From positions 18,306-82,305 of the forward strand of contig DAOTYF010000043.1 of assembly GCA_034434995.1 (NCBI GenBank): DNA of 64,000 bases. Reading direction: 5' to 3'. The stretch comes from Anaerolineae bacterium. Its GTDB lineage: Bacteria > Chloroflexota > Anaerolineae > Aggregatilineales > UBA3940. Of this stretch, positions 1-64,000 are shown piece by piece (position 1 is the first letter of the stretch; the number at the start of each line of letters is the position of its first letter). A program made the position numbers and the translations under genes. Below the pieces are notes generated by a model. The model made no database searches, was not told the DNA's origin, and was given only the letters and a program-made list of their open reading frames with translations.

Positions 1-712
1 CAACCTCGGCATTCCCGTACAGAAGATCGTGCACATCCCAATGGGAATCGATCTGGCCCGATTCCGAATGACTGAGCCGGATCGGGCCACATACAAGGCT
101 AGGCTTGGCGTTCCCGGCGACAAGGTCTGCATTGGCTACTTCCAGCGGGATGGGGATGAGGAACCCAAACTGGTCAAAGGACCAGATGTGTTCATAGATG
201 TGATAGGCGATCTATGGATCAAGCACAGGGATCTGTTCGTGCTTCTAGCGGGGCCAAAGCGCGGTTACGTTATGCGTAACCTTGACCGCCTCGGAGTGCC
301 GTACAAGTATCTTGGCTGGGTACCTTTCACTGAGATGGCCGCTTGTTACTATGCAAGCGATCTGTATCTGATCACGTCGCGGGAGGAAGGCGGCCCCGCC
401 GCGGTTCTGGAGTGCATGGCGACTGGAACGCCGCTGGTGTCAACCCGTGTAGGAATGGCCGTCGATGTGATCCGTCATGGCTGGAATGGCTTCCTGGCCG
501 ATATAGAAGATAGGGACGCACTGGTAAACCACACCTCGTCGCTGCTGGATGATCCTGGTTTGCGGACCCGGTTGTCTGCCCATGCGCTACAGACTGCCGT
601 CGATTATGATTGGAGCCGGGTGGCAGCGGACTATTCGCGGTTGCTCTACGCAGGCGTAGGTCAGCGTCAGGAGTCAGGGCACAACCACCGTGATAATCTG
701 CATTCCGATTGA
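1..712 (+). CDS. glycosyltransferase family 1 (GT4-type), C-terminal part; 5' end lies upstream of the window
   Basis: The frame is open from nt 2 (NLGIPVQKIVHIP...), so the ORF-track Met at 29 is internal. GT-B C-terminal motif SREEGGPAAVLECMATGTPLVSTRVG is present. Confidence 0.8.
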   Translation, partial: NLGIPVQKIVHIPMGIDLARFRMTEPDRATYKARLGVPGDKVCIGYFQRDGDEEPKLVKGPDVFIDVIGDLWIKHRDLFVLLAGPKRGYVMRNLDRLGVPYKYLGWVPFTEMAACYYASDLYLITSREEGGPAAVLECMATGTPLVSTRVGMAVDVIRHGWNGFLADIEDRDALVNHTSSLLDDPGLRTRLSAHALQTAVDYDWSRVAADYSRLLYAGVGQRQESGHNHRDNLHSD

Positions 713-1739
713 AACCAAGCCCCAGGGCGGCGCCTACTACTTCATTGACCTTTTCCGCCACCACTTGGCGAGTCGTGGGATCGGCCATACACAGGATATC
801 GGTGCCCGCTACGATGTGCTGTTTCTTAATGCTTGGCACGTGACCTACTACCAGATTATCGCAGCCTGGCGCGCGAACCCAGAGGTTCGGTTGGTGCATC
901 GGGTGGACGGTGCAGCGCAAGATTACGGGCGGCAGGATGACGCCGACAACCTGCAACACCGCGTCAGTCAATTAGCAGATGCCACGATCTTTCAGAGTCA
1001 ATACTGTCGCCACAGCACGCGAGAGAAGTACCCTGTCATTACTCAGGATGGGCCGGTCATATGGAATGCAGTTGACACAGCACTATTTACCCCCGAAGGG
1101 CCGAGGCGAGCATTGGCTGGCCGCGTCAGGATTTGCTATGTCACCTACAGCACCAACCCGCGAAAGGGCGCCCCGGAGTTATACCGTGTCGCTGCTGCCC
1201 ATCCCGATGTGGACTTCTATCTGTGTGGTCGCTATGAGAATCCTCCTCTGCTGCCCAACCTGCATGTTCTGGGTCTGTTGGGACGGCAGGAGCTGGCCGA
1301 GGTGATGCGTTCCTGCGATGTGTTCCTGACCTTTTCCCAGAATGAGGCCTGCCCGAATGTGGTTCTGGAGGCCATGGCGAGTGGGAAACCGGTGTTATAT
1401 CTCGATAGCGGCGCAGCTCCGGAGCTGGTTCAAGAAGCGGGTGTGCCTGTGACAGTCGAGTCATTCCACGATCAGCTTCAGCTCGTCTTGGCAGACCTGG
1501 GCGGTTTTTCGCATCGAGCGCGTCAGCGGGCCATCCAGCACTTCCATCCCCATGTCATCTTCCCGCGATACTTGGCGGTCTTTGAACATGCGCTGGCGTC
1601 TGCGCTGCGTGTCCCCCCTGCGCGCCGCCGAGTCATGTCCCAGATGGCGTGGCTCGCTGAACCTATCGAGCGCGGCTGGAATAACACTCGCCCGCTTCGG
1701 CGACGTATCGTTGGTAAGCTTCGGACACTGTGGTCCTGA
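690..1739 (+). CDS. glycosyltransferase family 1 (GT4-type)
   Basis: GTG start overlaps the upstream gene by 23 nt. 349 aa. Motif SQNEACPNVVLEAMASGKPVLYLDSG is a GT-B E-x7-E-type region. Confidence 0.8.
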   Translation: MIICIPIETKPQGGAYYFIDLFRHHLASRGIGHTQDIGARYDVLFLNAWHVTYYQIIAAWRANPEVRLVHRVDGAAQDYGRQDDADNLQHRVSQLADATIFQSQYCRHSTREKYPVITQDGPVIWNAVDTALFTPEGPRRALAGRVRICYVTYSTNPRKGAPELYRVAAAHPDVDFYLCGRYENPPLLPNLHVLGLLGRQELAEVMRSCDVFLTFSQNEACPNVVLEAMASGKPVLYLDSGAAPELVQEAGVPVTVESFHDQLQLVLADLGGFSHRARQRAIQHFHPHVIFPRYLAVFEHALASALRVPPARRRVMSQMAWLAEPIERGWNNTRPLRRRIVGKLRTLWS

Positions 1740-1758
1740 CAGAAGGTAGGAACGCGGT

Positions 1759-2886
1759 ATGGGGCAAAACCGTCACGGCCTGGCGTTGTTCTTTACGCTG
1801 GGTGTCTCGTTGGTAGACTGGGAGAGGGCTGGGTTTCTTGAGCGAGAGGTGAACTACTATCGCCAGTTGGCTGAGCACATCGGGCCTGTGACTTTTGTAA
1901 CCTACGGCGGCGCTGAGGATCGGGCCATTGCTGATAAGTTAGGCGGTATTCGTTTGCTCGTAAATGAACATCGTTTGCCACCCGAGTCCTTTATGCGCGA
2001 GGCCCCAATGGCTTATCGCGATGCGCTGCGGGGTGTCGCTATTGTCAAAAGCAACCAGATCAAGGGTGCATGGGCAGCTCTTGCTGCGGCTGCCTTGACA
2101 GGGGCGCATTCTATTGTGCGTGGCGGTTACTTGCTTTCACGTTTCAGCGCCAATCGCCCGACTTCGCTTAGGGTGAGGTTTGGGTTATGGAGACGCGAAC
2201 TGAGCCTTTTCCACCAGGCAGATCGAGTTTTCCTTCCCAGCCGTGAGGATGCTCTGTATGCACGGCGCTGGTATGCCCTGCCTGCTGAGAAGGTCATTAT
2301 CCTGCCGAATTTCGTTGATGTTGATCTGTTCGCGCCCCGTGACGACCTTGCCTGCGAACCTGGCCTCATTGGTTTTGTCGGGCGGCTGGCTCCTCAGAAG
2401 AACCTCTCTACGTTGATCGAGGCGGCAGCAGGGATTCCGGGGGTTAGGCTGCGATTGATTGGCGACGGGCCGGAGCGAGAGCGCCTCAAGGCTCTGGCGC
2501 AGCAGCGTGGTGTTACTATCGACCTGCTCGGCACAGTCCCCCACCACGAGTTGCCGCGACTTTTGGCAGAGTGTGAGATATTTGTGCTTCCCTCCCTGTA
2601 TGAAGGAGCGCCGAAGGCCCTGCTGGAAGCCATGTCAGCGGCTCTGCCCGTGATCGCGACCAAAGTGCAGGGCAGCCATGCCCTCATCCGCCATCGTGAG
2701 ACAGGATGGTTGTGCGAGGATACTTCGGCAGCCTCGCTTCGCCGCGCCCTTGAGACCCTGCTTCATGACTCTCGGCTCCGTACGCAGATGGGACGGGCTG
2801 CGCGACGGTTTGTGGTGGAGCACTTCTCCCTGCCGCATGTTCTTCAACGCGAAGTGACTGCTTATCGGGAGCTGGGTTGTGCCTGA
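1759..2886 (+). CDS. glycosyltransferase family 1 (GT4-type)
   Basis: 375 aa. Motifs FVGRLAPQKN and PSLYEGAPKALLEAMSAALPVIATKVQG are present. Confidence 0.85.
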   Translation: MGQNRHGLALFFTLGVSLVDWERAGFLEREVNYYRQLAEHIGPVTFVTYGGAEDRAIADKLGGIRLLVNEHRLPPESFMREAPMAYRDALRGVAIVKSNQIKGAWAALAAAALTGAHSIVRGGYLLSRFSANRPTSLRVRFGLWRRELSLFHQADRVFLPSREDALYARRWYALPAEKVIILPNFVDVDLFAPRDDLACEPGLIGFVGRLAPQKNLSTLIEAAAGIPGVRLRLIGDGPERERLKALAQQRGVTIDLLGTVPHHELPRLLAECEIFVLPSLYEGAPKALLEAMSAALPVIATKVQGSHALIRHRETGWLCEDTSAASLRRALETLLHDSRLRTQMGRAARRFVVEHFSLPHVLQREVTAYRELGCA

Positions 2887-3841
2887 GGCGCCTACTGTCA
2901 GCGTGGTGATGAGCGTCTACAACGAGGCCGCCGATCTCTTGACGACGCTTGATAGCTTGCGCAATCAGTCATTCGCCGATTACGAGGTGATCGTGGTGGA
3001 CGATGGCTCCACCGATCAGACCTGGCAACTTTTGACCGGGCTGGACTGGCCTCGCTTGCGACTGCATCGCAATCTGACCAATCGAGGGCAGACCCCTTGC
3101 CTCAACCTAGCGCTATCAATGGCACGTGGGCGTTACATAGCACGGCATGATGCCCAGGATGTATCAGCTCCGACCCGCTTTGAGCAGCAGGTAGCTTACC
3201 TAGACAAGCACCCGTCCGTAGCAGTAATCGGTTGTCAGGTAGACTGGGTTGATCGTGCTGGGCAGGTTGTCCGCCACTTTGATTTTCCCATCCAACATAA
3301 GGAAATCGTCGCACGCTTGAGGGAGAAGAACAGCTTTGCTCATGGTGCAGTGATGGTGCGCCGCGAAGCGTTAGACAGGGTCGGTTTGTATCGTGAAGAG
3401 TTTCGCCTGGCACAGGACTATGATCTCTGGCTCCGCTTAGCTGAGATGGCGAAACTTGCCAACCTGCCTGAGAGGCTATATACGATGCGCTTCAACGCCC
3501 GTATGGCAAGCGTTGCTCGCAACGCGGAGCAGAATGCATATGCGACGCTGGCTCGTCAACTTGCCGCCGAGCGGGCCGAACATGGCTTGGAGAGGACGGA
3601 TGTAGCCGCCGCCGCGGATGCCCTCGAAGCTCGCTTCCGCCGGGCAAACTGGTTCGTGCGCCGGGTTGACCTCGCTACGAACTATCTGAATTGGGCGGAT
3701 CGGTTGTTGTGGTGGGGAGCACCCGCATCCCAGTATGCCTGGACGATGTGGGCTTATGCATTGATGGCTTGCCCTATTGTTCCTCGCGTGTGGAAATATC
3801 TCGCGCGCGAGATTCTATGCCCGTCTCGGGGGAGGGGCTAA
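2879..3841 (+). CDS. glycosyltransferase family 2 (GT-A fold)
   Basis: GTG start with an 8-nt overlap. N-terminus reads VSVVMSVYNEA...EVIVVDDGSTDQT, followed by ARHDAQD (DxD-like). Confidence 0.85.
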   Translation: MPEAPTVSVVMSVYNEAADLLTTLDSLRNQSFADYEVIVVDDGSTDQTWQLLTGLDWPRLRLHRNLTNRGQTPCLNLALSMARGRYIARHDAQDVSAPTRFEQQVAYLDKHPSVAVIGCQVDWVDRAGQVVRHFDFPIQHKEIVARLREKNSFAHGAVMVRREALDRVGLYREEFRLAQDYDLWLRLAEMAKLANLPERLYTMRFNARMASVARNAEQNAYATLARQLAAERAEHGLERTDVAAAADALEARFRRANWFVRRVDLATNYLNWADRLLWWGAPASQYAWTMWAYALMACPIVPRVWKYLAREILCPSRGRG

Positions 3842-3853
3842 GTTCTATAAGCA

Positions 3854-4759
3854 ATGGTAACCCGCGCGCGTGTAATGATAAGCGGTCAGACATTTGAGGT
3901 TGAGGTTCTGCGCCGTCACTATGAGCAGCCGTCGGCTGTTCGCCTACTGATGGTGTGCTATCACCCGACTCCTATTGCTGCTGAGGTGACCCGCGTTGGG
4001 ATCGAATCAATCTTGCGTTACACTCCCACGCCGTTTGAGCTATGGGTCGTGGACAATGCCTCATTGTCGCGCTACAGCGAGTGGTTGCGCTCGCTGGAGG
4101 CGGTGAATGTGGTGTTCAACCGGACTCCACCCGTCCCGCCAAGACGACAAGGATGGCGTGCTCGGCTAGGCTTACGGGCGCCGAGGGCTGACCAGCAGAT
4201 GGGGGCCGGCAGTTATGCCAATGCAATCGGTCTTGAACTTGGTGTGTGGGCTATTGATCCATCCTCACATTACTTATGCGTGATGCATAACGATGTGCTC
4301 GTGCTACGGGAAAACTGGCTTTCTTATCTTCAAGCCAAACTATCACAGCATGTGCGGGCAGCTGCCATGTTGCGAGATCGTCATTCTGGGCGCATTGGTG
4401 CACTCCACGTTTCGGGGTTGCTATTTGATTTCGCTCTGTTCCGGCAGCTCGGTATGAGTTTCATGCCCGATCTTCCCCGGCTAGACGTGGGGGATAAGAT
4501 TAGTGCCATGCTTCGAACCGCTGGCTACGGGGAGTTTGTGTGCCAAAATACCTACAATAACCCGGAGTTGGTTGATTGGATTGCCAAAGACAACCCATTG
4601 CACCGCCTACATACTGACCGTGCCTTCGATGATGATCGGCGTGTGATTTTTGCTCACCTTGGCCGAGGGACGCCTAAGTCGGCGGGGCATTATCGTCAGC
4701 CAGGCAAGACCTATCCCGAACAATGGATCGCCTTTGCAAGGGAGCACGTGCTTGCGTGA
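3854..4759 (+). CDS. hypothetical protein, possibly GT2-like glycosyltransferase
   Basis: 301-aa ORF in operon context. LWVVDNAS and VMHNDVLV weakly resemble GT-A nucleotide-binding and DxD segments. This is a family-level guess only. Confidence 0.45.
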   Translation: MVTRARVMISGQTFEVEVLRRHYEQPSAVRLLMVCYHPTPIAAEVTRVGIESILRYTPTPFELWVVDNASLSRYSEWLRSLEAVNVVFNRTPPVPPRRQGWRARLGLRAPRADQQMGAGSYANAIGLELGVWAIDPSSHYLCVMHNDVLVLRENWLSYLQAKLSQHVRAAAMLRDRHSGRIGALHVSGLLFDFALFRQLGMSFMPDLPRLDVGDKISAMLRTAGYGEFVCQNTYNNPELVDWIAKDNPLHRLHTDRAFDDDRRVIFAHLGRGTPKSAGHYRQPGKTYPEQWIAFAREHVLA

Positions 4760-5538
4760 ATAGGCATAGGCTTGCTCTGCGGATCGATGACATTGGCGCG
4801 TCGGCCAAGCGGTACGAAATCTACGCGCGGCGCGACTTATCGCTTGGCCCGTTATATGTTCCGGGTGATTTTTTGTTCCTCAAAGCATTGCCCCCCTTCC
4901 GGGCCTGGGGGCCTTACCGCGAAATGCGCCCACATGAGTGGATCAAGGTTTTCGAACTGCTCACGGAGTTTGGTGCCGTGCTGACGGTTGGGGTTACCGC
5001 TGCCTGGGTGAACTGGGATGCTTCTCTGACTCCCTTCCCGCGCAAGTTCCCTGAAGAAGCTGCCGTGCTCCGCGAGGGGTTGGGGGCTGGCCTGATTGAG
5101 ATTGCAAATCACGGCCTGACCCACTGCGTGCTGGAGAACTATGCCTTCCGGCCTGCCTGGCGGCATGGCAATCGGAAGGCCCATCGGGAGTTCTGGGAAC
5201 ATATCCCGTTGAGGGTGCAAGAGGACCACCTACGCCGGTCACAGGACATTCTGAACGAGACGTTTGGCGTTGATGTTGTCACATTTGTTCCGCCCGGCAA
5301 CGTGTTCACTGAAGCGACCCTGGAGATCGCCGCGCGCTATGGGTTGCGCGTTCTCTCCTGCGAAACGTCTCTGGACAGCCATCCGGCGATGTGCGTTGTC
5401 GGAAGCGATCACGTGCTTGCCTTTCACGACCGCGAAATCGTGGTTGAGGGTGTGGGGTGGTTGCGCACCCTGTTAGAGCAGCACCAGGGCAGTGAGTTCT
5501 GCCTCGTTCGTGATCTGGCTGAGAGTATATGTGGTTAA
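4756..5538 (+). CDS. polysaccharide deacetylase-like (NodB/DUF2334-type) protein
   Basis: GTG at 4756 forms a GTGA overlap with the upstream stop and is preceded by AAGGGAG. The ORF-track ATG at 4723 is an alternative start. Motifs RIDDIGAS, NHGLTH and FVPPGN are present. Confidence 0.6.
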   Translation: MNRHRLALRIDDIGASAKRYEIYARRDLSLGPLYVPGDFLFLKALPPFRAWGPYREMRPHEWIKVFELLTEFGAVLTVGVTAAWVNWDASLTPFPRKFPEEAAVLREGLGAGLIEIANHGLTHCVLENYAFRPAWRHGNRKAHREFWEHIPLRVQEDHLRRSQDILNETFGVDVVTFVPPGNVFTEATLEIAARYGLRVLSCETSLDSHPAMCVVGSDHVLAFHDREIVVEGVGWLRTLLEQHQGSEFCLVRDLAESICG

Positions 5539-6272
5539 TCAGGCAAAGCCTGCGTGCCTTTCGCCAGGTTGCTCCAGGGAAGCTGCTGGAGCGCTGGCTG
5601 GCTTATTCAGAGCGGCGTCGTTTGCTTGACCAGGCGCTCCGCACACAACAGCCCTTCATGGAAGGGCGCGTGTTGGAAGTGGGAGCTGGGCGACAGGGGC
5701 GTCGAGGACGCTTCTCCCCTCCCACTGAGGGGGTCGTTTGCTGGTTAACTCTGGACCTTGAACCCGATCGGCGCCCCCATGTGATCGCCGATGTGGCCGA
5801 TCTGCCCTTTCCGAGCCGGATGTTCGATGTGGTGGTATGCCTTGAGGTTCTTGAGTATACGCGCGATCCCAGATGCGCGTTAGGCGAATTATCCCGCGTG
5901 CTGGATGAAGGCGGCATTCTCATTCTATCCACCCCCTTCCTTCATCGGGTTGATAGCCCAGACGACCGGTGGCGTCTGACCGAGCGCGGCTTGCGCGATG
6001 TCTTGGCTGGTGCGGGCTTTACCGTCGAGGTCGTGGAGCAGCAAGGCGCTGCTCTGGTAGTCATCGCCAATACGGTCAAGTTTCCACTCAGCCTTGTGCG
6101 CCCGCTGGTCCTGAGATGGTTACTGGGTGCGCTGATCTGGTTACCCTTGATGCTGCTGCGCTGGCTGGATGGGCCGGCAGCACGGAGATTCCCTCTTCTA
6201 TGCGACTATAGTACGGGATATCTCATTCGGGGACGAATGACCCACCCAGGCTCAAATGCTCCAGGTCCTTAG
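5529..6272 (+). CDS. class I SAM-dependent methyltransferase with hydrophobic C-terminal tail
   Basis: VLEVGAGRQG matches SAM motif I, with DVVVCLEVLEY and GGILILSTP downstream. The C-terminal segment LVLRWLLGALIWLPLMLLRWL looks transmembrane. Confidence 0.75.
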   Translation: MWLIRQSLRAFRQVAPGKLLERWLAYSERRRLLDQALRTQQPFMEGRVLEVGAGRQGRRGRFSPPTEGVVCWLTLDLEPDRRPHVIADVADLPFPSRMFDVVVCLEVLEYTRDPRCALGELSRVLDEGGILILSTPFLHRVDSPDDRWRLTERGLRDVLAGAGFTVEVVEQQGAALVVIANTVKFPLSLVRPLVLRWLLGALIWLPLMLLRWLDGPAARRFPLLCDYSTGYLIRGRMTHPGSNAPGP

Positions 6273-6290
6273 CCCACTAACGGCAGCCAG

Positions 6291-7562
6291 ATGCGAATCC
6301 TAGTTCTGACGGATACATTTCCACCTGATGTGTCGGGTGGAGCAGCACGCATTGCCCTTACACAGTGCCGTGCCTTGCGTCGTCTGGGGCATGAGGTTCG
6401 GGTGATCAGCACTCGGCGCGATGTCTCGTTGCCAGCTATGGCAATGGTGGAGGGTATCCCGGTTCACCGGCTGAAAGTCTCCTATCCCCCTCGCTGGCAG
6501 GCGTATCTGAGCCTTTACAACCCTGCGGTGGCGCATCAGCTTGGCCCTTTACTGGATCAAGTGCGCCCTGACGTTGTCCATGCACATAACGTCCATGCCT
6601 ATCTGACCTACCACAGCCTGACGCTGGCCAAACGACGTGGCTTGTCTGTTGTGCTTACCGCGCACGATGCCATGATGGTCACCTACCAGAAACTTGATAG
6701 CTTCATCGATCCCTCTTGGAGGCACGTTCCGGATTCGTTCGACTATCGGGTGAGCATCTGGTATCAACTGCGCAAACAACGCTTTCGCTACTTCCCGCTC
6801 CGCAATGCCATCATTCGTCGTGTGCTTTGGCAAGCGGTCGATGCACTTGTGTCTCCCAGCCAAGCGCTGCTTGACGTTCTGTCCGCAAATCGGATGGCGG
6901 CCCGGCGGATGGTGTGCATTCCGAATGGGGTGGATGCCGCTGCATTTGAGACTTCTGATGGCCAGCGGGCGGAGTTCCAGACGAGATACGACCTGGTTGG
7001 CAGGCGCATTATTGTGCTGGCAGGCCGGGTGAGCCAGGCGAAGGGCGGACTTCAGATGCTGAAAGCGATGCAGTTGATCGTCCGCGAGGTTCCAAATGCC
7101 ACTCTGCTTGTGTTGGCCCCTCCTGAAGGTTCCAGCAAGGGACTCCTGGCTGTTGCGGAATCGCTCGGAATACGGCAGTATATCCGCTTTGCTGGGTGGC
7201 TGACTGACGATGAACTGGCGGCTGCTTTCGGGGCCGCCGATGTTTGTGTGACGCCCTCGGTCGTCTTTGATACATTCCCAACCGTCAATCTTGAGGCGAT
7301 GGCCGCCGGGACGCCGGTAGTTGCAACATGTTTCGGCGGTTCCCGTGAATTGGTCGTGGATGGCGAGACGGGGTTCATCGTCAATCCCTTCAATGTGGAT
7401 ATGCTGGCTGAGCGGGTTACTCGCCTCTTGGCCGACGCTGAGTTACGGCACGAGATGGGGGAGCGCGCGCGTGAGCGCATCCGCCAGCATTATGACTGGC
7501 TTGTACAAGCGGAGCGTCTGCTCAAGCTCTACCAGCAGATTCGAGATGCGAATGAGCGATAG
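6291..7562 (+). CDS. glycosyltransferase family 1 (GT4-type)
   Basis: 423 aa. N-terminus MRILVLTDTFPPDVSGGAARIA; C-terminal motif VTPSVVFDTFPTVNLEAMAAGTPVVATCFGG. Confidence 0.85.
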   Translation: MRILVLTDTFPPDVSGGAARIALTQCRALRRLGHEVRVISTRRDVSLPAMAMVEGIPVHRLKVSYPPRWQAYLSLYNPAVAHQLGPLLDQVRPDVVHAHNVHAYLTYHSLTLAKRRGLSVVLTAHDAMMVTYQKLDSFIDPSWRHVPDSFDYRVSIWYQLRKQRFRYFPLRNAIIRRVLWQAVDALVSPSQALLDVLSANRMAARRMVCIPNGVDAAAFETSDGQRAEFQTRYDLVGRRIIVLAGRVSQAKGGLQMLKAMQLIVREVPNATLLVLAPPEGSSKGLLAVAESLGIRQYIRFAGWLTDDELAAAFGAADVCVTPSVVFDTFPTVNLEAMAAGTPVVATCFGGSRELVVDGETGFIVNPFNVDMLAERVTRLLADAELRHEMGERARERIRQHYDWLVQAERLLKLYQQIRDANER

Positions 7563-8844
7563 CCGTCCGACAACAGAGGACGCTCTGATGTCCTCCGTCC
7601 GTCCCTCTCCGTTTGCCGGGGTCATTGAGCGCTGGGCTGTTCTCAAGCCAGCCCAGCGAAGATTAGCTATCCTGGTGGGCATACGGTTGCTTCTGGCGAT
7701 GGTCTTTATCCTCAATATCCTTCCTCTAGACCTTCGCTATGGCTGGTATCTTCATCACGGCGGCGATCAGCAGGTCATGATGAACCTGGCTGAGTCGATT
7801 CTCGCTGGTCACCCCGTCGCCAGCCTGGTTGGGATTGGGCAGCCTTTGGTGATGGTCCCCTGGATTGCTCTGTTGAGGCCATTTGGGGGGCTAGATTTTG
7901 ATTACTTCGATATCGTTGCTCCCTTGGTGGTCATCAATGGCTTAGTGCTTGGCGGCCTCTCAGTGTGGGTTATTGGTGGGATTGTCCGGCATACGACACG
8001 CGACTGGCCTACAGCATTGTGGTCGGCGGGAACCTGGGCCGCGCTTCCCCTTGTCACATACTTCGTCTTCTTCTGGCACCACGATCCCATCCTACTCCGG
8101 AGTGCCAATGTACCTAAGGTTGGCTGGTTGAACGGACTTTCGGATGCTCCTGCGACTTTCCTTCCCATGGTGGCTGTGCTTGCCCTGGCGCAACTCCTGG
8201 AATCGGATCAACGACCGACCACGAAGCGCATGGTGATTATCGGGATGTTATTGGGAGGAGCTATTCTGTTCCGGGTGCATGTTGCGCCGATGGTTGTGTT
8301 CTTATTTGGGTACGTGCTTGTCGCTTACGGGTGGCGGCAGTTTGCGGGCGCGGTTGTGGGAGGATTAGTAGCTTACCTTCCCCAAGCTATCTACAACCAG
8401 ATTGTCTTCCGCTTCCCATTCACAACTGGTTACATTTCTATGAACGATGTGGGGTTGTGGGGCGGAACGGCCCAGCGTCCCCTGATCGATATCCTCACCG
8501 GGCTTCCGTTTCACCCCCGGCATGTGGCCGAGCTTGCGGACTACTTCATTGCGCGGCGGCCCTGGCTGGTGGTTCCTTTGATCCTGATCCTGGCTGCCAC
8601 GATCATTGTTGTGGTTAGCCTGTGGAGGCATCAGGGATGGCGTGCGGTCGCGCTTCTGGTGGGCACGCCTCTGGCCTACATCGTCCCCATGATGACGGCG
8701 TGGCCCTTCCGATACGATGTGATCCGCTTCTCGCTCCCTGCCCTGCCCTACCTTCTAGCGTGTTGTATTTACGCAGTGCGACGCATAGGGAGGAGCCTGC
8801 CTCTACTGTCTTCGCAGCATTCTGTAGGAACACCGCAGGCTTAG
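7546..8844 (+). CDS. polytopic integral membrane protein, GT-C-like
   Basis: Start trimmed to ATG 7546 (or 7552), because ORF-track 7321 overlaps the upstream GT1 by 240 nt. At least 9 hydrophobic segments. No soluble domain is recognisable. Confidence 0.6.
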   Translation: MRMSDSRPTTEDALMSSVRPSPFAGVIERWAVLKPAQRRLAILVGIRLLLAMVFILNILPLDLRYGWYLHHGGDQQVMMNLAESILAGHPVASLVGIGQPLVMVPWIALLRPFGGLDFDYFDIVAPLVVINGLVLGGLSVWVIGGIVRHTTRDWPTALWSAGTWAALPLVTYFVFFWHHDPILLRSANVPKVGWLNGLSDAPATFLPMVAVLALAQLLESDQRPTTKRMVIIGMLLGGAILFRVHVAPMVVFLFGYVLVAYGWRQFAGAVVGGLVAYLPQAIYNQIVFRFPFTTGYISMNDVGLWGGTAQRPLIDILTGLPFHPRHVAELADYFIARRPWLVVPLILILAATIIVVVSLWRHQGWRAVALLVGTPLAYIVPMMTAWPFRYDVIRFSLPALPYLLACCIYAVRRIGRSLPLLSSQHSVGTPQA

Positions 8845-8892
8845 AGCTACACCTAACTGGATGCCCCCTGCTGAAGGAGAACGGCAGATTTA

Positions 8893-9807
8893 ATGCGAAT
8901 TCTTATCACTGGCGGCCTGGGTGCAGTCGGTGTGCCCCTAACCCGCGAACTTCGTGGGCGTGGCCATGAGGTATGGGTTGCGGATCGCTTGCACGCACCG
9001 GGGCCGTACTATCTACGCTGTGATGTGGGTATCTACCGCCAGGTGGAGCGTCTATTTGAGGATAGACACTTCGATCTGGTCTATCATCTGGCCGCCGAGT
9101 TTGGCCGTCATAATGGTGAGGACTTCTACGAGACGATGTGGCAGAGCAATGTCATTGGCACCAAACACCTGATTCGCCTCCAGGAGAAGCTTGGCTTTCG
9201 AATGGTCTTTGCCAGTAGCTCCGAGATCTATGGTGATTGGGATGGCATTATGACCGAGGATGTTCCGGAACGGTACCCTATCCGCCAGTTGAACGATTAC
9301 GCGATCTCGAAGTGGGCTAGCGAGATGCAGATCATGAACTCCGCGGCACTTTCCGGGACTGAAACAGTGCGTGTGCGGCTGTTCAATACCTATGGCCCAG
9401 GCGAGCACTACTCTGAATATCGAAGTGTCATATGCCGTTTCGTCTACCATGCCCTGCATGATCTGCCCTATGTTGTCTACCTCGACCACCATCGCACATC
9501 CACGTACATCGACGATTGTGCGCGGACGTTGGCGAATATCACCGAACGCTTCAAGCCAGGCGAGGTGTATAACATCGCTGGGGAAGAATATCATGACATC
9601 AAGACCCTGTCCGATATGATCCTCGCCTACCTGGGGAAAGACGATCGCTTGGTTGAATATCAGCCACTAGAGGTACATAACACCCGCGACAAGCGTGCGG
9701 ATAATTCCAAATCGAAGCGCGATCTGGATCATCGCTGCACGGTTACACTGGATGTGGGCATCCCAAGAACCATTGAATGGCAGAAAGAGGTGTATGGCCG
9801 TGGTTGA
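8893..9807 (+). CDS. NAD-dependent epimerase/dehydratase (extended SDR)
   Basis: MRILITGGLGAVG is a Rossmann GxxGxxG motif, YAISK is the catalytic YxxxK, and SSSEIYG is present. Confidence 0.85.
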   Translation: MRILITGGLGAVGVPLTRELRGRGHEVWVADRLHAPGPYYLRCDVGIYRQVERLFEDRHFDLVYHLAAEFGRHNGEDFYETMWQSNVIGTKHLIRLQEKLGFRMVFASSSEIYGDWDGIMTEDVPERYPIRQLNDYAISKWASEMQIMNSAALSGTETVRVRLFNTYGPGEHYSEYRSVICRFVYHALHDLPYVVYLDHHRTSTYIDDCARTLANITERFKPGEVYNIAGEEYHDIKTLSDMILAYLGKDDRLVEYQPLEVHNTRDKRADNSKSKRDLDHRCTVTLDVGIPRTIEWQKEVYGRG

Positions 9808-11056
9808 TCAGCAACACCTTCAAACCCCTGAAAACGCACGACAGAAGCGGGCCGATCAGAAGACAATTGTGGTTATTGGCACGGGCTATGTGGGCCTTCC
9901 AGCCGCATTGATGCTGGCAAAAGCAGGCCACTATGTTGTGGGGGTGGACATAAATGAAAATATCGTTCGTGCGATCAACGATGGGGTGATGCACATCCGC
10001 GAGGATGACCTGCAACGCCTTATGGACGACCCCGAGGTTAGGGCGAATCTACATGCGCAGTTGACCCCTTGCGAGGGGGATGTTTTCATCATTGCAGTGC
10101 CAACCCCTGTTGATCGCCGCAAGAAAGTGGCTGATCTACGGGCTGTTGATGAAGCTATCGGGTGTATCATTCCCTATCTGCGCCCCGGCAACCTGATCAT
10201 TGTTGAGTCCACCGTTCCTCCCCTGACCTGCCGCGAGCGCATCACCCCGATGATCGAGTCCAAGACGGGTCTTAAGGTGGGTGAGTCAATCTATCTGGCG
10301 CATTGTCCTGAGCGCATCCTGCCGGGAGATATCTTCTACGAAATTGTTCACAACGACCGGATCATCGGCGGGATCAATGAGATCACTCAAGACAAGGCCG
10401 CCGAAGTCTATGCCAGCTTCGTCAAGGGGCAGCTTTACAAGACAGACGACATAACCGCAGAACTCGTCAAGCTGATGGAGAACGCCTACCGCGATGTGAA
10501 TATCGCGCTCGCCAATGAGTTCAATGCGGTCGCAGAGACCTTAGGGATCGACGGGCGTCGGGCAATTGAGCTGGCTAATAAGCACCCACGGGTCAGCATT
10601 CTTATGCCTGGGATCGGCGTGGGTGGACATTGCATCCCCATCGACCCCTGGTTCATCAAGGAGGTCGATCCTTCGAACTCCAGGCTGATCTTCACATCGC
10701 GTCTCATTAACGATGAGATGCCTCATCGGATTGCGGGCAAGATTCGCCGTGAGGTGAGCGCCATTCCGATCCCCAAGGTGGTGGCGATTGGTGCAGCCTA
10801 TAAACCCAACACCGAGGATGTGCGCGAGAGTCCCGCCGTGGAGATCGTCCGGTTGCTGCGTGAAGACGGCTATGACGTTTTGCACTACGATCCGTTGGTC
10901 GAAGCAATGGGTTACGAGTCGTTGGTGGACATATGCCGGGGGGCCGATCTGCTGGCAGTGTTGGTGCCTCATGACAGGGTACTGGCCGAACTGGAACGCG
11001 ACAGAGCCGCGATAGAAAGCGCGATGCGTACGCCGATCATTCGTCACTATCAGTAG
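9794..11056 (+). CDS. wecC: nucleotide-sugar dehydrogenase, UDP-N-acetyl-D-mannosamine dehydrogenase-like
   Basis: Start trimmed to ATG 9794, giving a 14-nt overlap. IVVIGTGYVGLPAALMLA is the NAD fold. VGGHCIPIDPWF is the catalytic-Cys motif characteristic of the WecC/Cap5O branch rather than Ugd. Confidence 0.75.
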   Translation: MAVVDQQHLQTPENARQKRADQKTIVVIGTGYVGLPAALMLAKAGHYVVGVDINENIVRAINDGVMHIREDDLQRLMDDPEVRANLHAQLTPCEGDVFIIAVPTPVDRRKKVADLRAVDEAIGCIIPYLRPGNLIIVESTVPPLTCRERITPMIESKTGLKVGESIYLAHCPERILPGDIFYEIVHNDRIIGGINEITQDKAAEVYASFVKGQLYKTDDITAELVKLMENAYRDVNIALANEFNAVAETLGIDGRRAIELANKHPRVSILMPGIGVGGHCIPIDPWFIKEVDPSNSRLIFTSRLINDEMPHRIAGKIRREVSAIPIPKVVAIGAAYKPNTEDVRESPAVEIVRLLREDGYDVLHYDPLVEAMGYESLVDICRGADLLAVLVPHDRVLAELERDRAAIESAMRTPIIRHYQ

Positions 11057-11063
11057 CAACGGC

Positions 11064-12926
11064 TTGTTTCGCGTAGGCACAAGTGCCATGTTCCACCCTC
11101 TGGGGGTTCTGCTCATTCCTATCGGGTATCTGTTCCTTTGGCCGCTCGTTGATCGCTTCCTGGGTCCCGCAACGATCTACTCACCCCTGACCCGTGCCTT
11201 GGCTGCAATCGCAGCAAGTGTTGGCTCACTGAGTCTGATCCTATTCTGGTTAGGAATGGTTCCAGGGCGCTGGCTTACGGGTTGGTCGGCGCTGGCCGTT
11301 ATCGTGGCGGGACTCATTGCTGGCCTTGCCACTGATCGGACCTGGTTTGCGCCCGCCAAGTGGTGCGCCTACTGGCTGCGGCGCTGGCGTCAACTGGCGT
11401 GCCTTGATGTCGATAGCTTCTTGATGTGGGCGATCATTGGCTCGCTCTCTATCGTTCTGATCAGCAACCTCTATTACCCATTCCTAGGCGACGATACGCT
11501 GGCCCGGTACGGGCTGCATGCCCAGTTGATCTACCGAGCCAATCGTTTTCCAGAGTCTGTTGTGGGTTACCCACCGTTGGTCCCGATTGGTTATGCGGCG
11601 AGTTGGTTCGCGGCAGGCTACACAAACGAGCATCTCGCCAATTTGCTCCCCTTTGCAATGGCAGTGGGGTCACTGGGGGCTACCTTCCTGATCGGGCGCT
11701 TGGTGCTTGGAGTGCGTGGCGGCCTGCTGGCCAGTGCGTTGATGGCTCTGACGCCGCTCTTCATTCGCAACGCCACGCTGGGTTACACAGACATCCCGAC
11801 TACCTTCCCGTTGATGATGGCTTTATTGTTTGCAATGCACTGGTGGCAGACTGGCAGGGGACGCGATGCGCTTGCCGCGGGTGTCCTAGTTGGGTTTGCG
11901 CTGTTTACCAAACAATCTGCCCTGACCTGGCTCCCGAGTTTGGCGGCTGTTCCTGTTCTGTGGTTGATCTCCACGCGGCGAGAACCACTAACAGAACGCG
12001 GGCCGCGAGTGCTTCGGGCGTGGGCTGGGATGGTGCTTCCCTCGTTGGTGATCGCCCTTCCCTGGTACGTCAGGAATGGGATTCTCGGCGGCATGCCGAA
12101 TGTGATGCCTATCGCGGGCCTCTACCATCTGGCTGCTCCTATGACTGGCTGGCTTGGGTTGATACCCGCACTTGCCTGGCCCGCTGATTTCGGCCCGCTG
12201 CTAAGCTGGGTTTACGCGGCAGGATGGGTGATTGGGCTGCTCTACGCAATTAGGCAGGGCTGGCTGGTTATGAAGGGTCGGGGCAGCCCTCCTCCATTTG
12301 ATCTGCTCCTGGCGATCGTGCTTATTCCTTACTGGATCGCATGGTGGGTGCGATTTTCCTTCGATCCCCGTTTCCTGATCCTGATCCTCCCTATTATGGC
12401 AATATGGGCGGCCCGCCCTGTGAAGCTGGCTCTCGATCACATAGGCCAGCGTATGCCATTGCCACGCCCAGTATGGCAGGCCGTTGGAGGAACGTTGCTA
12501 GCCGGAGTTCTTATCTGGTCTTCGAGCGACCGGTTAGGCGGCCTGTACTGGGCTGTGACCCGGCCCTTTGCTACTGAGGAGGAGCGGGAACGCCGGGTAA
12601 GGGGAGAGTTGTACGATCTGGCACACTATCTTCACGACAATGTTGATCCTTCGACCAGCCGGCTCATCATTATGGATGGGCGCTTGGCCTACTACTTGTT
12701 GGATTATGACGTCACAGTCTCATATCCGCTGAGCCTGGCTGAACTACGAGGTTACGACTATCTCGTGCACTCTTCGTCGGTATTCTCTGTCTACAACGGG
12801 CGCCTGGGTTGGAATCAGAGCGAGTTCTACCAGCATATTTGGGACTCCCGGATTTTTGAGCCAGTCTACGAAAGTGGCGGGGTCCATATCATGCGAATCC
12901 TGCGCACCGATCTGCCTGTGCCTTAG
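11064..12926 (+). CDS. GT-C membrane glycosyltransferase, PMT_2/ArnT (GT39/GT83)-like
   Basis: TTG at 11064 or ATG at 11088. Many TM helices. YYPFLGDDTLARYG is an acidic first-loop motif, FALFTKQSAL is present, and there is a C-terminal soluble part. Confidence 0.7.
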   Translation: MFRVGTSAMFHPLGVLLIPIGYLFLWPLVDRFLGPATIYSPLTRALAAIAASVGSLSLILFWLGMVPGRWLTGWSALAVIVAGLIAGLATDRTWFAPAKWCAYWLRRWRQLACLDVDSFLMWAIIGSLSIVLISNLYYPFLGDDTLARYGLHAQLIYRANRFPESVVGYPPLVPIGYAASWFAAGYTNEHLANLLPFAMAVGSLGATFLIGRLVLGVRGGLLASALMALTPLFIRNATLGYTDIPTTFPLMMALLFAMHWWQTGRGRDALAAGVLVGFALFTKQSALTWLPSLAAVPVLWLISTRREPLTERGPRVLRAWAGMVLPSLVIALPWYVRNGILGGMPNVMPIAGLYHLAAPMTGWLGLIPALAWPADFGPLLSWVYAAGWVIGLLYAIRQGWLVMKGRGSPPPFDLLLAIVLIPYWIAWWVRFSFDPRFLILILPIMAIWAARPVKLALDHIGQRMPLPRPVWQAVGGTLLAGVLIWSSSDRLGGLYWAVTRPFATEEERERRVRGELYDLAHYLHDNVDPSTSRLIIMDGRLAYYLLDYDVTVSYPLSLAELRGYDYLVHSSSVFSVYNGRLGWNQSEFYQHIWDSRIFEPVYESGGVHIMRILRTDLPVP

Positions 12927-12970
12927 GAATCCAAGGGGGCTGGCCTGCCGTCCCAGGAGGGTCATAGTCA

Positions 12971-14152
12971 GTGCACATTATCGCTGTGCAGGAAACAGAT
13001 TGGCTGCGGCGTGGACCACACCAGCAGCATCACCTTCTTGAGCGACTCACCCTGCGCGGCCACACCGTTACTGTGCTGGATTACCCCATTTTACGCCCGC
13101 ACTGGCCGCGAGAGCCGTTCGTCAGCAGGCAGCGCGTGCAGGCCGACGTTGCTCGTATCTACGACACGGCACACATCCGGCTTGTGACTCCCGGCACGCT
13201 GAGTCTTTCCCTGCTCGCCAGGCCGTCCTCGGTCCTCTCCCACTATGTGGTGCTCAAAGGTCTGATCCGGGAGTCGCGCCCTGACCTGATCCTTTCCTAT
13301 GCGCTGAGCACGGGGCTTTCTGCTTTGCGCCTCGCGCGTCAGTATCGCATTCCCTACGTCTTCCACGTGATCGACTCTCTTCACGCAATCGTCCCAAGCA
13401 AGCTGCTTCAGCCCCTGGCTTATGCTGTTGAGCGCCACATTTTCCGGCTGGCAGATGAGGTGCTGGTCATCAATGAGCACCTGCGCGACTACGCAATCGC
13501 TATGGGTGCAGAACCGGAGCGGGCGCATGTGCTGCGGACGGGCGTTGATTTGCTCCGATTCACGCCGGGGCTGGATGGCAACCCGGTTCGCGCCAAATGG
13601 GGGCTGCGCGAAGATGATTTCGTGCTGTTCTTTATGGGGTGGCTCTATCCCTTCTCCGGTGTGCGCGAAGTGGCTGAATCCCTGCGTGAGGCTCCGCCTC
13701 ACGTTCGCCTGCTGGTAGTAGGGGATGGGGACGACTACCCAACGCTCAAGGCAATGCAAGCGGCAGGCCTGGGTGATCGGCTCGTATTGACCGGGCGCGT
13801 GACCTACAGCCAGATACCTGACCTGCTAGCTGCAGCAGATGTGTGTGTGCTACCTTTTCATTGTGTGCCTGCCACCGAACATATCGTCCCGATCAAACTA
13901 TATGAGTACATGGCCTCTGGCAAACCGGTGATTGCGTCGCCTTTGCCCGGTATCCAGCGCGATGTGGGGGAGGGAAATGGGGTGATTTACGCATGGCCTT
14001 CACACCAAGTCTCGAAGGCCATCTCCAGTCGCGAGCAGGCCAACGAGCTGGGCAGGCAGGCTCGGCGCTTCGTAGAGATGCACTGTGATTGGGAGGCCAT
14101 CGCGGCAGAATTTGAGACACTGCTGAAGGAGGTGGTGGAGAGGCGCTTGTGA
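12971..14152 (+). CDS. glycosyltransferase family 1 (GT4-type)
   Basis: GTG start preceded by AGGAGGG. The LPFHCVPATEHIVPIKLYEYMASGKPVIAS region fits a GT-B C-terminal domain. Confidence 0.8.
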   Translation: MHIIAVQETDWLRRGPHQQHHLLERLTLRGHTVTVLDYPILRPHWPREPFVSRQRVQADVARIYDTAHIRLVTPGTLSLSLLARPSSVLSHYVVLKGLIRESRPDLILSYALSTGLSALRLARQYRIPYVFHVIDSLHAIVPSKLLQPLAYAVERHIFRLADEVLVINEHLRDYAIAMGAEPERAHVLRTGVDLLRFTPGLDGNPVRAKWGLREDDFVLFFMGWLYPFSGVREVAESLREAPPHVRLLVVGDGDDYPTLKAMQAAGLGDRLVLTGRVTYSQIPDLLAAADVCVLPFHCVPATEHIVPIKLYEYMASGKPVIASPLPGIQRDVGEGNGVIYAWPSHQVSKAISSREQANELGRQARRFVEMHCDWEAIAAEFETLLKEVVERRL

Positions 14153-16044
14153 TTGCCAGTATGGGAGCTGCGACCCTGTTTAATCTGCTAGCGCTGGCGG
14201 CGCTGGTTGGCGTGCCAGGCTGGCTTCTCCATCGCGCCTTTCTACGTCGGCTGGGGCTTTCGTGGCGCGTCTCCATCACATGGCTTCTAGCTGGGTTGAG
14301 TGTTCTCTTTTCCGATCTAGCAGCCGCTTTCCACTACCAGCTTTGGCTGATGATGGCCGCATGGAGCGTGGCGCTCATCGTGATGCTTGCCATGTGGCTT
14401 GCCAAAGTGCGCCAAGCGCAAGGAAGCCAGGCTCCTACGCTCGGCCCGGAACCAGATTGGCTATTCCATCTGTTTGTTGTCAGCATCTTTGTGGCGCCGG
14501 CCTTTATCCTATTTGTGCCACTGGATACCGATGCGCAGGGATTCGGCTACCTCGCACTGATGGTGCGCGAGGGAGGAACCATTCATACGCTGGCTCCCTG
14601 GCAGCCAGAGGTCGAATATTTGTACTCGCCAGCCCTCTTCGTGTGGTGGGCATTCCTTTCCGATCTGCTTCATCTGCCGCTCCATCAAGTGATGTTGCCG
14701 TTTTCTCACCTCATGGGTGGGGTAGCTGTGCTTCTGAATATTGATCTGGCAAGGGCATTCATGCCAGAGGCTGCCCGCGCCCGTTGGATATTGCCTCTCA
14801 CAACTATCTTCGGATTGGGGCTGTTCCTGGCACTGATGGATTCCCACTACACTACTGTCACAGCGCTGGTGTTTGTGATCCTCTTTCTGGTGCTGGCTTT
14901 CCAATCGGTGCAGCACAAGCAGCTAGAACTTGGCCTCATGGCGTCTGTTGCATTGGCAGCGGTCGCCCTGACACACCCAGATACCACCATTATCCTCTTG
15001 CTAGGCTATGTGCCCTTCTATGCTACTTTTTGGATCAGCCGGGCCGAGTGCCGTACCCCTTCTGCTTGGTTGCAGCTTTTCGTTCTGATCCCAGCCGTAG
15101 GGGTGGTCCTCACAATCCCCTGGCTTTATCAAGTGTGGCCCCTTTTCTTCGAGGAATATGTCGCCTCGCCCTTTGTGCCCAGCGGTGGTCACATGACTCA
15201 GTTGGTGGTTTATCAGGGTGTGCTGATCCCTCTGCTGGCGGTGTTCGGGTTGATCCTGGGTGCACGCAGGCGCTCGCTGCCCGATGTATTGATGCTGGCC
15301 TGGGCAGCTCTCCTGGTTGATTTCTCAATCTTCGGACTCCTCGACACTGTCATTGACCTGACTGGTCTCGATATCATGCGTTATGCCTATCCCTTCAGCA
15401 TTGCTTGGCACGGCCCCGCACTGGTTTATCCCTATCTGGCCACCGTGACGGTTGAGCATGTGCTGGAGAGATGGCCGATTCGGCTGCCGCGTGTGCTGGG
15501 CATTGCGGGGTTGATAATAGGAGTGGCCGGTGTGATGCTCATTGTTTTCTTGCAGCGACCTTTGCTGACTGTGACACGCCCCTGGCTCAACTTCTATGGA
15601 GCATTTGCGTCTCGCGCTGATCTCGCGGCAATGGCCTATTTGCGCGAGAACACCCCACCTAGTGCGCTCATCTTGAATTATCCGCTTGGGTTTGAGGGTC
15701 ACTGGGTTCCGGTAATCGCAGAGCGGGAGAGCGTGGCATTCCGTGACCAGCCCTTTTTCTCTGGCGCAGAACCCTACTACGAACGGGCGCGGGTGCTATC
15801 GGATCTTTACTTTAATCTTGGGCAATCCGGTGCCCACGAGACGCTGGTTGCGTATGGTGTGGCATACATTGTTATCCCTCAGATCGCTGCTGAACCGGGG
15901 CATTTCGAGGATACCGCTGATACTCTGCGGTGGCGCTGGCCGCAGGATGCGTGGTATCCTCTTGAAACGCCACCGACCAACATAGGCTGGTTGGAGTTGG
16001 TGTTTGAGCAGGACGGTGCGCAGGTGTGGCGCGTTCTGCCCTGA
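14149..16044 (+). CDS. large polytopic membrane protein with C-terminal soluble domain, GT-C-like
   Basis: GTGA overlap with the upstream stop. More than 10 hydrophobic segments, loop motif VPLDTDAQGFGY, and a roughly 150-aa non-hydrophobic C-terminus. Confidence 0.55.
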   Translation: MIASMGAATLFNLLALAALVGVPGWLLHRAFLRRLGLSWRVSITWLLAGLSVLFSDLAAAFHYQLWLMMAAWSVALIVMLAMWLAKVRQAQGSQAPTLGPEPDWLFHLFVVSIFVAPAFILFVPLDTDAQGFGYLALMVREGGTIHTLAPWQPEVEYLYSPALFVWWAFLSDLLHLPLHQVMLPFSHLMGGVAVLLNIDLARAFMPEAARARWILPLTTIFGLGLFLALMDSHYTTVTALVFVILFLVLAFQSVQHKQLELGLMASVALAAVALTHPDTTIILLLGYVPFYATFWISRAECRTPSAWLQLFVLIPAVGVVLTIPWLYQVWPLFFEEYVASPFVPSGGHMTQLVVYQGVLIPLLAVFGLILGARRRSLPDVLMLAWAALLVDFSIFGLLDTVIDLTGLDIMRYAYPFSIAWHGPALVYPYLATVTVEHVLERWPIRLPRVLGIAGLIIGVAGVMLIVFLQRPLLTVTRPWLNFYGAFASRADLAAMAYLRENTPPSALILNYPLGFEGHWVPVIAERESVAFRDQPFFSGAEPYYERARVLSDLYFNLGQSGAHETLVAYGVAYIVIPQIAAEPGHFEDTADTLRWRWPQDAWYPLETPPTNIGWLELVFEQDGAQVWRVLP

Positions 16045-16051
16045 ATTGCCC

Positions 16052-17278
16052 ATGAGTACTACCGCCCCAGAACGCCTGCGGATTCTCCATATTGTGCCCT
16101 ATTTCAACCCTGCTTGGGCTTATGGAGGGCCAGTTCGCGTTGCCTACGAGTTGAACAAGCGGCTGGTTGAACGTGGGCATGATGTGCTCATCTACACCAC
16201 CGACGCGCTGGACTCCAGACAACGGTCTCCTGCGGGCGAGCAGGTCATCGATGGGGTCAAGGTTCGGCGCTTTCCTAACCTCAGTAACGATCTCGCTTGG
16301 AACCGCCTTTTTATTCCGCTTGGGTTTGGATGGCGCCTGGCGCAGTTGATGCGCCAGTTTGATGTGATCCATCTGCATGAGTTTCGCACCCTTCAAAATG
16401 CCTATGCTCTGCCCGGCCTGAGGAGGCATCGCCTGCCCTATATTGTGATGCCGCAGGGAGGCTTACCCCCTGAGCTGGGTCGCACTATGGTGAAGCACAT
16501 TTACGACGTGCTGTATGGGCGTAGGCTGCTCCGTAATGCGTCCCGGCTACATGCCCTAACTGAGATGGAACGCCAGCAGTATCGGGCGTTGGGGATACCA
16601 GATTGGCGCATTATCATCATTCCAAACGGCATTGATATAGCTGCATATGACTTTGAAGTCGATGTAGCGGAGTTCAAGCGCCGCAATAACATTCCGGAGG
16701 GCCGCCCGGTTGTAGGCTTCCTGGCAAGGCTCAACCGGATCAAGGGGCCTGAATTCCTGGTTGATGCTTTTGCGGAGGTGTTGAAGTATCACTCTGACGC
16801 CATTCTAATGCTAGCTGGCCCGGATGACGGTGTGCAGGCCGAGATTGAAGCTCAGATTGACCGTTTGGGGATCCGCGAGGCAGTGCGGTTTGTGGGCTAT
16901 ATTGGAGATGAGCGATCCAAGGCGGCGGCCTACCGTGCTTCTGATGTTTACGTGCTTCCATCGCGGTATGAGATTCAGGGGATCACCGTCATGGAGTCGC
17001 TTCTGAATGCCACGCCAACGATCACCACAGACCGATGTGGTCTTGCAACGCGCTTGGTCGAAGCCGGGGTCGCGCGCGCTGTGCCCTTCGGCTGCACGAC
17101 TGCCCTGGTAAAAGCGATCACGGAGGTTCTCTCGAATCCCGCCCAGGCAAGAGCTGAGGCAGAGCGCGGCAGGCAATTGATGGTGAAGAGTTTCAACTGG
17201 GATACCTTGACCGATCAGTGGATTGAGGTTTACCGCACGTGCATCGTGGAAGCATCCACCAGGCGACAGGCGGTGTAG
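16052..17278 (+). CDS. glycosyltransferase family 1 (GT4-type)
   Basis: Start trimmed to ATG 16052 (MSTTAPERLRILHIVPYFNPAWAYGGP). Motifs FLARLNRIKG and LPSRYEIQGITVMESL are present. Confidence 0.85.
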   Translation: MSTTAPERLRILHIVPYFNPAWAYGGPVRVAYELNKRLVERGHDVLIYTTDALDSRQRSPAGEQVIDGVKVRRFPNLSNDLAWNRLFIPLGFGWRLAQLMRQFDVIHLHEFRTLQNAYALPGLRRHRLPYIVMPQGGLPPELGRTMVKHIYDVLYGRRLLRNASRLHALTEMERQQYRALGIPDWRIIIIPNGIDIAAYDFEVDVAEFKRRNNIPEGRPVVGFLARLNRIKGPEFLVDAFAEVLKYHSDAILMLAGPDDGVQAEIEAQIDRLGIREAVRFVGYIGDERSKAAAYRASDVYVLPSRYEIQGITVMESLLNATPTITTDRCGLATRLVEAGVARAVPFGCTTALVKAITEVLSNPAQARAEAERGRQLMVKSFNWDTLTDQWIEVYRTCIVEASTRRQAV

Positions 17279-17287
17279 GGGTTTAAT

Positions 17288-19237
17288 ATGTGTGGGATCG
17301 CAGGGATCGTACGTTTGCCGGGCGGCCCGCCTATAGACGAGGCGCTGGTGCGGCGCATGGCCGATGTGATCGCTCATCGAGGGCCAGATGACTGGGGAGT
17401 ATATATCTCGCCCGACGGTCGGGCGGCGCTTGCTAACCGCCGCCTTGCGATCATTGATCGGTCTTCCGCAGGGCATATGCCGATGCCAGATGGCACGGGC
17501 AGACTCTGGATCACCTACAATGGCGAGGTTTATAACCACGCTGACCATCGGCCCGAACTGGAAGCGCGGGGCCACACCTTTCGAGGTCACAGTGATACGG
17601 AGGTTATCATTCGCCTCTACTGCGAGTACGGCGTTGAGGCCCTTCACAGGTTGCGAGGCATGTTTGCCATTGCGATCTGGGACGCGGATAGACAAGAGTT
17701 GTTCTTGGCGCGTGACCGCCTCGGTGTCAAGCCACTCTACTATACCTTCGCAGGTAGCCAGTTCATCTTTGCCTCGGAGATCAAATCCATCCTTCTCCAT
17801 CCCGCCGTGCCACGCGCCGTTAATGAGGAGGCGCTGTACCACTACCTTTCTTTTTTGACGGCCCCAGCACCGCAGACGCTCTTTGCCGGCATCTCCAAGC
17901 TGCCGCCGGGGCACTTTGCGAAGCTCGGCCCGGACGGCCAGTTGACTGTGGCGGAATACTGGGATGTATACGATTCAGCCCAGCCGCATCCCGAATGGTC
18001 ACCTGAACAATACCAAGAGGCGCTGTTGGCCACGCTACGGGAGTCAATCCGCCTGCGAATGGTTAGCGATGTGCCGGTTGGCGTCTTCTTGAGCGGTGGG
18101 ATCGATTCGAGCACCAATGTGGCCTTAATGGCTGAGCATATGGATCGGCCTGTTCGGACTTTTAGCATCGGGTACGAGGGTCACCAGAAATACAATGAAT
18201 TCCAACATGCACGCTTGGTCGCACGACACTTTGGAGCGGATCACCATGAGGTGATCATTGATGAGGGAGATCTGGTCAGCTTTCTTCCTCACTTGGTCTA
18301 TTACCAGGATGAGCCGATTGCCGATCCGGTCTGTGTCCCAATCTATTATGTCTCCAAATTAGCGCGGGAAAGCGGAACGATTGTGATCCAGGTAGGCGAG
18401 GGCGCTGACGAATTGTTTGGCGGTTACACACACTGGATGGATGTTCTGCACCTGCATCGTGGCGTGTGGCGGGACTTTATGCGGCTCCCTACTTCGCTGC
18501 GCCGACTAGCGTTGGCCGCAGCTCCCCTCAGCCGGGATTCTATACGCTATGAATTTATCCGCCGTGCGGTGGCAAGCGAGGAGCTGTTCTGGGGCGGAGC
18601 TGAAGCGTTCGGCGAAGCGCGCAAGAACCGGCTGATCAGCCCCGCGCTTCGGAAACGGTTGGGCGATCTGACATCTTGGGATGTGATTCGGCCTTACCGC
18701 CAGCGGTTCGAGCAACGCAGCACAAACTCGGACTACCTCAACTATATGGCGTACCTTGACTTGCGCCTGCGCCTGCCGGAGCTGTTGCTGATGCGGGTGG
18801 ACAAGATGGCCATGGCAACCAGTGTCGAGGCCCGCGTGCCGTATCTGGATTATATTTTCGTGGGCCTAATGATGAGTATCCCGGAGCGAATCAAACTCGA
18901 TGGGGGTATACCCAAGCACCTGCTCAAACAAGCTGTGCGCGGTTTGATCCCGGATGTGATTATTGACCGGCCCAAGCAGGGATTTGCTGTTCCAGTTGAG
19001 GAATGGTTGCGAACCCGCCTGGGCAGCATGATGCGCCGCAAATTGCTCGACTTTGTGGTGCGAACTGACTACTTCCAACCAGAGGTCGTCCGGATGATGA
19101 TCGAACGCCGCGATTACCTTACCTGGTATCTGTTAAACTTCGCTTTGTGGCATGAACTGTGGATTGAGGGCTTACCCGTTGGCACTGTGACGCCTCAAGT
19201 TGACGAAGTTGGAGTTGGCGGGGTAACTGGAGGCTGA
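17288..19237 (+). CDS. asparagine synthase family glutamine amidotransferase (AsnB-like), copy 1
   Basis: MCGIAGIV provides the N-terminal Cys nucleophile. VGVFLSGGIDSS is the PP-loop. 649 aa. Confidence 0.9.
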   Translation: MCGIAGIVRLPGGPPIDEALVRRMADVIAHRGPDDWGVYISPDGRAALANRRLAIIDRSSAGHMPMPDGTGRLWITYNGEVYNHADHRPELEARGHTFRGHSDTEVIIRLYCEYGVEALHRLRGMFAIAIWDADRQELFLARDRLGVKPLYYTFAGSQFIFASEIKSILLHPAVPRAVNEEALYHYLSFLTAPAPQTLFAGISKLPPGHFAKLGPDGQLTVAEYWDVYDSAQPHPEWSPEQYQEALLATLRESIRLRMVSDVPVGVFLSGGIDSSTNVALMAEHMDRPVRTFSIGYEGHQKYNEFQHARLVARHFGADHHEVIIDEGDLVSFLPHLVYYQDEPIADPVCVPIYYVSKLARESGTIVIQVGEGADELFGGYTHWMDVLHLHRGVWRDFMRLPTSLRRLALAAAPLSRDSIRYEFIRRAVASEELFWGGAEAFGEARKNRLISPALRKRLGDLTSWDVIRPYRQRFEQRSTNSDYLNYMAYLDLRLRLPELLLMRVDKMAMATSVEARVPYLDYIFVGLMMSIPERIKLDGGIPKHLLKQAVRGLIPDVIIDRPKQGFAVPVEEWLRTRLGSMMRRKLLDFVVRTDYFQPEVVRMMIERRDYLTWYLLNFALWHELWIEGLPVGTVTPQVDEVGVGGVTGG

Positions 19238-19240
19238 GAG

Positions 19241-20521
19241 GTGCCGTACGATCCGTACAAGGACGGACTGCGGAACGTTACGCCTCGCCCGGCAATCCCG
19301 CATGTTTCTTTTCGCTCGGAGGATGTGCCCCTCGCCCCTCCCCGGAAGCAACCTCGAATCCCACCTCTGATTGTGATACCGTGGAGACAATTAGCTGGCA
19401 TCACTGTGCTGGCATTGCTGGTTGGAGCGGTGTGGCTTTGGCTAAACCGTCCCAGCCAGGAGGACGTGGCCGCTGTCCAGGAGGAAGTCGTTCTTTTTGT
19501 GACGGCAACCCCGCCCTCTTCTCTCCTCCAGACGGCTACTTCTGTCTTACCTGTTGAATACATTCTCTCGCTTTCTCAAACGCCTGAAGCGAGTCCCATT
19601 GCGCTTCCCATGCCCGATAGCGAAGTGCTTCCTATACCTACAGTTACACCCGCTTTTGTCGCGTTAACGCCATCTTTCAACCTGCCACAGAGCCACATCG
19701 TCTACGTCTGCTATGTAGATGGCTCCGACGAAATCTGCCTGATGAATGCCGATGGCTCCAACCAGCAGCGGCTGACCTATCTAAGCGGCACAGATTGGTA
19801 TCCATCTCTTTCGCCCGATGGGCAGACCATCCTTTTCTCGTCACAGCGAGGGAATGGGCCATTTGATATTTACGCGCTCAGCCTGCCAGGGGGGGAGATT
19901 CGCCGTCTTACAAGGGACATGGGGGATAACTACGCCCCCGAGTTTTCCCCGGATGGCACGCGGATTGTGTTCACGTCCACCTACGGGGGAGGAATGGATC
20001 ACACGGACCAGAATATCTGGGTGATGAATGCCGATGGCTCCAACCCCACTCAGATCACATTCGAAACCTCTGACGATATCGATCCCTCCTGGTCGCCAGA
20101 TGGAACGCAGATTTCGTTTGCTTCCAATCGGATGGGGACGAAGGAGTTGTTTGTCATGAATGCTGACGGTTCCAACGTGCGCCAGCTAACGACGGCAGTG
20201 AGCATCGGCGGACGTAACGACTGGTCACCTGATGGCCGTTACCTGACCTTCTATGCCGGGCCGGGGAGCGACAAAGACATCTTTATTATCCCCATTGAGT
20301 GCACGCTGTTGGTGCACGGCTGCGACCGTAGCCTGATCCGCCGTCTTACCAACGGAGGCAGCAACAAGGGCCCCTCCTTTTCACCAGATGGACAGTGGAT
20401 CACCTTCGCATCATCTCGCGATGGCGATAATGAAATCATGATCATGCGGATCGACGGCACGGAAGTCACGGCCCTGACTTTCAATGATTATGCTGATTGG
20501 CAACCGCGCTGGGGACCCTAG
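19241..20521 (+). CDS. membrane-anchored PD40/TolB-like beta-propeller repeat protein
   Basis: GTG start 9 nt after GGAGG. One TM segment (ITVLALLVGAVWLWL). Units of the form MNADGSNxxxLT...SPDG are repeated. Confidence 0.8.
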   Translation: MPYDPYKDGLRNVTPRPAIPHVSFRSEDVPLAPPRKQPRIPPLIVIPWRQLAGITVLALLVGAVWLWLNRPSQEDVAAVQEEVVLFVTATPPSSLLQTATSVLPVEYILSLSQTPEASPIALPMPDSEVLPIPTVTPAFVALTPSFNLPQSHIVYVCYVDGSDEICLMNADGSNQQRLTYLSGTDWYPSLSPDGQTILFSSQRGNGPFDIYALSLPGGEIRRLTRDMGDNYAPEFSPDGTRIVFTSTYGGGMDHTDQNIWVMNADGSNPTQITFETSDDIDPSWSPDGTQISFASNRMGTKELFVMNADGSNVRQLTTAVSIGGRNDWSPDGRYLTFYAGPGSDKDIFIIPIECTLLVHGCDRSLIRRLTNGGSNKGPSFSPDGQWITFASSRDGDNEIMIMRIDGTEVTALTFNDYADWQPRWGP

Positions 20522-20545
20522 CCGTTCGTATACCTATCCTTGTCG

Positions 20546-23092
20546 CTACCCGCCGTGCGGTAGTGTGCCAACCATAGCCTCAAGCAGCTTGATCGTCGCT
20601 TCTTTCGTCTCTGCCCCGCCCTCTCCGACTGGCCCGACGCAGGCAGGGCACCCTTCCTCGCAGGGGCAATCTCGCACCAGCTCCAGCGCCCCGCTCAACA
20701 ATTCATGATGCAGATCGTATAGTTGCGGGGCTAGCCCCAACCCGCCCGGAGCGTGATCGTAGATCGTAATGATCGGTGCTTTGGCGTGAGTCAAGCCCTG
20801 CTGTACAGCCACGCCAATGTCACCGGGCGAGCACATCAGTAATAATGCTGCCACATTCTGCAGCACGTCTGACAGACCGCTAAGCGCACTCCGCACTCCA
20901 CGCACTGCTTCAACAGACCTGTGGCAGGTTGAACACAGGGTAACCAGATTATCCAGACGGTTAGCCTCCCGGTAGTTCTCATTTTGGCCGGGCAGGTAAC
21001 CAAAGTCCCGGAAAGGGATCAGATGGTGAACATCGTGCTGCCGGCCATCGCGTTCAGGAGCGTTACAACGTGTACACCGATACCCATCGCGCGCACGCGC
21101 TCTGTCGCGCTGTTCATGCCAATTTGGGCCGTAGTTATTGGGGCGCAACAAAATGCTCTGCGCTTCAAGCTGGCTGGTCAGATCGTGAGTCAGGGCAACC
21201 CAGTAAGCCGTGGTTTCGAATTGCTGAGGTGGAAGGTCGATCTGCCCATAGCCAAGCGTTTCATGTGTATAACGTTTGACGATGCGATACCCGGTTACTT
21301 GCTGAGTCACCAGCACCCTGCCATGTGCTTTCAGACAATTCCCCGACGGCTTTGAAGCATATTCTTCAATCACCTCCACTTCGCTAGAAATGCTGGCATC
21401 GGTGTAGTAGTCCGCTTCGGTCTGACTGGCTCGGGCGGCTCCGTGCTCCCAGTCCAATTCATCAATTACAAATTGGCGACCCTCATGGAGATAGATTGCG
21501 CCTGTGTGGACAAGCCTTGGCGCACTCTGGCGATCCACCACACCGATGGCTTCCGGTGGGCTGCTAGTGTGATCTTGGATCACAATGGTGTCTGGGCCGG
21601 TCGTGCGCAGGTTCACGTCTGCCGCCGGATAAGCATCCGAAACCCAGCGGTAGGCATGACCGCTGCCATGAATCTCTCCGCCTTCAGCAAGCAGGAGTAG
21701 GATTTCCTCGGCCCCCTGGAAGCTTCCGAATGGTTCACCTGCAGTAAAGGGAAGCTCATAAGCTGCGCAACGCAGGTGATCGGCCAGAATCAGCAGGTTA
21801 TCTGGATTGATCAGGGCATGTTCAGGCGAGCGCTCGAACAGATAGCGGGGATGGGTGGCAACATACTGATCGAGGGGCGTGCCCGATGCTACCAGAATAC
21901 CTACGCAGAGTGTGGCGCGTCGCCCGGCTCGCCCAAACTGTTGCCAGGTGCTCGCAATCGTGCCAGGGTAGCCAGCCAGTATAGCCACCGCCAGTTCCCC
22001 TATGTCAATGCCCAACTCCAGCGCATTGGTGGCTACCACACCTCTTGCCAAGCCGTTACGTAGCTCTTCCTCGATCTTACGCCGTTCGAGGGGTAAATAG
22101 CCGCCTCGATAACCCCGAATGCTGGTTGGATCGCTACCTGCTTGCTCAACCTCGTCGCGGATATACCCTAGTAGGACTTCAGTAGCCAGGCGGGATCGCG
22201 CAAAGATAGCCGTTTGCACACCCTCAGCGACAAACCGTGAAGCGATCTTAGCAGCCTCCAGTGCATAACTACGACGCAGCCCCGTACGGGCATCCACCGT
22301 TGGAGGGTTGTACAAAACGATATGCGTTTCGCCACGAGGGGCACCGTCGTTGTCGATCAGGACAACAGGCGCTTCGATAAGCCGTTCGGCCAGTTCCAGT
22401 GGGTTGGCGATGGTGGCACTGGCGCAGAGGAAGATCGGGTCGCTGCCGTAGAAGCGGCATATCCGCCGCAACCGCCGGAGCACGTTAGCTATATGGCTGC
22501 CGAACACGCCCCGGTAGGTGTGCAGTTCATCCAACACAACCACGCGCAGGGTCTCAAAGAAGGTAGCCCACCGTGGATGATAAGGAAGGATGCTCAGATG
22601 AAGCATATCCGGGTTGGAGATGATCACTCCACCGGCCCGGCGAATCCGCGAACGATAGCTTCGCGGAGTATCACCGTCATACACGTTGAAGGGAATGGAT
22701 GTGTCCAGCTTCAACGCTCCAACAAGTGCGCTCAAGGAAGCTGCTTGATCCTGGGCCAGCGCTTTCGTAGGGTAAAGGTACAGCGCGCTAGCGCCTGGTT
22801 CGTTTAACATGAATTGGAGGGCAGGTAGGTGGTAGGTCAGCGATTTCCCCGAGGCGGTCCCGGTGACCAGTACTATGTTCTGCCCATTCAGAGCGGCTTC
22901 GATGGCGCGTGCCTGATGGATGTATAAAGGGGAATATCCGAGCGCACGGGTGGCCTCAATGAGCCTGCTATCAAGCGCGGCTGGGTACTCAGCATAGCGA
23001 GCGGCCCGGGCGGGTAGTCGTTCCCACGCGGTGACGTTTGCCATAAAGGCCGGGTCGTGTCGAAGCTGGTCAAGCAGGGCGGCCAGGTCCAT
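20546..23092 (-). CDS. DExH-box helicase of the MrfA/YprA (DUF1998) type with an inserted HNH nuclease motif
   Basis: Walker A TGTASGKS, DExH VVLDELH, and helicase-C motif FGRAGRR. The C-terminal Cys cluster DCPCEEGCPAC is DUF1998-like. HNH-like segment: DGYRCTRCN...HDVHHLIPF...NLVTLCSTCH. Confidence 0.85.
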   Translation of the reverse strand: MDLAALLDQLRHDPAFMANVTAWERLPARAARYAEYPAALDSRLIEATRALGYSPLYIHQARAIEAALNGQNIVLVTGTASGKSLTYHLPALQFMLNEPGASALYLYPTKALAQDQAASLSALVGALKLDTSIPFNVYDGDTPRSYRSRIRRAGGVIISNPDMLHLSILPYHPRWATFFETLRVVVLDELHTYRGVFGSHIANVLRRLRRICRFYGSDPIFLCASATIANPLELAERLIEAPVVLIDNDGAPRGETHIVLYNPPTVDARTGLRRSYALEAAKIASRFVAEGVQTAIFARSRLATEVLLGYIRDEVEQAGSDPTSIRGYRGGYLPLERRKIEEELRNGLARGVVATNALELGIDIGELAVAILAGYPGTIASTWQQFGRAGRRATLCVGILVASGTPLDQYVATHPRYLFERSPEHALINPDNLLILADHLRCAAYELPFTAGEPFGSFQGAEEILLLLAEGGEIHGSGHAYRWVSDAYPAADVNLRTTGPDTIVIQDHTSSPPEAIGVVDRQSAPRLVHTGAIYLHEGRQFVIDELDWEHGAARASQTEADYYTDASISSEVEVIEEYASKPSGNCLKAHGRVLVTQQVTGYRIVKRYTHETLGYGQIDLPPQQFETTAYWVALTHDLTSQLEAQSILLRPNNYGPNWHEQRDRARARDGYRCTRCNAPERDGRQHDVHHLIPFRDFGYLPGQNENYREANRLDNLVTLCSTCHRSVEAVRGVRSALSGLSDVLQNVAALLLMCSPGDIGVAVQQGLTHAKAPIITIYDHAPGGLGLAPQLYDLHHELLSGALELVRDCPCEEGCPACVGPVGEGGAETKEATIKLLEAMVGTLPHGG

Positions 23093-23127
23093 TTGCCGAT
23101 AGTATCGCTTTCAGAACGTTTGTTTGC

Positions 23128-23156
23128 AAGACAAGCCCCCGGCGGCCCGTTATAAT
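23128..23156 (+). promoter_or_regulatory. sigma70-type promoter (AAGACA-17 nt-TATAAT), probably giving a leaderless mRNA for the GT1 gene at 23164
   Basis: A perfect TATAAT lies at 23151-23156, with exactly 7 nt before the ATG at 23164. A -35-like AAGACA sits at 23128-23133 with a 17-nt spacer. No Shine-Dalgarno sequence is present. Confidence 0.45.
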
Positions 23157-23163
23157 CGCCCGC

Positions 23164-24303
23164 ATGAGTGTGCACACCCACGTTGCTCTCAATGCATACT
23201 TGCTGTCGGGAGAGGCTTCATATCGTAGCGCGGGCATTCATGGGTATATCTACAATACCCTGGCGAACTTATGTGAAGTTGACCCTAGCCTCGTTTTAAC
23301 TGTTCTGGTTGGATCAGGAACGCTGCCAGATAGGGGCAGATGGGATGTTCGGCGCTCTCGCTTTCTCGCTCATCGGCCTACTGTGCGTATCATGTGGGAA
23401 CAGTTGGTTGTGCCCTGGATGCTCCTCCGGCTTGATCCCGATCTCTTTCATGGGATGGCGTTTGCTGTGCCAGCGTTCTGGCCTGGGCCAAGTGTGGTCA
23501 CGATCTACGATCTGAGCTTCCTGCGTTACCCGGAGCACCTTGGGCGGGCGCGGCGTCTGTATCTCCAATGGATCACCCACCTTTCCGCGCGACGGGCGCG
23601 CCGGATCATCAGCATCTCCGAAAGTGGGAAGGCAGAAATCAATGCGCTGCTCCATGTTGCCCCGGATAAGATCGACGTTGCATTGCCGGGCGTCGCTGAG
23701 CACTTTAAATCCTTACCTCCTGAGCAGGTGGCCAAGTTTCGTGCCCGGCAGGGATTGCCAGAGCGCTTCATTCTGTATTTGGGCACACTGGAACCGCGCA
23801 AGAATCTGGACACCCTGCTGGTCGCCTATGCGCGGCTTCCGCAACGTGCGGAGGTCAAATTGGTGCTGGCAGGCGGGGAAGGCTGGGGGACGGATCGAAT
23901 CCTGGCCTTGATTGAATCCTTGGGGCTTAGGGAGGATGTGATCCTGCCTGGCTATATCGAGAATCGAATGCTCCCGATGTGGTACAATGCGGCAGAGTTG
24001 TTCGTCTATCCTTCCATGTATGAGGGATTCGGGCTACCGCTCCTCGAGGCGATGGCCTGCTGCGTTCCGGTCGTCGCCTCTAATGCGGCCTCTCTGCCGG
24101 AAGTAGTGGGATCGGACGGGGTGTTGCTTCCTGCCACCAACCCTGATGCCTGGACGGATGCTCTGGCCCATCTGTTGACGGACTCCTCTGCCCGTATGGC
24201 TCTGGGGCTTAGGGGGCAGGCCCGCGCAAAGAATTTCACCTGGACTAACACTGCCCGACAGACGGCCCTAGCCTATCACCGGGCGCTAAGTGATAGCACG
24301 TGA
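23164..24303 (+). CDS. glycosyltransferase family 1 (GT4-type)
   Basis: 379 aa. Motifs YLGTLEPRKN and YPSMYEGFGLPLLEAMACCVPVVASN are present. Confidence 0.9.
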   Translation: MSVHTHVALNAYLLSGEASYRSAGIHGYIYNTLANLCEVDPSLVLTVLVGSGTLPDRGRWDVRRSRFLAHRPTVRIMWEQLVVPWMLLRLDPDLFHGMAFAVPAFWPGPSVVTIYDLSFLRYPEHLGRARRLYLQWITHLSARRARRIISISESGKAEINALLHVAPDKIDVALPGVAEHFKSLPPEQVAKFRARQGLPERFILYLGTLEPRKNLDTLLVAYARLPQRAEVKLVLAGGEGWGTDRILALIESLGLREDVILPGYIENRMLPMWYNAAELFVYPSMYEGFGLPLLEAMACCVPVVASNAASLPEVVGSDGVLLPATNPDAWTDALAHLLTDSSARMALGLRGQARAKNFTWTNTARQTALAYHRALSDST

Positions 24304-25736
24304 TGCCGCATATGGTCAAGAATCAGGCGTCCCAGCCTCTAATCTTGGTGGCAGATATCGCCCTGATCAATGTGGCTTTCTTCCTCTCGTACATGGTGCG
24401 GTATGAGATGGGCATCCCCTATCCCGTCGATCCGCGCTATGACGCGCCCTTTTATCCCTCTTACATCCCAACGGCTGTACTGCTCACCTTGTTGTGCCTG
24501 ACAATGTACAGGATTGACGGCCTCTACGAGAGGAGGCGAGGGCGCCGCTGGTTGGACGAAACCTACCGCTTGGTCAGCGGGACGATGACCAGCATTGTCG
24601 TGATCATGGCGATTACTTTTTTCACCCAGCCCCTGGTATATTCGCGCGGTATGTTGGTGCTGGCGGGCTTGCTGATCGTGGCCTTGCTTGCAACTTCCCG
24701 CCTGGTGCAGCACTTTATCGAAGGGCAGCTCCGGCGGAGAGGTATTGGTGTGGAGCGGCTCCTGATCGTGGGCGCGGGTGAGGTTGGGCGGGCGGTTATG
24801 CGCAGTATCCTGGCTTCACCCCGGCTGGGCTACCAGATCGTGGGTTATGTTGATGATGATCCCACCAAAGGAGATGGTCATCTGGGTCGCTTTCAGGGGT
24901 TTGGTGGCCTTGACAAGCTAGCTGAAGTCATCCAGACGCAGAAGGTGGACGAAGTTATCGTGACCCTTCCCTGGATGTATCACCGCAAGATTATGCAGAT
25001 CGTGGCTGAGTGCGAGCGGGGTAAAGTCAGAGTCCGCGTGGTTCCAGATGTATTCCAGCAGAGGATGCATCGGGTTGATCTGGATAGCCTGCATGGGATC
25101 CCCCTGATCGGGCCAGGCCCCACCGAGTTGAGTTCAGGCGCTATGCTGGTCAAGCGTGCAATGGATTTGATATTGGTCTTTCTCGCCCTCCCCTTTGCGC
25201 TTCTGCTCTTTGTGCTGGTAGCGGTGCTCATTAAACTCGATTCGCCCGGCCCAGTTCTGTTCAAACAGCCACGTGTGGGGAAGGATGGCCGGGTGTTTGA
25301 CATGTATAAGTTCCGCACCATGATCGTTGGTGCAGAGAGAATGCAGGCCGAGCTGGCGGACCTGAACGAGGCAGATGGCCCTTTGTTCAAAATCCGGGAC
25401 GATCCGCGCCGGACGCGAGTCGGGCGGTTCTTGAGGCGGACCAGCATCGATGAACTACCACAACTGATCAATATCCTGAAGGGCGAGATGAGTTGGGTCG
25501 GACCACGCCCAGGAACGCCTGAGGAAGTGGCTCAATACGAACCCTGGCAACGAGAGCGGATTGTTGTGCGTCCTGGGGTGACCGGCCTATGGCAGGTGAG
25601 TGGTCGCAGCGACATCCCGTTTGATGAGATGATTCTACTGGATATTTTCTACATTGAGAATTGGTCCCTTGATCTCGACATTCGCATTCTGCTGCAAACT
25701 GTCCCCCGTGTCCTTTTTGGCACTGGAGCTTATTAA
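24300..25736 (+). CDS. polyprenyl-phosphate glycosylphosphotransferase, WbaP/EPS-type (bacterial sugar transferase)
   Basis: N-terminal TM helices. LLIVGAGEVGRAV is a CoA-binding-like domain. C-terminal region reads PGPVLFKQPRVGKDGRVFDMYKFRTM...DELPQLINILKGEMSWVGPRP. Confidence 0.9.
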   Translation: MMPHMVKNQASQPLILVADIALINVAFFLSYMVRYEMGIPYPVDPRYDAPFYPSYIPTAVLLTLLCLTMYRIDGLYERRRGRRWLDETYRLVSGTMTSIVVIMAITFFTQPLVYSRGMLVLAGLLIVALLATSRLVQHFIEGQLRRRGIGVERLLIVGAGEVGRAVMRSILASPRLGYQIVGYVDDDPTKGDGHLGRFQGFGGLDKLAEVIQTQKVDEVIVTLPWMYHRKIMQIVAECERGKVRVRVVPDVFQQRMHRVDLDSLHGIPLIGPGPTELSSGAMLVKRAMDLILVFLALPFALLLFVLVAVLIKLDSPGPVLFKQPRVGKDGRVFDMYKFRTMIVGAERMQAELADLNEADGPLFKIRDDPRRTRVGRFLRRTSIDELPQLINILKGEMSWVGPRPGTPEEVAQYEPWQRERIVVRPGVTGLWQVSGRSDIPFDEMILLDIFYIENWSLDLDIRILLQTVPRVLFGTGAY

Positions 25737-26984
25737 ATGACCCGTCCCTTCCGTCTCCACTCTGTGCTGGGATCGAGTTCGTCCTCGGCGCCTGCCAGGC
25801 TGATGCTCGATGTAGACGAATGTGTGCAAATGACCCATTTCCTCCGAGCGCTGGTTCAGACGCCCAGCCTCTCAACAGCAGAAGGGGCGGTAGCAGAATT
25901 GATCCGGCACGAGCTTCGGGCAGTGGGGATTCAGGACGTTCGTACCGACCGGGCGGGGAGCGTCATGGCGTTATTAGGCAATGGAGATGGGCCAACTCTG
26001 CTGCTGGATGCCCATATGGATACAGTAGCCCCAACTGGTGCGGCGTGGCCCTATGGGCCCTATACCGCGACCGTCAAGGATGGCTTCCTGTATGGCTTGG
26101 GCGCGTGTGACATGAAAGCATCCATAGCAGCCATGGTCTATGCCGCCAAACGCCTCATTGAGGCTCATGTCGAACTGCATGGCAGACTGGTGCTGGCATT
26201 TGTTGTTCAAGAAGAACCATGCGAGGGCTGTGCGCTCAAGATTTTGTTGGAGGAGCAGAATATACAACCCGACTGGGTGGTGCTCGCTGAACCAAGCGAT
26301 ATGACTATCAAACGCGGTCACCGGGGACGGGTGTTGTTTAAGGTAACAGTGCGGGGCCGAAGCAGTCATGCTTCCCGACCTGACCTTGGCCAAAATGCGA
26401 TTACGGCGGCAGCACGGCTGATCTTTGGTATTGACCTGCTTTCGGGAGGGCTGGCAAGCGATCCCTTTCTGGGGCCAGGAACTATTGCTGTGACTCACAT
26501 CGAAAGTCGGGCCGCGAGCGCAAACGCGATTCCAGACTTATGTACCTTTTATGTGGATCGCCGCCTGACTCTCGGTGAAACGGCCACTCGCGCGCAGACC
26601 CAGATTGAAACCGTTATCGAGCGCGAGGGTATTGATGCGACGGTGGAGGTAGTTGAATACAAGTCGGAGACCTATGCTGGGTACCCGCTGCAAGTGCGCG
26701 AATCGTTCAATCCCTGGGCGCTTGATCCCGATCACCCTCTGGTGGCCGCATTGAGCCGGGCAGCGCAGACAGTCATCGGTCAGCCACCTGCCATCGGCCA
26801 ATGGGCGTTTTCAACAGATGGTGTCTTCAGCATGGCAGAGGCCGGTATTCCAACAGTGGGGTTCGGGCCAGGCAACCCGGATCACGCCCATACAGTAGAC
26901 GAGCGCGTCTGTCTGGATGATGTGACGCGAGCTGCTCACATATATGCGTTGTTGGCTTCGAATTTGCTGGCGAAGCCCGCCTGA
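25737..26984 (+). CDS. M20 family metallopeptidase (ArgE/DapE-like deacylase)
   Basis: LLLDAHMDTVAP, GACDMKAS and VVQEEPCEG match M20 metal and catalytic motifs. The true start may be an internal ATG at 25803 or 25830. Confidence 0.8.
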   Translation: MTRPFRLHSVLGSSSSSAPARLMLDVDECVQMTHFLRALVQTPSLSTAEGAVAELIRHELRAVGIQDVRTDRAGSVMALLGNGDGPTLLLDAHMDTVAPTGAAWPYGPYTATVKDGFLYGLGACDMKASIAAMVYAAKRLIEAHVELHGRLVLAFVVQEEPCEGCALKILLEEQNIQPDWVVLAEPSDMTIKRGHRGRVLFKVTVRGRSSHASRPDLGQNAITAAARLIFGIDLLSGGLASDPFLGPGTIAVTHIESRAASANAIPDLCTFYVDRRLTLGETATRAQTQIETVIEREGIDATVEVVEYKSETYAGYPLQVRESFNPWALDPDHPLVAALSRAAQTVIGQPPAIGQWAFSTDGVFSMAEAGIPTVGFGPGNPDHAHTVDERVCLDDVTRAAHIYALLASNLLAKPA

Positions 26985-27019
26985 GGAGACTTGCTACGCA
27001 AGACCATACCTCGGATGGT

Positions 27020-27049
27020 TTGTGCCAGCTTTTCCCCGTACGGTATAAT
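27020..27049 (+). promoter_or_regulatory. possible promoter for the chlI-like gene
   Basis: Perfect TATAAT at 27044-27049. A weak -35 (TTGTGC) sits at 27020-27025 with an 18-nt spacer. Confidence 0.3.
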
Positions 27050-27107
27050 CCCCTCCCGTAAAACTATCGTGGTTGGCTCTTGAACATGACCGGCAAGTGA
27101 GCATGGC

Positions 27108-28217
27108 ATGTCTGTTGTGATCTTCCCTTTTACAGCTATCGTGGGCCAAGAGCGCATGAAGCGTGCGCTGGTCTTGAATGCCGTCTATCCACAGATCGGT
27201 GGTGTTTTGATTCGGGGCGAGCGAGGCACAGCTAAAAGCACTGCCGCGCGCGCTTTGGCGGCCCTTCTCCCTGAGATTGAGGTAGTAGCGGACTGCCGCT
27301 TTAGCTGCGATCCAGCCCACCCCGAAACATGGTGTGATGAATGTCGTGAGCGTAGGGAGAGGGGTGAGATGCTGCCGGTCGCGCGTCGCCGCATCCGGAT
27401 CGTCGATCTCCCGGTCAGCGCAACGGAAGATCGCGTGGTGGGCACGCTCGACATCGAGAAAGCCATCCAGTTAGGCCAGCGCCAATTTGATGCCGGTGTG
27501 CTGGCTGCCGCTAACAGAGGGATTCTCTACGTTGACGAAGTCAATCTGCTTGACGATCACGTGGTTGATCTGCTACTGGACTCCGCCGCAATGGGGGTGA
27601 ACGTCGTAGAGCGTGAGGGTATCAGCTTCACCCATCCGGCTCGTTTCATCCTGGTGGGCACAATGAACCCCGAGGAAGGAGACCTGCGCCCTCAGCTTCT
27701 AGACCGCTTCGCACTGGCGGTCGATGTGCGGGGCCTGCAAGACCCTGCTGAGCGAATGGCAGTGTTGGAACGCCACATTCAGTTTGAAGCGGATGCGATG
27801 GCTTTCCGTCAGGCATGGCTTCCAAGTGAGCAGCAGTTGGCGGATGAGATCGAGCGTGCCCGCCAGCTCGTTGAGTATGTAGCTTACACGCGCCAAGACC
27901 TTGCCACGATTGCCAACCTCACGTCGAGTCTGAAGGTGGATGGTCACCGAGCTGATCTGGTGATTCTAAAAGCCGCACGTGCTCATGCGGCCCTGGAAGG
28001 CCGCACCTCTATCACCGAGCGCGACATTCTGATGGCAGCCGAACTGGCCCTGCCGCATCGCATCCGGCGTGGCCCCTTCCAAGAGGCTCAGGCGAGTCTT
28101 CACGATCTCGAAGAACGAGTCGAGCAGGCTCGTAGCGATGCTGAGAATGCTGAGGCTTCGGAGCAGGAGCTGGCCGAGGAATCAACCCAGGTAAAAAAAA
28201 ACAGCGTGACGCGGTAG
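27108..28217 (+). CDS. chlI: AAA+ ATPase, magnesium chelatase subunit I (ChlI/BchI)-like
   Basis: FPFTAIVGQERMKRALVLNAV is the ChlI N-terminal signature. Walker A is GERGTAKST and Walker B is ILYVDEVNLL. The ORF ends 5 codons after an A9 run. Confidence 0.85.
   Translation: MSVVIFPFTAIVGQERMKRALVLNAVYPQIGGVLIRGERGTAKSTAARALAALLPEIEVVADCRFSCDPAHPETWCDECRERRERGEMLPVARRRIRIVDLPVSATEDRVVGTLDIEKAIQLGQRQFDAGVLAAANRGILYVDEVNLLDDHVVDLLLDSAAMGVNVVEREGISFTHPARFILVGTMNPEEGDLRPQLLDRFALAVDVRGLQDPAERMAVLERHIQFEADAMAFRQAWLPSEQQLADEIERARQLVEYVAYTRQDLATIANLTSSLKVDGHRADLVILKAARAHAALEGRTSITERDILMAAELALPHRIRRGPFQEAQASLHDLEERVEQARSDAENAEASEQELAEESTQVKKNSVTR
28193..28201 (+). promoter_or_regulatory. A9 slippery tract (A_AAA_AAA_AAC in the zero frame): candidate -1 frameshift / transcriptional slippage site
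   Basis: Nine consecutive A residues. The zero frame reads gtA AAA AAA AAC and hits TAG at 28215. The -1 frame reads AAA CAG CGT GAC GCG GTA GAC GAG GAA GAA... with no stop before the ATG at 28250. Confidence 0.5.
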
Positions 28218-28249
28218 ACGAGGAAGAAGGGGAGGAGCAACAACCTGAG

Positions 28250-29164
28250 ATGGGGCCAACTCAGCCCCATCGTCAGGATGTGTTCCCTAGTCAGGAGTCG
28301 CACTGGTGGGAGGGAGGGCAAAAAGTTCAACCCGGCGAGGAGTTCAAGCTGGGACGACGATTAGATACTCCTCTAGATAAACTCACACGGCGACAGAGTG
28401 GACGCCGCAGCCGTACCCGGACCGACCGCAAGCGAGGGCGCTACATTCAGGCCCGTCCTGCTAACGGGGATACCTCTGATGTTGCCTTTGACGCCACCAT
28501 TCGCGCTGCTGCACCCTATCAAATCGAGCGGGATAAGGGCGATCTAGCCTTTGCAGTACGTAAGCAAGACTTGCAACGCAAGGTCCGCGTCAAGCGGCAA
28601 GCCAATCTTGTTCTGTTCGTGGTTGATGCGTCATGGAGCATGGCTGTTGCCGAGCGCATGACAGCCACCAAAGGTGCTATTGTCTCTCTGCTGACCGACG
28701 CATATCAGCGTCGGGACCGCGTTGGGCTGGTCGTCTTTCAGAAGAATCGTGCCCATTTGGTGCTTCCGCCAACCAATTCAGTGCAATTGGCCCAGCGCGC
28801 CTTAGCTGACATCCCCGTGGGGGGCAAGACCCCTCTTTCCGCCGGCCTGCTGCTTGCTTACCAGGTGTTTTTACAGGACAGATTATCCCACCCCGATGCA
28901 CTGCCCTTGATGATCATCCTGACTGATGGGGCAGGCAATGTCTCAATGACGAATCTGCCTCCTCAGGATGAAGCTCATCGCATCGCGAATCGCGTCCATG
29001 CAGAAGGCATCCGGTCCGTGGTGATTAATATGGAACATGCCAGCTTTGACCAGGGATTGGCACAAAGGCTGGCCGAGGAATTAGGCGGCCTCTGCTTCAC
29101 GCTGGCAGAACTACGTGCCGATCTGCTATACCAGACCGTCCGCGAGCAGATGGCAAATCCCTAA
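28250..29164 (+). CDS. VWA (von Willebrand A) domain protein, ChlD/BchD C-terminal-half-like
   Basis: RGRYIQARP...DVAFDATIRAAAPYQ is the ChlD mid-region signature. LFVVDASWSM is the MIDAS motif DxSxS. TDGAGN is present. Confidence 0.8.
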   Translation: MGPTQPHRQDVFPSQESHWWEGGQKVQPGEEFKLGRRLDTPLDKLTRRQSGRRSRTRTDRKRGRYIQARPANGDTSDVAFDATIRAAAPYQIERDKGDLAFAVRKQDLQRKVRVKRQANLVLFVVDASWSMAVAERMTATKGAIVSLLTDAYQRRDRVGLVVFQKNRAHLVLPPTNSVQLAQRALADIPVGGKTPLSAGLLLAYQVFLQDRLSHPDALPLMIILTDGAGNVSMTNLPPQDEAHRIANRVHAEGIRSVVINMEHASFDQGLAQRLAEELGGLCFTLAELRADLLYQTVREQMANP

Positions 29165-29189
29165 GAGTTTCAGGGAAGTTGCTTCCGCG

Positions 29190-31427
29190 TTATTCGGCGA
29201 TGTCTTCTACGAAGTCGAATAGCTCGGGATCGTACCAGTCGAGCGGATAGTCTAGCACGCGGGTGTTGTAGTAGCGCTCGATGATCCTTCGGAAGATTGG
29301 CGCTGCCACACTAGATCCCTGACCGCCATTCTCCACCATCACAACAACGGCGATCTCGGGGTTGTCATAGGGTGCGTAACCCGCAAACCAGGCGATTGGT
29401 GGCACACCTGGTTGGGATACCTGCGCCGTACCCGTCTTGCCTGCCACTGGGATCGTCATGCTGCCGAGGCGATACTCGGCTGTCCCGAAGCCGATGGCAG
29501 AGGCTACGCCGCGCATACCATCCCGTATCGCCTGAAGTTGCTCGTCGGTGAGCGATAATCGCCCCACTGTCCGAGGCTCAAACACCACCGAGGGATTTTC
29601 CCCAATCAGGCCGATATGGTCGACCAGATTGGGCTGGTAGATGGTTCCCCCGTTTGCCACTGCTGAGACCGCTACTGCCATCTGGAGCGGTGTTACCAGG
29701 ACATCACCCTGACCAATAGCCATGTTCACACTGTCATTGAGCGTCCATTCTTGACCGCGCTCTTGCCATAGCCAGTCCGGATCGGGAATCAGCCCGGCTT
29801 CTTCTTCGATCTGAATGCCCGTCTCACGACCGAAACCGTATTCACGCGCATAGTTCGGTAGGATGTTGAAGTCCTGCTGGCCGGTGATCAACCCCACGTG
29901 ATAGAAGTAAGGGTTGCAGGAACCTGTGAGCGCCTGGACCAGCGTGATTGTTCCGTGCCCCCCCTCTTTCCAGTCAAGTCTTTGGCTTGCTTGCCCCAGT
30001 TCTGACCAGATCCCGGTGCAGGTATATTCCGTTTCGGGTTGGAATAGGCCACTGCCCAGAGCAGCAGAGATGGTGACGATCTTGAACAATGAACCGGGGG
30101 GATATTCTCCTTGAGTAGCGCGGTTGAAGAAGGGGTGGCGGGGGTTGTTGAACAGATCACTAAGGTAGTTATCTGTCAGAAAGGGGTGGTTGTTATAGGG
30201 GTTAAGAACATTCGGGTCAAAGTAAGGAAAACTCGCCATGGCTAGGACATTGCCCGTGTTGACGTCCATGACCACCACGGCTGCGCCACCAGCCATGGGG
30301 GCCCAGGTGTTCGCTCCAGCGCGATAGGCTTCCTCTATCGCGTCCTGAACGATCGCCTGAAGATTGCGATCGAGCGTTGTGTAGATGCTCTGTGCAGGCT
30401 GAGCATCGCGCCGGGCGATCTCGCCGGAATACTGGCCGCTGGGCGTGTAAGCGCTCAGCGTACCACCACGCATCCCCGCCAGAAAGCTTTCTCCCCATAG
30501 CTCAAGCCCGCTGAGGCCGACGATCTCGTCACCCTGGTAGCCTCGCGCCTGGTAGGTTTCAAGTTGATCAGCGGGGATGAAACCGGTGTAGCCCAGCACA
30601 TGTGGCGCAAGCAGGTTGAAATAGCGGCGGCCTGTCTTATCGGTGAACCGCAGGGCAGGGTAGCTGCTGAGTGCATTCCAGTAAGCCTGCACCGTCTCGG
30701 AATCAGCGTCTCCAACCGCCTGTACCCAGTCATCGGGGTAGCCCTGGTAGTTCTGACGAATCTGATCTGGCGGAGTGCGTAGCACCTCGCTGAGCAGGTT
30801 CAGCATGTCGTCTTCCCAGTCTGGACTGACCTCACCCGGCACGACGCTGATTGTAACAGCAGAGGCATTGGCCGAAACAAGCCATAATCCATTGCGGTCA
30901 TAGATGTTGGCGCGCGCAGGTATCTCGACTTCAAGCTGGATCGTGTTACCGCCGGCTAGCTGGGGAAAGATGAGCGCAGGTGTCCAGACGATTCCCCAGC
31001 GATCGTTTGCCAGGACCAAGTTCATGGTGAGGTCCTGTTCAATTGGCCCCAGAACCTGTGTGTTGTAAGTCGCGTGGAATGCAATCTGGGCTGTCGTTCC
31101 GGTTGTGTCTGGAAGTGAGGATAGTGGCTCAGCCCGCACATCAATCAGCGTCATGGCAGTTGCTGTACTGGTATAGGTGCTCGTGAACTCATCGAGAGTA
31201 TATTCACTCTGGCTGTTAGCGGAGAGCAGACTATACATACCCTCGTAGTTGCCTATCCTCCAGGCATCCAGGAATGCTTGAGCCACACCATCAGGGGCGC
31301 CAAGGTTTGGGGTGGGGGTTGGCCCATTCGGAACACCGGGTTCGCCTGTGCTGCCGGAGGGGGGGAGCAGGCCGCAAGCGCTAAGCGTCACAGTGATCGC
31401 CGCAATAATAGCAAAGCGTTGTCTCAT
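29190..31427 (-). CDS. class B penicillin-binding protein (PBP2/FtsI-type transpeptidase), lipoprotein
   Basis: Start set at ATG 31427, giving MRQRFAIIAAITVTLSAC with an L-S-A-C lipobox; the ORF-track GTG is at 31448. Motifs SLFK (SxxK), SCN (SxN) and KTGTA are present. Confidence 0.85.
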   Translation of the reverse strand: MRQRFAIIAAITVTLSACGLLPPSGSTGEPGVPNGPTPTPNLGAPDGVAQAFLDAWRIGNYEGMYSLLSANSQSEYTLDEFTSTYTSTATAMTLIDVRAEPLSSLPDTTGTTAQIAFHATYNTQVLGPIEQDLTMNLVLANDRWGIVWTPALIFPQLAGGNTIQLEVEIPARANIYDRNGLWLVSANASAVTISVVPGEVSPDWEDDMLNLLSEVLRTPPDQIRQNYQGYPDDWVQAVGDADSETVQAYWNALSSYPALRFTDKTGRRYFNLLAPHVLGYTGFIPADQLETYQARGYQGDEIVGLSGLELWGESFLAGMRGGTLSAYTPSGQYSGEIARRDAQPAQSIYTTLDRNLQAIVQDAIEEAYRAGANTWAPMAGGAAVVVMDVNTGNVLAMASFPYFDPNVLNPYNNHPFLTDNYLSDLFNNPRHPFFNRATQGEYPPGSLFKIVTISAALGSGLFQPETEYTCTGIWSELGQASQRLDWKEGGHGTITLVQALTGSCNPYFYHVGLITGQQDFNILPNYAREYGFGRETGIQIEEEAGLIPDPDWLWQERGQEWTLNDSVNMAIGQGDVLVTPLQMAVAVSAVANGGTIYQPNLVDHIGLIGENPSVVFEPRTVGRLSLTDEQLQAIRDGMRGVASAIGFGTAEYRLGSMTIPVAGKTGTAQVSQPGVPPIAWFAGYAPYDNPEIAVVVMVENGGQGSSVAAPIFRRIIERYYNTRVLDYPLDWYDPELFDFVEDIAE

Positions 31428-31616
31428 GTTGTCATTTTCCATCCGCACACAATAGCAGGGGCCGGCGAGTTGTAACTACCGGCCCCTCACAGTCTCGGTG
31501 TGCTCAAATTATAGCTTGAGCCGCAACTTACAACAATGAACGCGAGGAATGGCAGTGATATAGAAATCCAAGCACAGGTTTTAGCCCCGCTTTCATCTTT
31601 TCTCGCCGGGCCAATG

Positions 31617-31646
31617 GTTGGCCCCAATAAGGGCGCATGTTAAAAT
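31617..31646 (+). promoter_or_regulatory. possible promoter for the epimerase gene at 31682
   Basis: TTGGCC at 31617-31622, an 18-nt spacer, and TAAAAT at 31641-31646. A GGAGA RBS precedes ATG 31682. Confidence 0.3.
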
Positions 31647-31681
31647 CTCATCCTCAGTTCGCCCGTCAATGGAGAAATGCC

Positions 31682-32752
31682 ATGCCCCACCTCCTGGTGA
31701 CCGGCGGTGCCGGTTTCATCGGAAGCCACACAGTACGCCGATTCCTGGATCGCGGTTGGAGCGTCACCGCGCTGGATAACCTCTCCCGTGTTGGCTCGGA
31801 TTTCAATCTCGGCTGGATACGCAGCCATCCAGGCAGTGACCGCCTGACGTTCGTACAAGCGGATGTGCGCGATTATGAAGCGCTTGCGCCTTGGGTTGCC
31901 CGAGCGGATGTGGTGCTTCATGCGGCGGGCCAGACTGCTGTCACATCCTCGGTAGCCGATCCGCGCCATGACTTGGAAGCGAATGTGCTGGGGACATTCA
32001 ACGTGCTGGAGGCAGCCCGTCAGAGCCGCACCCAGACCCAGAATCCTCTGCTTATCTACACCTCAACTAACAAGGTTTACGGTGGCATGGAGGATGTGGG
32101 GGTCAAGTTGGTGGACAGGCGTTATCGATATACCGATCTGCCGGATGGCGTCGCGGAAAGCCAGCTCCTTGACTTTCATTCTCCCTACGGCTGCTCAAAA
32201 GGAGCAGGCGACCAGTATATGCGTGACTACGCCCGCATCTATGGGCTACGAACGGTTGTATTCCGGCAATCGTGCATCTATGGGACATGGCAGTTCGGCA
32301 TTGAGGATCAGGGATGGGTGGCACACTTCACCATCTCGGCGGTGCTTGACCAGCCGCTGACCATCTACGGTGATGGCATGCAGGTACGCGATGTGCTGTA
32401 CATTGACGATCTCCTCGACGCTTATGAAGCAGTGATTGCGAAGCCAGAGGTGGCCACCGGGCAGATTTTTAACATTGGCGGGGGGGTAGAGCGGGCAATT
32501 TCACTCCTCGACTTGGTTGAGATGCTAGAAGCGTTACGTGGTAGCCCGATGCAGATCGCCTATGATGGCTGGCGGCCAGGGGATCAGCGGGTGTATGTCA
32601 GCCACATTGGGAAGGCCGAACGCCTGCTGGGCTGGCGACCTCGTGTGACGGCGGAAGAAGGGGTGCGCCGTCTCTATGGGTGGGCACAGGGGCATCGGGA
32701 CCTTCTGATCGCTGCGCGCACGCAGCTCTTGGAGAAGGTTGCTCACAACTGA
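31682..32752 (+). CDS. NAD-dependent epimerase (extended SDR; CDP-paratose/tyvelose 2-epimerase-like)
   Basis: MPHLLVTGGAGFIGSH at the N-terminus. SPYGCSKGAGDQYMRDYARIYGL contains YxxxK. ATG 31682 has a GGAGA RBS, whereas ATG 31637 overlaps the putative -10. Confidence 0.8.
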   Translation: MPHLLVTGGAGFIGSHTVRRFLDRGWSVTALDNLSRVGSDFNLGWIRSHPGSDRLTFVQADVRDYEALAPWVARADVVLHAAGQTAVTSSVADPRHDLEANVLGTFNVLEAARQSRTQTQNPLLIYTSTNKVYGGMEDVGVKLVDRRYRYTDLPDGVAESQLLDFHSPYGCSKGAGDQYMRDYARIYGLRTVVFRQSCIYGTWQFGIEDQGWVAHFTISAVLDQPLTIYGDGMQVRDVLYIDDLLDAYEAVIAKPEVATGQIFNIGGGVERAISLLDLVEMLEALRGSPMQIAYDGWRPGDQRVYVSHIGKAERLLGWRPRVTAEEGVRRLYGWAQGHRDLLIAARTQLLEKVAHN

Positions 32753-32760
32753 AGTGTATA

Positions 32761-34107
32761 ATGGCTGAGCCTGCTGCGATTCTGACCATCGAGGCTGCCA
32801 GCCCTGGTGGGGTCCCCGCTCTGGTGGATGCCATCTATGTCCTGATGAAAACATGGGGGTATGAGCCGACGGTTTATCGGGCGCAGTTCGCGGAGGGGAA
32901 TTTATCTCTCCCTCAACGCATTGCAACCACCCTTCGGCAATGGAAGGCCCGTCGGGTCGAGGAACGGGGGCTACCCACCGTACTAGTCCCCGCCCCACCG
33001 GTTCCACTGTGGCTGTTTTACGCCGTGCCGCATTTTCTGTTGGGCAATCTGCTCGGAGCATATGAATGCATCTTTGTGGCATCAGGGAGCGCGCATGTGG
33101 CGCTGCCGTTGGCGTTGCGAGGTATTCCCTATGTCCTCTGGATCGCCACGCTCTACGAGGACGAGCTACGCGCGAAAATGAGCGCGGGGGATAAGTGGGC
33201 GCAGCGCGTTCTGAACAGCCCAACTTGGCCGATCCTGCAGGCGCAGGAACGTTGGGTGCTGAACAAGGCAGCCCGTATCATGGCTCTCAGCCCGCACACT
33301 GCCGCCCGCATCCGGGAATGGTTGCCTAACGTTGCCGATCGCGTTGAGACCGTCTTATATCCGGTCGACACGACGCGCTTCCACCCGCACCACGAAGCCC
33401 ATTCCGTGGCCGCTGAGGGAGAATACCTGTTATTGGCAGCGCGGATCACCGATCCTCGTAAGAATGTGCCGCTACTTTTGCGAGCCTTCGCGCTCGTTAA
33501 GCAACAGCGACCCCACCTGCGCTTGGTGCTGGTTGGGGAAGCTCCCGACGATCATCTTCTTTCGTTGGTGGCTGCTCTCTCTCTCGAGGAGGCGGTTATC
33601 TTCCGGGGGGTTGTGCCCCCCGATGAACTGCTCCGGTTATATCAGGGCGCAGCGCTGTTCGTCCTCCCATCCGCGCAAGAGGGTCTGGGGATCGTTGTGC
33701 TGGAGGCCCTGGCGTGTGGGACACCGGTCGTCACGCTGGCCTCCGGCGGCCCGGAGGGGATAGTTATTGATGGCCTCACTGGACGTGTGGTTGTTGAGGT
33801 GGATGATCCCGCGGCGTTGGCTCAGGGCATCCTCGATCTGCTAGATGACCCGGATCGACCTGCGATGCGCGCACGGTGTGCAGCCTTTGCCCAAGAGCAC
33901 TTTGCCTATCCCCTGATCGCAGAGAAGCTGCGTGCAGCCTATGAGGCAGTGCGGAACGCGCCACGTGGTCTATCGAGGATCGGTCAAGTCATCACCGCAG
34001 TCTGGGTCATGTTTGTGCTGGCCACTTATGTTCTGCGCCAGATGACGCTTCACTGGGCATCCATCCAACAGCGGATCATCGATCCGCTGCTCGGCGGCGT
34101 TCCATGA
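32761..34107 (+). CDS. glycosyltransferase family 1 (GT4-type) with C-terminal hydrophobic segment
   Basis: Start trimmed to ATG 32761. LPSAQEGLGIVVLEALACGTPVVTLASGG is present. The C-terminal segment IGQVITAVWVMFVLATYVL is hydrophobic. Confidence 0.85.
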   Translation: MAEPAAILTIEAASPGGVPALVDAIYVLMKTWGYEPTVYRAQFAEGNLSLPQRIATTLRQWKARRVEERGLPTVLVPAPPVPLWLFYAVPHFLLGNLLGAYECIFVASGSAHVALPLALRGIPYVLWIATLYEDELRAKMSAGDKWAQRVLNSPTWPILQAQERWVLNKAARIMALSPHTAARIREWLPNVADRVETVLYPVDTTRFHPHHEAHSVAAEGEYLLLAARITDPRKNVPLLLRAFALVKQQRPHLRLVLVGEAPDDHLLSLVAALSLEEAVIFRGVVPPDELLRLYQGAALFVLPSAQEGLGIVVLEALACGTPVVTLASGGPEGIVIDGLTGRVVVEVDDPAALAQGILDLLDDPDRPAMRARCAAFAQEHFAYPLIAEKLRAAYEAVRNAPRGLSRIGQVITAVWVMFVLATYVLRQMTLHWASIQQRIIDPLLGGVP

Positions 34108-34137
34108 ACAACTGTTAGCTGAAAGTGCGGGAAATCC

Positions 34138-36021
34138 ATGTGCGGGATCTGGGGTGTGGTGAATCTGGCGGATGAACAGGTTGCGGAGATCGCAGCTCAG
34201 GCGATGCACCATCGTGGGCCGGATGATCACGGTTGCATCATCCTGCGGGAGCCTGTGCCGATTTCGCTGGTCAACACGCGGCTGGCAATCATCGATCTTT
34301 CTCCAGCAGGCCACCAGCCAATGACCAACGAGGATGGTCGGTTCTGGATCGTGTACAACGGAGAGATGTACAGCTTCGAGCCGCTGCGCCGGGTTCTTGA
34401 GGAGGCCGGACATCGTTTTAACTCGCACTCCGATACGGAGGTGATCCTCCATGCCTATGAGGAGTGGGGCGAGCGGTGCCTGGAACACTTCCGGGGAATG
34501 TTTGCCTTTGCGATTTGGGATTGCAAGGAAGCAAAGCTGTTTGCAGCCCGCGACCGGCTGGGAATCAAACCGCTGTACTACACATTGCGGGATAGACCTG
34601 GCGGCAAGCAACTTGCCTTCGCGTCGGAACTCAAAGCGCTGCTGGCGACGGAGATGGCTGATCCAGCGCTGAATCTCCCCGCTATTCACCATTACCTCTC
34701 TTTTTATAGTGTGCCCACGCCTTACTCGATGTTAGCAGAAGTGGAAGCATTGCTGCCCGGTCACTATCTGACCTACCAGGATGGCACGCTGGCGGTCAAG
34801 CAGTACTGGAGTGTGCCTGTGTCTGAGCCACTATCTCTGAGCGAGGGCGAAATCCAACAGCAGCTTAGGGCACTGTTGGAAGAATCGATCCGGCTACGGA
34901 TGATCGCCGATGTGCCAGTGGGTGCATTCCTTTCGGGTGGGATTGACTCTAGTGCAGTGGTCGCGCTAATGACCCGGATCAGTGGGGAGCGGTTAAAGAC
35001 GTTTTCGATTGGTTTTGGTGAGGAGGGCCGAACCATTGACGAACGTTCAACGGCGCGGGTGCTGGCCGATCACTACGGAACTGATCACACTGAGGTGATC
35101 GTCAGCGGGCGAGATGTGCGCGAGCAGATCAGTGAGATCATCCGGGCGATGGATCAGCCCAGCGGGGATGGCCTGAACACCTACTTTGTCTCACGGGCAA
35201 CGGCCCAACATGTCAAGGTAGCGCTTTCCGGGCTAGGAGGCGATGAGTTGTTCGCTGGGTATCCGCAGTTCAGGATGTTCCAGCAGGCTGAGCGCGTCAG
35301 TAGGGTCTGGCAGAGGTTGCCCCAGGTAGTGCAGGCAGCAGCCAGGGGGGCAGGCTCTATGTCTGCACCGGTACGTCGGGCGCTCACATGGCTGGATGGG
35401 ACCGCTCCGAAGCGATACGAGCGGGTGCGTGTCCTGTTCAGCGAGGAGGCCAAACAGACGCTCTATACACCGAGGGCAATGCAGATCATGTCCGCGCCAG
35501 AAAGCTCGCTAGATGTCCTGGGCCGCTACCTTCACCCAATAGAGACCGACGCGCTCGCCCAGCTCACGCGGCTGGAGCTGAGGCACTATATGGCCCACAC
35601 CCTGTTGCGCGATACCGATGCTATGAGCATGGCTCACTCCCTGGAAGTGCGTGTCCCCTTGATCGATCACAAGGTTGTCGAGTTCGCAGTGTGCATCCCA
35701 CCAGAGCTTAAACTGCGTGGAGGGCGCAGCAAATGGATCTTCGCTCAGGTGATGCGTGATGTTCTACCTGCTGAAGTATTGAATCGTCCCAAGCGTGGAT
35801 TTGAGATGCCGGTTGCCTCATGGATGCGGAATGAACTCCGCGACGTAGTAGAGGAGACGCTCTCCCGCGAGTCAGTGGAGCGGCGGGGACTCTTCCACTA
35901 TGGGGTCATACAGCAGCTTTACCAGGATTTCCTCGCCGGACGAGGGTCCTATCTGAGGGTGTGGGCGCTGGTGGCATTGGAACTGTGGATGCGCCAATTT
36001 GTGGACGGGAAGATGCAATAA
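34138..36021 (+). CDS. asparagine synthase family glutamine amidotransferase (AsnB-like), copy 2
   Basis: MCGIWGVV at the N-terminus and VGAFLSGGIDSS PP-loop. 627 aa. Confidence 0.9.
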   Translation: MCGIWGVVNLADEQVAEIAAQAMHHRGPDDHGCIILREPVPISLVNTRLAIIDLSPAGHQPMTNEDGRFWIVYNGEMYSFEPLRRVLEEAGHRFNSHSDTEVILHAYEEWGERCLEHFRGMFAFAIWDCKEAKLFAARDRLGIKPLYYTLRDRPGGKQLAFASELKALLATEMADPALNLPAIHHYLSFYSVPTPYSMLAEVEALLPGHYLTYQDGTLAVKQYWSVPVSEPLSLSEGEIQQQLRALLEESIRLRMIADVPVGAFLSGGIDSSAVVALMTRISGERLKTFSIGFGEEGRTIDERSTARVLADHYGTDHTEVIVSGRDVREQISEIIRAMDQPSGDGLNTYFVSRATAQHVKVALSGLGGDELFAGYPQFRMFQQAERVSRVWQRLPQVVQAAARGAGSMSAPVRRALTWLDGTAPKRYERVRVLFSEEAKQTLYTPRAMQIMSAPESSLDVLGRYLHPIETDALAQLTRLELRHYMAHTLLRDTDAMSMAHSLEVRVPLIDHKVVEFAVCIPPELKLRGGRSKWIFAQVMRDVLPAEVLNRPKRGFEMPVASWMRNELRDVVEETLSRESVERRGLFHYGVIQQLYQDFLAGRGSYLRVWALVALELWMRQFVDGKMQ

Positions 36022-36989
36022 TGGTGGCAGCCGAGTACCGACCCCTGGTTAGCATCATTATCCCTACCTGCAATGAGGAGAAGGACATCGCTCGGACGAT
36101 GTCCGCGCTGGCAGCCTTCACCTACCGTCCGCTGGAAGTGATCGTGGTAGATGCCTCTCAGGATCGCACGCCGGAGATTGTGAGGAGCTTCATCGGGCAC
36201 GTGCCCGGCCTGCGGATTGTATCACAGGGGAACAAGCCAGGGGTCTCCGTCGCCCGAAACGTGGGCCTGCGTGAGGCTAAGGGGGAGATCGTTGTCATTC
36301 TCAACGCCGACGTGTTCCCTGACCCCGATTTTATAGATCGGATCCTGCCACACTATCGTGAGGGCGCGGACTATCTTCTGGTGCAGTCCCAGGTTGCCAA
36401 CATCCATGAAGGGGTGTTTCCGCGCTTCATTCAGGCGCAGCACATGTACAAGATGGAACACTACTTCGAGCAGGAGGCTCATTGGACGGAGGGCTTCTCC
36501 TGTCGCCGCGAGGCCGCCCTGGCGGTTGGGGGGTTCCCGGAGGAATTCGGGCGGAATAGTGCCGGGGAAGATGTGATCTTCGGTGAACGGCTGGCAGCCA
36601 GTTACAGGCGAGTGGTGGACCTCTCGATTGTGGTGAAGCATGTTATGCCCACTACCTTTCCTGAATACTGGCGACAGCGCTTCGGCAGAGGACGGGGTGG
36701 TGCATATCGCCTGTATGCCTTTGAAAAGCGCCCGATGCGCTGGGGGGCGATCCTCTGGTCGGTGCTTGGCACGCTGGCGTTTATGATGACCCTTTTCCCG
36801 GTCGTGCGGTATGCAGGTTGGCTGACAGCTTATTCACCACGCGGGCGGCGCGACTGGCTGCCCTTTACGTGGGCGCGGATCATCGAGTTAGTGACACGGG
36901 CGCTAGGCTATCTGGATGGTTGCCTAGATATTGCCCATGAGCGGCGAGAGGTAGCGGCGCAGCAGGAGAGGACGGCTATCCTTGAGTGA
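36021..36989 (+). CDS. glycosyltransferase family 2, tandem paralog A
   Basis: TAATG overlap with the AsnB stop. VSIIIPTCNEE and EVIVVDASQDRT are present, plus a C-terminal TM region. Confidence 0.85.
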   Translation: MVAAEYRPLVSIIIPTCNEEKDIARTMSALAAFTYRPLEVIVVDASQDRTPEIVRSFIGHVPGLRIVSQGNKPGVSVARNVGLREAKGEIVVILNADVFPDPDFIDRILPHYREGADYLLVQSQVANIHEGVFPRFIQAQHMYKMEHYFEQEAHWTEGFSCRREAALAVGGFPEEFGRNSAGEDVIFGERLAASYRRVVDLSIVVKHVMPTTFPEYWRQRFGRGRGGAYRLYAFEKRPMRWGAILWSVLGTLAFMMTLFPVVRYAGWLTAYSPRGRRDWLPFTWARIIELVTRALGYLDGCLDIAHERREVAAQQERTAILE

Positions 36990-37920
36990 GGACAACCTCC
37001 CGCTGGTGACGATCATCGTCCCGACATACAACGAGGAGATAGACATCGGGCGGACGATGGATGCCCTGGCAGCCTTGGATTACCCCCTGCTCGAGGTTGT
37101 CGTGGTGGACGATGCATCGGAAGATCGCACGCTGGACATTGTGCAGCAGTACAAGGGGCGCATCCCCAACCTGCGTATCTTGCCCCAACCGATCAACCGT
37201 GGAGTGGCCGCTGCGCGGAATGTTGGCCTCCGGGAGGCGCAGGGAGAAATCACAGTCATCCTCAACGCCGACGTGTGCCCGGGATCGGACTTCGTGCGGC
37301 GGATCGTGCCCCACTACCAATACAGCGATACGGACTATCTGGTAGTTGACGCACGGGTGATCAACGATGAGACGATCTACGCACGCTATGTGCAGGCGCG
37401 ACACGTCCATGATCAGAAGACAGTCGATATCAGCACCATTCACTGGACAGAGGGTTTCAGTTGCCGGCGCGATGTGGCGCTGGCCGTGGGAGGCTTCCCG
37501 GAAGAATTCCCGGGCGCGTCGGGTGAAGATGCCGTGTTTACTGAAGCGCTGGCTGCGGCGGGTTACCATCGCGGGTTGGACTTCAGCATCGTCGTGCCTC
37601 ACATCGCCCCAGCTACCCTGCGTGAGTTCTGGAAACAGCGCCTTGGCCGGGGACGGGGTGGTGCATACCGCCTGTTTGCCTATGAGAAGCGTCCCCTGCG
37701 TAGGTGGCGAGTGCTGCTATCTATCGTAGGGACCCTGATGCTGGTGGCGCTTCTGGTTCCGGCGCTGCGTTATGCCTGGGAACTTAAGGAGTTTTCACCC
37801 GGCGGCAAGGGTGATTGGCTGGGGCTGGCATGGGCACACACCGTTGATCGGGTGGCAGTAGCTCTCGGCTACTGGCGGGGAGTCCGGGAGATCGCTCGCT
37901 CTAACCCGATCAAGGGCTAG
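36982..37920 (+). CDS. glycosyltransferase family 2, tandem paralog B
   Basis: TTG start with an 8-nt overlap. VTIIVPTYNEE and EVVVVDDASEDRT are present. By eye it is about half identical to the preceding gene, e.g. the shared block GRGRGGAYRL(Y/F)A(F/Y)EKRP. Confidence 0.8.
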   Translation: MSEDNLPLVTIIVPTYNEEIDIGRTMDALAALDYPLLEVVVVDDASEDRTLDIVQQYKGRIPNLRILPQPINRGVAAARNVGLREAQGEITVILNADVCPGSDFVRRIVPHYQYSDTDYLVVDARVINDETIYARYVQARHVHDQKTVDISTIHWTEGFSCRRDVALAVGGFPEEFPGASGEDAVFTEALAAAGYHRGLDFSIVVPHIAPATLREFWKQRLGRGRGGAYRLFAYEKRPLRRWRVLLSIVGTLMLVALLVPALRYAWELKEFSPGGKGDWLGLAWAHTVDRVAVALGYWRGVREIARSNPIKG

Positions 37921-37939
37921 CCCCACAGATGCCAGGCCA

Positions 37940-39160
37940 GTGAAACGCATCCTCTATTTCCATCATGGTGGCGGGATCGGCGGGGCGCCGTTGAGCCTGC
38001 TATACCTCCTCCAGCGTCTTGACCGAAGCCGCTACGAACCAGTCGTCGTGACCCTGAAGCCCGGCCCGGTAGTAGACCTCTTCCGGTCGGCTGGGATTGA
38101 GACGCACATCGAGCCGGGGATTAGCGACTTCAGTCATACCACTCTGGAGTGGTACGGTGGGCGCGAGTGGTGGCGGTTGCCGGGCAAGCTACTACGTATC
38201 ATGCCTTCCATCCACCGGGCACGTGAGCTTGTGCGGAGCTTTAGCCCTGCCCTCGTTCACCTTAATTCTTCCACATTGGCTCCTTGCGCAGTTGCATGTG
38301 CGCGGGAGAGGATTCCCGTGGTGTGGCACATCCGCGAGCCGCTGGCACAGGGGGTATTCGGTCTGCGCCGTGCCTTGCTCCGGTATGTCATTGATCGTTA
38401 TGCGGATCGGGTGATTGCTATCAGCCAATACGACGCAGAGCAGTTGATCCCCAGCAAACGCATCCACGTGATCTACAACTTCGTGGACTTTGCATTGTTT
38501 GATCGGTCACTCAGCGGTGAGAGAGTGCGGACCGAATTGGGCATCCCGCCCGATGCGCCAGTGGTGGTGATGCTGGGTGGGGCTGCGGAGCCAAAAGGGG
38601 CGCTGATCCTCGTACAGGCGTTTCCGGCACTGCGTGCCGCCGTGCCGGGCGTTCAAGCGATTATAGCTGGGCCGCCGCCCTGCCGTGCTCCCGAACCGGG
38701 GATAAAAGGCATCGCTAAGCGGCTGCTGGGGGCTTACGCTTACGATGAGGCCCTCCTAAGTGCGCTCCGGCAGTGTGATCGGTCGGCCCAGGCCGCGCTG
38801 CACTTCATTGGAATCCGGCAGGACATCCCACCGATCCTGGCGGCTGCAGATTGTCTGGCCTTTCCATCCGTTGTGCCCCACTTTGCGCGGCCCATCATCG
38901 AGGCAGCAGCGATGGGCGTACCGGCAGTCGCCTCCGACCTGGGCGGGCCACGGGAACTGGTGTTGCATGGGGAGACAGGATTGCTTGTGCCCCCTAATGA
39001 CCCTTCGGCTCTCGCCTCGGCTCTCGCCTCAATCCTGAATGATCCGGTTTGGGGGAAAGCGATGGGGGAAATGGCCTATCAGCGCGCTCGTTCTCTCTTC
39101 GATGCGGCGGCAAACGCAGCCGCCACGGTGGCCATGTACGGCGATGTTCTTGGCATCTGA
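37940..39160 (+). CDS. glycosyltransferase family 1 (GT4-type)
   Basis: GTG start. N-terminus MKRILYFHHGGGIGGAPLSL; C-terminal motif FPSVVPHFARPIIEAAAMGVPAVASDLGG. Confidence 0.85.
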   Translation: MKRILYFHHGGGIGGAPLSLLYLLQRLDRSRYEPVVVTLKPGPVVDLFRSAGIETHIEPGISDFSHTTLEWYGGREWWRLPGKLLRIMPSIHRARELVRSFSPALVHLNSSTLAPCAVACARERIPVVWHIREPLAQGVFGLRRALLRYVIDRYADRVIAISQYDAEQLIPSKRIHVIYNFVDFALFDRSLSGERVRTELGIPPDAPVVVMLGGAAEPKGALILVQAFPALRAAVPGVQAIIAGPPPCRAPEPGIKGIAKRLLGAYAYDEALLSALRQCDRSAQAALHFIGIRQDIPPILAAADCLAFPSVVPHFARPIIEAAAMGVPAVASDLGGPRELVLHGETGLLVPPNDPSALASALASILNDPVWGKAMGEMAYQRARSLFDAAANAAATVAMYGDVLGI

Positions 39161-39264
39161 TGCCTTCGTCCTGGGCGCTGCCACCTTCACAACTCAAAAC
39201 CCGAAGAAGTGGTAAACTATGAGATATTGATTCGCCGAAGGTATCGAGAGGCAAACGATAGATC

Positions 39265-41565
39265 GTGTCGTTGGACGCCGCTGTCATGAGTAAGCCCCGA
39301 TCCATTCCCGCCCAGGAAGTGGCGCGAGCAGCCTGGCGGCGCATTCTGCGCGAAGTGCGTGCCCGCACCGCCCCACGCAAGCCCCGTCCAATCAAGATCG
39401 GCTCAAGCATCCAGGAGTTGGCGGCCCAGTTCCCGATGCGGCAAAGTCCGCGCTTCTTCGCCCTGCTGCCAGAACATGCAGCGCTGATCAGCCAGTTCCT
39501 GCCGGATGCTTACTGGACGACTCTTGAGCAAGCTGAACAGATCAAGAAGCATTGTTTTGACCTGCTTGGCTCCGGGCTGATTGAACTGGGTGCCGAGATT
39601 AACTGGCACAGGGATTTCAAGAGCGGGCATACCTGGCCCCTGGAACATCACTCTCGCCTCACGTTAAGCTCCTCCAGGGGTGGGTTTGATGTGAAGGTGC
39701 CCTGGGAGCTAAGTCGATTCCATCATGGGGTGCGCTTGGGACAGGCCTATCTCTATACCCTGGACGAGAGTTTTGCCCAGGAGATTGTCAATCAGATCGG
39801 GCACTGGATCGAGGCCAACCCATATGAGTTTGGTGTTAACTGGGCTGGCCCGATGGATGTGGCGATCCGTGTGGTGAACTGGATCTGGTCGATTTACTGT
39901 GTTATCGAATCGCACGCGCTGACTCCGGACTTTCTGGCGAAATGGCTCGTGAGCCTCCAGCAACATGGTGAGTACCTGCACAAGCACCTCGAAGACGGTT
40001 GGCCACGCACAAATCACCTGATCGCCAACCTCACCGGGCTGGCATATTTAGGGATTCTGTTCCCCGAGTTTCCTGAAGCCGCCAAATGGAAGGAAATCAG
40101 CCTTGCACGACTGTGGGAGGAATTAGAGCGCCAGATTTATCCCGATGGATTGAGTTACGAAGCATCAACTTCTTACCACCGGCTGGTGACAGAGATGTTT
40201 CTCAGCGTGGCGGCGCTGTGTCTAGTCAACGGCATGGAACTGCCGGAGGTAGTGCGGGCACGGCTGGGGCTGATGCTAGACGCGATCATGCACTATACTC
40301 AGCCAGATGGCCTCGCTCCGCAGATCGGCGATGCAGCCAATGACCGCCTGCACATTCTATCTGTACATACCGACCCTGTTCGCACGGCACAGGATCATCG
40401 CCATCTGCTGGCTTTGGGGTCGCTTGTGCTGGAGCGAGAACTCGACGATTGGGCAGGGTTTGTTGACCCCACTGAGCGCGGCTGGTCCCTGGCGGCGGGG
40501 CCAGAGTGGCAGGATGCATTCTGGTTCTTCACATCTGATGCAGCGGCGCGATATAGTGACATCCTGACTCGGATCACACCCCGGCCCGATGTGCATCCCG
40601 ATGACTGGGTGCAGGTGACACCCGGCATGCGCGTCCGAGCGCGGGTGCTTCCGCGCCACCCGATCCCGACCAACAGCTTCGCCACATCGCGCGAATTTGA
40701 AGCAAGTGGCCTCTATGTTCTGCGTCATGGTGATGGATTCCACATGACGATTGATGCGGGTGATGTTGGGCAGCAGGGGGCAGGTGGACACGCCCATAAT
40801 GACACGTTGAGCCTGACACTGTGCGCTTATGGGATCACTTTCCTGATCGATCCCGGCAGCTATTTGTACACTGCTGATCCAGAGATGAGGAATACCTTCC
40901 GGGGGACGGCCTATCACAACACACTTCAGGTAGGCAAAGAGGAGATCAATCGGCTACCCGACCGGGAGATGTTCCGCCTGAGCGATGACGCTCGTGTGAC
41001 TCTGCACCGGTGGGTTTCCCAAGATGGCTATGATCTGTTTGACGCTTCGCATGATGGATATGCTAGGTTAGAAGTCGGTGTAACCCACCGCCGCCAAGTG
41101 TGGTTTGACAAGACGGCTGGACTGTGGATATTACACGATCAGGTGTTACCGACCACCAAGAGAGGGGGGGAGGATGGGACGGGAACGGAGAATCCCGAGA
41201 TCGATCTGACAGTGAGTTTCCACTTTGCGCCATTTCCTGTGCGTCTGGATCGGACAAACAATGCGATCCAGTGCGAGACTGGCAACGGCAACGGGAATCT
41301 GCTGATCCTTCCCCTAGGCGATTTCCCTCTTAGGGCCTCGCTTGAAGATGCCTGGTATTCCCCCCGCTACGGAGTGCGAGAGCGTGCCCCAGTTGCCAAA
41401 TTTGTCGGGCGTGTTAAACTTCCCGCCGACCTGGTGTTGCTGCTGTATCCGCACCACGGAACGCCGGACATCCAGACCGCGCGCGGGGCCGGGCGAACCG
41501 CGCTGCTGAACCTTCGCAAAACGCTCAGCCCACTCACCCGACCTGCAGCACGCGCTGGGCGTTGA
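39265..41565 (+). CDS. heparinase II/III-like family protein (alginate-lyase-type toroid plus heparinase II/III C-terminal domain)
   Basis: WPRTNHLIANLTGLAYLG and GGHAHNDTLSLTL are signatures of the family. No signal peptide is recognisable. Start is GTG 39265 or ATG 39286. Confidence 0.75.
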   Translation: MSLDAAVMSKPRSIPAQEVARAAWRRILREVRARTAPRKPRPIKIGSSIQELAAQFPMRQSPRFFALLPEHAALISQFLPDAYWTTLEQAEQIKKHCFDLLGSGLIELGAEINWHRDFKSGHTWPLEHHSRLTLSSSRGGFDVKVPWELSRFHHGVRLGQAYLYTLDESFAQEIVNQIGHWIEANPYEFGVNWAGPMDVAIRVVNWIWSIYCVIESHALTPDFLAKWLVSLQQHGEYLHKHLEDGWPRTNHLIANLTGLAYLGILFPEFPEAAKWKEISLARLWEELERQIYPDGLSYEASTSYHRLVTEMFLSVAALCLVNGMELPEVVRARLGLMLDAIMHYTQPDGLAPQIGDAANDRLHILSVHTDPVRTAQDHRHLLALGSLVLERELDDWAGFVDPTERGWSLAAGPEWQDAFWFFTSDAAARYSDILTRITPRPDVHPDDWVQVTPGMRVRARVLPRHPIPTNSFATSREFEASGLYVLRHGDGFHMTIDAGDVGQQGAGGHAHNDTLSLTLCAYGITFLIDPGSYLYTADPEMRNTFRGTAYHNTLQVGKEEINRLPDREMFRLSDDARVTLHRWVSQDGYDLFDASHDGYARLEVGVTHRRQVWFDKTAGLWILHDQVLPTTKRGGEDGTGTENPEIDLTVSFHFAPFPVRLDRTNNAIQCETGNGNGNLLILPLGDFPLRASLEDAWYSPRYGVRERAPVAKFVGRVKLPADLVLLLYPHHGTPDIQTARGAGRTALLNLRKTLSPLTRPAARAGR

Positions 41566-41655
41566 CCCCAAACTGCCAGAGGCATTGCTATCGTACCAGC
41601 GGCGGATGCTGGTCATCCGGCGATATATTTCTCCTGTGACCTTGCTCAAGCTCTC

Positions 41656-43779
41656 ATGAAACAGGTTTTTTTTGATGGCAAAGGTAAGCTGATGGTGCAG
41701 GAAGTCCCTATCCCAGGCATACCTGCCAACGGTGCGCTGGTAAAGGTCTACGCCTCGCTGATCTCCAGCGGAACCGAGACCAGCCAGGCGGCTGGAGGTG
41801 GTAGCCTGATCCGCAAGGCGCTGAGCCAGCCAGAGCTGATCGGGCGGGCGGTGGAATTGGCGCTGCGAGAGGGGATTGGGGCCACAGCGGGCGCGATTCA
41901 CAATGTATCTAGCGCATGGTTCCCAGCGGGCTATAGCGCAGCGGGTGTTGTGGTTGAGCCGGGTCCGGGCTTAGTGGGGCTGCGCGCAGGAGATCGGGTA
42001 GCTTGCGGGGGAGCGGGCTTTGCCAACCACGCTGAATATAACGCTGTGCCGCAGAACCTGCTGGCTCCGATTCCTCAAGGTGTAACCTACCGTCAGGCAG
42101 CGTTTACGATGGTCGGAGCAATTGCCTTGCAAGGTGTGCGCCGTGCTGAGGCGGTGCTGGGGGAGACAGTAGTTGTGGTTGGGCTGGGGCTGATCGGCCA
42201 GATCACCGCACAGTTGCTTAACTCAGCAGGATGTAGGGTGATTGGATCGGACCCCGTTGAGGTACGGCGCAAGCTGGCGGCTCAACTGGCCGGTGCACAA
42301 ACTATTGATCCGTCCCTGGGTGATGGTGCTGAGCAGGTTATGGAGCTGACAAGGGGCGTCGGCGCGGATAGGGTTATCCTGTGCGCAGCGACCCGCAGCA
42401 GTGAGCCGACTAATCAAGCATTCAGAATGTGCCGCGAGCGCGGGCGTGTGGTGATGGTTGGCGCGATGGGGATGGATCTGGAGCGCTCCGACTTCTATAG
42501 GCGGGAACTGGACTTCGTGATCTCTCGCTCGGCGGGGCCGGGCCGCTACGATCAAAACTACGAGGAACGGGCGGTTGATTATCCACTTGGCTATGTACGG
42601 TGGACGGAACAACGCAATATGGCTGCGTTCCTCAATCTGATAGCGGATGGCAAACTTGACCTAGACTCGCTGGTTTCTGCCGAGTATCCCGTTGACGAAG
42701 CAGGCGATGCCTATCAGGCCGTGCAGAGGGGAGCGCTGGGCGTGCTACTGACCTACGGCCCGCCCGCAACTGGGGTACAGCCGCGGGCGGTTGTTCAATA
42801 TGCACGGGGTGATAGGATCAGGAAGGACCGCATTGGCATTGCGCTGATCGGTGCGGGGAACTTTGCCCGCGTCACTCATATTCCAAACATCCAGCGCAGC
42901 TCGCGGTTTGACTTGACGGCAATTGTCAGTGGTAGTGAATCGGCTGCCCAAGTGGCTCAGCGTGAGAGGGTTGCCATAGCTACCTCTGATCTGGAAGCAG
43001 CACTGGCTGATGAGCGTGTAGAGGCGGTGTTGATCTCAACCCGCCACTGCCTGCACGCAGCACAGGCTGTCGCGGCCCTGAAAGCGGGGAAGCATGTCTT
43101 CGTTGAAAAGCCGATGGCGCTCAGCATTGAGGATTGCAGTGCCATGCTCGATGCAGCCAATCAGGCAGGTGTGCTGTTGACGGTCGGTTTCAACCGCCGC
43201 GCCGCACCGACAGCCCGTGCCCTAAAAGCAGCATTGGTGGCGATTCAAGGGCCGAAGACGCTCCTATTTAGAGTCAATGCTGGCAAGCTCGCAGAAACGC
43301 ACTGGCTGAACGATCCCCTGGTAGGAGGCGGACGTTTGCTGGGTGAGGGTGTCCATTTCATAGATTTCCTGTGTGGAATGGTCGATGCAGAACCGGATGT
43401 CGTGATTGCACAGGGCAATCCCGATTGGCAAGAATTTGTGTTGACAATGCGCTTCGCCGATGAGTCCCTGGGCACGGTGATCTACACTTCGCGTGGTGAT
43501 GTGGCCTTACCCAAAGAACGGCTGGAGGTGTTTGCGGGGAGTGGCGTAGCGGTGCTAGACGACTTCCGGAGCCTTACCTTTACAGGAATGCGTGGAACGC
43601 CAGTGCGGGGTGGTCAGGACAAGGGACATCGTTTACTGTTGGACAACTTCGGGGATGCCATCCAGGGGAAGGTAGACCTCATCGTCACAGGGCGCGATGG
43701 CCTGCGCGCAACGCGGATCGCGCTGGCGGCAATGGAAAGCATCCGTACGGGTCGGGCCATTTTTCTACGCCATGGCTGA
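41656..43779 (+). CDS. bi-domain oxidoreductase (Zn-ADH/MDR-like N-terminal half plus Gfo/Idh/MocA C-terminal half)
   Basis: The N-terminal half has VKVYASLISSGTE and VVVVGLGLIGQITAQ. The C-terminal half has IGIALIGAGNFARVTHIPN and KHVFVEKP. Confidence 0.8.
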   Translation: MKQVFFDGKGKLMVQEVPIPGIPANGALVKVYASLISSGTETSQAAGGGSLIRKALSQPELIGRAVELALREGIGATAGAIHNVSSAWFPAGYSAAGVVVEPGPGLVGLRAGDRVACGGAGFANHAEYNAVPQNLLAPIPQGVTYRQAAFTMVGAIALQGVRRAEAVLGETVVVVGLGLIGQITAQLLNSAGCRVIGSDPVEVRRKLAAQLAGAQTIDPSLGDGAEQVMELTRGVGADRVILCAATRSSEPTNQAFRMCRERGRVVMVGAMGMDLERSDFYRRELDFVISRSAGPGRYDQNYEERAVDYPLGYVRWTEQRNMAAFLNLIADGKLDLDSLVSAEYPVDEAGDAYQAVQRGALGVLLTYGPPATGVQPRAVVQYARGDRIRKDRIGIALIGAGNFARVTHIPNIQRSSRFDLTAIVSGSESAAQVAQRERVAIATSDLEAALADERVEAVLISTRHCLHAAQAVAALKAGKHVFVEKPMALSIEDCSAMLDAANQAGVLLTVGFNRRAAPTARALKAALVAIQGPKTLLFRVNAGKLAETHWLNDPLVGGGRLLGEGVHFIDFLCGMVDAEPDVVIAQGNPDWQEFVLTMRFADESLGTVIYTSRGDVALPKERLEVFAGSGVAVLDDFRSLTFTGMRGTPVRGGQDKGHRLLLDNFGDAIQGKVDLIVTGRDGLRATRIALAAMESIRTGRAIFLRHG

Positions 43780-43812
43780 CCAGGATCGGAAATTCCGCAG
43801 CCTCGATCATCT

Positions 43813-44985
43813 ATGATGGCAGGTCACGATTTTATCATCCTCTCGACGCAGGATTGGGAAGCCCTACCGACTCGCAAACAGCGCTTTGCACGATGGTGGG
43901 CCGAAGCAGGCAACCGAGTCTTGTATGTCGAGCAGCAGATGCACTGGCTTGGCTGGGTGGTAGACGTTCGTCGGCAGTACACCCGGTTGTGGCGTTGGCT
44001 CAAAGGGCCGCGCCGGGTTGCGTCCAACTTGTGGGTCTATACCCTGCCTCTGGTACTTCCTTTCTTTCAGATGGTCGGGGCGATCAACTGGATTAATAAC
44101 TTGTTTCTACTACCTGTTCTGCGCGTACAGCTTCGACAGCTTGGTTTCGCCCAGCCGATTCTCTGGACATACACGCCCCACTCTGTGGACTTCATCGGCA
44201 GGCTAGGGGAACAGGCGGCGGTGTACGAATGCGTGGATGACTTCACGTCAGCTAAGGGACTGGTCGATCCAGAGGCGATCCAGCGGATGGAGCAGCGGCT
44301 GATCGAGGCAGTTGATTTGTTGATCGTGACCTCCGATGCCTTGCTGCACAGCAAACAGAGAGCAGCACGGCGTGCCGTCTTGATCCCGAACGGCGTGGAG
44401 GCAGATCACTTCGCGCGGACCGCCGACTCAACTCTGCCTGTCGCAGAGACCCTAGCTGGCCTGCAACATCCCGTGATTGGCTACCTGGGAACTCTCAACT
44501 ACTGGATCGATACTGACCTGCTGGCCCAGATCGCCAAGGCACATCCTGACTGGACACTCGTCCACGTCGGCCCCCGCGACCTGCTGGCAAGGATGGCTCC
44601 CCTGGAGGGCCTACCCAACTTCGTCTCAACGGGGCGGGTTCCCTACGAAGAGCTTCCACGCTACATCAAGGCGTTTGATGTGTGCGTCAATCCCTATGTG
44701 CGTGATGGAGTGGCTGAGCATTGTAGCCCTCTCAAATTATATGAATACATTGCCACTGGTAAGCCTGTGGTTTCGGTTGATATGCCTGAGGCACGGAAGT
44801 TCAAAGACCTGATCCATATCGCCCAGGATGCAGATCATTTTCTGGCCCTGGTGGAGCAGGCAGTTCAGACAGACGATGGGCTTGCCGAGCGCCGGTTAGC
44901 AGAAGCGCAACGCCACACCTGGCGCAGCCGGTTTGCGGCTGCTGCATCGCAACTGGCTGAGGTGCTCAGAGAGCGCGCTCTATGA
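43813..44985 (+). CDS. glycosyltransferase family 1 (TuaH-like)
   Basis: DFIILSTQDWEALPTRKQRFARWWAEAGNRVLYVE is a TuaH-type N-terminus. The CSPLKLYEYIATGKPVVS motif is present. Confidence 0.75.
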   Translation: MMAGHDFIILSTQDWEALPTRKQRFARWWAEAGNRVLYVEQQMHWLGWVVDVRRQYTRLWRWLKGPRRVASNLWVYTLPLVLPFFQMVGAINWINNLFLLPVLRVQLRQLGFAQPILWTYTPHSVDFIGRLGEQAAVYECVDDFTSAKGLVDPEAIQRMEQRLIEAVDLLIVTSDALLHSKQRAARRAVLIPNGVEADHFARTADSTLPVAETLAGLQHPVIGYLGTLNYWIDTDLLAQIAKAHPDWTLVHVGPRDLLARMAPLEGLPNFVSTGRVPYEELPRYIKAFDVCVNPYVRDGVAEHCSPLKLYEYIATGKPVVSVDMPEARKFKDLIHIAQDADHFLALVEQAVQTDDGLAERRLAEAQRHTWRSRFAAAASQLAEVLRERAL

Positions 44986-45767
44986 AGAAGCGTTCGATCA
45001 TCACTGCTCAGGTGGACAGTATCCCAAGCCGGGTGCTGATTATCATCCCCGCCTACAACGAAGAAGAGAGCTTGGGGCGTGTCCTTCGCAAAACCCGCGA
45101 GGCTATGCCGGAGGCGGACATCATCGTCATCAACGATGGTTCCACTGACGCTACCCCACACATCGCTGAGGGCTATGGGGCTGTCGTGTTGAGCCTGCCC
45201 TTTAATCTAGGAATCGGCTCGGCTATGCAGGCGGGATTCATGTACGCGCGTGAGCGCTCCTATCATGTCGCTGTGCAGGTCGACGGGGATGGTCAGCACG
45301 ATCCTGGCGAAATCCCCCAGCTCATCTGTGCACTGGAAACAACCAATGCCGATGTGGTGATCGGCTCGCGGTACATCGAGGATCGGGGGTACATCACTCC
45401 CTGGCCACGGCGGCTGGGGATCGTCGTGCTCTCGGCACTGATCACGATCTTCATTGGCAAACGGATCACTGATCCCACCTCCGGCTTTCGGGCACTGAGC
45501 CGGCGTGCCATTGACTTCTGCGCCGTCGACTATCCGTTTGACTACCCCGAACCGGAGTCGGTGGTTCTGTTCACCAGGGCAGGGCTGAGGGTCTTGGAAA
45601 TCCCTGTGACGATGAATCCCCGCTATGGTGGGCAGTCGTCGATCACGCCACTGCGTTCGGCCTACTACATGATCAAAGTGATTCTGGCAATCATCATCGA
45701 CTTGTTGCGCGAGCGCCCGCAGGCTCCAGGGGAGATTCACCATGTTCAACTCGATCACCCGTCCTGA
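44982..45767 (+). CDS. glycosyltransferase family 2, polyprenol-phosphate sugar synthase (DPM1/GtrB)-like
   Basis: ATGA overlap with the upstream stop. VLIIIPAYNEEESLG, IIVINDGSTDAT, VQVDGDGQHDP and TSGFRA are present. Confidence 0.85.
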   Translation: MKKRSIITAQVDSIPSRVLIIIPAYNEEESLGRVLRKTREAMPEADIIVINDGSTDATPHIAEGYGAVVLSLPFNLGIGSAMQAGFMYARERSYHVAVQVDGDGQHDPGEIPQLICALETTNADVVIGSRYIEDRGYITPWPRRLGIVVLSALITIFIGKRITDPTSGFRALSRRAIDFCAVDYPFDYPEPESVVLFTRAGLRVLEIPVTMNPRYGGQSSITPLRSAYYMIKVILAIIIDLLRERPQAPGEIHHVQLDHPS

Positions 45768-46125
45768 GTTACTGATGATACTCGCGCCAGCCGTGCTGCT
45801 CGTGATGGTGCTGGAAATGGTCCGTAGGCGCCGCCTGCGCGAAGATTATTCCCTGCTATGGCTGGCGACATTTAGCGTGCTGGTGTTCCTATCGCTCTTC
45901 CGCGACAGTCTCCTGTTCCGCATCGCAGAGTTGATGGGCATCCGCTATCCACCCACGGCGCTGTTTGTAATCGGCTTTGGGCTGCTCCTGCTGCTCCTGC
46001 TTCAATTTTCAGCAGTGATCACCAAGCTCTCCCGGCAGAACAAGCAAGCGGCCCAGCACATCGCCCTGTTGGGTGCGCGCATCCGTGAGCTTGAGAAACG
46101 CCTGGACGCTCAAGAGAAGCACTAG
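45742..46125 (+). CDS. small membrane protein, DUF2304-like
   Basis: 127 aa with three hydrophobic segments, VRRRRLREDYSLLWL, and a C-terminal coiled-coil-like tail. It sits directly after a GT2, which is the usual context for this family. Confidence 0.7.
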   Translation: MFNSITRPELLMILAPAVLLVMVLEMVRRRRLREDYSLLWLATFSVLVFLSLFRDSLLFRIAELMGIRYPPTALFVIGFGLLLLLLLQFSAVITKLSRQNKQAAQHIALLGARIRELEKRLDAQEKH

Positions 46126-46135
46126 AGACGATCCT

Positions 46136-47479
46136 GTGGTCGGCCTGTCGAAGCTCAAGCAGAATGGATTTGTCTGGGCAGCCCTGGTAGTAGCCCTGAC
46201 TCTGCGCCTGGTTGTGGTATTTACAGCCTATGCCAGTGCTGAGCCGCATACCAGCGACGCCTTGTACTACATCCTGGTTGCCATAGAACCTGTCCGGCTG
46301 ATCGCCCGCTCAGATGCCGCGGTCAAGGCGATTGGCCCCCTCTACCCTCTCTTCCTCGTCCCATTTTTCCATTTGATCCCGGAAAGGGCTGCCACTACCC
46401 AGTTGATCGCGGTACGGGTGGCGCAGGCCCTTCTTGACACCGTAGCAGTAGGACTGGTTTACCTACTAGCGCGTGCTGCGTTCGGGGAGCGGGTGGGGCG
46501 TCTGGCGCTGGTAGTGCAGGCAACGGATGCACGCTATCTATTCCAGGCTGGGGCGATAGCGACGGAAACGCTGTTCATCGCGTTGTTTGTGGCGTTCATG
46601 CTGTCATATACCTTGGCGATCCAGCGCGCCGACCTGGGCAAGTATCGATGGGCAGGTGTGTTACTGGGCCTTGCCATTCTCACCCGGCCTGTACCGCTTC
46701 TGTTTCCCGTTGCTCTTGCTGTGTTGGCATGGTTGCGCCCACAGGCGCGCCTGTGGAAGGGTCTGGTTTGGATGACGGTGATGATGCTGGTTATTGTGCT
46801 GCCCTGGATCATCCGTACCCTTGTTGTGACGGGGGAGCCGATCCCTATCGCCACGACGGCCTTCAGCCACCTATGGCTTGCTAGCCGGGAAGATGGTCGT
46901 GAACTGGGTGGTCAGTCGTGGGAACAGGCAGCGGTTCAGGAGGCCGGCGAGGAGGGAGTGGATACCGCCATCGCGGATCTTTCTGGCGAAGAATATGTCA
47001 CAACCAGCGTGCGTAACATTCTGGCAGCCCCTGGGCAGTGGATTGGGCGTATCGTGGGGGACACAGTGCGTGCCTATCTGCAACCTTATGGGACTCACTT
47101 TCTTCTTGATCCCTCCTCAACCGGTGTCAAGGATTCGCTGAGGGACTTCCTGAATGGGCGCACGTCGCTGTCCCAATTGCTGGCGATACCGGGCTTCGGT
47201 CGGCGGGTGCTCATGTACTTGTGGCACTTCTGGGGGCTGGCAGGCGGAGTGGTGGGCGCGGTGTGGATGGGGCATGATAGGCGCTGGAATGCTCTGCCTC
47301 TGGTGTGGTGGATCGCCTATGGCACACTTGTGTCTGCACCCCTTCTGGTTGAGCCGCGCTACTTGTTCCCGCTGATGTTTGCCTACACCATCCTTGCGGC
47401 CTATGCAACGGTCCAAGGATGGGATGCTCTGTGGCGGCACGCTGTGGCCCGGCAAGCGCCCCCACAGGAGCACGGCTGA
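46136..47479 (+). CDS. GT-C membrane glycosyltransferase, PMT_2/ArnT (GT39/GT83)-like
   Basis: GTG 46136 lies just after the DUF2304 stop; ORF-track ATG 46073 would overlap that gene by 53 nt. More than 9 TM segments, with EPHTSDALYY as the acidic first loop and LAILTRPVPLLF present. Confidence 0.7.
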   Translation: MVGLSKLKQNGFVWAALVVALTLRLVVVFTAYASAEPHTSDALYYILVAIEPVRLIARSDAAVKAIGPLYPLFLVPFFHLIPERAATTQLIAVRVAQALLDTVAVGLVYLLARAAFGERVGRLALVVQATDARYLFQAGAIATETLFIALFVAFMLSYTLAIQRADLGKYRWAGVLLGLAILTRPVPLLFPVALAVLAWLRPQARLWKGLVWMTVMMLVIVLPWIIRTLVVTGEPIPIATTAFSHLWLASREDGRELGGQSWEQAAVQEAGEEGVDTAIADLSGEEYVTTSVRNILAAPGQWIGRIVGDTVRAYLQPYGTHFLLDPSSTGVKDSLRDFLNGRTSLSQLLAIPGFGRRVLMYLWHFWGLAGGVVGAVWMGHDRRWNALPLVWWIAYGTLVSAPLLVEPRYLFPLMFAYTILAAYATVQGWDALWRHAVARQAPPQEHG

Positions 47480-48597
47480 TGCGGGTAGTCCATATCAGCA
47501 AGGTCGTCGGCATTGCTGGCTCAGAAGGACACCTACTGCGTCTGCTGCCCGGCTTGGCGGGAAAAGGGCTGGAGATACATGCTCTGGTGCTCGAAGAAGC
47601 CCATCGATCTGCCTCTGGCTTTGTTGAGGCACTCGGCAGGCATGGCATTGCAGTCGAGCGGATTCCGATCCGGGGGCATTTCGATCCCACCCTGGGTCGG
47701 CGGCTGACTGAGCGGCTTCGAGCTATCCGGCCAATCTTGGTGCATACTCATCTGCTTCATGCTGACTTGTATGGCCTTCCCGCTGCCAGGCGTGCCGGGA
47801 TTCCCCACGCGATCTCTTCGCGGCACAACGATGACCTGTTTCGGCGCAACGCGATCTGGAAGTGGGTTAACCAGCGCATCATGCAGCACGCCAACCGTGT
47901 GATCGCTATTTCCCATGCCCTGGCGAAGTTCGTCTGCGAGGTGGAGGGGGTTGATCAGGGCAAGGTCGTGACGATACACTACGGCCTTGAAGCGCCACCT
48001 CTCGATCCTGTGGCTCGTTCTACTGCCCGAGCCAAGTTGGGCTATGCAGAGCAGGACATGATCGTGGGGATGTTTGGGCGCCTGATTCGCCAGAAGGGAG
48101 TAGATGTTCTCCTCCGCGCGTTCCCATTGGTGCAACAGGCGCATCCTGCCGCACGCCTGCTCATCGTAGGGGATGGGCCACAACGTCTTACCTTGGAGAG
48201 GTTGGCTGCGGCGCTGGGTTTAACCGGTACGGTGTGCTTCGCTGGCTGGATCGAGGGGGCACGGCGGTTGATGCCGGCCTGTGATGTCATCGCCGTTCCG
48301 TCGCGTTGGGAGGGCTTTGGATTGGTGACGCTTGAGGCTATGAGCTGGGCCTTACCAATCGTCGCCAGCCGGGTCAGTGCCCTGCCGGAGATCGTAGTAG
48401 ATGGCGAAACCGGCCTGCTGGTTCCACCCGATAAAGTGGAGCCGTTAGCAGATGCGATTACGTGCCTACTGGCGGATAAACCCCGTGCGTTGGCTATGGG
48501 CCGAGCGGGATACAGACGGCTGGCGAACTCCTTTTCGGTTGAGAAGATGGTCTGCGCTACACTTGAAGTTTATAAGGGCGTAGTTGGTCAGGAATGA
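47479..48597 (+). CDS. glycosyltransferase family 1 (GT4-type)
   Basis: TGATG overlap with the upstream stop. N-terminus MRVVHISKVVGIAGSEGH; C-terminal motif VPSRWEGFGLVTLEAMSWALPIVASRVS. Confidence 0.9.
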   Translation: MRVVHISKVVGIAGSEGHLLRLLPGLAGKGLEIHALVLEEAHRSASGFVEALGRHGIAVERIPIRGHFDPTLGRRLTERLRAIRPILVHTHLLHADLYGLPAARRAGIPHAISSRHNDDLFRRNAIWKWVNQRIMQHANRVIAISHALAKFVCEVEGVDQGKVVTIHYGLEAPPLDPVARSTARAKLGYAEQDMIVGMFGRLIRQKGVDVLLRAFPLVQQAHPAARLLIVGDGPQRLTLERLAAALGLTGTVCFAGWIEGARRLMPACDVIAVPSRWEGFGLVTLEAMSWALPIVASRVSALPEIVVDGETGLLVPPDKVEPLADAITCLLADKPRALAMGRAGYRRLANSFSVEKMVCATLEVYKGVVGQE

Positions 48598-48609
48598 GCT
48601 GGTTGGACG

Positions 48610-50547
48610 ATGTGCGGTATTGCGGGAATGCTGGCGCTCAAGGGGCAACGCCCTGATGAAACACTGCTGGCCAAGATGGTCTCCACCCTGACCCATCGGG
48701 GACCAGACGACTCAGGCACAGTGGTCGTGGGGCCGTGCGGGTTGGGCAATACGCGCCTGGCGGTCATCGACCTGAGCGAGTCGGGCCATCAGCCTATGTG
48801 TGCAAGACATGGCCTGACTCATAGTCCGGCCCTGCCTTGCCGTGAGGCATGGATTGCCTATAACGGCGAGGTTTACAACTTCGCCGAAGTGCGAGCGGCA
48901 CTGGAGGCTATGCAGCATTCCTTCTTCTCCCAATCCGATACCGAGACATTGCTGCGTGCCTACATCCAATATGGAGCGCCCAATTTTATCAAGCCCTTCC
49001 GAGGAATGTTCGCACTGGCGATCTGGGATGCGGATCGCCAGCGGCTTGTCTTGGTGCGGGATCGGTTGGGTGAGAAGCCGCTGTATTATGCGCTGGACGA
49101 CGAGTGGCTGGTATTTGGCTCCGAGATCAAGGCGCTTCTGAAGCACCCGGCTGTAAAGGTACGTCTGAATGAGGCGGTCATTCCGCACTACCTGGCCTAC
49201 GGATACGCTCCTTCGCCCGAGACTATGTTTGAGGGAATCCGGCAGCTTATGCCTGGTCAGATGATGATTCTCGATCTAGATGATCCGGCAGCAGCCCCTC
49301 ATATCACCTTCGAAACCTACTGGGAACCGCCCTACCCTGCCTCTGGCCCCGACCCACGTAGTGAAGAAAGCATAGCCGATGAACTGCTAGTCCATCTGCG
49401 CTGGGCGGTGCGAATGCGGATGCTCGCCGATGTCCCATTAGGTGCGTTGCTATCAGGCGGCCTTGACTCTGCAGCCGTTGTGGCGCTGATGTCTCAGGTC
49501 AGCGATCAGGCGATCAAGACATTCTCCATTGGGTTTGCCGGTGAGCCTTCATTTGATGAAACCCCTTACGCTCGCCAGGTCGCGGCTCGGTTTGTCACTG
49601 ATCACCATGAATTCATCGTCGAGCCGAATGTGCTCGACCTGATCGAGGAATTGGTATGGCATCATGACCAGCCTTTCGGGGACTCGTCGGCTATCCCCAT
49701 GTATCTGGTTAGCAAGCTGGCACGGCAATATGTAACGGTCGTGCTGACTGGTGATGGAGGGGACGAACTCTTTGCAGGCTATGATCGCTTCCGGGCAGGA
49801 CGCATGGCCCGTGTGCTCGATCAGCTCCCTAAGGTCGCTACTCAAGCCCTCGGGAACGCACTTGACAGGCTACCAAAGCCCACCGGGTACGGGAGCTTCG
49901 TGCGACGCGCTGACCGCTTTATACAGACCGCCAATCTACCCCTATGGCAACGCTACTTGAGTTGGGTGCGCTATGTGCCTGCCAAGTGGGTGATAGCGCT
50001 CCGGGGAGAGGATAGCGAGGCGGCAATCCAAGCCCATTATCAATCGTACTTCACGGGTCGGGCAGATAATGATCGTGATGATGACATCCTGGCTCAGTTG
50101 CTTGATGTGAATCTATGCACGTATCTACCCGACGATCTGTTGGTGAAAGTTGATCGGGCTAGCATGGCCGTTTCGTTGGAAGCCCGAGCGCCGTTCCTAG
50201 ACCATGTCATGGTGCAGTTTGCCGCCGGCATTCCAACCCCGCTCAAATTGCGGCGCGGCACACCGAAGTACATCCTCAAGAAGGCGTTGCGGGGACTTCT
50301 GCCAGACTCGATCATCGACCGCAAGAAACATGGGTTTGGCGTACCGGTCGGGGCGTGGCTGCGCAGGGATTTGGCCAGCTATGCTCACGGCGTGCTCTTG
50401 AGCGATCGGGCGGCTCGGCGTGGTTTCTTCCATCTGGAGGCCATCCGCCAGATGCTACACGCACACATCAGTGGGCAGTCTGATCTGGGCCAGGCTCTGT
50501 GGACGTTGCTTACCTTTGAATTATGGATGCGGCGCTACTTTGACTGA
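48610..50547 (+). CDS. asparagine synthase family glutamine amidotransferase (AsnB-like), copy 3
   Basis: MCGIAGML at the N-terminus and LGALLSGGLDSA PP-loop. 645 aa. Confidence 0.9.
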   Translation: MCGIAGMLALKGQRPDETLLAKMVSTLTHRGPDDSGTVVVGPCGLGNTRLAVIDLSESGHQPMCARHGLTHSPALPCREAWIAYNGEVYNFAEVRAALEAMQHSFFSQSDTETLLRAYIQYGAPNFIKPFRGMFALAIWDADRQRLVLVRDRLGEKPLYYALDDEWLVFGSEIKALLKHPAVKVRLNEAVIPHYLAYGYAPSPETMFEGIRQLMPGQMMILDLDDPAAAPHITFETYWEPPYPASGPDPRSEESIADELLVHLRWAVRMRMLADVPLGALLSGGLDSAAVVALMSQVSDQAIKTFSIGFAGEPSFDETPYARQVAARFVTDHHEFIVEPNVLDLIEELVWHHDQPFGDSSAIPMYLVSKLARQYVTVVLTGDGGDELFAGYDRFRAGRMARVLDQLPKVATQALGNALDRLPKPTGYGSFVRRADRFIQTANLPLWQRYLSWVRYVPAKWVIALRGEDSEAAIQAHYQSYFTGRADNDRDDDILAQLLDVNLCTYLPDDLLVKVDRASMAVSLEARAPFLDHVMVQFAAGIPTPLKLRRGTPKYILKKALRGLLPDSIIDRKKHGFGVPVGAWLRRDLASYAHGVLLSDRAARRGFFHLEAIRQMLHAHISGQSDLGQALWTLLTFELWMRRYFD

Positions 50548-50569
50548 TAAGACACAAAGGGTTCGGAGA

Positions 50570-51514
50570 GTGACACATTATCTGGTAACGGGAGGGGCCG
50601 GGTTTATTGGCTCAAACTTGGTGGCTGCGCTGCTGGAGCGGGGTCACACTGTTCGAGTGTTGGACGACTTTTCTACCGGTAGGCGGGAGAACCTGGCTCC
50701 ATTCATGAGCCGGATTGACTTGATCGAGGGCGATCTCACCCGCCTGAGTGATGTAGTAAGGGCAATGCAGGACGTCGAAGTCGTTCTGCATCACGGGGCA
50801 ATCCCGTCAGTTCCGCGTTCGGTTGAGGACCCACTGGGGGTGAATGAGGCGAACGTCACGGCCACGTTACATGTCCTGGTCGCGGCGCGCGATGCCCGTG
50901 TGCGTCGAGTCGTCTATGCTTCATCGTCTTCGATCTACGGCGATCAGAACCCCGAGGTCGCCAAACTGGAAACCATGGCTCCCAGGCCGATCTCCCCCTA
51001 TGGTGTTGCCAAGATGGCCGCCGAGAAGTACTGCCAGGTGTTTTACGAGGTCTATGGGTTGGAGACGGTGGCTCTGCGCTATTTTAATGTGTTCGGCCCC
51101 CGGCAGGACCCCCAGAGTATGTATGCAGCAGTGATCCCGAAGTTCATTACCGCCATGCTGGCTGGGGAGCGCCCAGTGATTTATGGCGACGGCGAGCAAA
51201 CCCGTGACTTCACCTATGTGGGCAACGTTGTTGCCGGGAACTTGCTGGCCGCCGAGGCGCCGGCAGGGCGAGTTGCGGGGGAAATCTTCAATCTGGCCGC
51301 TGGCGGACAGACTTCCCTTAACGAGCTGATCAAGGTTCTTCAAGAGGTGATCGGCTGTGGCATCGAACCGCAATACGAGGCCGCCAGGCCAGGGGACATC
51401 AGACATTCACGGGCGGATATCACCAAGGCGGTGCAACAGATGGGTTACCGCCCTGCATTTTCCTTTCTTGAGGGGATACGCCTGACTGTAGACTGGTATC
51501 GGGCGCAGGCATGA
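50570..51514 (+). CDS. NAD-dependent 4-epimerase family SDR (UDP-hexose / UDP-HexNAc 4-epimerase-like)
   Basis: GTG 50570 is preceded by GGAGAG. YLVTGGAGFIGSNLV is the Rossmann motif, SPYGVAKMAAE contains YxxxK, and YFNVFGPRQDP is present. Confidence 0.85.
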   Translation: MTHYLVTGGAGFIGSNLVAALLERGHTVRVLDDFSTGRRENLAPFMSRIDLIEGDLTRLSDVVRAMQDVEVVLHHGAIPSVPRSVEDPLGVNEANVTATLHVLVAARDARVRRVVYASSSSIYGDQNPEVAKLETMAPRPISPYGVAKMAAEKYCQVFYEVYGLETVALRYFNVFGPRQDPQSMYAAVIPKFITAMLAGERPVIYGDGEQTRDFTYVGNVVAGNLLAAEAPAGRVAGEIFNLAAGGQTSLNELIKVLQEVIGCGIEPQYEAARPGDIRHSRADITKAVQQMGYRPAFSFLEGIRLTVDWYRAQA

Positions 51515-52728
51515 CGGGAGTGCCTAACCTTTCCTCGGCGGGAGCCGCTCCCATCCGAGTGATGCGCATCATTGCTCGGCTAAATGTAGGTGGCCCAGCG
51601 ATCCATGTCTCGATATTGACTAGAGGACTACGGGATGCAGATTTCTGGACGACCCTTGTCACCGGGGTGATCAGCGAGCAGGAAGGCGATATGAGCTATC
51701 TGGCAAGGGAAATGGGAATCGAACCCCTTGTTATACCCTCTCTGCAGCGCGAAATTTCCCCCCTGGCCGATCTCCGTACGCTGATCGCCTTGATCCGGCT
51801 GATGCGGCAGGAGCGCCCACACATTGTACACACGCATACGGCTAAAGCTGGGTTGATCGGGCGGCTAGCCGCCTATCTGTGCCGTGTGCCGGTGATCGTG
51901 CATACCTTTCATGGACATATCTTTCGGGGTTACTTCGGTCAGGCCCAAACGCAACTTTTCCTGTGGCTGGAGCGCGCTGCAGCGCTGGTATCTGACGTCA
52001 TCCTCACGATCAGTGATGGCCTGCGTGACGACCTGATCGGATACCGGATCGCGCCACCCGACCGCATCCGCGTGCTGCCCCTGGGGCTTGATCTAGATTC
52101 TCTAACCCATCTGGATGGGCTACGCGGGATGCTGCGGCGGGAGTGGAGCATCTCGACAGATACTCCGCTGGTGGGTATTATTGGGCGGCTGGTCCCGATC
52201 AAGAATCACGAATTATTCCTGCAAACAGCCTCGCTTGTCCTCCAGAGAATGCCCCAGACACGTTTCGTAATTGTTGGAGGGGGCGAGCGCCGGGCGGAGT
52301 TGGAGGGGCTGACTGCCCAGATGGGGCTGGCGGATGTCGTGTACTTCACAGGTTGGCGGCAGGATTTGCAGGTTATCTATGCCGATCTGGATGTGCTGGT
52401 GCTTACCTCGACCAACGAGGGTACCCCTGTCTCGATCATTGAGGCAATGGCAGCGGGCGTGCCTGTAGTTGCTACAGCAGTGGGCGGAGTGCCAGATGTG
52501 CTGCGCGGCGGTGAACTGGGAGAAATGACCCCCCCTGGCGATCCTCATGCGCTCGCTGAAGCTATCCTCCGGACACTCCAGCAGAGGAGTGTACAGCGGC
52601 TCCAGGATGCGCAGATGTGGGCACTTGAGCAGTATGGAGTGGAGCGGCTAGTTACTAGCATCCGCACTCTATACCGGGAACTGTTGGCTCAAAAAGCCTC
52701 GAGGAGCAAGCCGCCTGAACCGGTTTGA
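51511..52728 (+). CDS. glycosyltransferase family 1 (GT4-type)
   Basis: ATGA overlap with the upstream stop. IIGRLVPIKN and LTSTNEGTPVSIIEAMAAGVPVVATAVGG are present. Confidence 0.9.
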   Translation: MTGVPNLSSAGAAPIRVMRIIARLNVGGPAIHVSILTRGLRDADFWTTLVTGVISEQEGDMSYLAREMGIEPLVIPSLQREISPLADLRTLIALIRLMRQERPHIVHTHTAKAGLIGRLAAYLCRVPVIVHTFHGHIFRGYFGQAQTQLFLWLERAAALVSDVILTISDGLRDDLIGYRIAPPDRIRVLPLGLDLDSLTHLDGLRGMLRREWSISTDTPLVGIIGRLVPIKNHELFLQTASLVLQRMPQTRFVIVGGGERRAELEGLTAQMGLADVVYFTGWRQDLQVIYADLDVLVLTSTNEGTPVSIIEAMAAGVPVVATAVGGVPDVLRGGELGEMTPPGDPHALAEAILRTLQQRSVQRLQDAQMWALEQYGVERLVTSIRTLYRELLAQKASRSKPPEPV

Positions 52729-52745
52729 ACATCTGGACGGCCCTT

Positions 52746-53780
52746 ATGAGCAAGTTTATCCCCATCATTCTGGCTTCTGGCTTGATCTCATTCGTTGCTA
52801 CCCCCCTGATCCGTAAGCTAGCGCAGTCTATTAACTTCGTTGATAGCCCCAGCGGACGTAAACTGCATATGACGCCAATCCCAATGCTGGGTGGAGTAGC
52901 CATCTATGCTGGCCTGGTGACTGCGATGGCGATCAGCGGGACGCGCCAATATCAGGAAATGATGGGGGTGCTGAGTGGGGCGACGGTCGTGACAGCCTTT
53001 GGCCTGTGGGATGACCGCTACGGGATGCGCCCCCTTGTAAAGTTGTTGGGGCAGATGATCGCAGCGGGCGTCCTGATCGCCTCTGGCGTTCATGTCACCC
53101 TGTTCAGCTCCCAGGCTTTGAATCTGGCCCTGACATTGTTCTGGGTGGTAGGGATCAGCAACGCGATCAACTTCCTGGATAATATGGATGGTCTAGCAGC
53201 AGGGATCACGACTGTTGCTAGTGGTTTTTTCTTTACACTGGCTATCGTGGAGGGCCTTGGCTTGGTTGCCAGTCTGGCAGCAGCGACTCTGGGGGCGTGC
53301 GTCGGATTCCTGTACTACAACTTCAGCCCGGCAAGCTTGTTCATGGGCGATGCCGGGAGTTTGCTGCTTGGCTTTGTGCTGGCTGTCCTCGGCATCAAGC
53401 TCGAATTCACAGGGCGCCCTTTGAATGTGACCTGGATGATCCCTATTGTGATCTTGGCGCTGCCGATCTTTGATACGACTCTGGTTGTCCTCTCGCGCTT
53501 GCGGCGTGGAAAGCCAATTTACCAGGGTGGCAAAGATCATGTCTCCCATCGGCTGATCGCGGTCTTCGGTATGACTCCTTCGCGGGCTGTCTTGACCCTG
53601 TATCTGGCTGCATCGACCCTGGGACTGTTGGCACTCATGTTGCGGGATGCAACCCCGCTTCAGGCTAAGCTCATACTCGGCAGCTTGGCGGCCCTGTTCA
53701 TCGTGGCGTTGATCTGGCTGGAGTGGCGCTTCAGGGGCACGCTCGCCGAAGACACCGACTTCCCCCATACACCCGTATGA
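52746..53780 (+). CDS. polyprenyl-phosphate HexNAc-1-phosphate transferase, MraY/WecA/TagO family (GT4 PNPT)
   Basis: SPSGRKLH, GLWDDRYGM, NAINFLDNMDGLAAG and FMGDAGSLLLGF are present, with about 10 TM segments. TTG 52725 is an alternative start. Confidence 0.9.
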   Translation: MSKFIPIILASGLISFVATPLIRKLAQSINFVDSPSGRKLHMTPIPMLGGVAIYAGLVTAMAISGTRQYQEMMGVLSGATVVTAFGLWDDRYGMRPLVKLLGQMIAAGVLIASGVHVTLFSSQALNLALTLFWVVGISNAINFLDNMDGLAAGITTVASGFFFTLAIVEGLGLVASLAAATLGACVGFLYYNFSPASLFMGDAGSLLLGFVLAVLGIKLEFTGRPLNVTWMIPIVILALPIFDTTLVVLSRLRRGKPIYQGGKDHVSHRLIAVFGMTPSRAVLTLYLAASTLGLLALMLRDATPLQAKLILGSLAALFIVALIWLEWRFRGTLAEDTDFPHTPV

Positions 53781-56176
53781 TTCGCATCCATATTCAGGAA
53801 GAGCAGATCCACCGTTGGGCATTGACGGTGGCGCTGGGCGCTTTCCTTTACTTTGCCTATCTTCTAACCTACTCGGGCATTTTCCGCTCGGACGATGAGC
53901 AGTACATCGTTGACACAACCGATAGCTTCACGGTGCGCTCTGGCCCCGACCGATTGCTGTTGAACGAAACGGTCTACCTGCGCGGCCTCCAGACGACTGA
54001 TGTAGAGCCTGCCCAACCTGTGTTGGCAATGCCGCTATACTGGTTGGCGTATCACATTCCCTGGATAGGGAATGTCCACACCATCTACCTCTTCAATCCC
54101 ATCATTACGACTCTCACTGCCGCTTTGCTCTTCCACTTTGCACTTGACCTCGGATATCGTGAGCGGACGGCCCTGATCGCGGCTCTCCTGTTTGGTCTGA
54201 CCACTATCGTGTGGCCATATACCAAGACGTTCTTCCGTGAACCGCTGACGATGCTCAGTCTGCTGGCTGCGGCCTTCTGCACTCATCGCTGGCGAGAGGC
54301 GTTCTCCGCTCACCAACCGGATCGCTGGATATGGTTGGGGTGTGGCATCGGGGTGATCCTGTTGGCCCTACTCAGCAAAGAGGCAGCCCTGATCGTGCTG
54401 CCTTTTCTCTTCTTCCTCGGCTTCCCAAACTGGGATACCCTCGCGCAGCGGCGACGGGAAGCGGTGATCATTGGGCTTATAACTGGCGTACTGGCGCTGA
54501 TATTTGGGATGGCGATTGCCTACTATCGAGATCAGCTTGAGGCAGTGACCCTTCGCTACGAGATTCCACTGCGGATCCAGGGGTTGCTGGTGGGGTTGCC
54601 TAGTGCATGGTACGCTGCCCTCGGATACCTGGTCAGTCCCGGCAAAGGGATATGGTGGTATTCCCCCGTGTTGGTTCTGGCATTGGGAGGCCCATTTGTC
54701 GTTGGACGCAACCGATGGCGCGAGACCTGGTTGCCATTGGGGCTGACCCTGCTATTTGCGGTGAGCTACGCAGCGATCAAAGGGGAACTGTGGCATGGTG
54801 GGGCGGGCTGGGGAGCACGCTATATGCTACCCCTGACCCCATTTCTGATGTTGGCTTCCCTACCTCTGCTGAGGGAGATTCTTGACAATCGGGCATGGCC
54901 ACCTAGACTGCTTCTAGCCCTGCTGGCTGTTGCAGGTATGGTGATCCAGCTTGGCGGGGTGTACGTGTACCTCCACGACTACTATACTCATCAGCAGAGT
55001 AATACGGGTCTGACTCCTTGGAACGACAATATCATCTGGAGCATCCAGTGGTCCCAGGCAATTGGCAGTCTGCTCTTCATGCCTGAAGCGACCCCCGATC
55101 TGTTCTGGCTCTACCCGCAGCGCGATCTGCTTGCGATTGGTGCCATCCTGGCTGGGATGGCAATCAGTGGCGCAGGGATGATCTGGCTGTACCGATCTAA
55201 AGTGTTACCAGCTAGGCACTTTATCATCGCGGTTCCTGCCATCATCTTGCTGACTGCAGGAATCACCCTGTTCGCCCTGGCGCGAGCCTATGATGATCCG
55301 CGCTTTGAAGGGCATAACACGGACTTGCATGAACTGCGAGCCTACCTCGAAGAGCATGCCGACTCCGATGATGTGATCTTCCTCGCCACACCGCGTTACA
55401 CGCCGTACTTCATGAACTACTACAAAGAACCGGCGATCTGGTATAGCTTGCCGCTATCACCAGGGGAACGCTACAATGAGGATGAGCCGCCAGAAGTTGT
55501 ATCTGACAGTGTAACGGACCTGATCCACCCGATCTCTGTGGGGATGTTTGCACGTGTAGAGGGCAATTCGGGATCGATCTGGCTGGTTGTCGATCATGGA
55601 CCATCTCTGCCCTGGGCAACACGCCCGGCGGAGAGATATCTGGCAGAGACCCGTTACACAGTACGTGCTGTTGACTTCACGCCGCTGATCCGGCTGACAG
55701 AGTTCCTCCCGCTGACTGCTCCGACCATTTCAGATGTGCCTTCGCAGCGGGTCGAAGCGCGGTTTGGCGAGGCGATGGAACTGGTCGGGTACGATCTCGT
55801 TGTTCACCCCGGAGAGAGCTCGTTGGGCCATATTCAGCCGGGGGACATGCTGGGGGTTTCGTTGTTGTGGCGGTCGCTTGAACAGACACCTATAGATTAT
55901 ACGGTCGCGGTCTATCTGATTGATATCAGAGGCCAGATTGCCCTGCAGCAGGATCGATCCCCCGTAGGTGGCTTTGCGCCTACCAGCCAATGGGAACCTG
56001 GTGAGCTTATCCGGGATAATTTCGGCTTTGTGCTACCTGAGACGCTGCTGCCAGGAGAGTACGAGCTGTGGGTGACCGTCTATAGTTGGCCTGAGCTGGA
56101 GAGACTGGCAGTGACCGGGATTGATGGCACATCCTGGGGGGATCATTTGATACTGGGTAGTATTCTTGTCCACTGA
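53777..56176 (+). CDS. large GT-C membrane glycosyltransferase-like protein with C-terminal beta-rich soluble domain
   Basis: ATGA overlap with the upstream stop. The first loop reads FRSDDEQYIV, LLSKEAAL is present, and there are more than 12 TM segments. The C-terminal domain is homologous to the repeats in the convergent pseudogene. Confidence 0.7.
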   Translation: MIRIHIQEEQIHRWALTVALGAFLYFAYLLTYSGIFRSDDEQYIVDTTDSFTVRSGPDRLLLNETVYLRGLQTTDVEPAQPVLAMPLYWLAYHIPWIGNVHTIYLFNPIITTLTAALLFHFALDLGYRERTALIAALLFGLTTIVWPYTKTFFREPLTMLSLLAAAFCTHRWREAFSAHQPDRWIWLGCGIGVILLALLSKEAALIVLPFLFFLGFPNWDTLAQRRREAVIIGLITGVLALIFGMAIAYYRDQLEAVTLRYEIPLRIQGLLVGLPSAWYAALGYLVSPGKGIWWYSPVLVLALGGPFVVGRNRWRETWLPLGLTLLFAVSYAAIKGELWHGGAGWGARYMLPLTPFLMLASLPLLREILDNRAWPPRLLLALLAVAGMVIQLGGVYVYLHDYYTHQQSNTGLTPWNDNIIWSIQWSQAIGSLLFMPEATPDLFWLYPQRDLLAIGAILAGMAISGAGMIWLYRSKVLPARHFIIAVPAIILLTAGITLFALARAYDDPRFEGHNTDLHELRAYLEEHADSDDVIFLATPRYTPYFMNYYKEPAIWYSLPLSPGERYNEDEPPEVVSDSVTDLIHPISVGMFARVEGNSGSIWLVVDHGPSLPWATRPAERYLAETRYTVRAVDFTPLIRLTEFLPLTAPTISDVPSQRVEARFGEAMELVGYDLVVHPGESSLGHIQPGDMLGVSLLWRSLEQTPIDYTVAVYLIDIRGQIALQQDRSPVGGFAPTSQWEPGELIRDNFGFVLPETLLPGEYELWVTVYSWPELERLAVTGIDGTSWGDHLILGSILVH

Positions 56177-56179
56177 GCT

Positions 56180-58437
56180 TCAGCGGGAGGGTGACACTCC
56201 CCTTAACTCAAAGGCATTATCCGCAACAGGCCGCCCGCTGACCATAAGGGGCAATCGCTGAGCCGTTACCGGATCGTAGAGCCCCACCCACACCCGGTAG
56301 TCTCTTGCCTCGGAGAGGGCATCTATATCGAGAGGATGTGTGTCCTCGATCACCTCGCCCGGCTCCCAGAGCCAGGTTGGGTAGAGGCCGCCGCGCGGTT
56401 GGCTGTCGGCCTGGGTTGCAATCCGGCCTGCCTCATCAATCACATGGACAAATATGGAGAAGTTCCCGCCAACTGACCCCGAGGCCTGCCAGTAAAGGGT
56501 GATCTGAGGTTCCGGACTTGCCTGGTAGGTGTAAGCCAGGAGAGATATTGTCTCTCCGAAGCGAATATCCGCGCTGGGGATTAGAGCGTCTTCGGGAAAA
56601 CAGGCCATCGAAGGGGTCTTCAGCCAACCCACAAAAGTAGGCGCACTCGCACCTGCAGCGTCGGTGGTAGGAAGTGCTTCCAGAGTGTTGGGATCATACA
56701 CAGTAACCACCATCTGGTAGAGTTGTGCAAGAGCAAGGTTGTCTGTGATGCCTACCCGTACCTGATCGCAGAAACAATCGCCTTCCCGCCATGCAGACGA
56801 TGGGTAGCGCCCCAGCCCATGATATGAGTCGCGTGCACCGATCATTGATCCATCTGGGGCGACGATGTGCAGCGCGAAGGCATAATCCTTGTCTGGAGTT
56901 GATAGGGTTTCCCAACATAGCGTAACGACCTTATCTTGCCCGGCCTGCAAATTGCGATCACCCACTTGGTAGCCCACCAGCCGCACGACTTGGCCGTAGT
57001 TCCAATCTAACCGCTCGGTCAGGGGAGGGAGCTGTGCCACGCGGGGGGGAAGATAGTTCGGCAGCAGAACAAGGGGGGGGGATCAGAAAAGCGTAGGTTG
57101 CCAGAAAGATCGCTGTGCCCTGACCTATGAGGCGACCATGGCGCGGCCAGGCATGGTACAATCCTCCACCCAGCAACACGCCAAAAGCAGTGATACTGGG
57201 GAAAAGATGCCGCCCCCAGGCGAAACTGAACGTCTGCTGGAGCCGCACATACATGCCGATGGTCAGAAGGCCAGAGGTGAGCACCAACAGTAGGAGCCGT
57301 CGGTTAAGGATGCCGTGACTTGAAGTGTCTTGCTTTGTCAGCAAGTAACGCATCAAGCCGAGGAGTGCTGTTGTTGAGATTAGGGCAACCCCGACATAGA
57401 ATACGCCGTCGGACGGATGTCACCGCTGTAGCCCAGGTCAGCCCAGAAAGAGAGAAGGCTTCTCGGCGCATCCGGTAACAGTGCCCAGATGGGACGCAGT
57501 TCGGGGTACATCCAGGGGTAGTGATCATAGGCGCTGCTGCGTAGAGGGTCGGCATACAACCACCAGTTCTGGGCATACCACCAGCCTCCCACGACCAGAG
57601 TAACACCAAATAGGGTAAGGGCTCGCGTTAACCATGCCCCTAGCGGGGTGCTGCTCTTGTCCGGCCACCAGGCCAGTACCAGACCTACCGCAGCCAGCAG
57701 AGGCGCAATTAATGCGCTACTTTTGCCGAGGATCGCCAACCCAACAAACAGGCCCGCCCACGCATACTCTCCAAGCCCAATAGGGCGGCGGCGCACGATC
57801 CGGGCCAGACGCCACAGCGCCAACCCCACAAATGCTGCTGCGCTGGTATCGTTTTCCGTAACGGCACTGGCCTGAATGACTGGGGATTGAAAGCCACCAT
57901 ACTGGCTGCCAGCAGCGGGAGCCATGTAACGTTGCCCATGATCTCTCGGGCTAAGAGGTAAGCTGCCAGTACAGCTAATGCCCCATACAAGGTTGCCACC
58001 AGCCTCGCCAGCCGCACCCCACGCCCCACCCCTTGAAACCACTCCTCCGAATCATCCAGATTGTGTAGGAAGAGATTTTTGTTATCCCGGTAATCGACAG
58101 GTTGCCCACCAAACCAACGGTTGAGCTTTATTCCCCCATCCCAGTCTGGAATGCCGGGCACGATTCGCAACAGCGCTGCTGCGGTTAAGTAGTACAGCGG
58201 GGCTTGGGAGGACTCATACTCGGCCAGTGTATAAGGGGCCTGGGTTGGATCGGGGAATCCTTCACCGCGTCGGAGCTGCTCGATGTAACCATAATGGAAT
58301 GGCTCATCGGATCCTTCCATGATCGGGAAGGAGAGGTTATAAAACAGGCACGCTGCCACATAGAGAATCAATAGCGTCAGCCAGCCTGTTTTTATCCAGC
58401 TCGCTTCTCTGGGTTGACAGGTTGCAGGGTCCGGCAA
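56180..58437 (-). pseudogene. frameshifted GT-C/PMT_2-like membrane glycosyltransferase (four ORF fragments)
   Basis: ORFs 57709-58437, 57380-58042, 56958-57356 and 56180-57040 read as one continuous protein if three frame changes are allowed, near 57882-57885, 57395-57420 and 57073-57081. The joins read ...MVAFNPQ/VIQASAVTEND..., ...GDIRP/SDGVFYVGVALI... and ...AFLIPP/LVLLPNYLPPRV... Confidence 0.6.
57073..57081 (-). repeat. G9 (C9 on the coding strand) homopolymer at a frameshift position
   Basis: Nine G residues counted. Removing one restores ATC CCC CCC CTT GTT CTG (I P P L V L), joining two of the fragments. Confidence 0.8.
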
Positions 58438-58477
58438 TAAGGACCGCCTTCAGCCACCTGATAAGTGCGTCGTCTGC

Positions 58478-59182
58478 CTACTCTGCAAAGCGATAGCCAA
58501 TGCCGCGCTCGGTGAGGATGATGCGTGGATCGTCTGGATCATCCTCAAGTTTGCTGCGCAGACGATGGATGTGCACCCTGAGGGCGTTGCGGTCCTTGAC
58601 CTTCGGGTCAAGTTTCCAGACTCGGTCGATCAGTGTGTCCGCGTCCACTACCTTGCCACGATGAGAGAGCAGGGCACCCAATAGAGCGTTTTCGGTGGGT
58701 GTCAACTTGCGCGTCTCACCGCGAACGGTGACCACCCGGTTGACCTGGTCGATGGCTAGCCAGTCGAAGATCTGAATTTCCGGGCCTTTTGCATAACTGA
58801 AGTCATTGATCCTGGAGAGGATCCGCCTAACCCGCATGACGATCTCTTCAGGTGCAATAGTGCGTCGGACGAAGTCATCGGAATGATGAAGGGCTTCGAT
58901 TGCCCTTTCCCAGGAGTCGTCATCGGAGGAGATGGTAATGATCGGCAGGCCAGCTGCGTCATACATCTCCTGACACAGCTTCAAACCCTCTGCGTCGGGT
59001 AGGCGGAGGTCCACGACCATAAGGTGCGGCACACCGTGGTCGCGGATATGCTGGCGCGCGCTGGAGGCGTCGCTGACGTGGAAGACAGTGAACTCCGCTG
59101 CCTCTAGCCGCTCGGTGAGACGCTGGATGTCCATGTCCTGGTTGTTAGAGACGACGAGTACACGCCTTGGATTAATAGCCAT
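58478..59182 (-). CDS. OmpR/PhoB-family response regulator (receiver plus winged-helix) with non-canonical receiver residues
   Basis: An AGGAGAA RBS sits 4 nt before the ATG. The receiver has VVDLRLPD. The C-terminal segments LTPTENALLGALL...RVHIHRLRSKLE...GIGYRF match Trans_reg_C. Confidence 0.85.
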   Translation of the reverse strand: MAINPRRVLVVSNNQDMDIQRLTERLEAAEFTVFHVSDASSARQHIRDHGVPHLMVVDLRLPDAEGLKLCQEMYDAAGLPIITISSDDDSWERAIEALHHSDDFVRRTIAPEEIVMRVRRILSRINDFSYAKGPEIQIFDWLAIDQVNRVVTVRGETRKLTPTENALLGALLSHRGKVVDADTLIDRVWKLDPKVKDRNALRVHIHRLRSKLEDDPDDPRIILTERGIGYRFAE

Positions 59183-59476
59183 AGTTTCTCCTAAATGGGG
59201 ACCTTAGGCACCACAGTGTGGTCATTTATAAGTCCAAAACGAGCTATTGACAAGAGCTGTTTCTTTGCACCTGATTCTATCGTGAACCTCATAGCCGATT
59301 CAACAGACATTACAAGCCCTGGTTTTCCCGTAGGTATGAACGACCGCCGCTGGCGGTCATTCAACTTTGTGGCGTGGTATGATTCTCTATGGCGTGCTAA
59401 ACTGCCGGGCAGCCAGTATATAACTGGATGGTCTTACAATTATATAACAAATTTGCTGATTTCAGGTTGATCCATC

Positions 59477-62446
59477 TTGGCTACTACTCGGCGAATCATC
59501 CAGCGACGGCGCATGCGGCGCGAACAACTGCGCAGCGGCATCCATCTCGCGTTCCGATGGGCTATTGGGATCGCATTGGGGCTGGTCGGCTTCAATCTGT
59601 TGACCCTTCTGTTAGGGGTAGGGTCAGTGGTCAGTGCCTACGCATACTATGCCGAGCAGCTCCCTGAGCCGGAAGCGATCACGGCGGTAGAGCAGGATTT
59701 TGAAAACGTTAAGCTGTACGACCGATCAGGGTCGATCCTGCTGTACGAAGTGATTGACCCGTTCGGCGGGGATCGCACCTGGGTTGAACTCCAAGACATC
59801 CCGGAAGCCCTACGCGAGGCAACGATAGCCATCGAAGATGCCACTTTCTATGAGAACCCAGGCTATAACCTCGAGGGTATTTTGCGTGCTTTGGTGAATA
59901 ACCTTACTGGCGGGGCAGTCCAGGGTGGCTCGTCGATCACACAGCAACTTGTTAAGAACGTGTTGATCGATCCCTCTGAAAGAACAAGCCTGAGTTTCGA
60001 CCGCAAAATCCGGGAATTGATCCTGGCTATCCAGATCAGCCGCCGCTACAGCAAAGATCAGATTCTTGAGTGGTATTTGAACTCAAATTACTACGGGAAT
60101 CTGGCCTATGGGGTGGAGGCTGCCAGCCAGGTGTACTTTGGCAAACCGGTTAGCGAGCTGACGCTGGCTGAAGCCGCCATGCTGGCTGCGATCCCCCAAT
60201 CCCCTGCCCTGAACCCTATTGATAACTACGATCTGGCAAGAGAGCGCCAGCGGCTGGTACTCGATCTGATGGTTGAGCAGGGGTACCTCTCATCAGAAGA
60301 GGCCGAGATTGCTTACCAGGCCGCCTTGGAGATCCGCCCCCCGGAAGAGCGCTTTGATCTCTTGGCGCCTCACTTTTCCATTGCGGCCCGCCGACAGTTG
60401 GAGGAGATTTTAGGGCCAGAATTGCTGCATCGGGGAGGGCTAACTGTTTACACGACACTCGACTACCCTCTTTACCTCCAGATCGAGTGCGTCGCCCGAA
60501 CGCACGTGGCTCGGCTCTCTGGGCAGCCTCCGACAACTGTGATCCCTGCCGCGGACGGTTCGCCTTGCGAGGCAGCGGAGTATTTGCCGCCGCTCTCCCC
60601 TGAAGATCAGAACGTTGATCACCATGTCAGCAATGCAGCGGTGGTTATCATGAACCCCGCGACCGGGGAAGTGCTGGCGATGATGGGAAGCCTGGATTAC
60701 CATGACACCCGCATTGACGGCAACTTTAATGTGGCACTGGCAGAACGCCAGCCTGGCTCGGCCATTAAACCATTTACGTACCTGACCGCCTTCCAGCAGG
60801 GCTATACCCCTGCTACAATGACGCTTGATGTCAGGACGGCATTCGACGTACAGAGCAACCAGCCATATGTCCCCGAAAACTTCGACCGCCAGTTTCATGG
60901 GCCACAGAGCATCCGCAGTGCCTTAGCGAACTCCTATAACATTCCTGCTGTACAGGTCCTCGAGTGGGTAGGTGTGGATAATGTTATCCGCACGGCGCAC
61001 GCGATGGGGATTAACACGCTGGATCGGGGGCTGGATCACTATGGGCTTTCGCTTACCCTAGGCGGGGGTGAGGTCACACTCTACGATATGACCTACGCCT
61101 ATGGAGTGCTTGCCAATTTGGGGGAGATGCGGGGTCGGCCCACGCCCGAAGAGTCGCGGCGGCCCGGCTTTCGGGCGCTTGACCCCACCCTCATTCTGCG
61201 CGTTGAGGATCGGAACGGTACTATTCTCTGGCAGTATGGGGAGGGAAACACCTTTGGCAGCCGATCTGTTGTCGAGCCGTCGCTAGCGTATCTGCTCAAC
61301 GACATTCTCTCTGATAATGTGGCACGGCGTCCAAGTGTTGGCACGAACACTGTTCTGCAATTAAGCCGCCAGGCAGCGGTCAAGACAGGCACCACCAACG
61401 ACTTCCGAGATAACTGGACCATCGGTTACACCCCACAGATCGTTGCTGGTGTCTGGGTTGGCAATACCGATAATACCCCGATGGTAGAGATGCCTGCCAT
61501 CACCGGCTCAGCGCCGATCTGGCACGCGGCTATGGAGTATGCCCACCGCAACCTGCCCACCCAGACCTGGTCAAGGCCCGATGACATTGTTGAAATGACG
61601 GTGTGCCAGACCAGCGGCCTGCTGCCTACTGCCTATTGCCCGACCCGACAGGAGATCTTCCGGCGGGGTACAGAGCCAACCACCTATGACACGATCTACC
61701 AGCCGTTCCTGATCAACCGCGAGACGGGCCTGCTAGCGACCATATACACGCCGCCGGAGTTGGTAGAGGAGCGGGTTTTCCAGATTCTGCCGCCTGAGGC
61801 CGCAGACTGGGTTCGGGAGGCGAATATTCCTCAGCCACCGCAAGAGTACGATACCATCCGTGCGCCAACCACCCTCGGCCCGGTAGCGATTGCCGAACCG
61901 ATGCCGTTTGCCTATGTGCGCGGCGCGGTGAGGATTCGCGGCAACGCGACCGATCCCAACTTCCAGCTTTATCGGCTATATTACGGGCCAGGGCTGAATC
62001 CGACCGAATGGACACAGATCGGGCCAGATCATTTCGAGTCGCGGTACAACAGCGAGCTGGGCATCTGGGATGCGCGCGCGCTGGACGGGTTGTACAGCCT
62101 GCGGCTGACGGTCGTCCGCGGTGACAATACCCTCCAGGAGGCGATTATTCAGGTTACGGTGGACAACACGCCACCCTCCATCCAGATGATCAGCCCGGAC
62201 GATGGGCAGGCGTTCTCCATGTCGGACGAGTTCGTGACCATCCAACCGCTGGTGGCAGACAATATCTCAATGGACCGAGTTGAGTTTTACCTGGATGATG
62301 AGCTGATCGCCATCAGTACGGTTGCACCGTTCAACGAGCGCTGGATCATTGATCAGCCGGGAACTCACTTTATCCAGCTTCGAGCATATGATACAGCCGG
62401 GAACACAACTGTCAGCCAGCGGGTGATGATCACGGTTACACCGTAA
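59477..62446 (+). CDS. class A penicillin-binding protein (GT51 transglycosylase plus transpeptidase) with C-terminal Ig-like extension
   Basis: EDATFYENPG, GGSSITQQLVKN and RKIRELILAIQISRRYSK are GT51 motifs. SAIKPF, SYN and KTGTTND are transpeptidase motifs. Start is TTG 59477 or ATG 59513. Confidence 0.9.
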   Translation: MATTRRIIQRRRMRREQLRSGIHLAFRWAIGIALGLVGFNLLTLLLGVGSVVSAYAYYAEQLPEPEAITAVEQDFENVKLYDRSGSILLYEVIDPFGGDRTWVELQDIPEALREATIAIEDATFYENPGYNLEGILRALVNNLTGGAVQGGSSITQQLVKNVLIDPSERTSLSFDRKIRELILAIQISRRYSKDQILEWYLNSNYYGNLAYGVEAASQVYFGKPVSELTLAEAAMLAAIPQSPALNPIDNYDLARERQRLVLDLMVEQGYLSSEEAEIAYQAALEIRPPEERFDLLAPHFSIAARRQLEEILGPELLHRGGLTVYTTLDYPLYLQIECVARTHVARLSGQPPTTVIPAADGSPCEAAEYLPPLSPEDQNVDHHVSNAAVVIMNPATGEVLAMMGSLDYHDTRIDGNFNVALAERQPGSAIKPFTYLTAFQQGYTPATMTLDVRTAFDVQSNQPYVPENFDRQFHGPQSIRSALANSYNIPAVQVLEWVGVDNVIRTAHAMGINTLDRGLDHYGLSLTLGGGEVTLYDMTYAYGVLANLGEMRGRPTPEESRRPGFRALDPTLILRVEDRNGTILWQYGEGNTFGSRSVVEPSLAYLLNDILSDNVARRPSVGTNTVLQLSRQAAVKTGTTNDFRDNWTIGYTPQIVAGVWVGNTDNTPMVEMPAITGSAPIWHAAMEYAHRNLPTQTWSRPDDIVEMTVCQTSGLLPTAYCPTRQEIFRRGTEPTTYDTIYQPFLINRETGLLATIYTPPELVEERVFQILPPEAADWVREANIPQPPQEYDTIRAPTTLGPVAIAEPMPFAYVRGAVRIRGNATDPNFQLYRLYYGPGLNPTEWTQIGPDHFESRYNSELGIWDARALDGLYSLRLTVVRGDNTLQEAIIQVTVDNTPPSIQMISPDDGQAFSMSDEFVTIQPLVADNISMDRVEFYLDDELIAISTVAPFNERWIIDQPGTHFIQLRAYDTAGNTTVSQRVMITVTP

Positions 62447-62467
62447 GGCTTCTCGTCCCCTTCTGTT

Positions 62468-64000
62468 CTATTGGCGTGATGGTGGCCCCCACCCACCACC
62501 GCCCGGTGTGTGAATGCATAGCACGTCCCCAGGTCGCGCATCAAAGGTCGCTTTGCCTGGCAACTCACATGGCGGCGAGCCATCACCCGGCCTCAGCAGA
62601 TTAAAGCCAAGTGCCCCCGGCTGTCCTCCCGCTAGGCCGTAGGGCGGGAACCTGCGCCTCTCGGAGAGGATAGTCACCCGCATGGGGGCTAGAAACTCAA
62701 TCTCGCGCTCTAGCCCATCACCACCTCGATGCATTCCCGCCCCTCCTGAGCCGCGACGCACGGCATAACGCTGTAGGCGGATCGGCAGCGCCAGCTCCAA
62801 TGCTTCAATGGGAGTGTTGAGGGTGTTGCTCATGTGACAGTGAATACCGTTTGCACCGCTGCCCTCCGCGCTGGCTCCCGCGCCGCCACCCATCGTCTCA
62901 TAGTATGCGAAGGGCGATCCTGAGCGCGGATCAATACCGCCGAAGGTGAGGTTGTTCATTGTGCCCTGGCTGGCTGCTGGGATGCGCTCCGGGAGGGCTT
63001 GGGCAAGCGCGCCATACAGTACATCCACAATACGCATGGAAGTTTCGACGTTGCCGCCGGCAACGGCGTGAGGAGGTCCTGGATCAAGTACGCTTTTCGG
63101 AGGGATAATCACACTCACTGGCTCGGTGACACCGGCATTGATCGGCAAGCTTTCGCCGACGAGACAATGTACCACATAGCTGACTGCTGAATGGACAATG
63201 GCGCTGACAGCGTTTACTGAGCCAGTCACAGCCGGGGCGGAGCCGGTGAAGTCAACTATCATCTCACCGCTGCTGAGTGTGATTGTGACCCGGATCGGGA
63301 TCGGGTCAGAGGTAATACCGTCGCTATCCAGTACGTCCTCGAAGCGGTATGTACCTTCCGGCAGTATGGCCAGCGCTGCGCGCGTCAGACGGGCGGTATA
63401 GGCAATCAAAGCAGCCGCTTGTTGGTTCACTTCCTCGATCCCATAGCGGGCGACGATCTCCAGGAGGCGGCGTGCGCCGATATCGTGGGATGCCTGCTGT
63501 GCCGCCAAGTCGCCTCGCCGCTCGGTCGGAGTCCGTGAGTTTCGGACGATCAGATCGAGCGCAGCCCGATTAACCTGTCCTGCTTCGACCAGTTTGATCG
63601 GCGGGATGATGATGCCCTCTTGATAAAGCTCAGTAGAGAGGGGCATTGAACCGGGCGACATGCCCCCCACGTCCGCGTGGTGCGCGCGCGAAGCGACGAA
63701 AAACGAGGGGGCTGTGTCCTGATCAGCTACAAAGATCGGTGAGACAAGCGTGATGTCTGGGAGATGTGTACCGCCGAGATAGGGATCGTTCAGGGCAACA
63801 ACATCACCAGGCGCGAATGGAGCGCCGTAAGCCAACGCTGTGGCCACCGAAGCGGGCATTGCGCCAAGGTGGACAGGGATGTGAGCAGCCTGGGCTAATA
63901 GTTTCCCATCACGCAGGAACAAGGCACAGGAGTAATCGCGTCGTTCCTTGATATTCGGCGAGTAGCCCGTACGACCCAGAGTCACCCCCATCTCTTCGGC
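62468..64000 (-). CDS. hydantoinase B/oxoprolinase family protein, N-terminus beyond window edge
   Basis: [25 protein letters not shown] is a HyuB signature that normally lies about 30-40 aa into the protein. The frame is open to the window end. Confidence 0.85.

Follow-up and report, generated by a model that had tools for sequence, protein, structure and literature searches.

Anatomy of the locus

The region at 27108–29164 of the window (i.e., the whole stretch of DNA analyzed here, 64,000 nt long) contains two overlapping reading frames on the forward strand, a ChlI-like AAA+ ATPase ORF in the zero frame and a VWA-domain ORF read in the −1 frame; a run of nine adenines (A9) lies in their overlap (Table 1). 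Across this run the zero frame reads CAG GTA AAA AAA AAC AGC GTG ACG CGG TAG. The run begins at codon position 3, with both A_AAA_AAA (28193–28199) and A_AAA_AAC (28196–28202) in zero-frame register, and the short product read in this frame ends with ...VKKNSVTR. The −1 frame reads K Q R D A V D E E E G E E Q Q P E M G P T Q, is stop-free to 29164, and gives a conceptual product of 685 aa. A preliminary description of this DNA had placed the A9 run at 28193–28201 in the A_AAA_AAA register, with 369 aa for ORF1 and about 685 aa for the −1 product; all of these coordinates are correct, as is its statement that the −1 frame runs without a stop into the VWA ORF (open from 28154 to 29164).

Table 1. 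Features of the locus in window coordinates, with the basis for each
Feature	Position	Strand	Basis
Whole gene, probably recoded (fs-chlD type, "putative cobaltochelatase" family)	27108..29164	+	Two overlapping frames; TIGR02442 match
Zero-frame ORF1, 369 aa, ChlI-like AAA+ ATPase	27108..28217	+	Pfam and PDB matches
A9 slippery run, putative shift site	28193..28201	+	Sequence; homologous runs in relatives
Zero-frame stop TAG, 13 nt past the run, terminating the short product	28215..28217	+	Sequence
Overlap with both frames open, within which a shift must fall	28154..28217	+	−1 frame open from 28154
−1-frame continuation: acidic/Pro-rich linker, AAPxQ region, VWA (integrin-I-like) domain	28199..29164	+	Pfam, PDB
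GGAGGAG (28231–28237) and ATG 28250, possible internal start of a 304-aa VWA protein	28231..28252	+	Sequence
Predicted RNA hairpin, beginning 29 nt past the run	28231..28288	+	Folding
Promoter-like GTGCCA-16-TATAAT, ~58 nt 5' of the ORF1 start	27022..27049	+	Consensus scan; weak evidence

The short and long forms have 364 residues in common, after which the short form adds NSVTR before its stop codon. The sole stretch unique to the shifted product is the 17-aa KQRDAVDEEEGEEQQPE. The preliminary description had also counted RGRYI...AAAPYQ among the features that appear only after the shift; this motif lies downstream of ATG 28250 and is thus present in a stand-alone ORF2 as well, so that only the 17-aa stretch keeps this status. 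The predicted −1 product, a fusion of ~75 kDa, has the junction peptide ...STQVKKKQRDAVDEEE... (VKKKQRDAVDEEE, VKKKQRDAVDEEEGEEQQPEMGPTQPHR). Automatic annotation pipelines divide the locus into an orphan "ChlI-like ATPase" of 369 aa and a "VWA protein" of 304 aa.

The A9 tract is the only A-run of at least 7 nt in the 64-kb window, where 0.10 A9 tracts are expected by chance and at least one occurred in 8 of 100 shuffles (AAA makes up 36% of the Lys codons in the window). By itself A9 is therefore mildly unusual, and it is the position exactly in the ORF overlap, together with conservation, that carries the weight. The consensus scan that yielded the upstream promoter-like site returned this one site against 0.8 expected and gave none between ORF1 and ORF2, and no terminator was seen on the + strand inside 27108–29164. 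The hairpin downstream of the run is predicted to be stable (minimum free energy −36.3 kcal/mol, z = −3.8, with 0 of 200 shuffles folding as well), but it starts too far from the run for a canonical frameshift stimulator, and any role is putative.

Protein family and domain architecture

ORF1 matches the Pfam families Mg_chelatase, AAA_5, and AAA_lid_2, and its translation contains a Walker A motif (GERGTAKS), a Walker B motif (YVDEVNLLDD), and RPQLLDRF. Its residues 4–330 match ChlI/BchI structures in the PDB (8osf, 6l8d, and 1g8p) with E values of 1e-91 to 1e-102. ORF2 matches VWA and VWA_2, with PF26791 (AAPxQ) precomputed for it, and the C-terminal domain of BchD (PDB 2x31_A) aligns with residues 500–642 of the fusion. 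The fusion scores 788.7 bits against the NCBIfam model TIGR02442 ("putative cobaltochelatase"; cutoff 779.45) and covers profile positions 1–640 of 641, whereas ORF1 alone (506.9) and ORF2 alone (270.9) both fall under this cutoff. The best 120 database homologues of the fusion are all single ORFs of 665–736 aa, with 65–77% identity and 97–100% coverage, and in them KKK is near-universal at the junction while the linker is otherwise variable.

The architecture resembles that of the BchI/BchD and ChlI/ChlD motor subunits, which likewise have an AAA+ module and whose BchD C-terminal domain aligns with the VWA part. The D-type order in BchD/ChlD, from the AAA+ module through an acidic linker to the VWA domain, is also found here, and the −1-frame continuation has the layout of the C-terminal half of ChlD. 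In contrast to these systems, both I- and D-type products would come from one gene at this locus, and the scores fall below the equivalog cutoffs (420.7 bits for ORF1 against 466.95 for TIGR02030, BchI-ChlI; 424.5 bits against 499.55 for TIGR02031, BchD-ChlD). A further difference is that the H/CobN partner of those systems was not found for this gene in the 64-kb window searched.

Conservation of the split and of the A-run

The arrangement was compared with that in 67 close Anaerolineae-type relatives whose N-module is at least 62% identical (range 62–82%). The two parts are split in the −1 direction in 48 of them, split in the +1 direction in one, and in frame in 18, counts that do not represent independent events as the relatives often belong to related sub-lineages. 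An A7–A11 run occupies the homologous position in 62 of the 67, and 15 of the 18 in-frame relatives still carry one. Among the 48 −1-split relatives, the shift site is A9 in 28, A10 in 12, A8 in four, A7 in three, and C_CCA_AAA in one. The preliminary description had suggested looking among orthologues for the A-run with the −1 arrangement, and had named orthologues lacking the run and having −1-frame stops between the ORFs as evidence against recoding; most relatives keep the former, and the −1 frame is open in the −1-split genes.

Stop codons follow the run closely. In the 47 −1-configured relatives with an A-run, the zero-frame stop follows the run at a median distance of 4 nt (maximum 53 nt), and in all −1-split genes examined the open −1 frame extends upstream into the run. 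In some relatives, for instance two in which the downstream frame opens only 2 nt into the run (L062) or 3 nt before it (L051) and the zero-frame stop lies 1–6 nt past the run, the overlap shrinks to the run itself, and the shift site is pinned to it. Judging from these junctions, the shift site and its direction are conserved among orthologues, as expected of members of the fs-chlD class discussed below. In the in-frame relatives it is the −1 frame that is closed early, with a stop at a median of 6 nt past the run compared to 53 nt at control positions (p = 2e-6), and the short product therefore appears, from this codon pattern, to be selected there too. The frame state has flipped at least seven times on the tree of the clade with the run kept, which also fits relaxed or DNA-level switching. 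The closest in-frame relatives have A9 (L083), A10 (L084), and A10 (L086) at this position.

A probable further member of the fs-chlD class

For the Mg-chelatase gene family, −1 recoding has been tested experimentally (PMC3711429, PMC9227772, PMC5009743). Antonov et al. (2013) measured reporter frameshifting of 63%, 40%, and 10% for Mg-chelatase-family cassettes with A11, A9, and A7, respectively (PMC3711429), Kuznetsov et al. (2022) described fs-chlD genes in Anaerolineae (PMC9227772), and the review of Atkins et al. (2016) covers chelatase recoding (PMC5009743). The fs-chlD class has been reported in Chloroflexi, including Herpetosiphon and Anaerolineae (PMC9227772, PMC3711429). As in the window gene, fs-chlD genes combine a ChlI-like ORF with a downstream VWA ORF in the −1 frame, carry an A_AAA_AAR or poly-A shift site in the overlap, and have single-ORF fused homologues; their short and long products are the small and the medium subunit, respectively. 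The published A9 cassette A_AAA_AAA_AA, which gave the 40% in reporters, has phasing identical to that of the window gene (PMC3711429). With no CobN/ChlH gene nearby, the window gene corresponds to the orphan genotype that Kuznetsov et al. call "stage 1" (PMC9227772) rather than to a CobN-linked one. It also appears to differ from published fs-chlD genes in lacking a close-range downstream stimulatory structure, its predicted hairpin beginning 29 nt past the run.

The ORF order and overlap, the in-register A-run, and the homology of the fusion to single-ORF ChlD-type proteins thus all match the fs-chlD class. We consider it likely (probability of roughly 0.85) that 27108–29164 constitutes one recoded gene with two products, which belongs to the ChlD-like "putative cobaltochelatase" family and to this published class. 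The earlier proposal that a −1 shift, or the insertion of one A, lets one gene supply both ChlI-type and ChlD-type proteins is supported by the 48 of 67 relatives, the TIGR02442 match of the fusion, and the literature. The preliminary description was also right to caution that the case would add an instance and not a new principle, as the recoding principle is already published (PMC3711429, PMC9227772, PMC5009743).

The sequence and the comparisons establish the layout of the locus, the conservation of both the split and the A-run, and the family to which the fusion belongs. For the source organism we infer the shift itself, its efficiency, the slip mechanism, the assembly of the products, and their substrate, along the following lines. 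One mRNA would be translated from ATG 27108, and most ribosomes would pass the A9 run in the zero frame and halt at TAG 28215 to yield the 369-aa ChlI-like AAA+ ATPase. A fraction would enter the −1 frame within the run and go on to 29164, producing a 685-aa ChlD-like protein with the identical AAA+ module followed by the acidic linker and the VWA domain. The −1 frame could be reached either by tandem ribosomal slippage on the in-register A_AAA_AAA or by RNA polymerase adding one extra A, and either route would give the identical junction peptide. By analogy with the BchI/BchD complex, the short and long products may assemble into a mixed AAA+ motor.

A comparable solution is known from dnaX, where E. 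coli uses ribosomal −1 frameshifting at A_AAA_AAG and Thermus thermophilus uses transcriptional slippage at A9 (PMC3711429). Like the window gene, dnaX makes two proteins (tau and gamma) with a common AAA+ N-terminal module by slippage on a lysine-codon A-run; both of its products join one complex, and its orthologues differ in configuration and mechanism (PMC3711429). The protein families are functionally unrelated, and the arrangements are reversed: dnaX of E. coli and Thermus yields its long form by default and a truncated one by slipping, whereas in the window gene the short form would be the default and the slip would extend. It is the in-frame relatives of the window gene that resemble the dnaX arrangement. 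The locus adds one more well-supported case in which slippage on a lysine-codon run fixes the proportion of two AAA+ subunits. Annotation should treat ORF1 and ORF2 together, as a single recoded gene.

Ribosomal or transcriptional slippage as possible routes

The register of the run bears on how the −1 frame would be entered. Across the relatives' junctions, register is constrained only for short runs: the A7 runs (3/3) are in the only phase that gives X_XXY_YYZ, and the A8 runs (4/4) are in an allowed phase. All 12 A10 runs share phase 1 and have a G after them, which places A_AAA_AAG in register, and in one relative (L157) the run is replaced by an in-register C_CCA_AAA, while the A9 runs are spread over all three phases (7, 13, and 8). 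We lean slightly towards ribosomal −1 frameshifting as the conserved and selected route, with transcriptional slippage likely contributing at A9.

A purely programmed transcriptional realignment, in which the polymerase adds one A and ribosomes decode normally, would give the same two products, and we regard it as possible, though short of even odds. It would account for A9–A10 tracts in 40 of the 47 −1-configured run-bearing relatives, longer than the 7-nt ribosomal heptamer, for A9 runs in all three phases, for an efficiency that climbs with run length (10/40/63% for A7/A9/A11; PMC3711429), for the lack of conserved downstream structure beside the A9/A10 forms, and for the tolerance of both in-frame and split configurations. 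RNA-polymerase slippage accounts for the modal A9–A10 length, the variable A9 phase, and the length-dependent efficiency no less well than ribosomal slippage does. Genes with programmed transcriptional realignment, such as T. thermophilus dnaX and IS630 transposases, are expected to have a homopolymeric A/T tract no shorter than about 9 nt where the frames meet, and the window gene has A9 there. In contrast, orthologues in both +1 and −1 configurations, a further mark of such realignment (PMC3711429), are nearly lacking among the relatives (48 −1 against one +1), and a direction of 48:1 indicates ribosomal frameshifting by the criterion of the same study (PMC3711429). Moreover, polymerase slippage would not be efficient on A7, A8, and C_CCA_AAA, which lack the length or the kind of sequence for it and yet are in ribosomal register, and the A10 runs are always phased A_AAA_AAG. 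As its in-frame and split forms alike retain the run and the early stops, the clade provides a natural series in which the two kinds of slippage could be told apart.

Candidate stimulators were considered on both sides of the run. Folding of the 90 nt after the run in 28 loci gave no general signal, and a downstream stimulator was dropped as a defining part of the cassette. No conserved downstream stimulator was found in the A9/A10 forms (mean z = −0.6), and hairpins 5–8 nt downstream occur only in short-run (A7/A8) relatives. For a five-sequence subclade, RNAalifold returned a weak consensus with a positive (i.e., unfavourable) covariation term and hence no covariation support. An upstream SD-like stimulator as in dnaX was not conserved when the junction contexts were inspected by eye.

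Separate genes, phase variation, and assembly error

The locus could alternatively consist of two ordinary adjacent genes, a ChlI-like ATPase ending at TAG 28215 and a VWA protein starting at ATG 28250, with no recoding, and we consider this improbable. Gene callers do give ORFs of 369 and 304 aa, chlI and chlD are separate genes in many organisms (PMC9227772), and, as the preliminary description pointed out, GGAGGAG lies 12 nt upstream of ATG 28250, so that stand-alone initiation of the VWA protein is possible in the window gene. Among the 48 −1-split genes (47 relatives and the window), however, such a start is, from the linker sequences, not conserved: in 19 the stretch from the run to the conserved WWEGG motif contains neither ATG nor GTG nor TTG, and a start with an SD-like element is present in only seven. 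In the window gene itself, both the GGAGGAG and the ATG are predicted to be buried in the stable hairpin at 28231–28288, and the spacing (12–14 nt) is long. Separate genes would also leave no reason for a conserved A-run at the junction. The −1 frame reaches back into the run in every −1-split gene examined, and the TIGR02442 cutoff is reached by the fusion and by neither half.

It is more doubtful still that the locus undergoes DNA-level phase variation, in which replication slippage would toggle between fused (ON) and split (OFF or short-only) states with no slippage of ribosome or RNA polymerase. The frame state has changed at least seven times with the run kept, in-frame and split forms are closely related (the window and L083), and poly-A tracts can drive such switching (PMC3711429). 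Against this, all three assemblies of the species read A9, random indels would yield +1 splits about as often as −1 splits and not 48:1, and a cytoplasmic ATPase is presumably not a typical contingency locus. The early −1-frame stops in the in-frame forms (p = 2e-6) and the heptamer register of the short runs also argue for selection for slippage during expression.

Five contigs on record encode exactly the 369-aa ORF1 product, and two loci returned from different samples (L081 and L082) both read A9, with 4 mismatches to the window in 7110 positions and 2 in 5941, respectively. The same A9 in two independent metagenome assemblies means that it is not an assembly error, and we reject the sequencing miscount (a true A10) that the preliminary description had raised. 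Although homopolymers are error-prone, the closest in-frame relatives have A9–A10 at the same spot (L083, L084, and L086), and the best 120 protein matches are all single ORFs, it is highly implausible that a miscounted plain fused chlD or a pseudogene created by a recent 1-nt deletion explains the locus, given the A9 in two further independent assemblies of near-identical strains, a −1 split common to 48 of 67 relatives at 62–82% identity with both halves intact and conserved, and a zero-frame stop so soon after the run (median 4 nt), which is unexpected under random error or decay.

Partner, substrate, and gene neighbourhood

No CobN/ChlH homologue was found in the 64-kb window, in line with what the preliminary description had stated for a cobN/chlH-like large subunit, or within 6 kb of any of 32 close relatives, while a CobN homologue lies beside 20 of 43 distant relatives. 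CobN-dependent (aerobic-type) cobalt chelatases have a CobN large-subunit gene and a B12 pathway in their genome, often adjacent, and no such CobN gene accompanies this locus in the regions searched. Antonov, in 2020, is said to have treated fs-chlD-type recoding in the CobN-linked cobalt chelatase.

Tentatively, the A-run cassette might be a two-product device in either frame, forming an I/D pair without CobN/ChlH that has a function other than the insertion of metal into tetrapyrroles. As part of the same tentative reading, the clade would alternate between genes that make the short form by default and the long one by slip and genes in which these roles are exchanged, with the run and nearby out-of-frame stops kept. 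If this reading is true, the locus would encode an AAA+/VWA machine that serves something other than tetrapyrrole metal insertion.

The neighbours in the window are polysaccharide and cell-wall genes. ORF clustering of the 6-kb flanks of 32 loci gave no conserved operon partner, its output being confined to antisense shadow ORFs and one 443-aa family. This family occurs in the flanks of 10 of the 32 loci and does not occur in the window. Three in-frame relatives each have a different gene context, and only L083 has the PBP gene that lies downstream in the window.

An A9 run probably joins two chelatase-like reading frames

The ChlI-like ORF1 and its A9 run (see table) are arranged such that the run starts at codon position 3, which places both A_AAA_AAA (28193–28199) and A_AAA_AAC in zero-frame register. 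From 28154 on, no stop interrupts the -1 frame, which reads KQRDAVDEEEGEEQQPEMGPTQ... and runs through the VWA ORF called from ATG 28250 (ORF2) to its end at 29162–29164. On re-reading the sequence, we found the position and phasing of the run, ORF1 and the open -1 frame all as described in the preliminary description. A -1 shift within A9 yields a product of 685 aa, while the short product has 369 aa, with 364 residues common to both. The A9 run by itself is only mildly unusual because 0.10 such runs are expected by chance in 64 kb. AAA makes up only 36% of the Lys codons across the window's genes. The window's other long homopolymer is a G9.

Features in and around the chelatase-like gene (window positions unless a locus is named)
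Feature	Position	Strand	Remarks
A9 run	28193–28201	+	sole A-run of at least 7 nt in the window
ORF1 (zero frame)	27108–28217	+	3′ end ...CAG GTA AAA AAA AAC AGC GTG ACG CGG TAG
Predicted hairpin	28231–28288		-36.3 kcal/mol, z = -3.8; starts 29 nt after the A-run
Promoter-like site	27022–27049		upstream of ORF1
M20 peptidase gene			upstream neighbour
Class-B penicillin-binding protein (PBP) gene			downstream neighbour, convergent
Asparagine-synthase paralogues	17288–19237 and 34138–36021		
DEAD-box helicase, 848 aa	20546–23092	-	C-terminal HNH nuclease and MrfA-type Zn-binding (MZB) domain
G7 and G9 runs	57043–57049 and 57073–57081		intergenic, directly upstream of minus-strand ORF 56180–57040
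~443-aa ORF, example in a relative's locus (L053)	4565–5893 of L053	-	

Pfam domains were Mg_chelatase, AAA_5 and AAA_lid_2 in ORF1, and VWA and VWA_2 in ORF2. The conceptual -1 fusion scored 788.7 bits against the NCBIfam model TIGR02442 ("putative cobaltochelatase"; curated cutoff 779.45 bits) over profile positions 1–640 of 641, whereas the separate halves (ORF1, 506.9 bits; ORF2, 270.9 bits) both fell under this cutoff; the fusion was under the NCBIfam equivalog cutoffs for BchI-ChlI and for BchD-ChlD. Residues 4–330 align with solved ChlI/BchI structures (8osf, 6l8d, 1g8p), and fusion residues 500–642 with the BchD C-terminal domain (2x31). The best 120 database homologues of the fusion were all single proteins (665–736 aa, 65–77% identity), with named sources in Chloroflexota, Anaerolineae or Thermoflexus, and their alignment has KKK at the exact junction position in nearly all, surrounded by a highly variable linker.

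Conservation of the split among relatives

The exact ORF1 product is recorded on five contigs, and A9 was present in both retrieved loci carrying it (Logan SRR5216251, with 4 mismatches to the window over 7110 positions, and JGI 3300022548, with 2 over 5941). We then compared relatives drawn from one genome per species plus metagenome contigs, with AAA+ and VWA frames assigned by tblastn. Among 67 close relatives, defined by 62% or higher identity in the AAA+ module and including related lineages, 48 had the same -1 configuration, at A9 (28), A10 (12), A8 (4), A7 (3) and one C_CCA_AAA site, such that this tblastn comparison, suggested earlier, recovered the -1 arrangement at an A-run in 47 of the 67. 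A further 18 were in-frame, with A7–A11 at the same spot in 15, the run lost in 2 and A47 in one contig, and one had a +1 configuration. Zero-frame reading in the -1 forms ends soon after the run, at a stop a median of 4 nt 3′ of it. In some relatives, the downstream frame is not open until the run is reached (L062, 2 nt into it; L051, 3 nt before it), so a shift there is possible solely within the run. With split and A-run shared across close relatives, the -1 interpretation proposed earlier is supported.

Several individual loci deserve mention. The -1 form without an A-run, L157 (metagenome contig Ga0105097_10000408), has ACC CCC CCA AAA GCA TAA in its linker, ~100 nt past the end of the AAA+ match at locus position 2493; this combines a C7 tract with an in-register C_CCA_AAA heptamer directly 5′ of the zero-frame stop. 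L065 (uncultured Chloroflexia MAG MFD02979.bin.1.10), the sole relative with VWA in +1 relative to AAA+, still has A9 at the junction (7073–7081); either a misassembly or a genuine +1 / minus-one-A arrangement could account for it. The 47-nt poly-A at the homologous junction of L101 (contig SWCC01016996.1, about 80–126) is probably an assembly artefact, or else runaway expansion of the slippery run. A small in-frame sub-lineage (L002 and L087) has lost both A-run/KKK and WWEGG and has a different linker; its sequences suggest a natural control set in which recoding was lost.

Candidate mechanisms of the proposed frame change

The long product would arise by a ribosomal -1 slip on the in-register A_AAA_AAA within A9, or by RNA polymerase slippage inserting one A on the run; sequence analysis is unable to separate the two because both yield the same protein. 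Ribosomal frameshifting is favoured here as the conserved mechanism, with a transcriptional contribution at A9 probable. Such a contribution would fit the modal A9–A10 lengths (40 of 47 run-bearing -1 relatives), which exceed what a heptamer needs, the spread of A9 runs over all three phases (7, 13, 8), the absence of conserved downstream structure from A9/A10 forms (mean z = -0.6), and the rise of efficiency with run length, reporter constructs having given up to 63% frameshifting (A7 10%, A9 40%, A11 63%; Antonov et al. 2013, PMC3711429). In favour of a ribosomal slip, direction is 48:1 for -1, a bias used as the criterion for ribosomal frameshifting over transcriptional realignment (PMC3711429). 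On the same side, every short run keeps heptamer register (A7 phase 2, 3/3; A8 phase 1, 4/4), each of the 12 A10 runs has phase 1 and a G as its next base, giving A_AAA_AAG, and L157 uses C_CCA_AAA; hairpins lie 5–8 nt after the run at the A7/A8 loci L035, L037, L061 and L066 (z = -1.9 to -2.4).

The VWA part may also be separately initiated at ATG 28250, adding some VWA-only protein. The preliminary description had raised this, and a GGAGGAG does end 12 nt upstream of that ATG. But of 48 -1-split genes scanned for starts (the window and 47 relatives), 19 lack any ATG, GTG or TTG in the stretch from the run to the conserved WWEGG motif, and a start accompanied by an SD-like element occurs in only 7; independent initiation is thus not the conserved way of expressing the C-terminal half. 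In the window, the SD-like element and ATG 28250 also lie inside the predicted stable hairpin, whose 5′ arm is purine-rich and 3′ arm pyrimidine-rich, and which could mask the internal start or be a distant stimulator. Purine/pyrimidine-biased stems are mentioned for chelatase frameshift genes (Atkins et al. 2016 review, PMC5009743). We found no promoter-like site between ORF1 and ORF2 and no plus-strand terminator within the 27108–29164 gene. Finally, a miscount of A9 is ruled out for practical purposes by its presence in independent assemblies and the -1 split in 48 of 67 relatives, as is a pseudogene by the conserved split, early zero-frame stop and recurrent A9.

Frame switching across the clade

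In in-frame relatives, the median distance to the first -1-frame stop is 6 nt from the run and 53 nt from control codon boundaries within these genes (Mann-Whitney p = 2e-6); for the +1 frame, the medians are 26 and 61 nt (p = 0.006). By Fitch parsimony, the frame state changed at least 7 times over a neighbour-joining tree built from the AAA+ module; among the window's nearest relatives are L018 and L116, both with the -1 split, and L083, which is in frame with an A9. These data suggest that both configurations would make both proteins, with default and slipped product swapped. Because distant in-frame relatives (L012, L013, L056, L006 and L115; 55–60% identity) carry A8–A10 runs in the linker with -1-frame stops 0–27 nt after the run, the A-run cassette may reach well beyond Anaerolineae. 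This group comprises Chloroflexaceae, Methanolliviera, Thermodesulfobacteriota and other MAG/metagenome homologues, and L013 adjoins a CobN gene.

Known recoding genes and gene neighbourhood

Chelatase frameshift recoding was reportedly also treated in an earlier publication, Antonov 2020. [quoted passage not shown] 2013, PMC3711429), a review section covers the family and its site A_AAA_AAR (Atkins et al. 2016, PMC5009743), and species with -1 frameshift chlD genes (fs-chlD) include Anaerolinea, Ornatilinea, Longilinea, Levilinea and Brevefilum (Kuznetsov et al. 2022, PMC9227772). The window gene shares the testable defining features of fs-chlD except for CobN association, the sole one lacking; its predicted hairpin, 29 nt after the run, appears too distant for a close-range stimulator. 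Its proposed operation resembles that of dnaX tau/gamma, to which it is functionally unrelated. The finding is real and, as had been anticipated, adds one more gene to a recoding family already published; what novelty remains is the cassette's apparent independence of frame, together with the partner-less genotype.

The surrounding region (17288–36021) is of cell-envelope/polysaccharide character, holding the two asparagine-synthase paralogues, two GT4 glycosyltransferases, a Bac_transf sugar transferase, the class-B PBP and an NAD-dependent epimerase/dehydratase family gene, with no tetrapyrrole genes. A homologue search bore out the reported absence of a CobN/ChlH-like large subunit from the 64-kb window, and none occurred in flanks of up to 6 kb around the gene in 32 close relatives, whereas among 43 distant in-frame relatives, 20 have CobN adjacent (Dehalococcoidia, archaea, Streptomyces). 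This context appears to match the orphan "stage 1" genotype of some Anaerolineae, whose function was called unclear (Kuznetsov et al. 2022, PMC9227772), and "cobaltochelatase" is here a family name denoting a predicted activity only. No consistently adjacent gene was found in the close clade. A ~443-aa ORF family, missing from the window, sits upstream of the chelatase-like gene in divergent orientation in 10 of the 32 close relatives.
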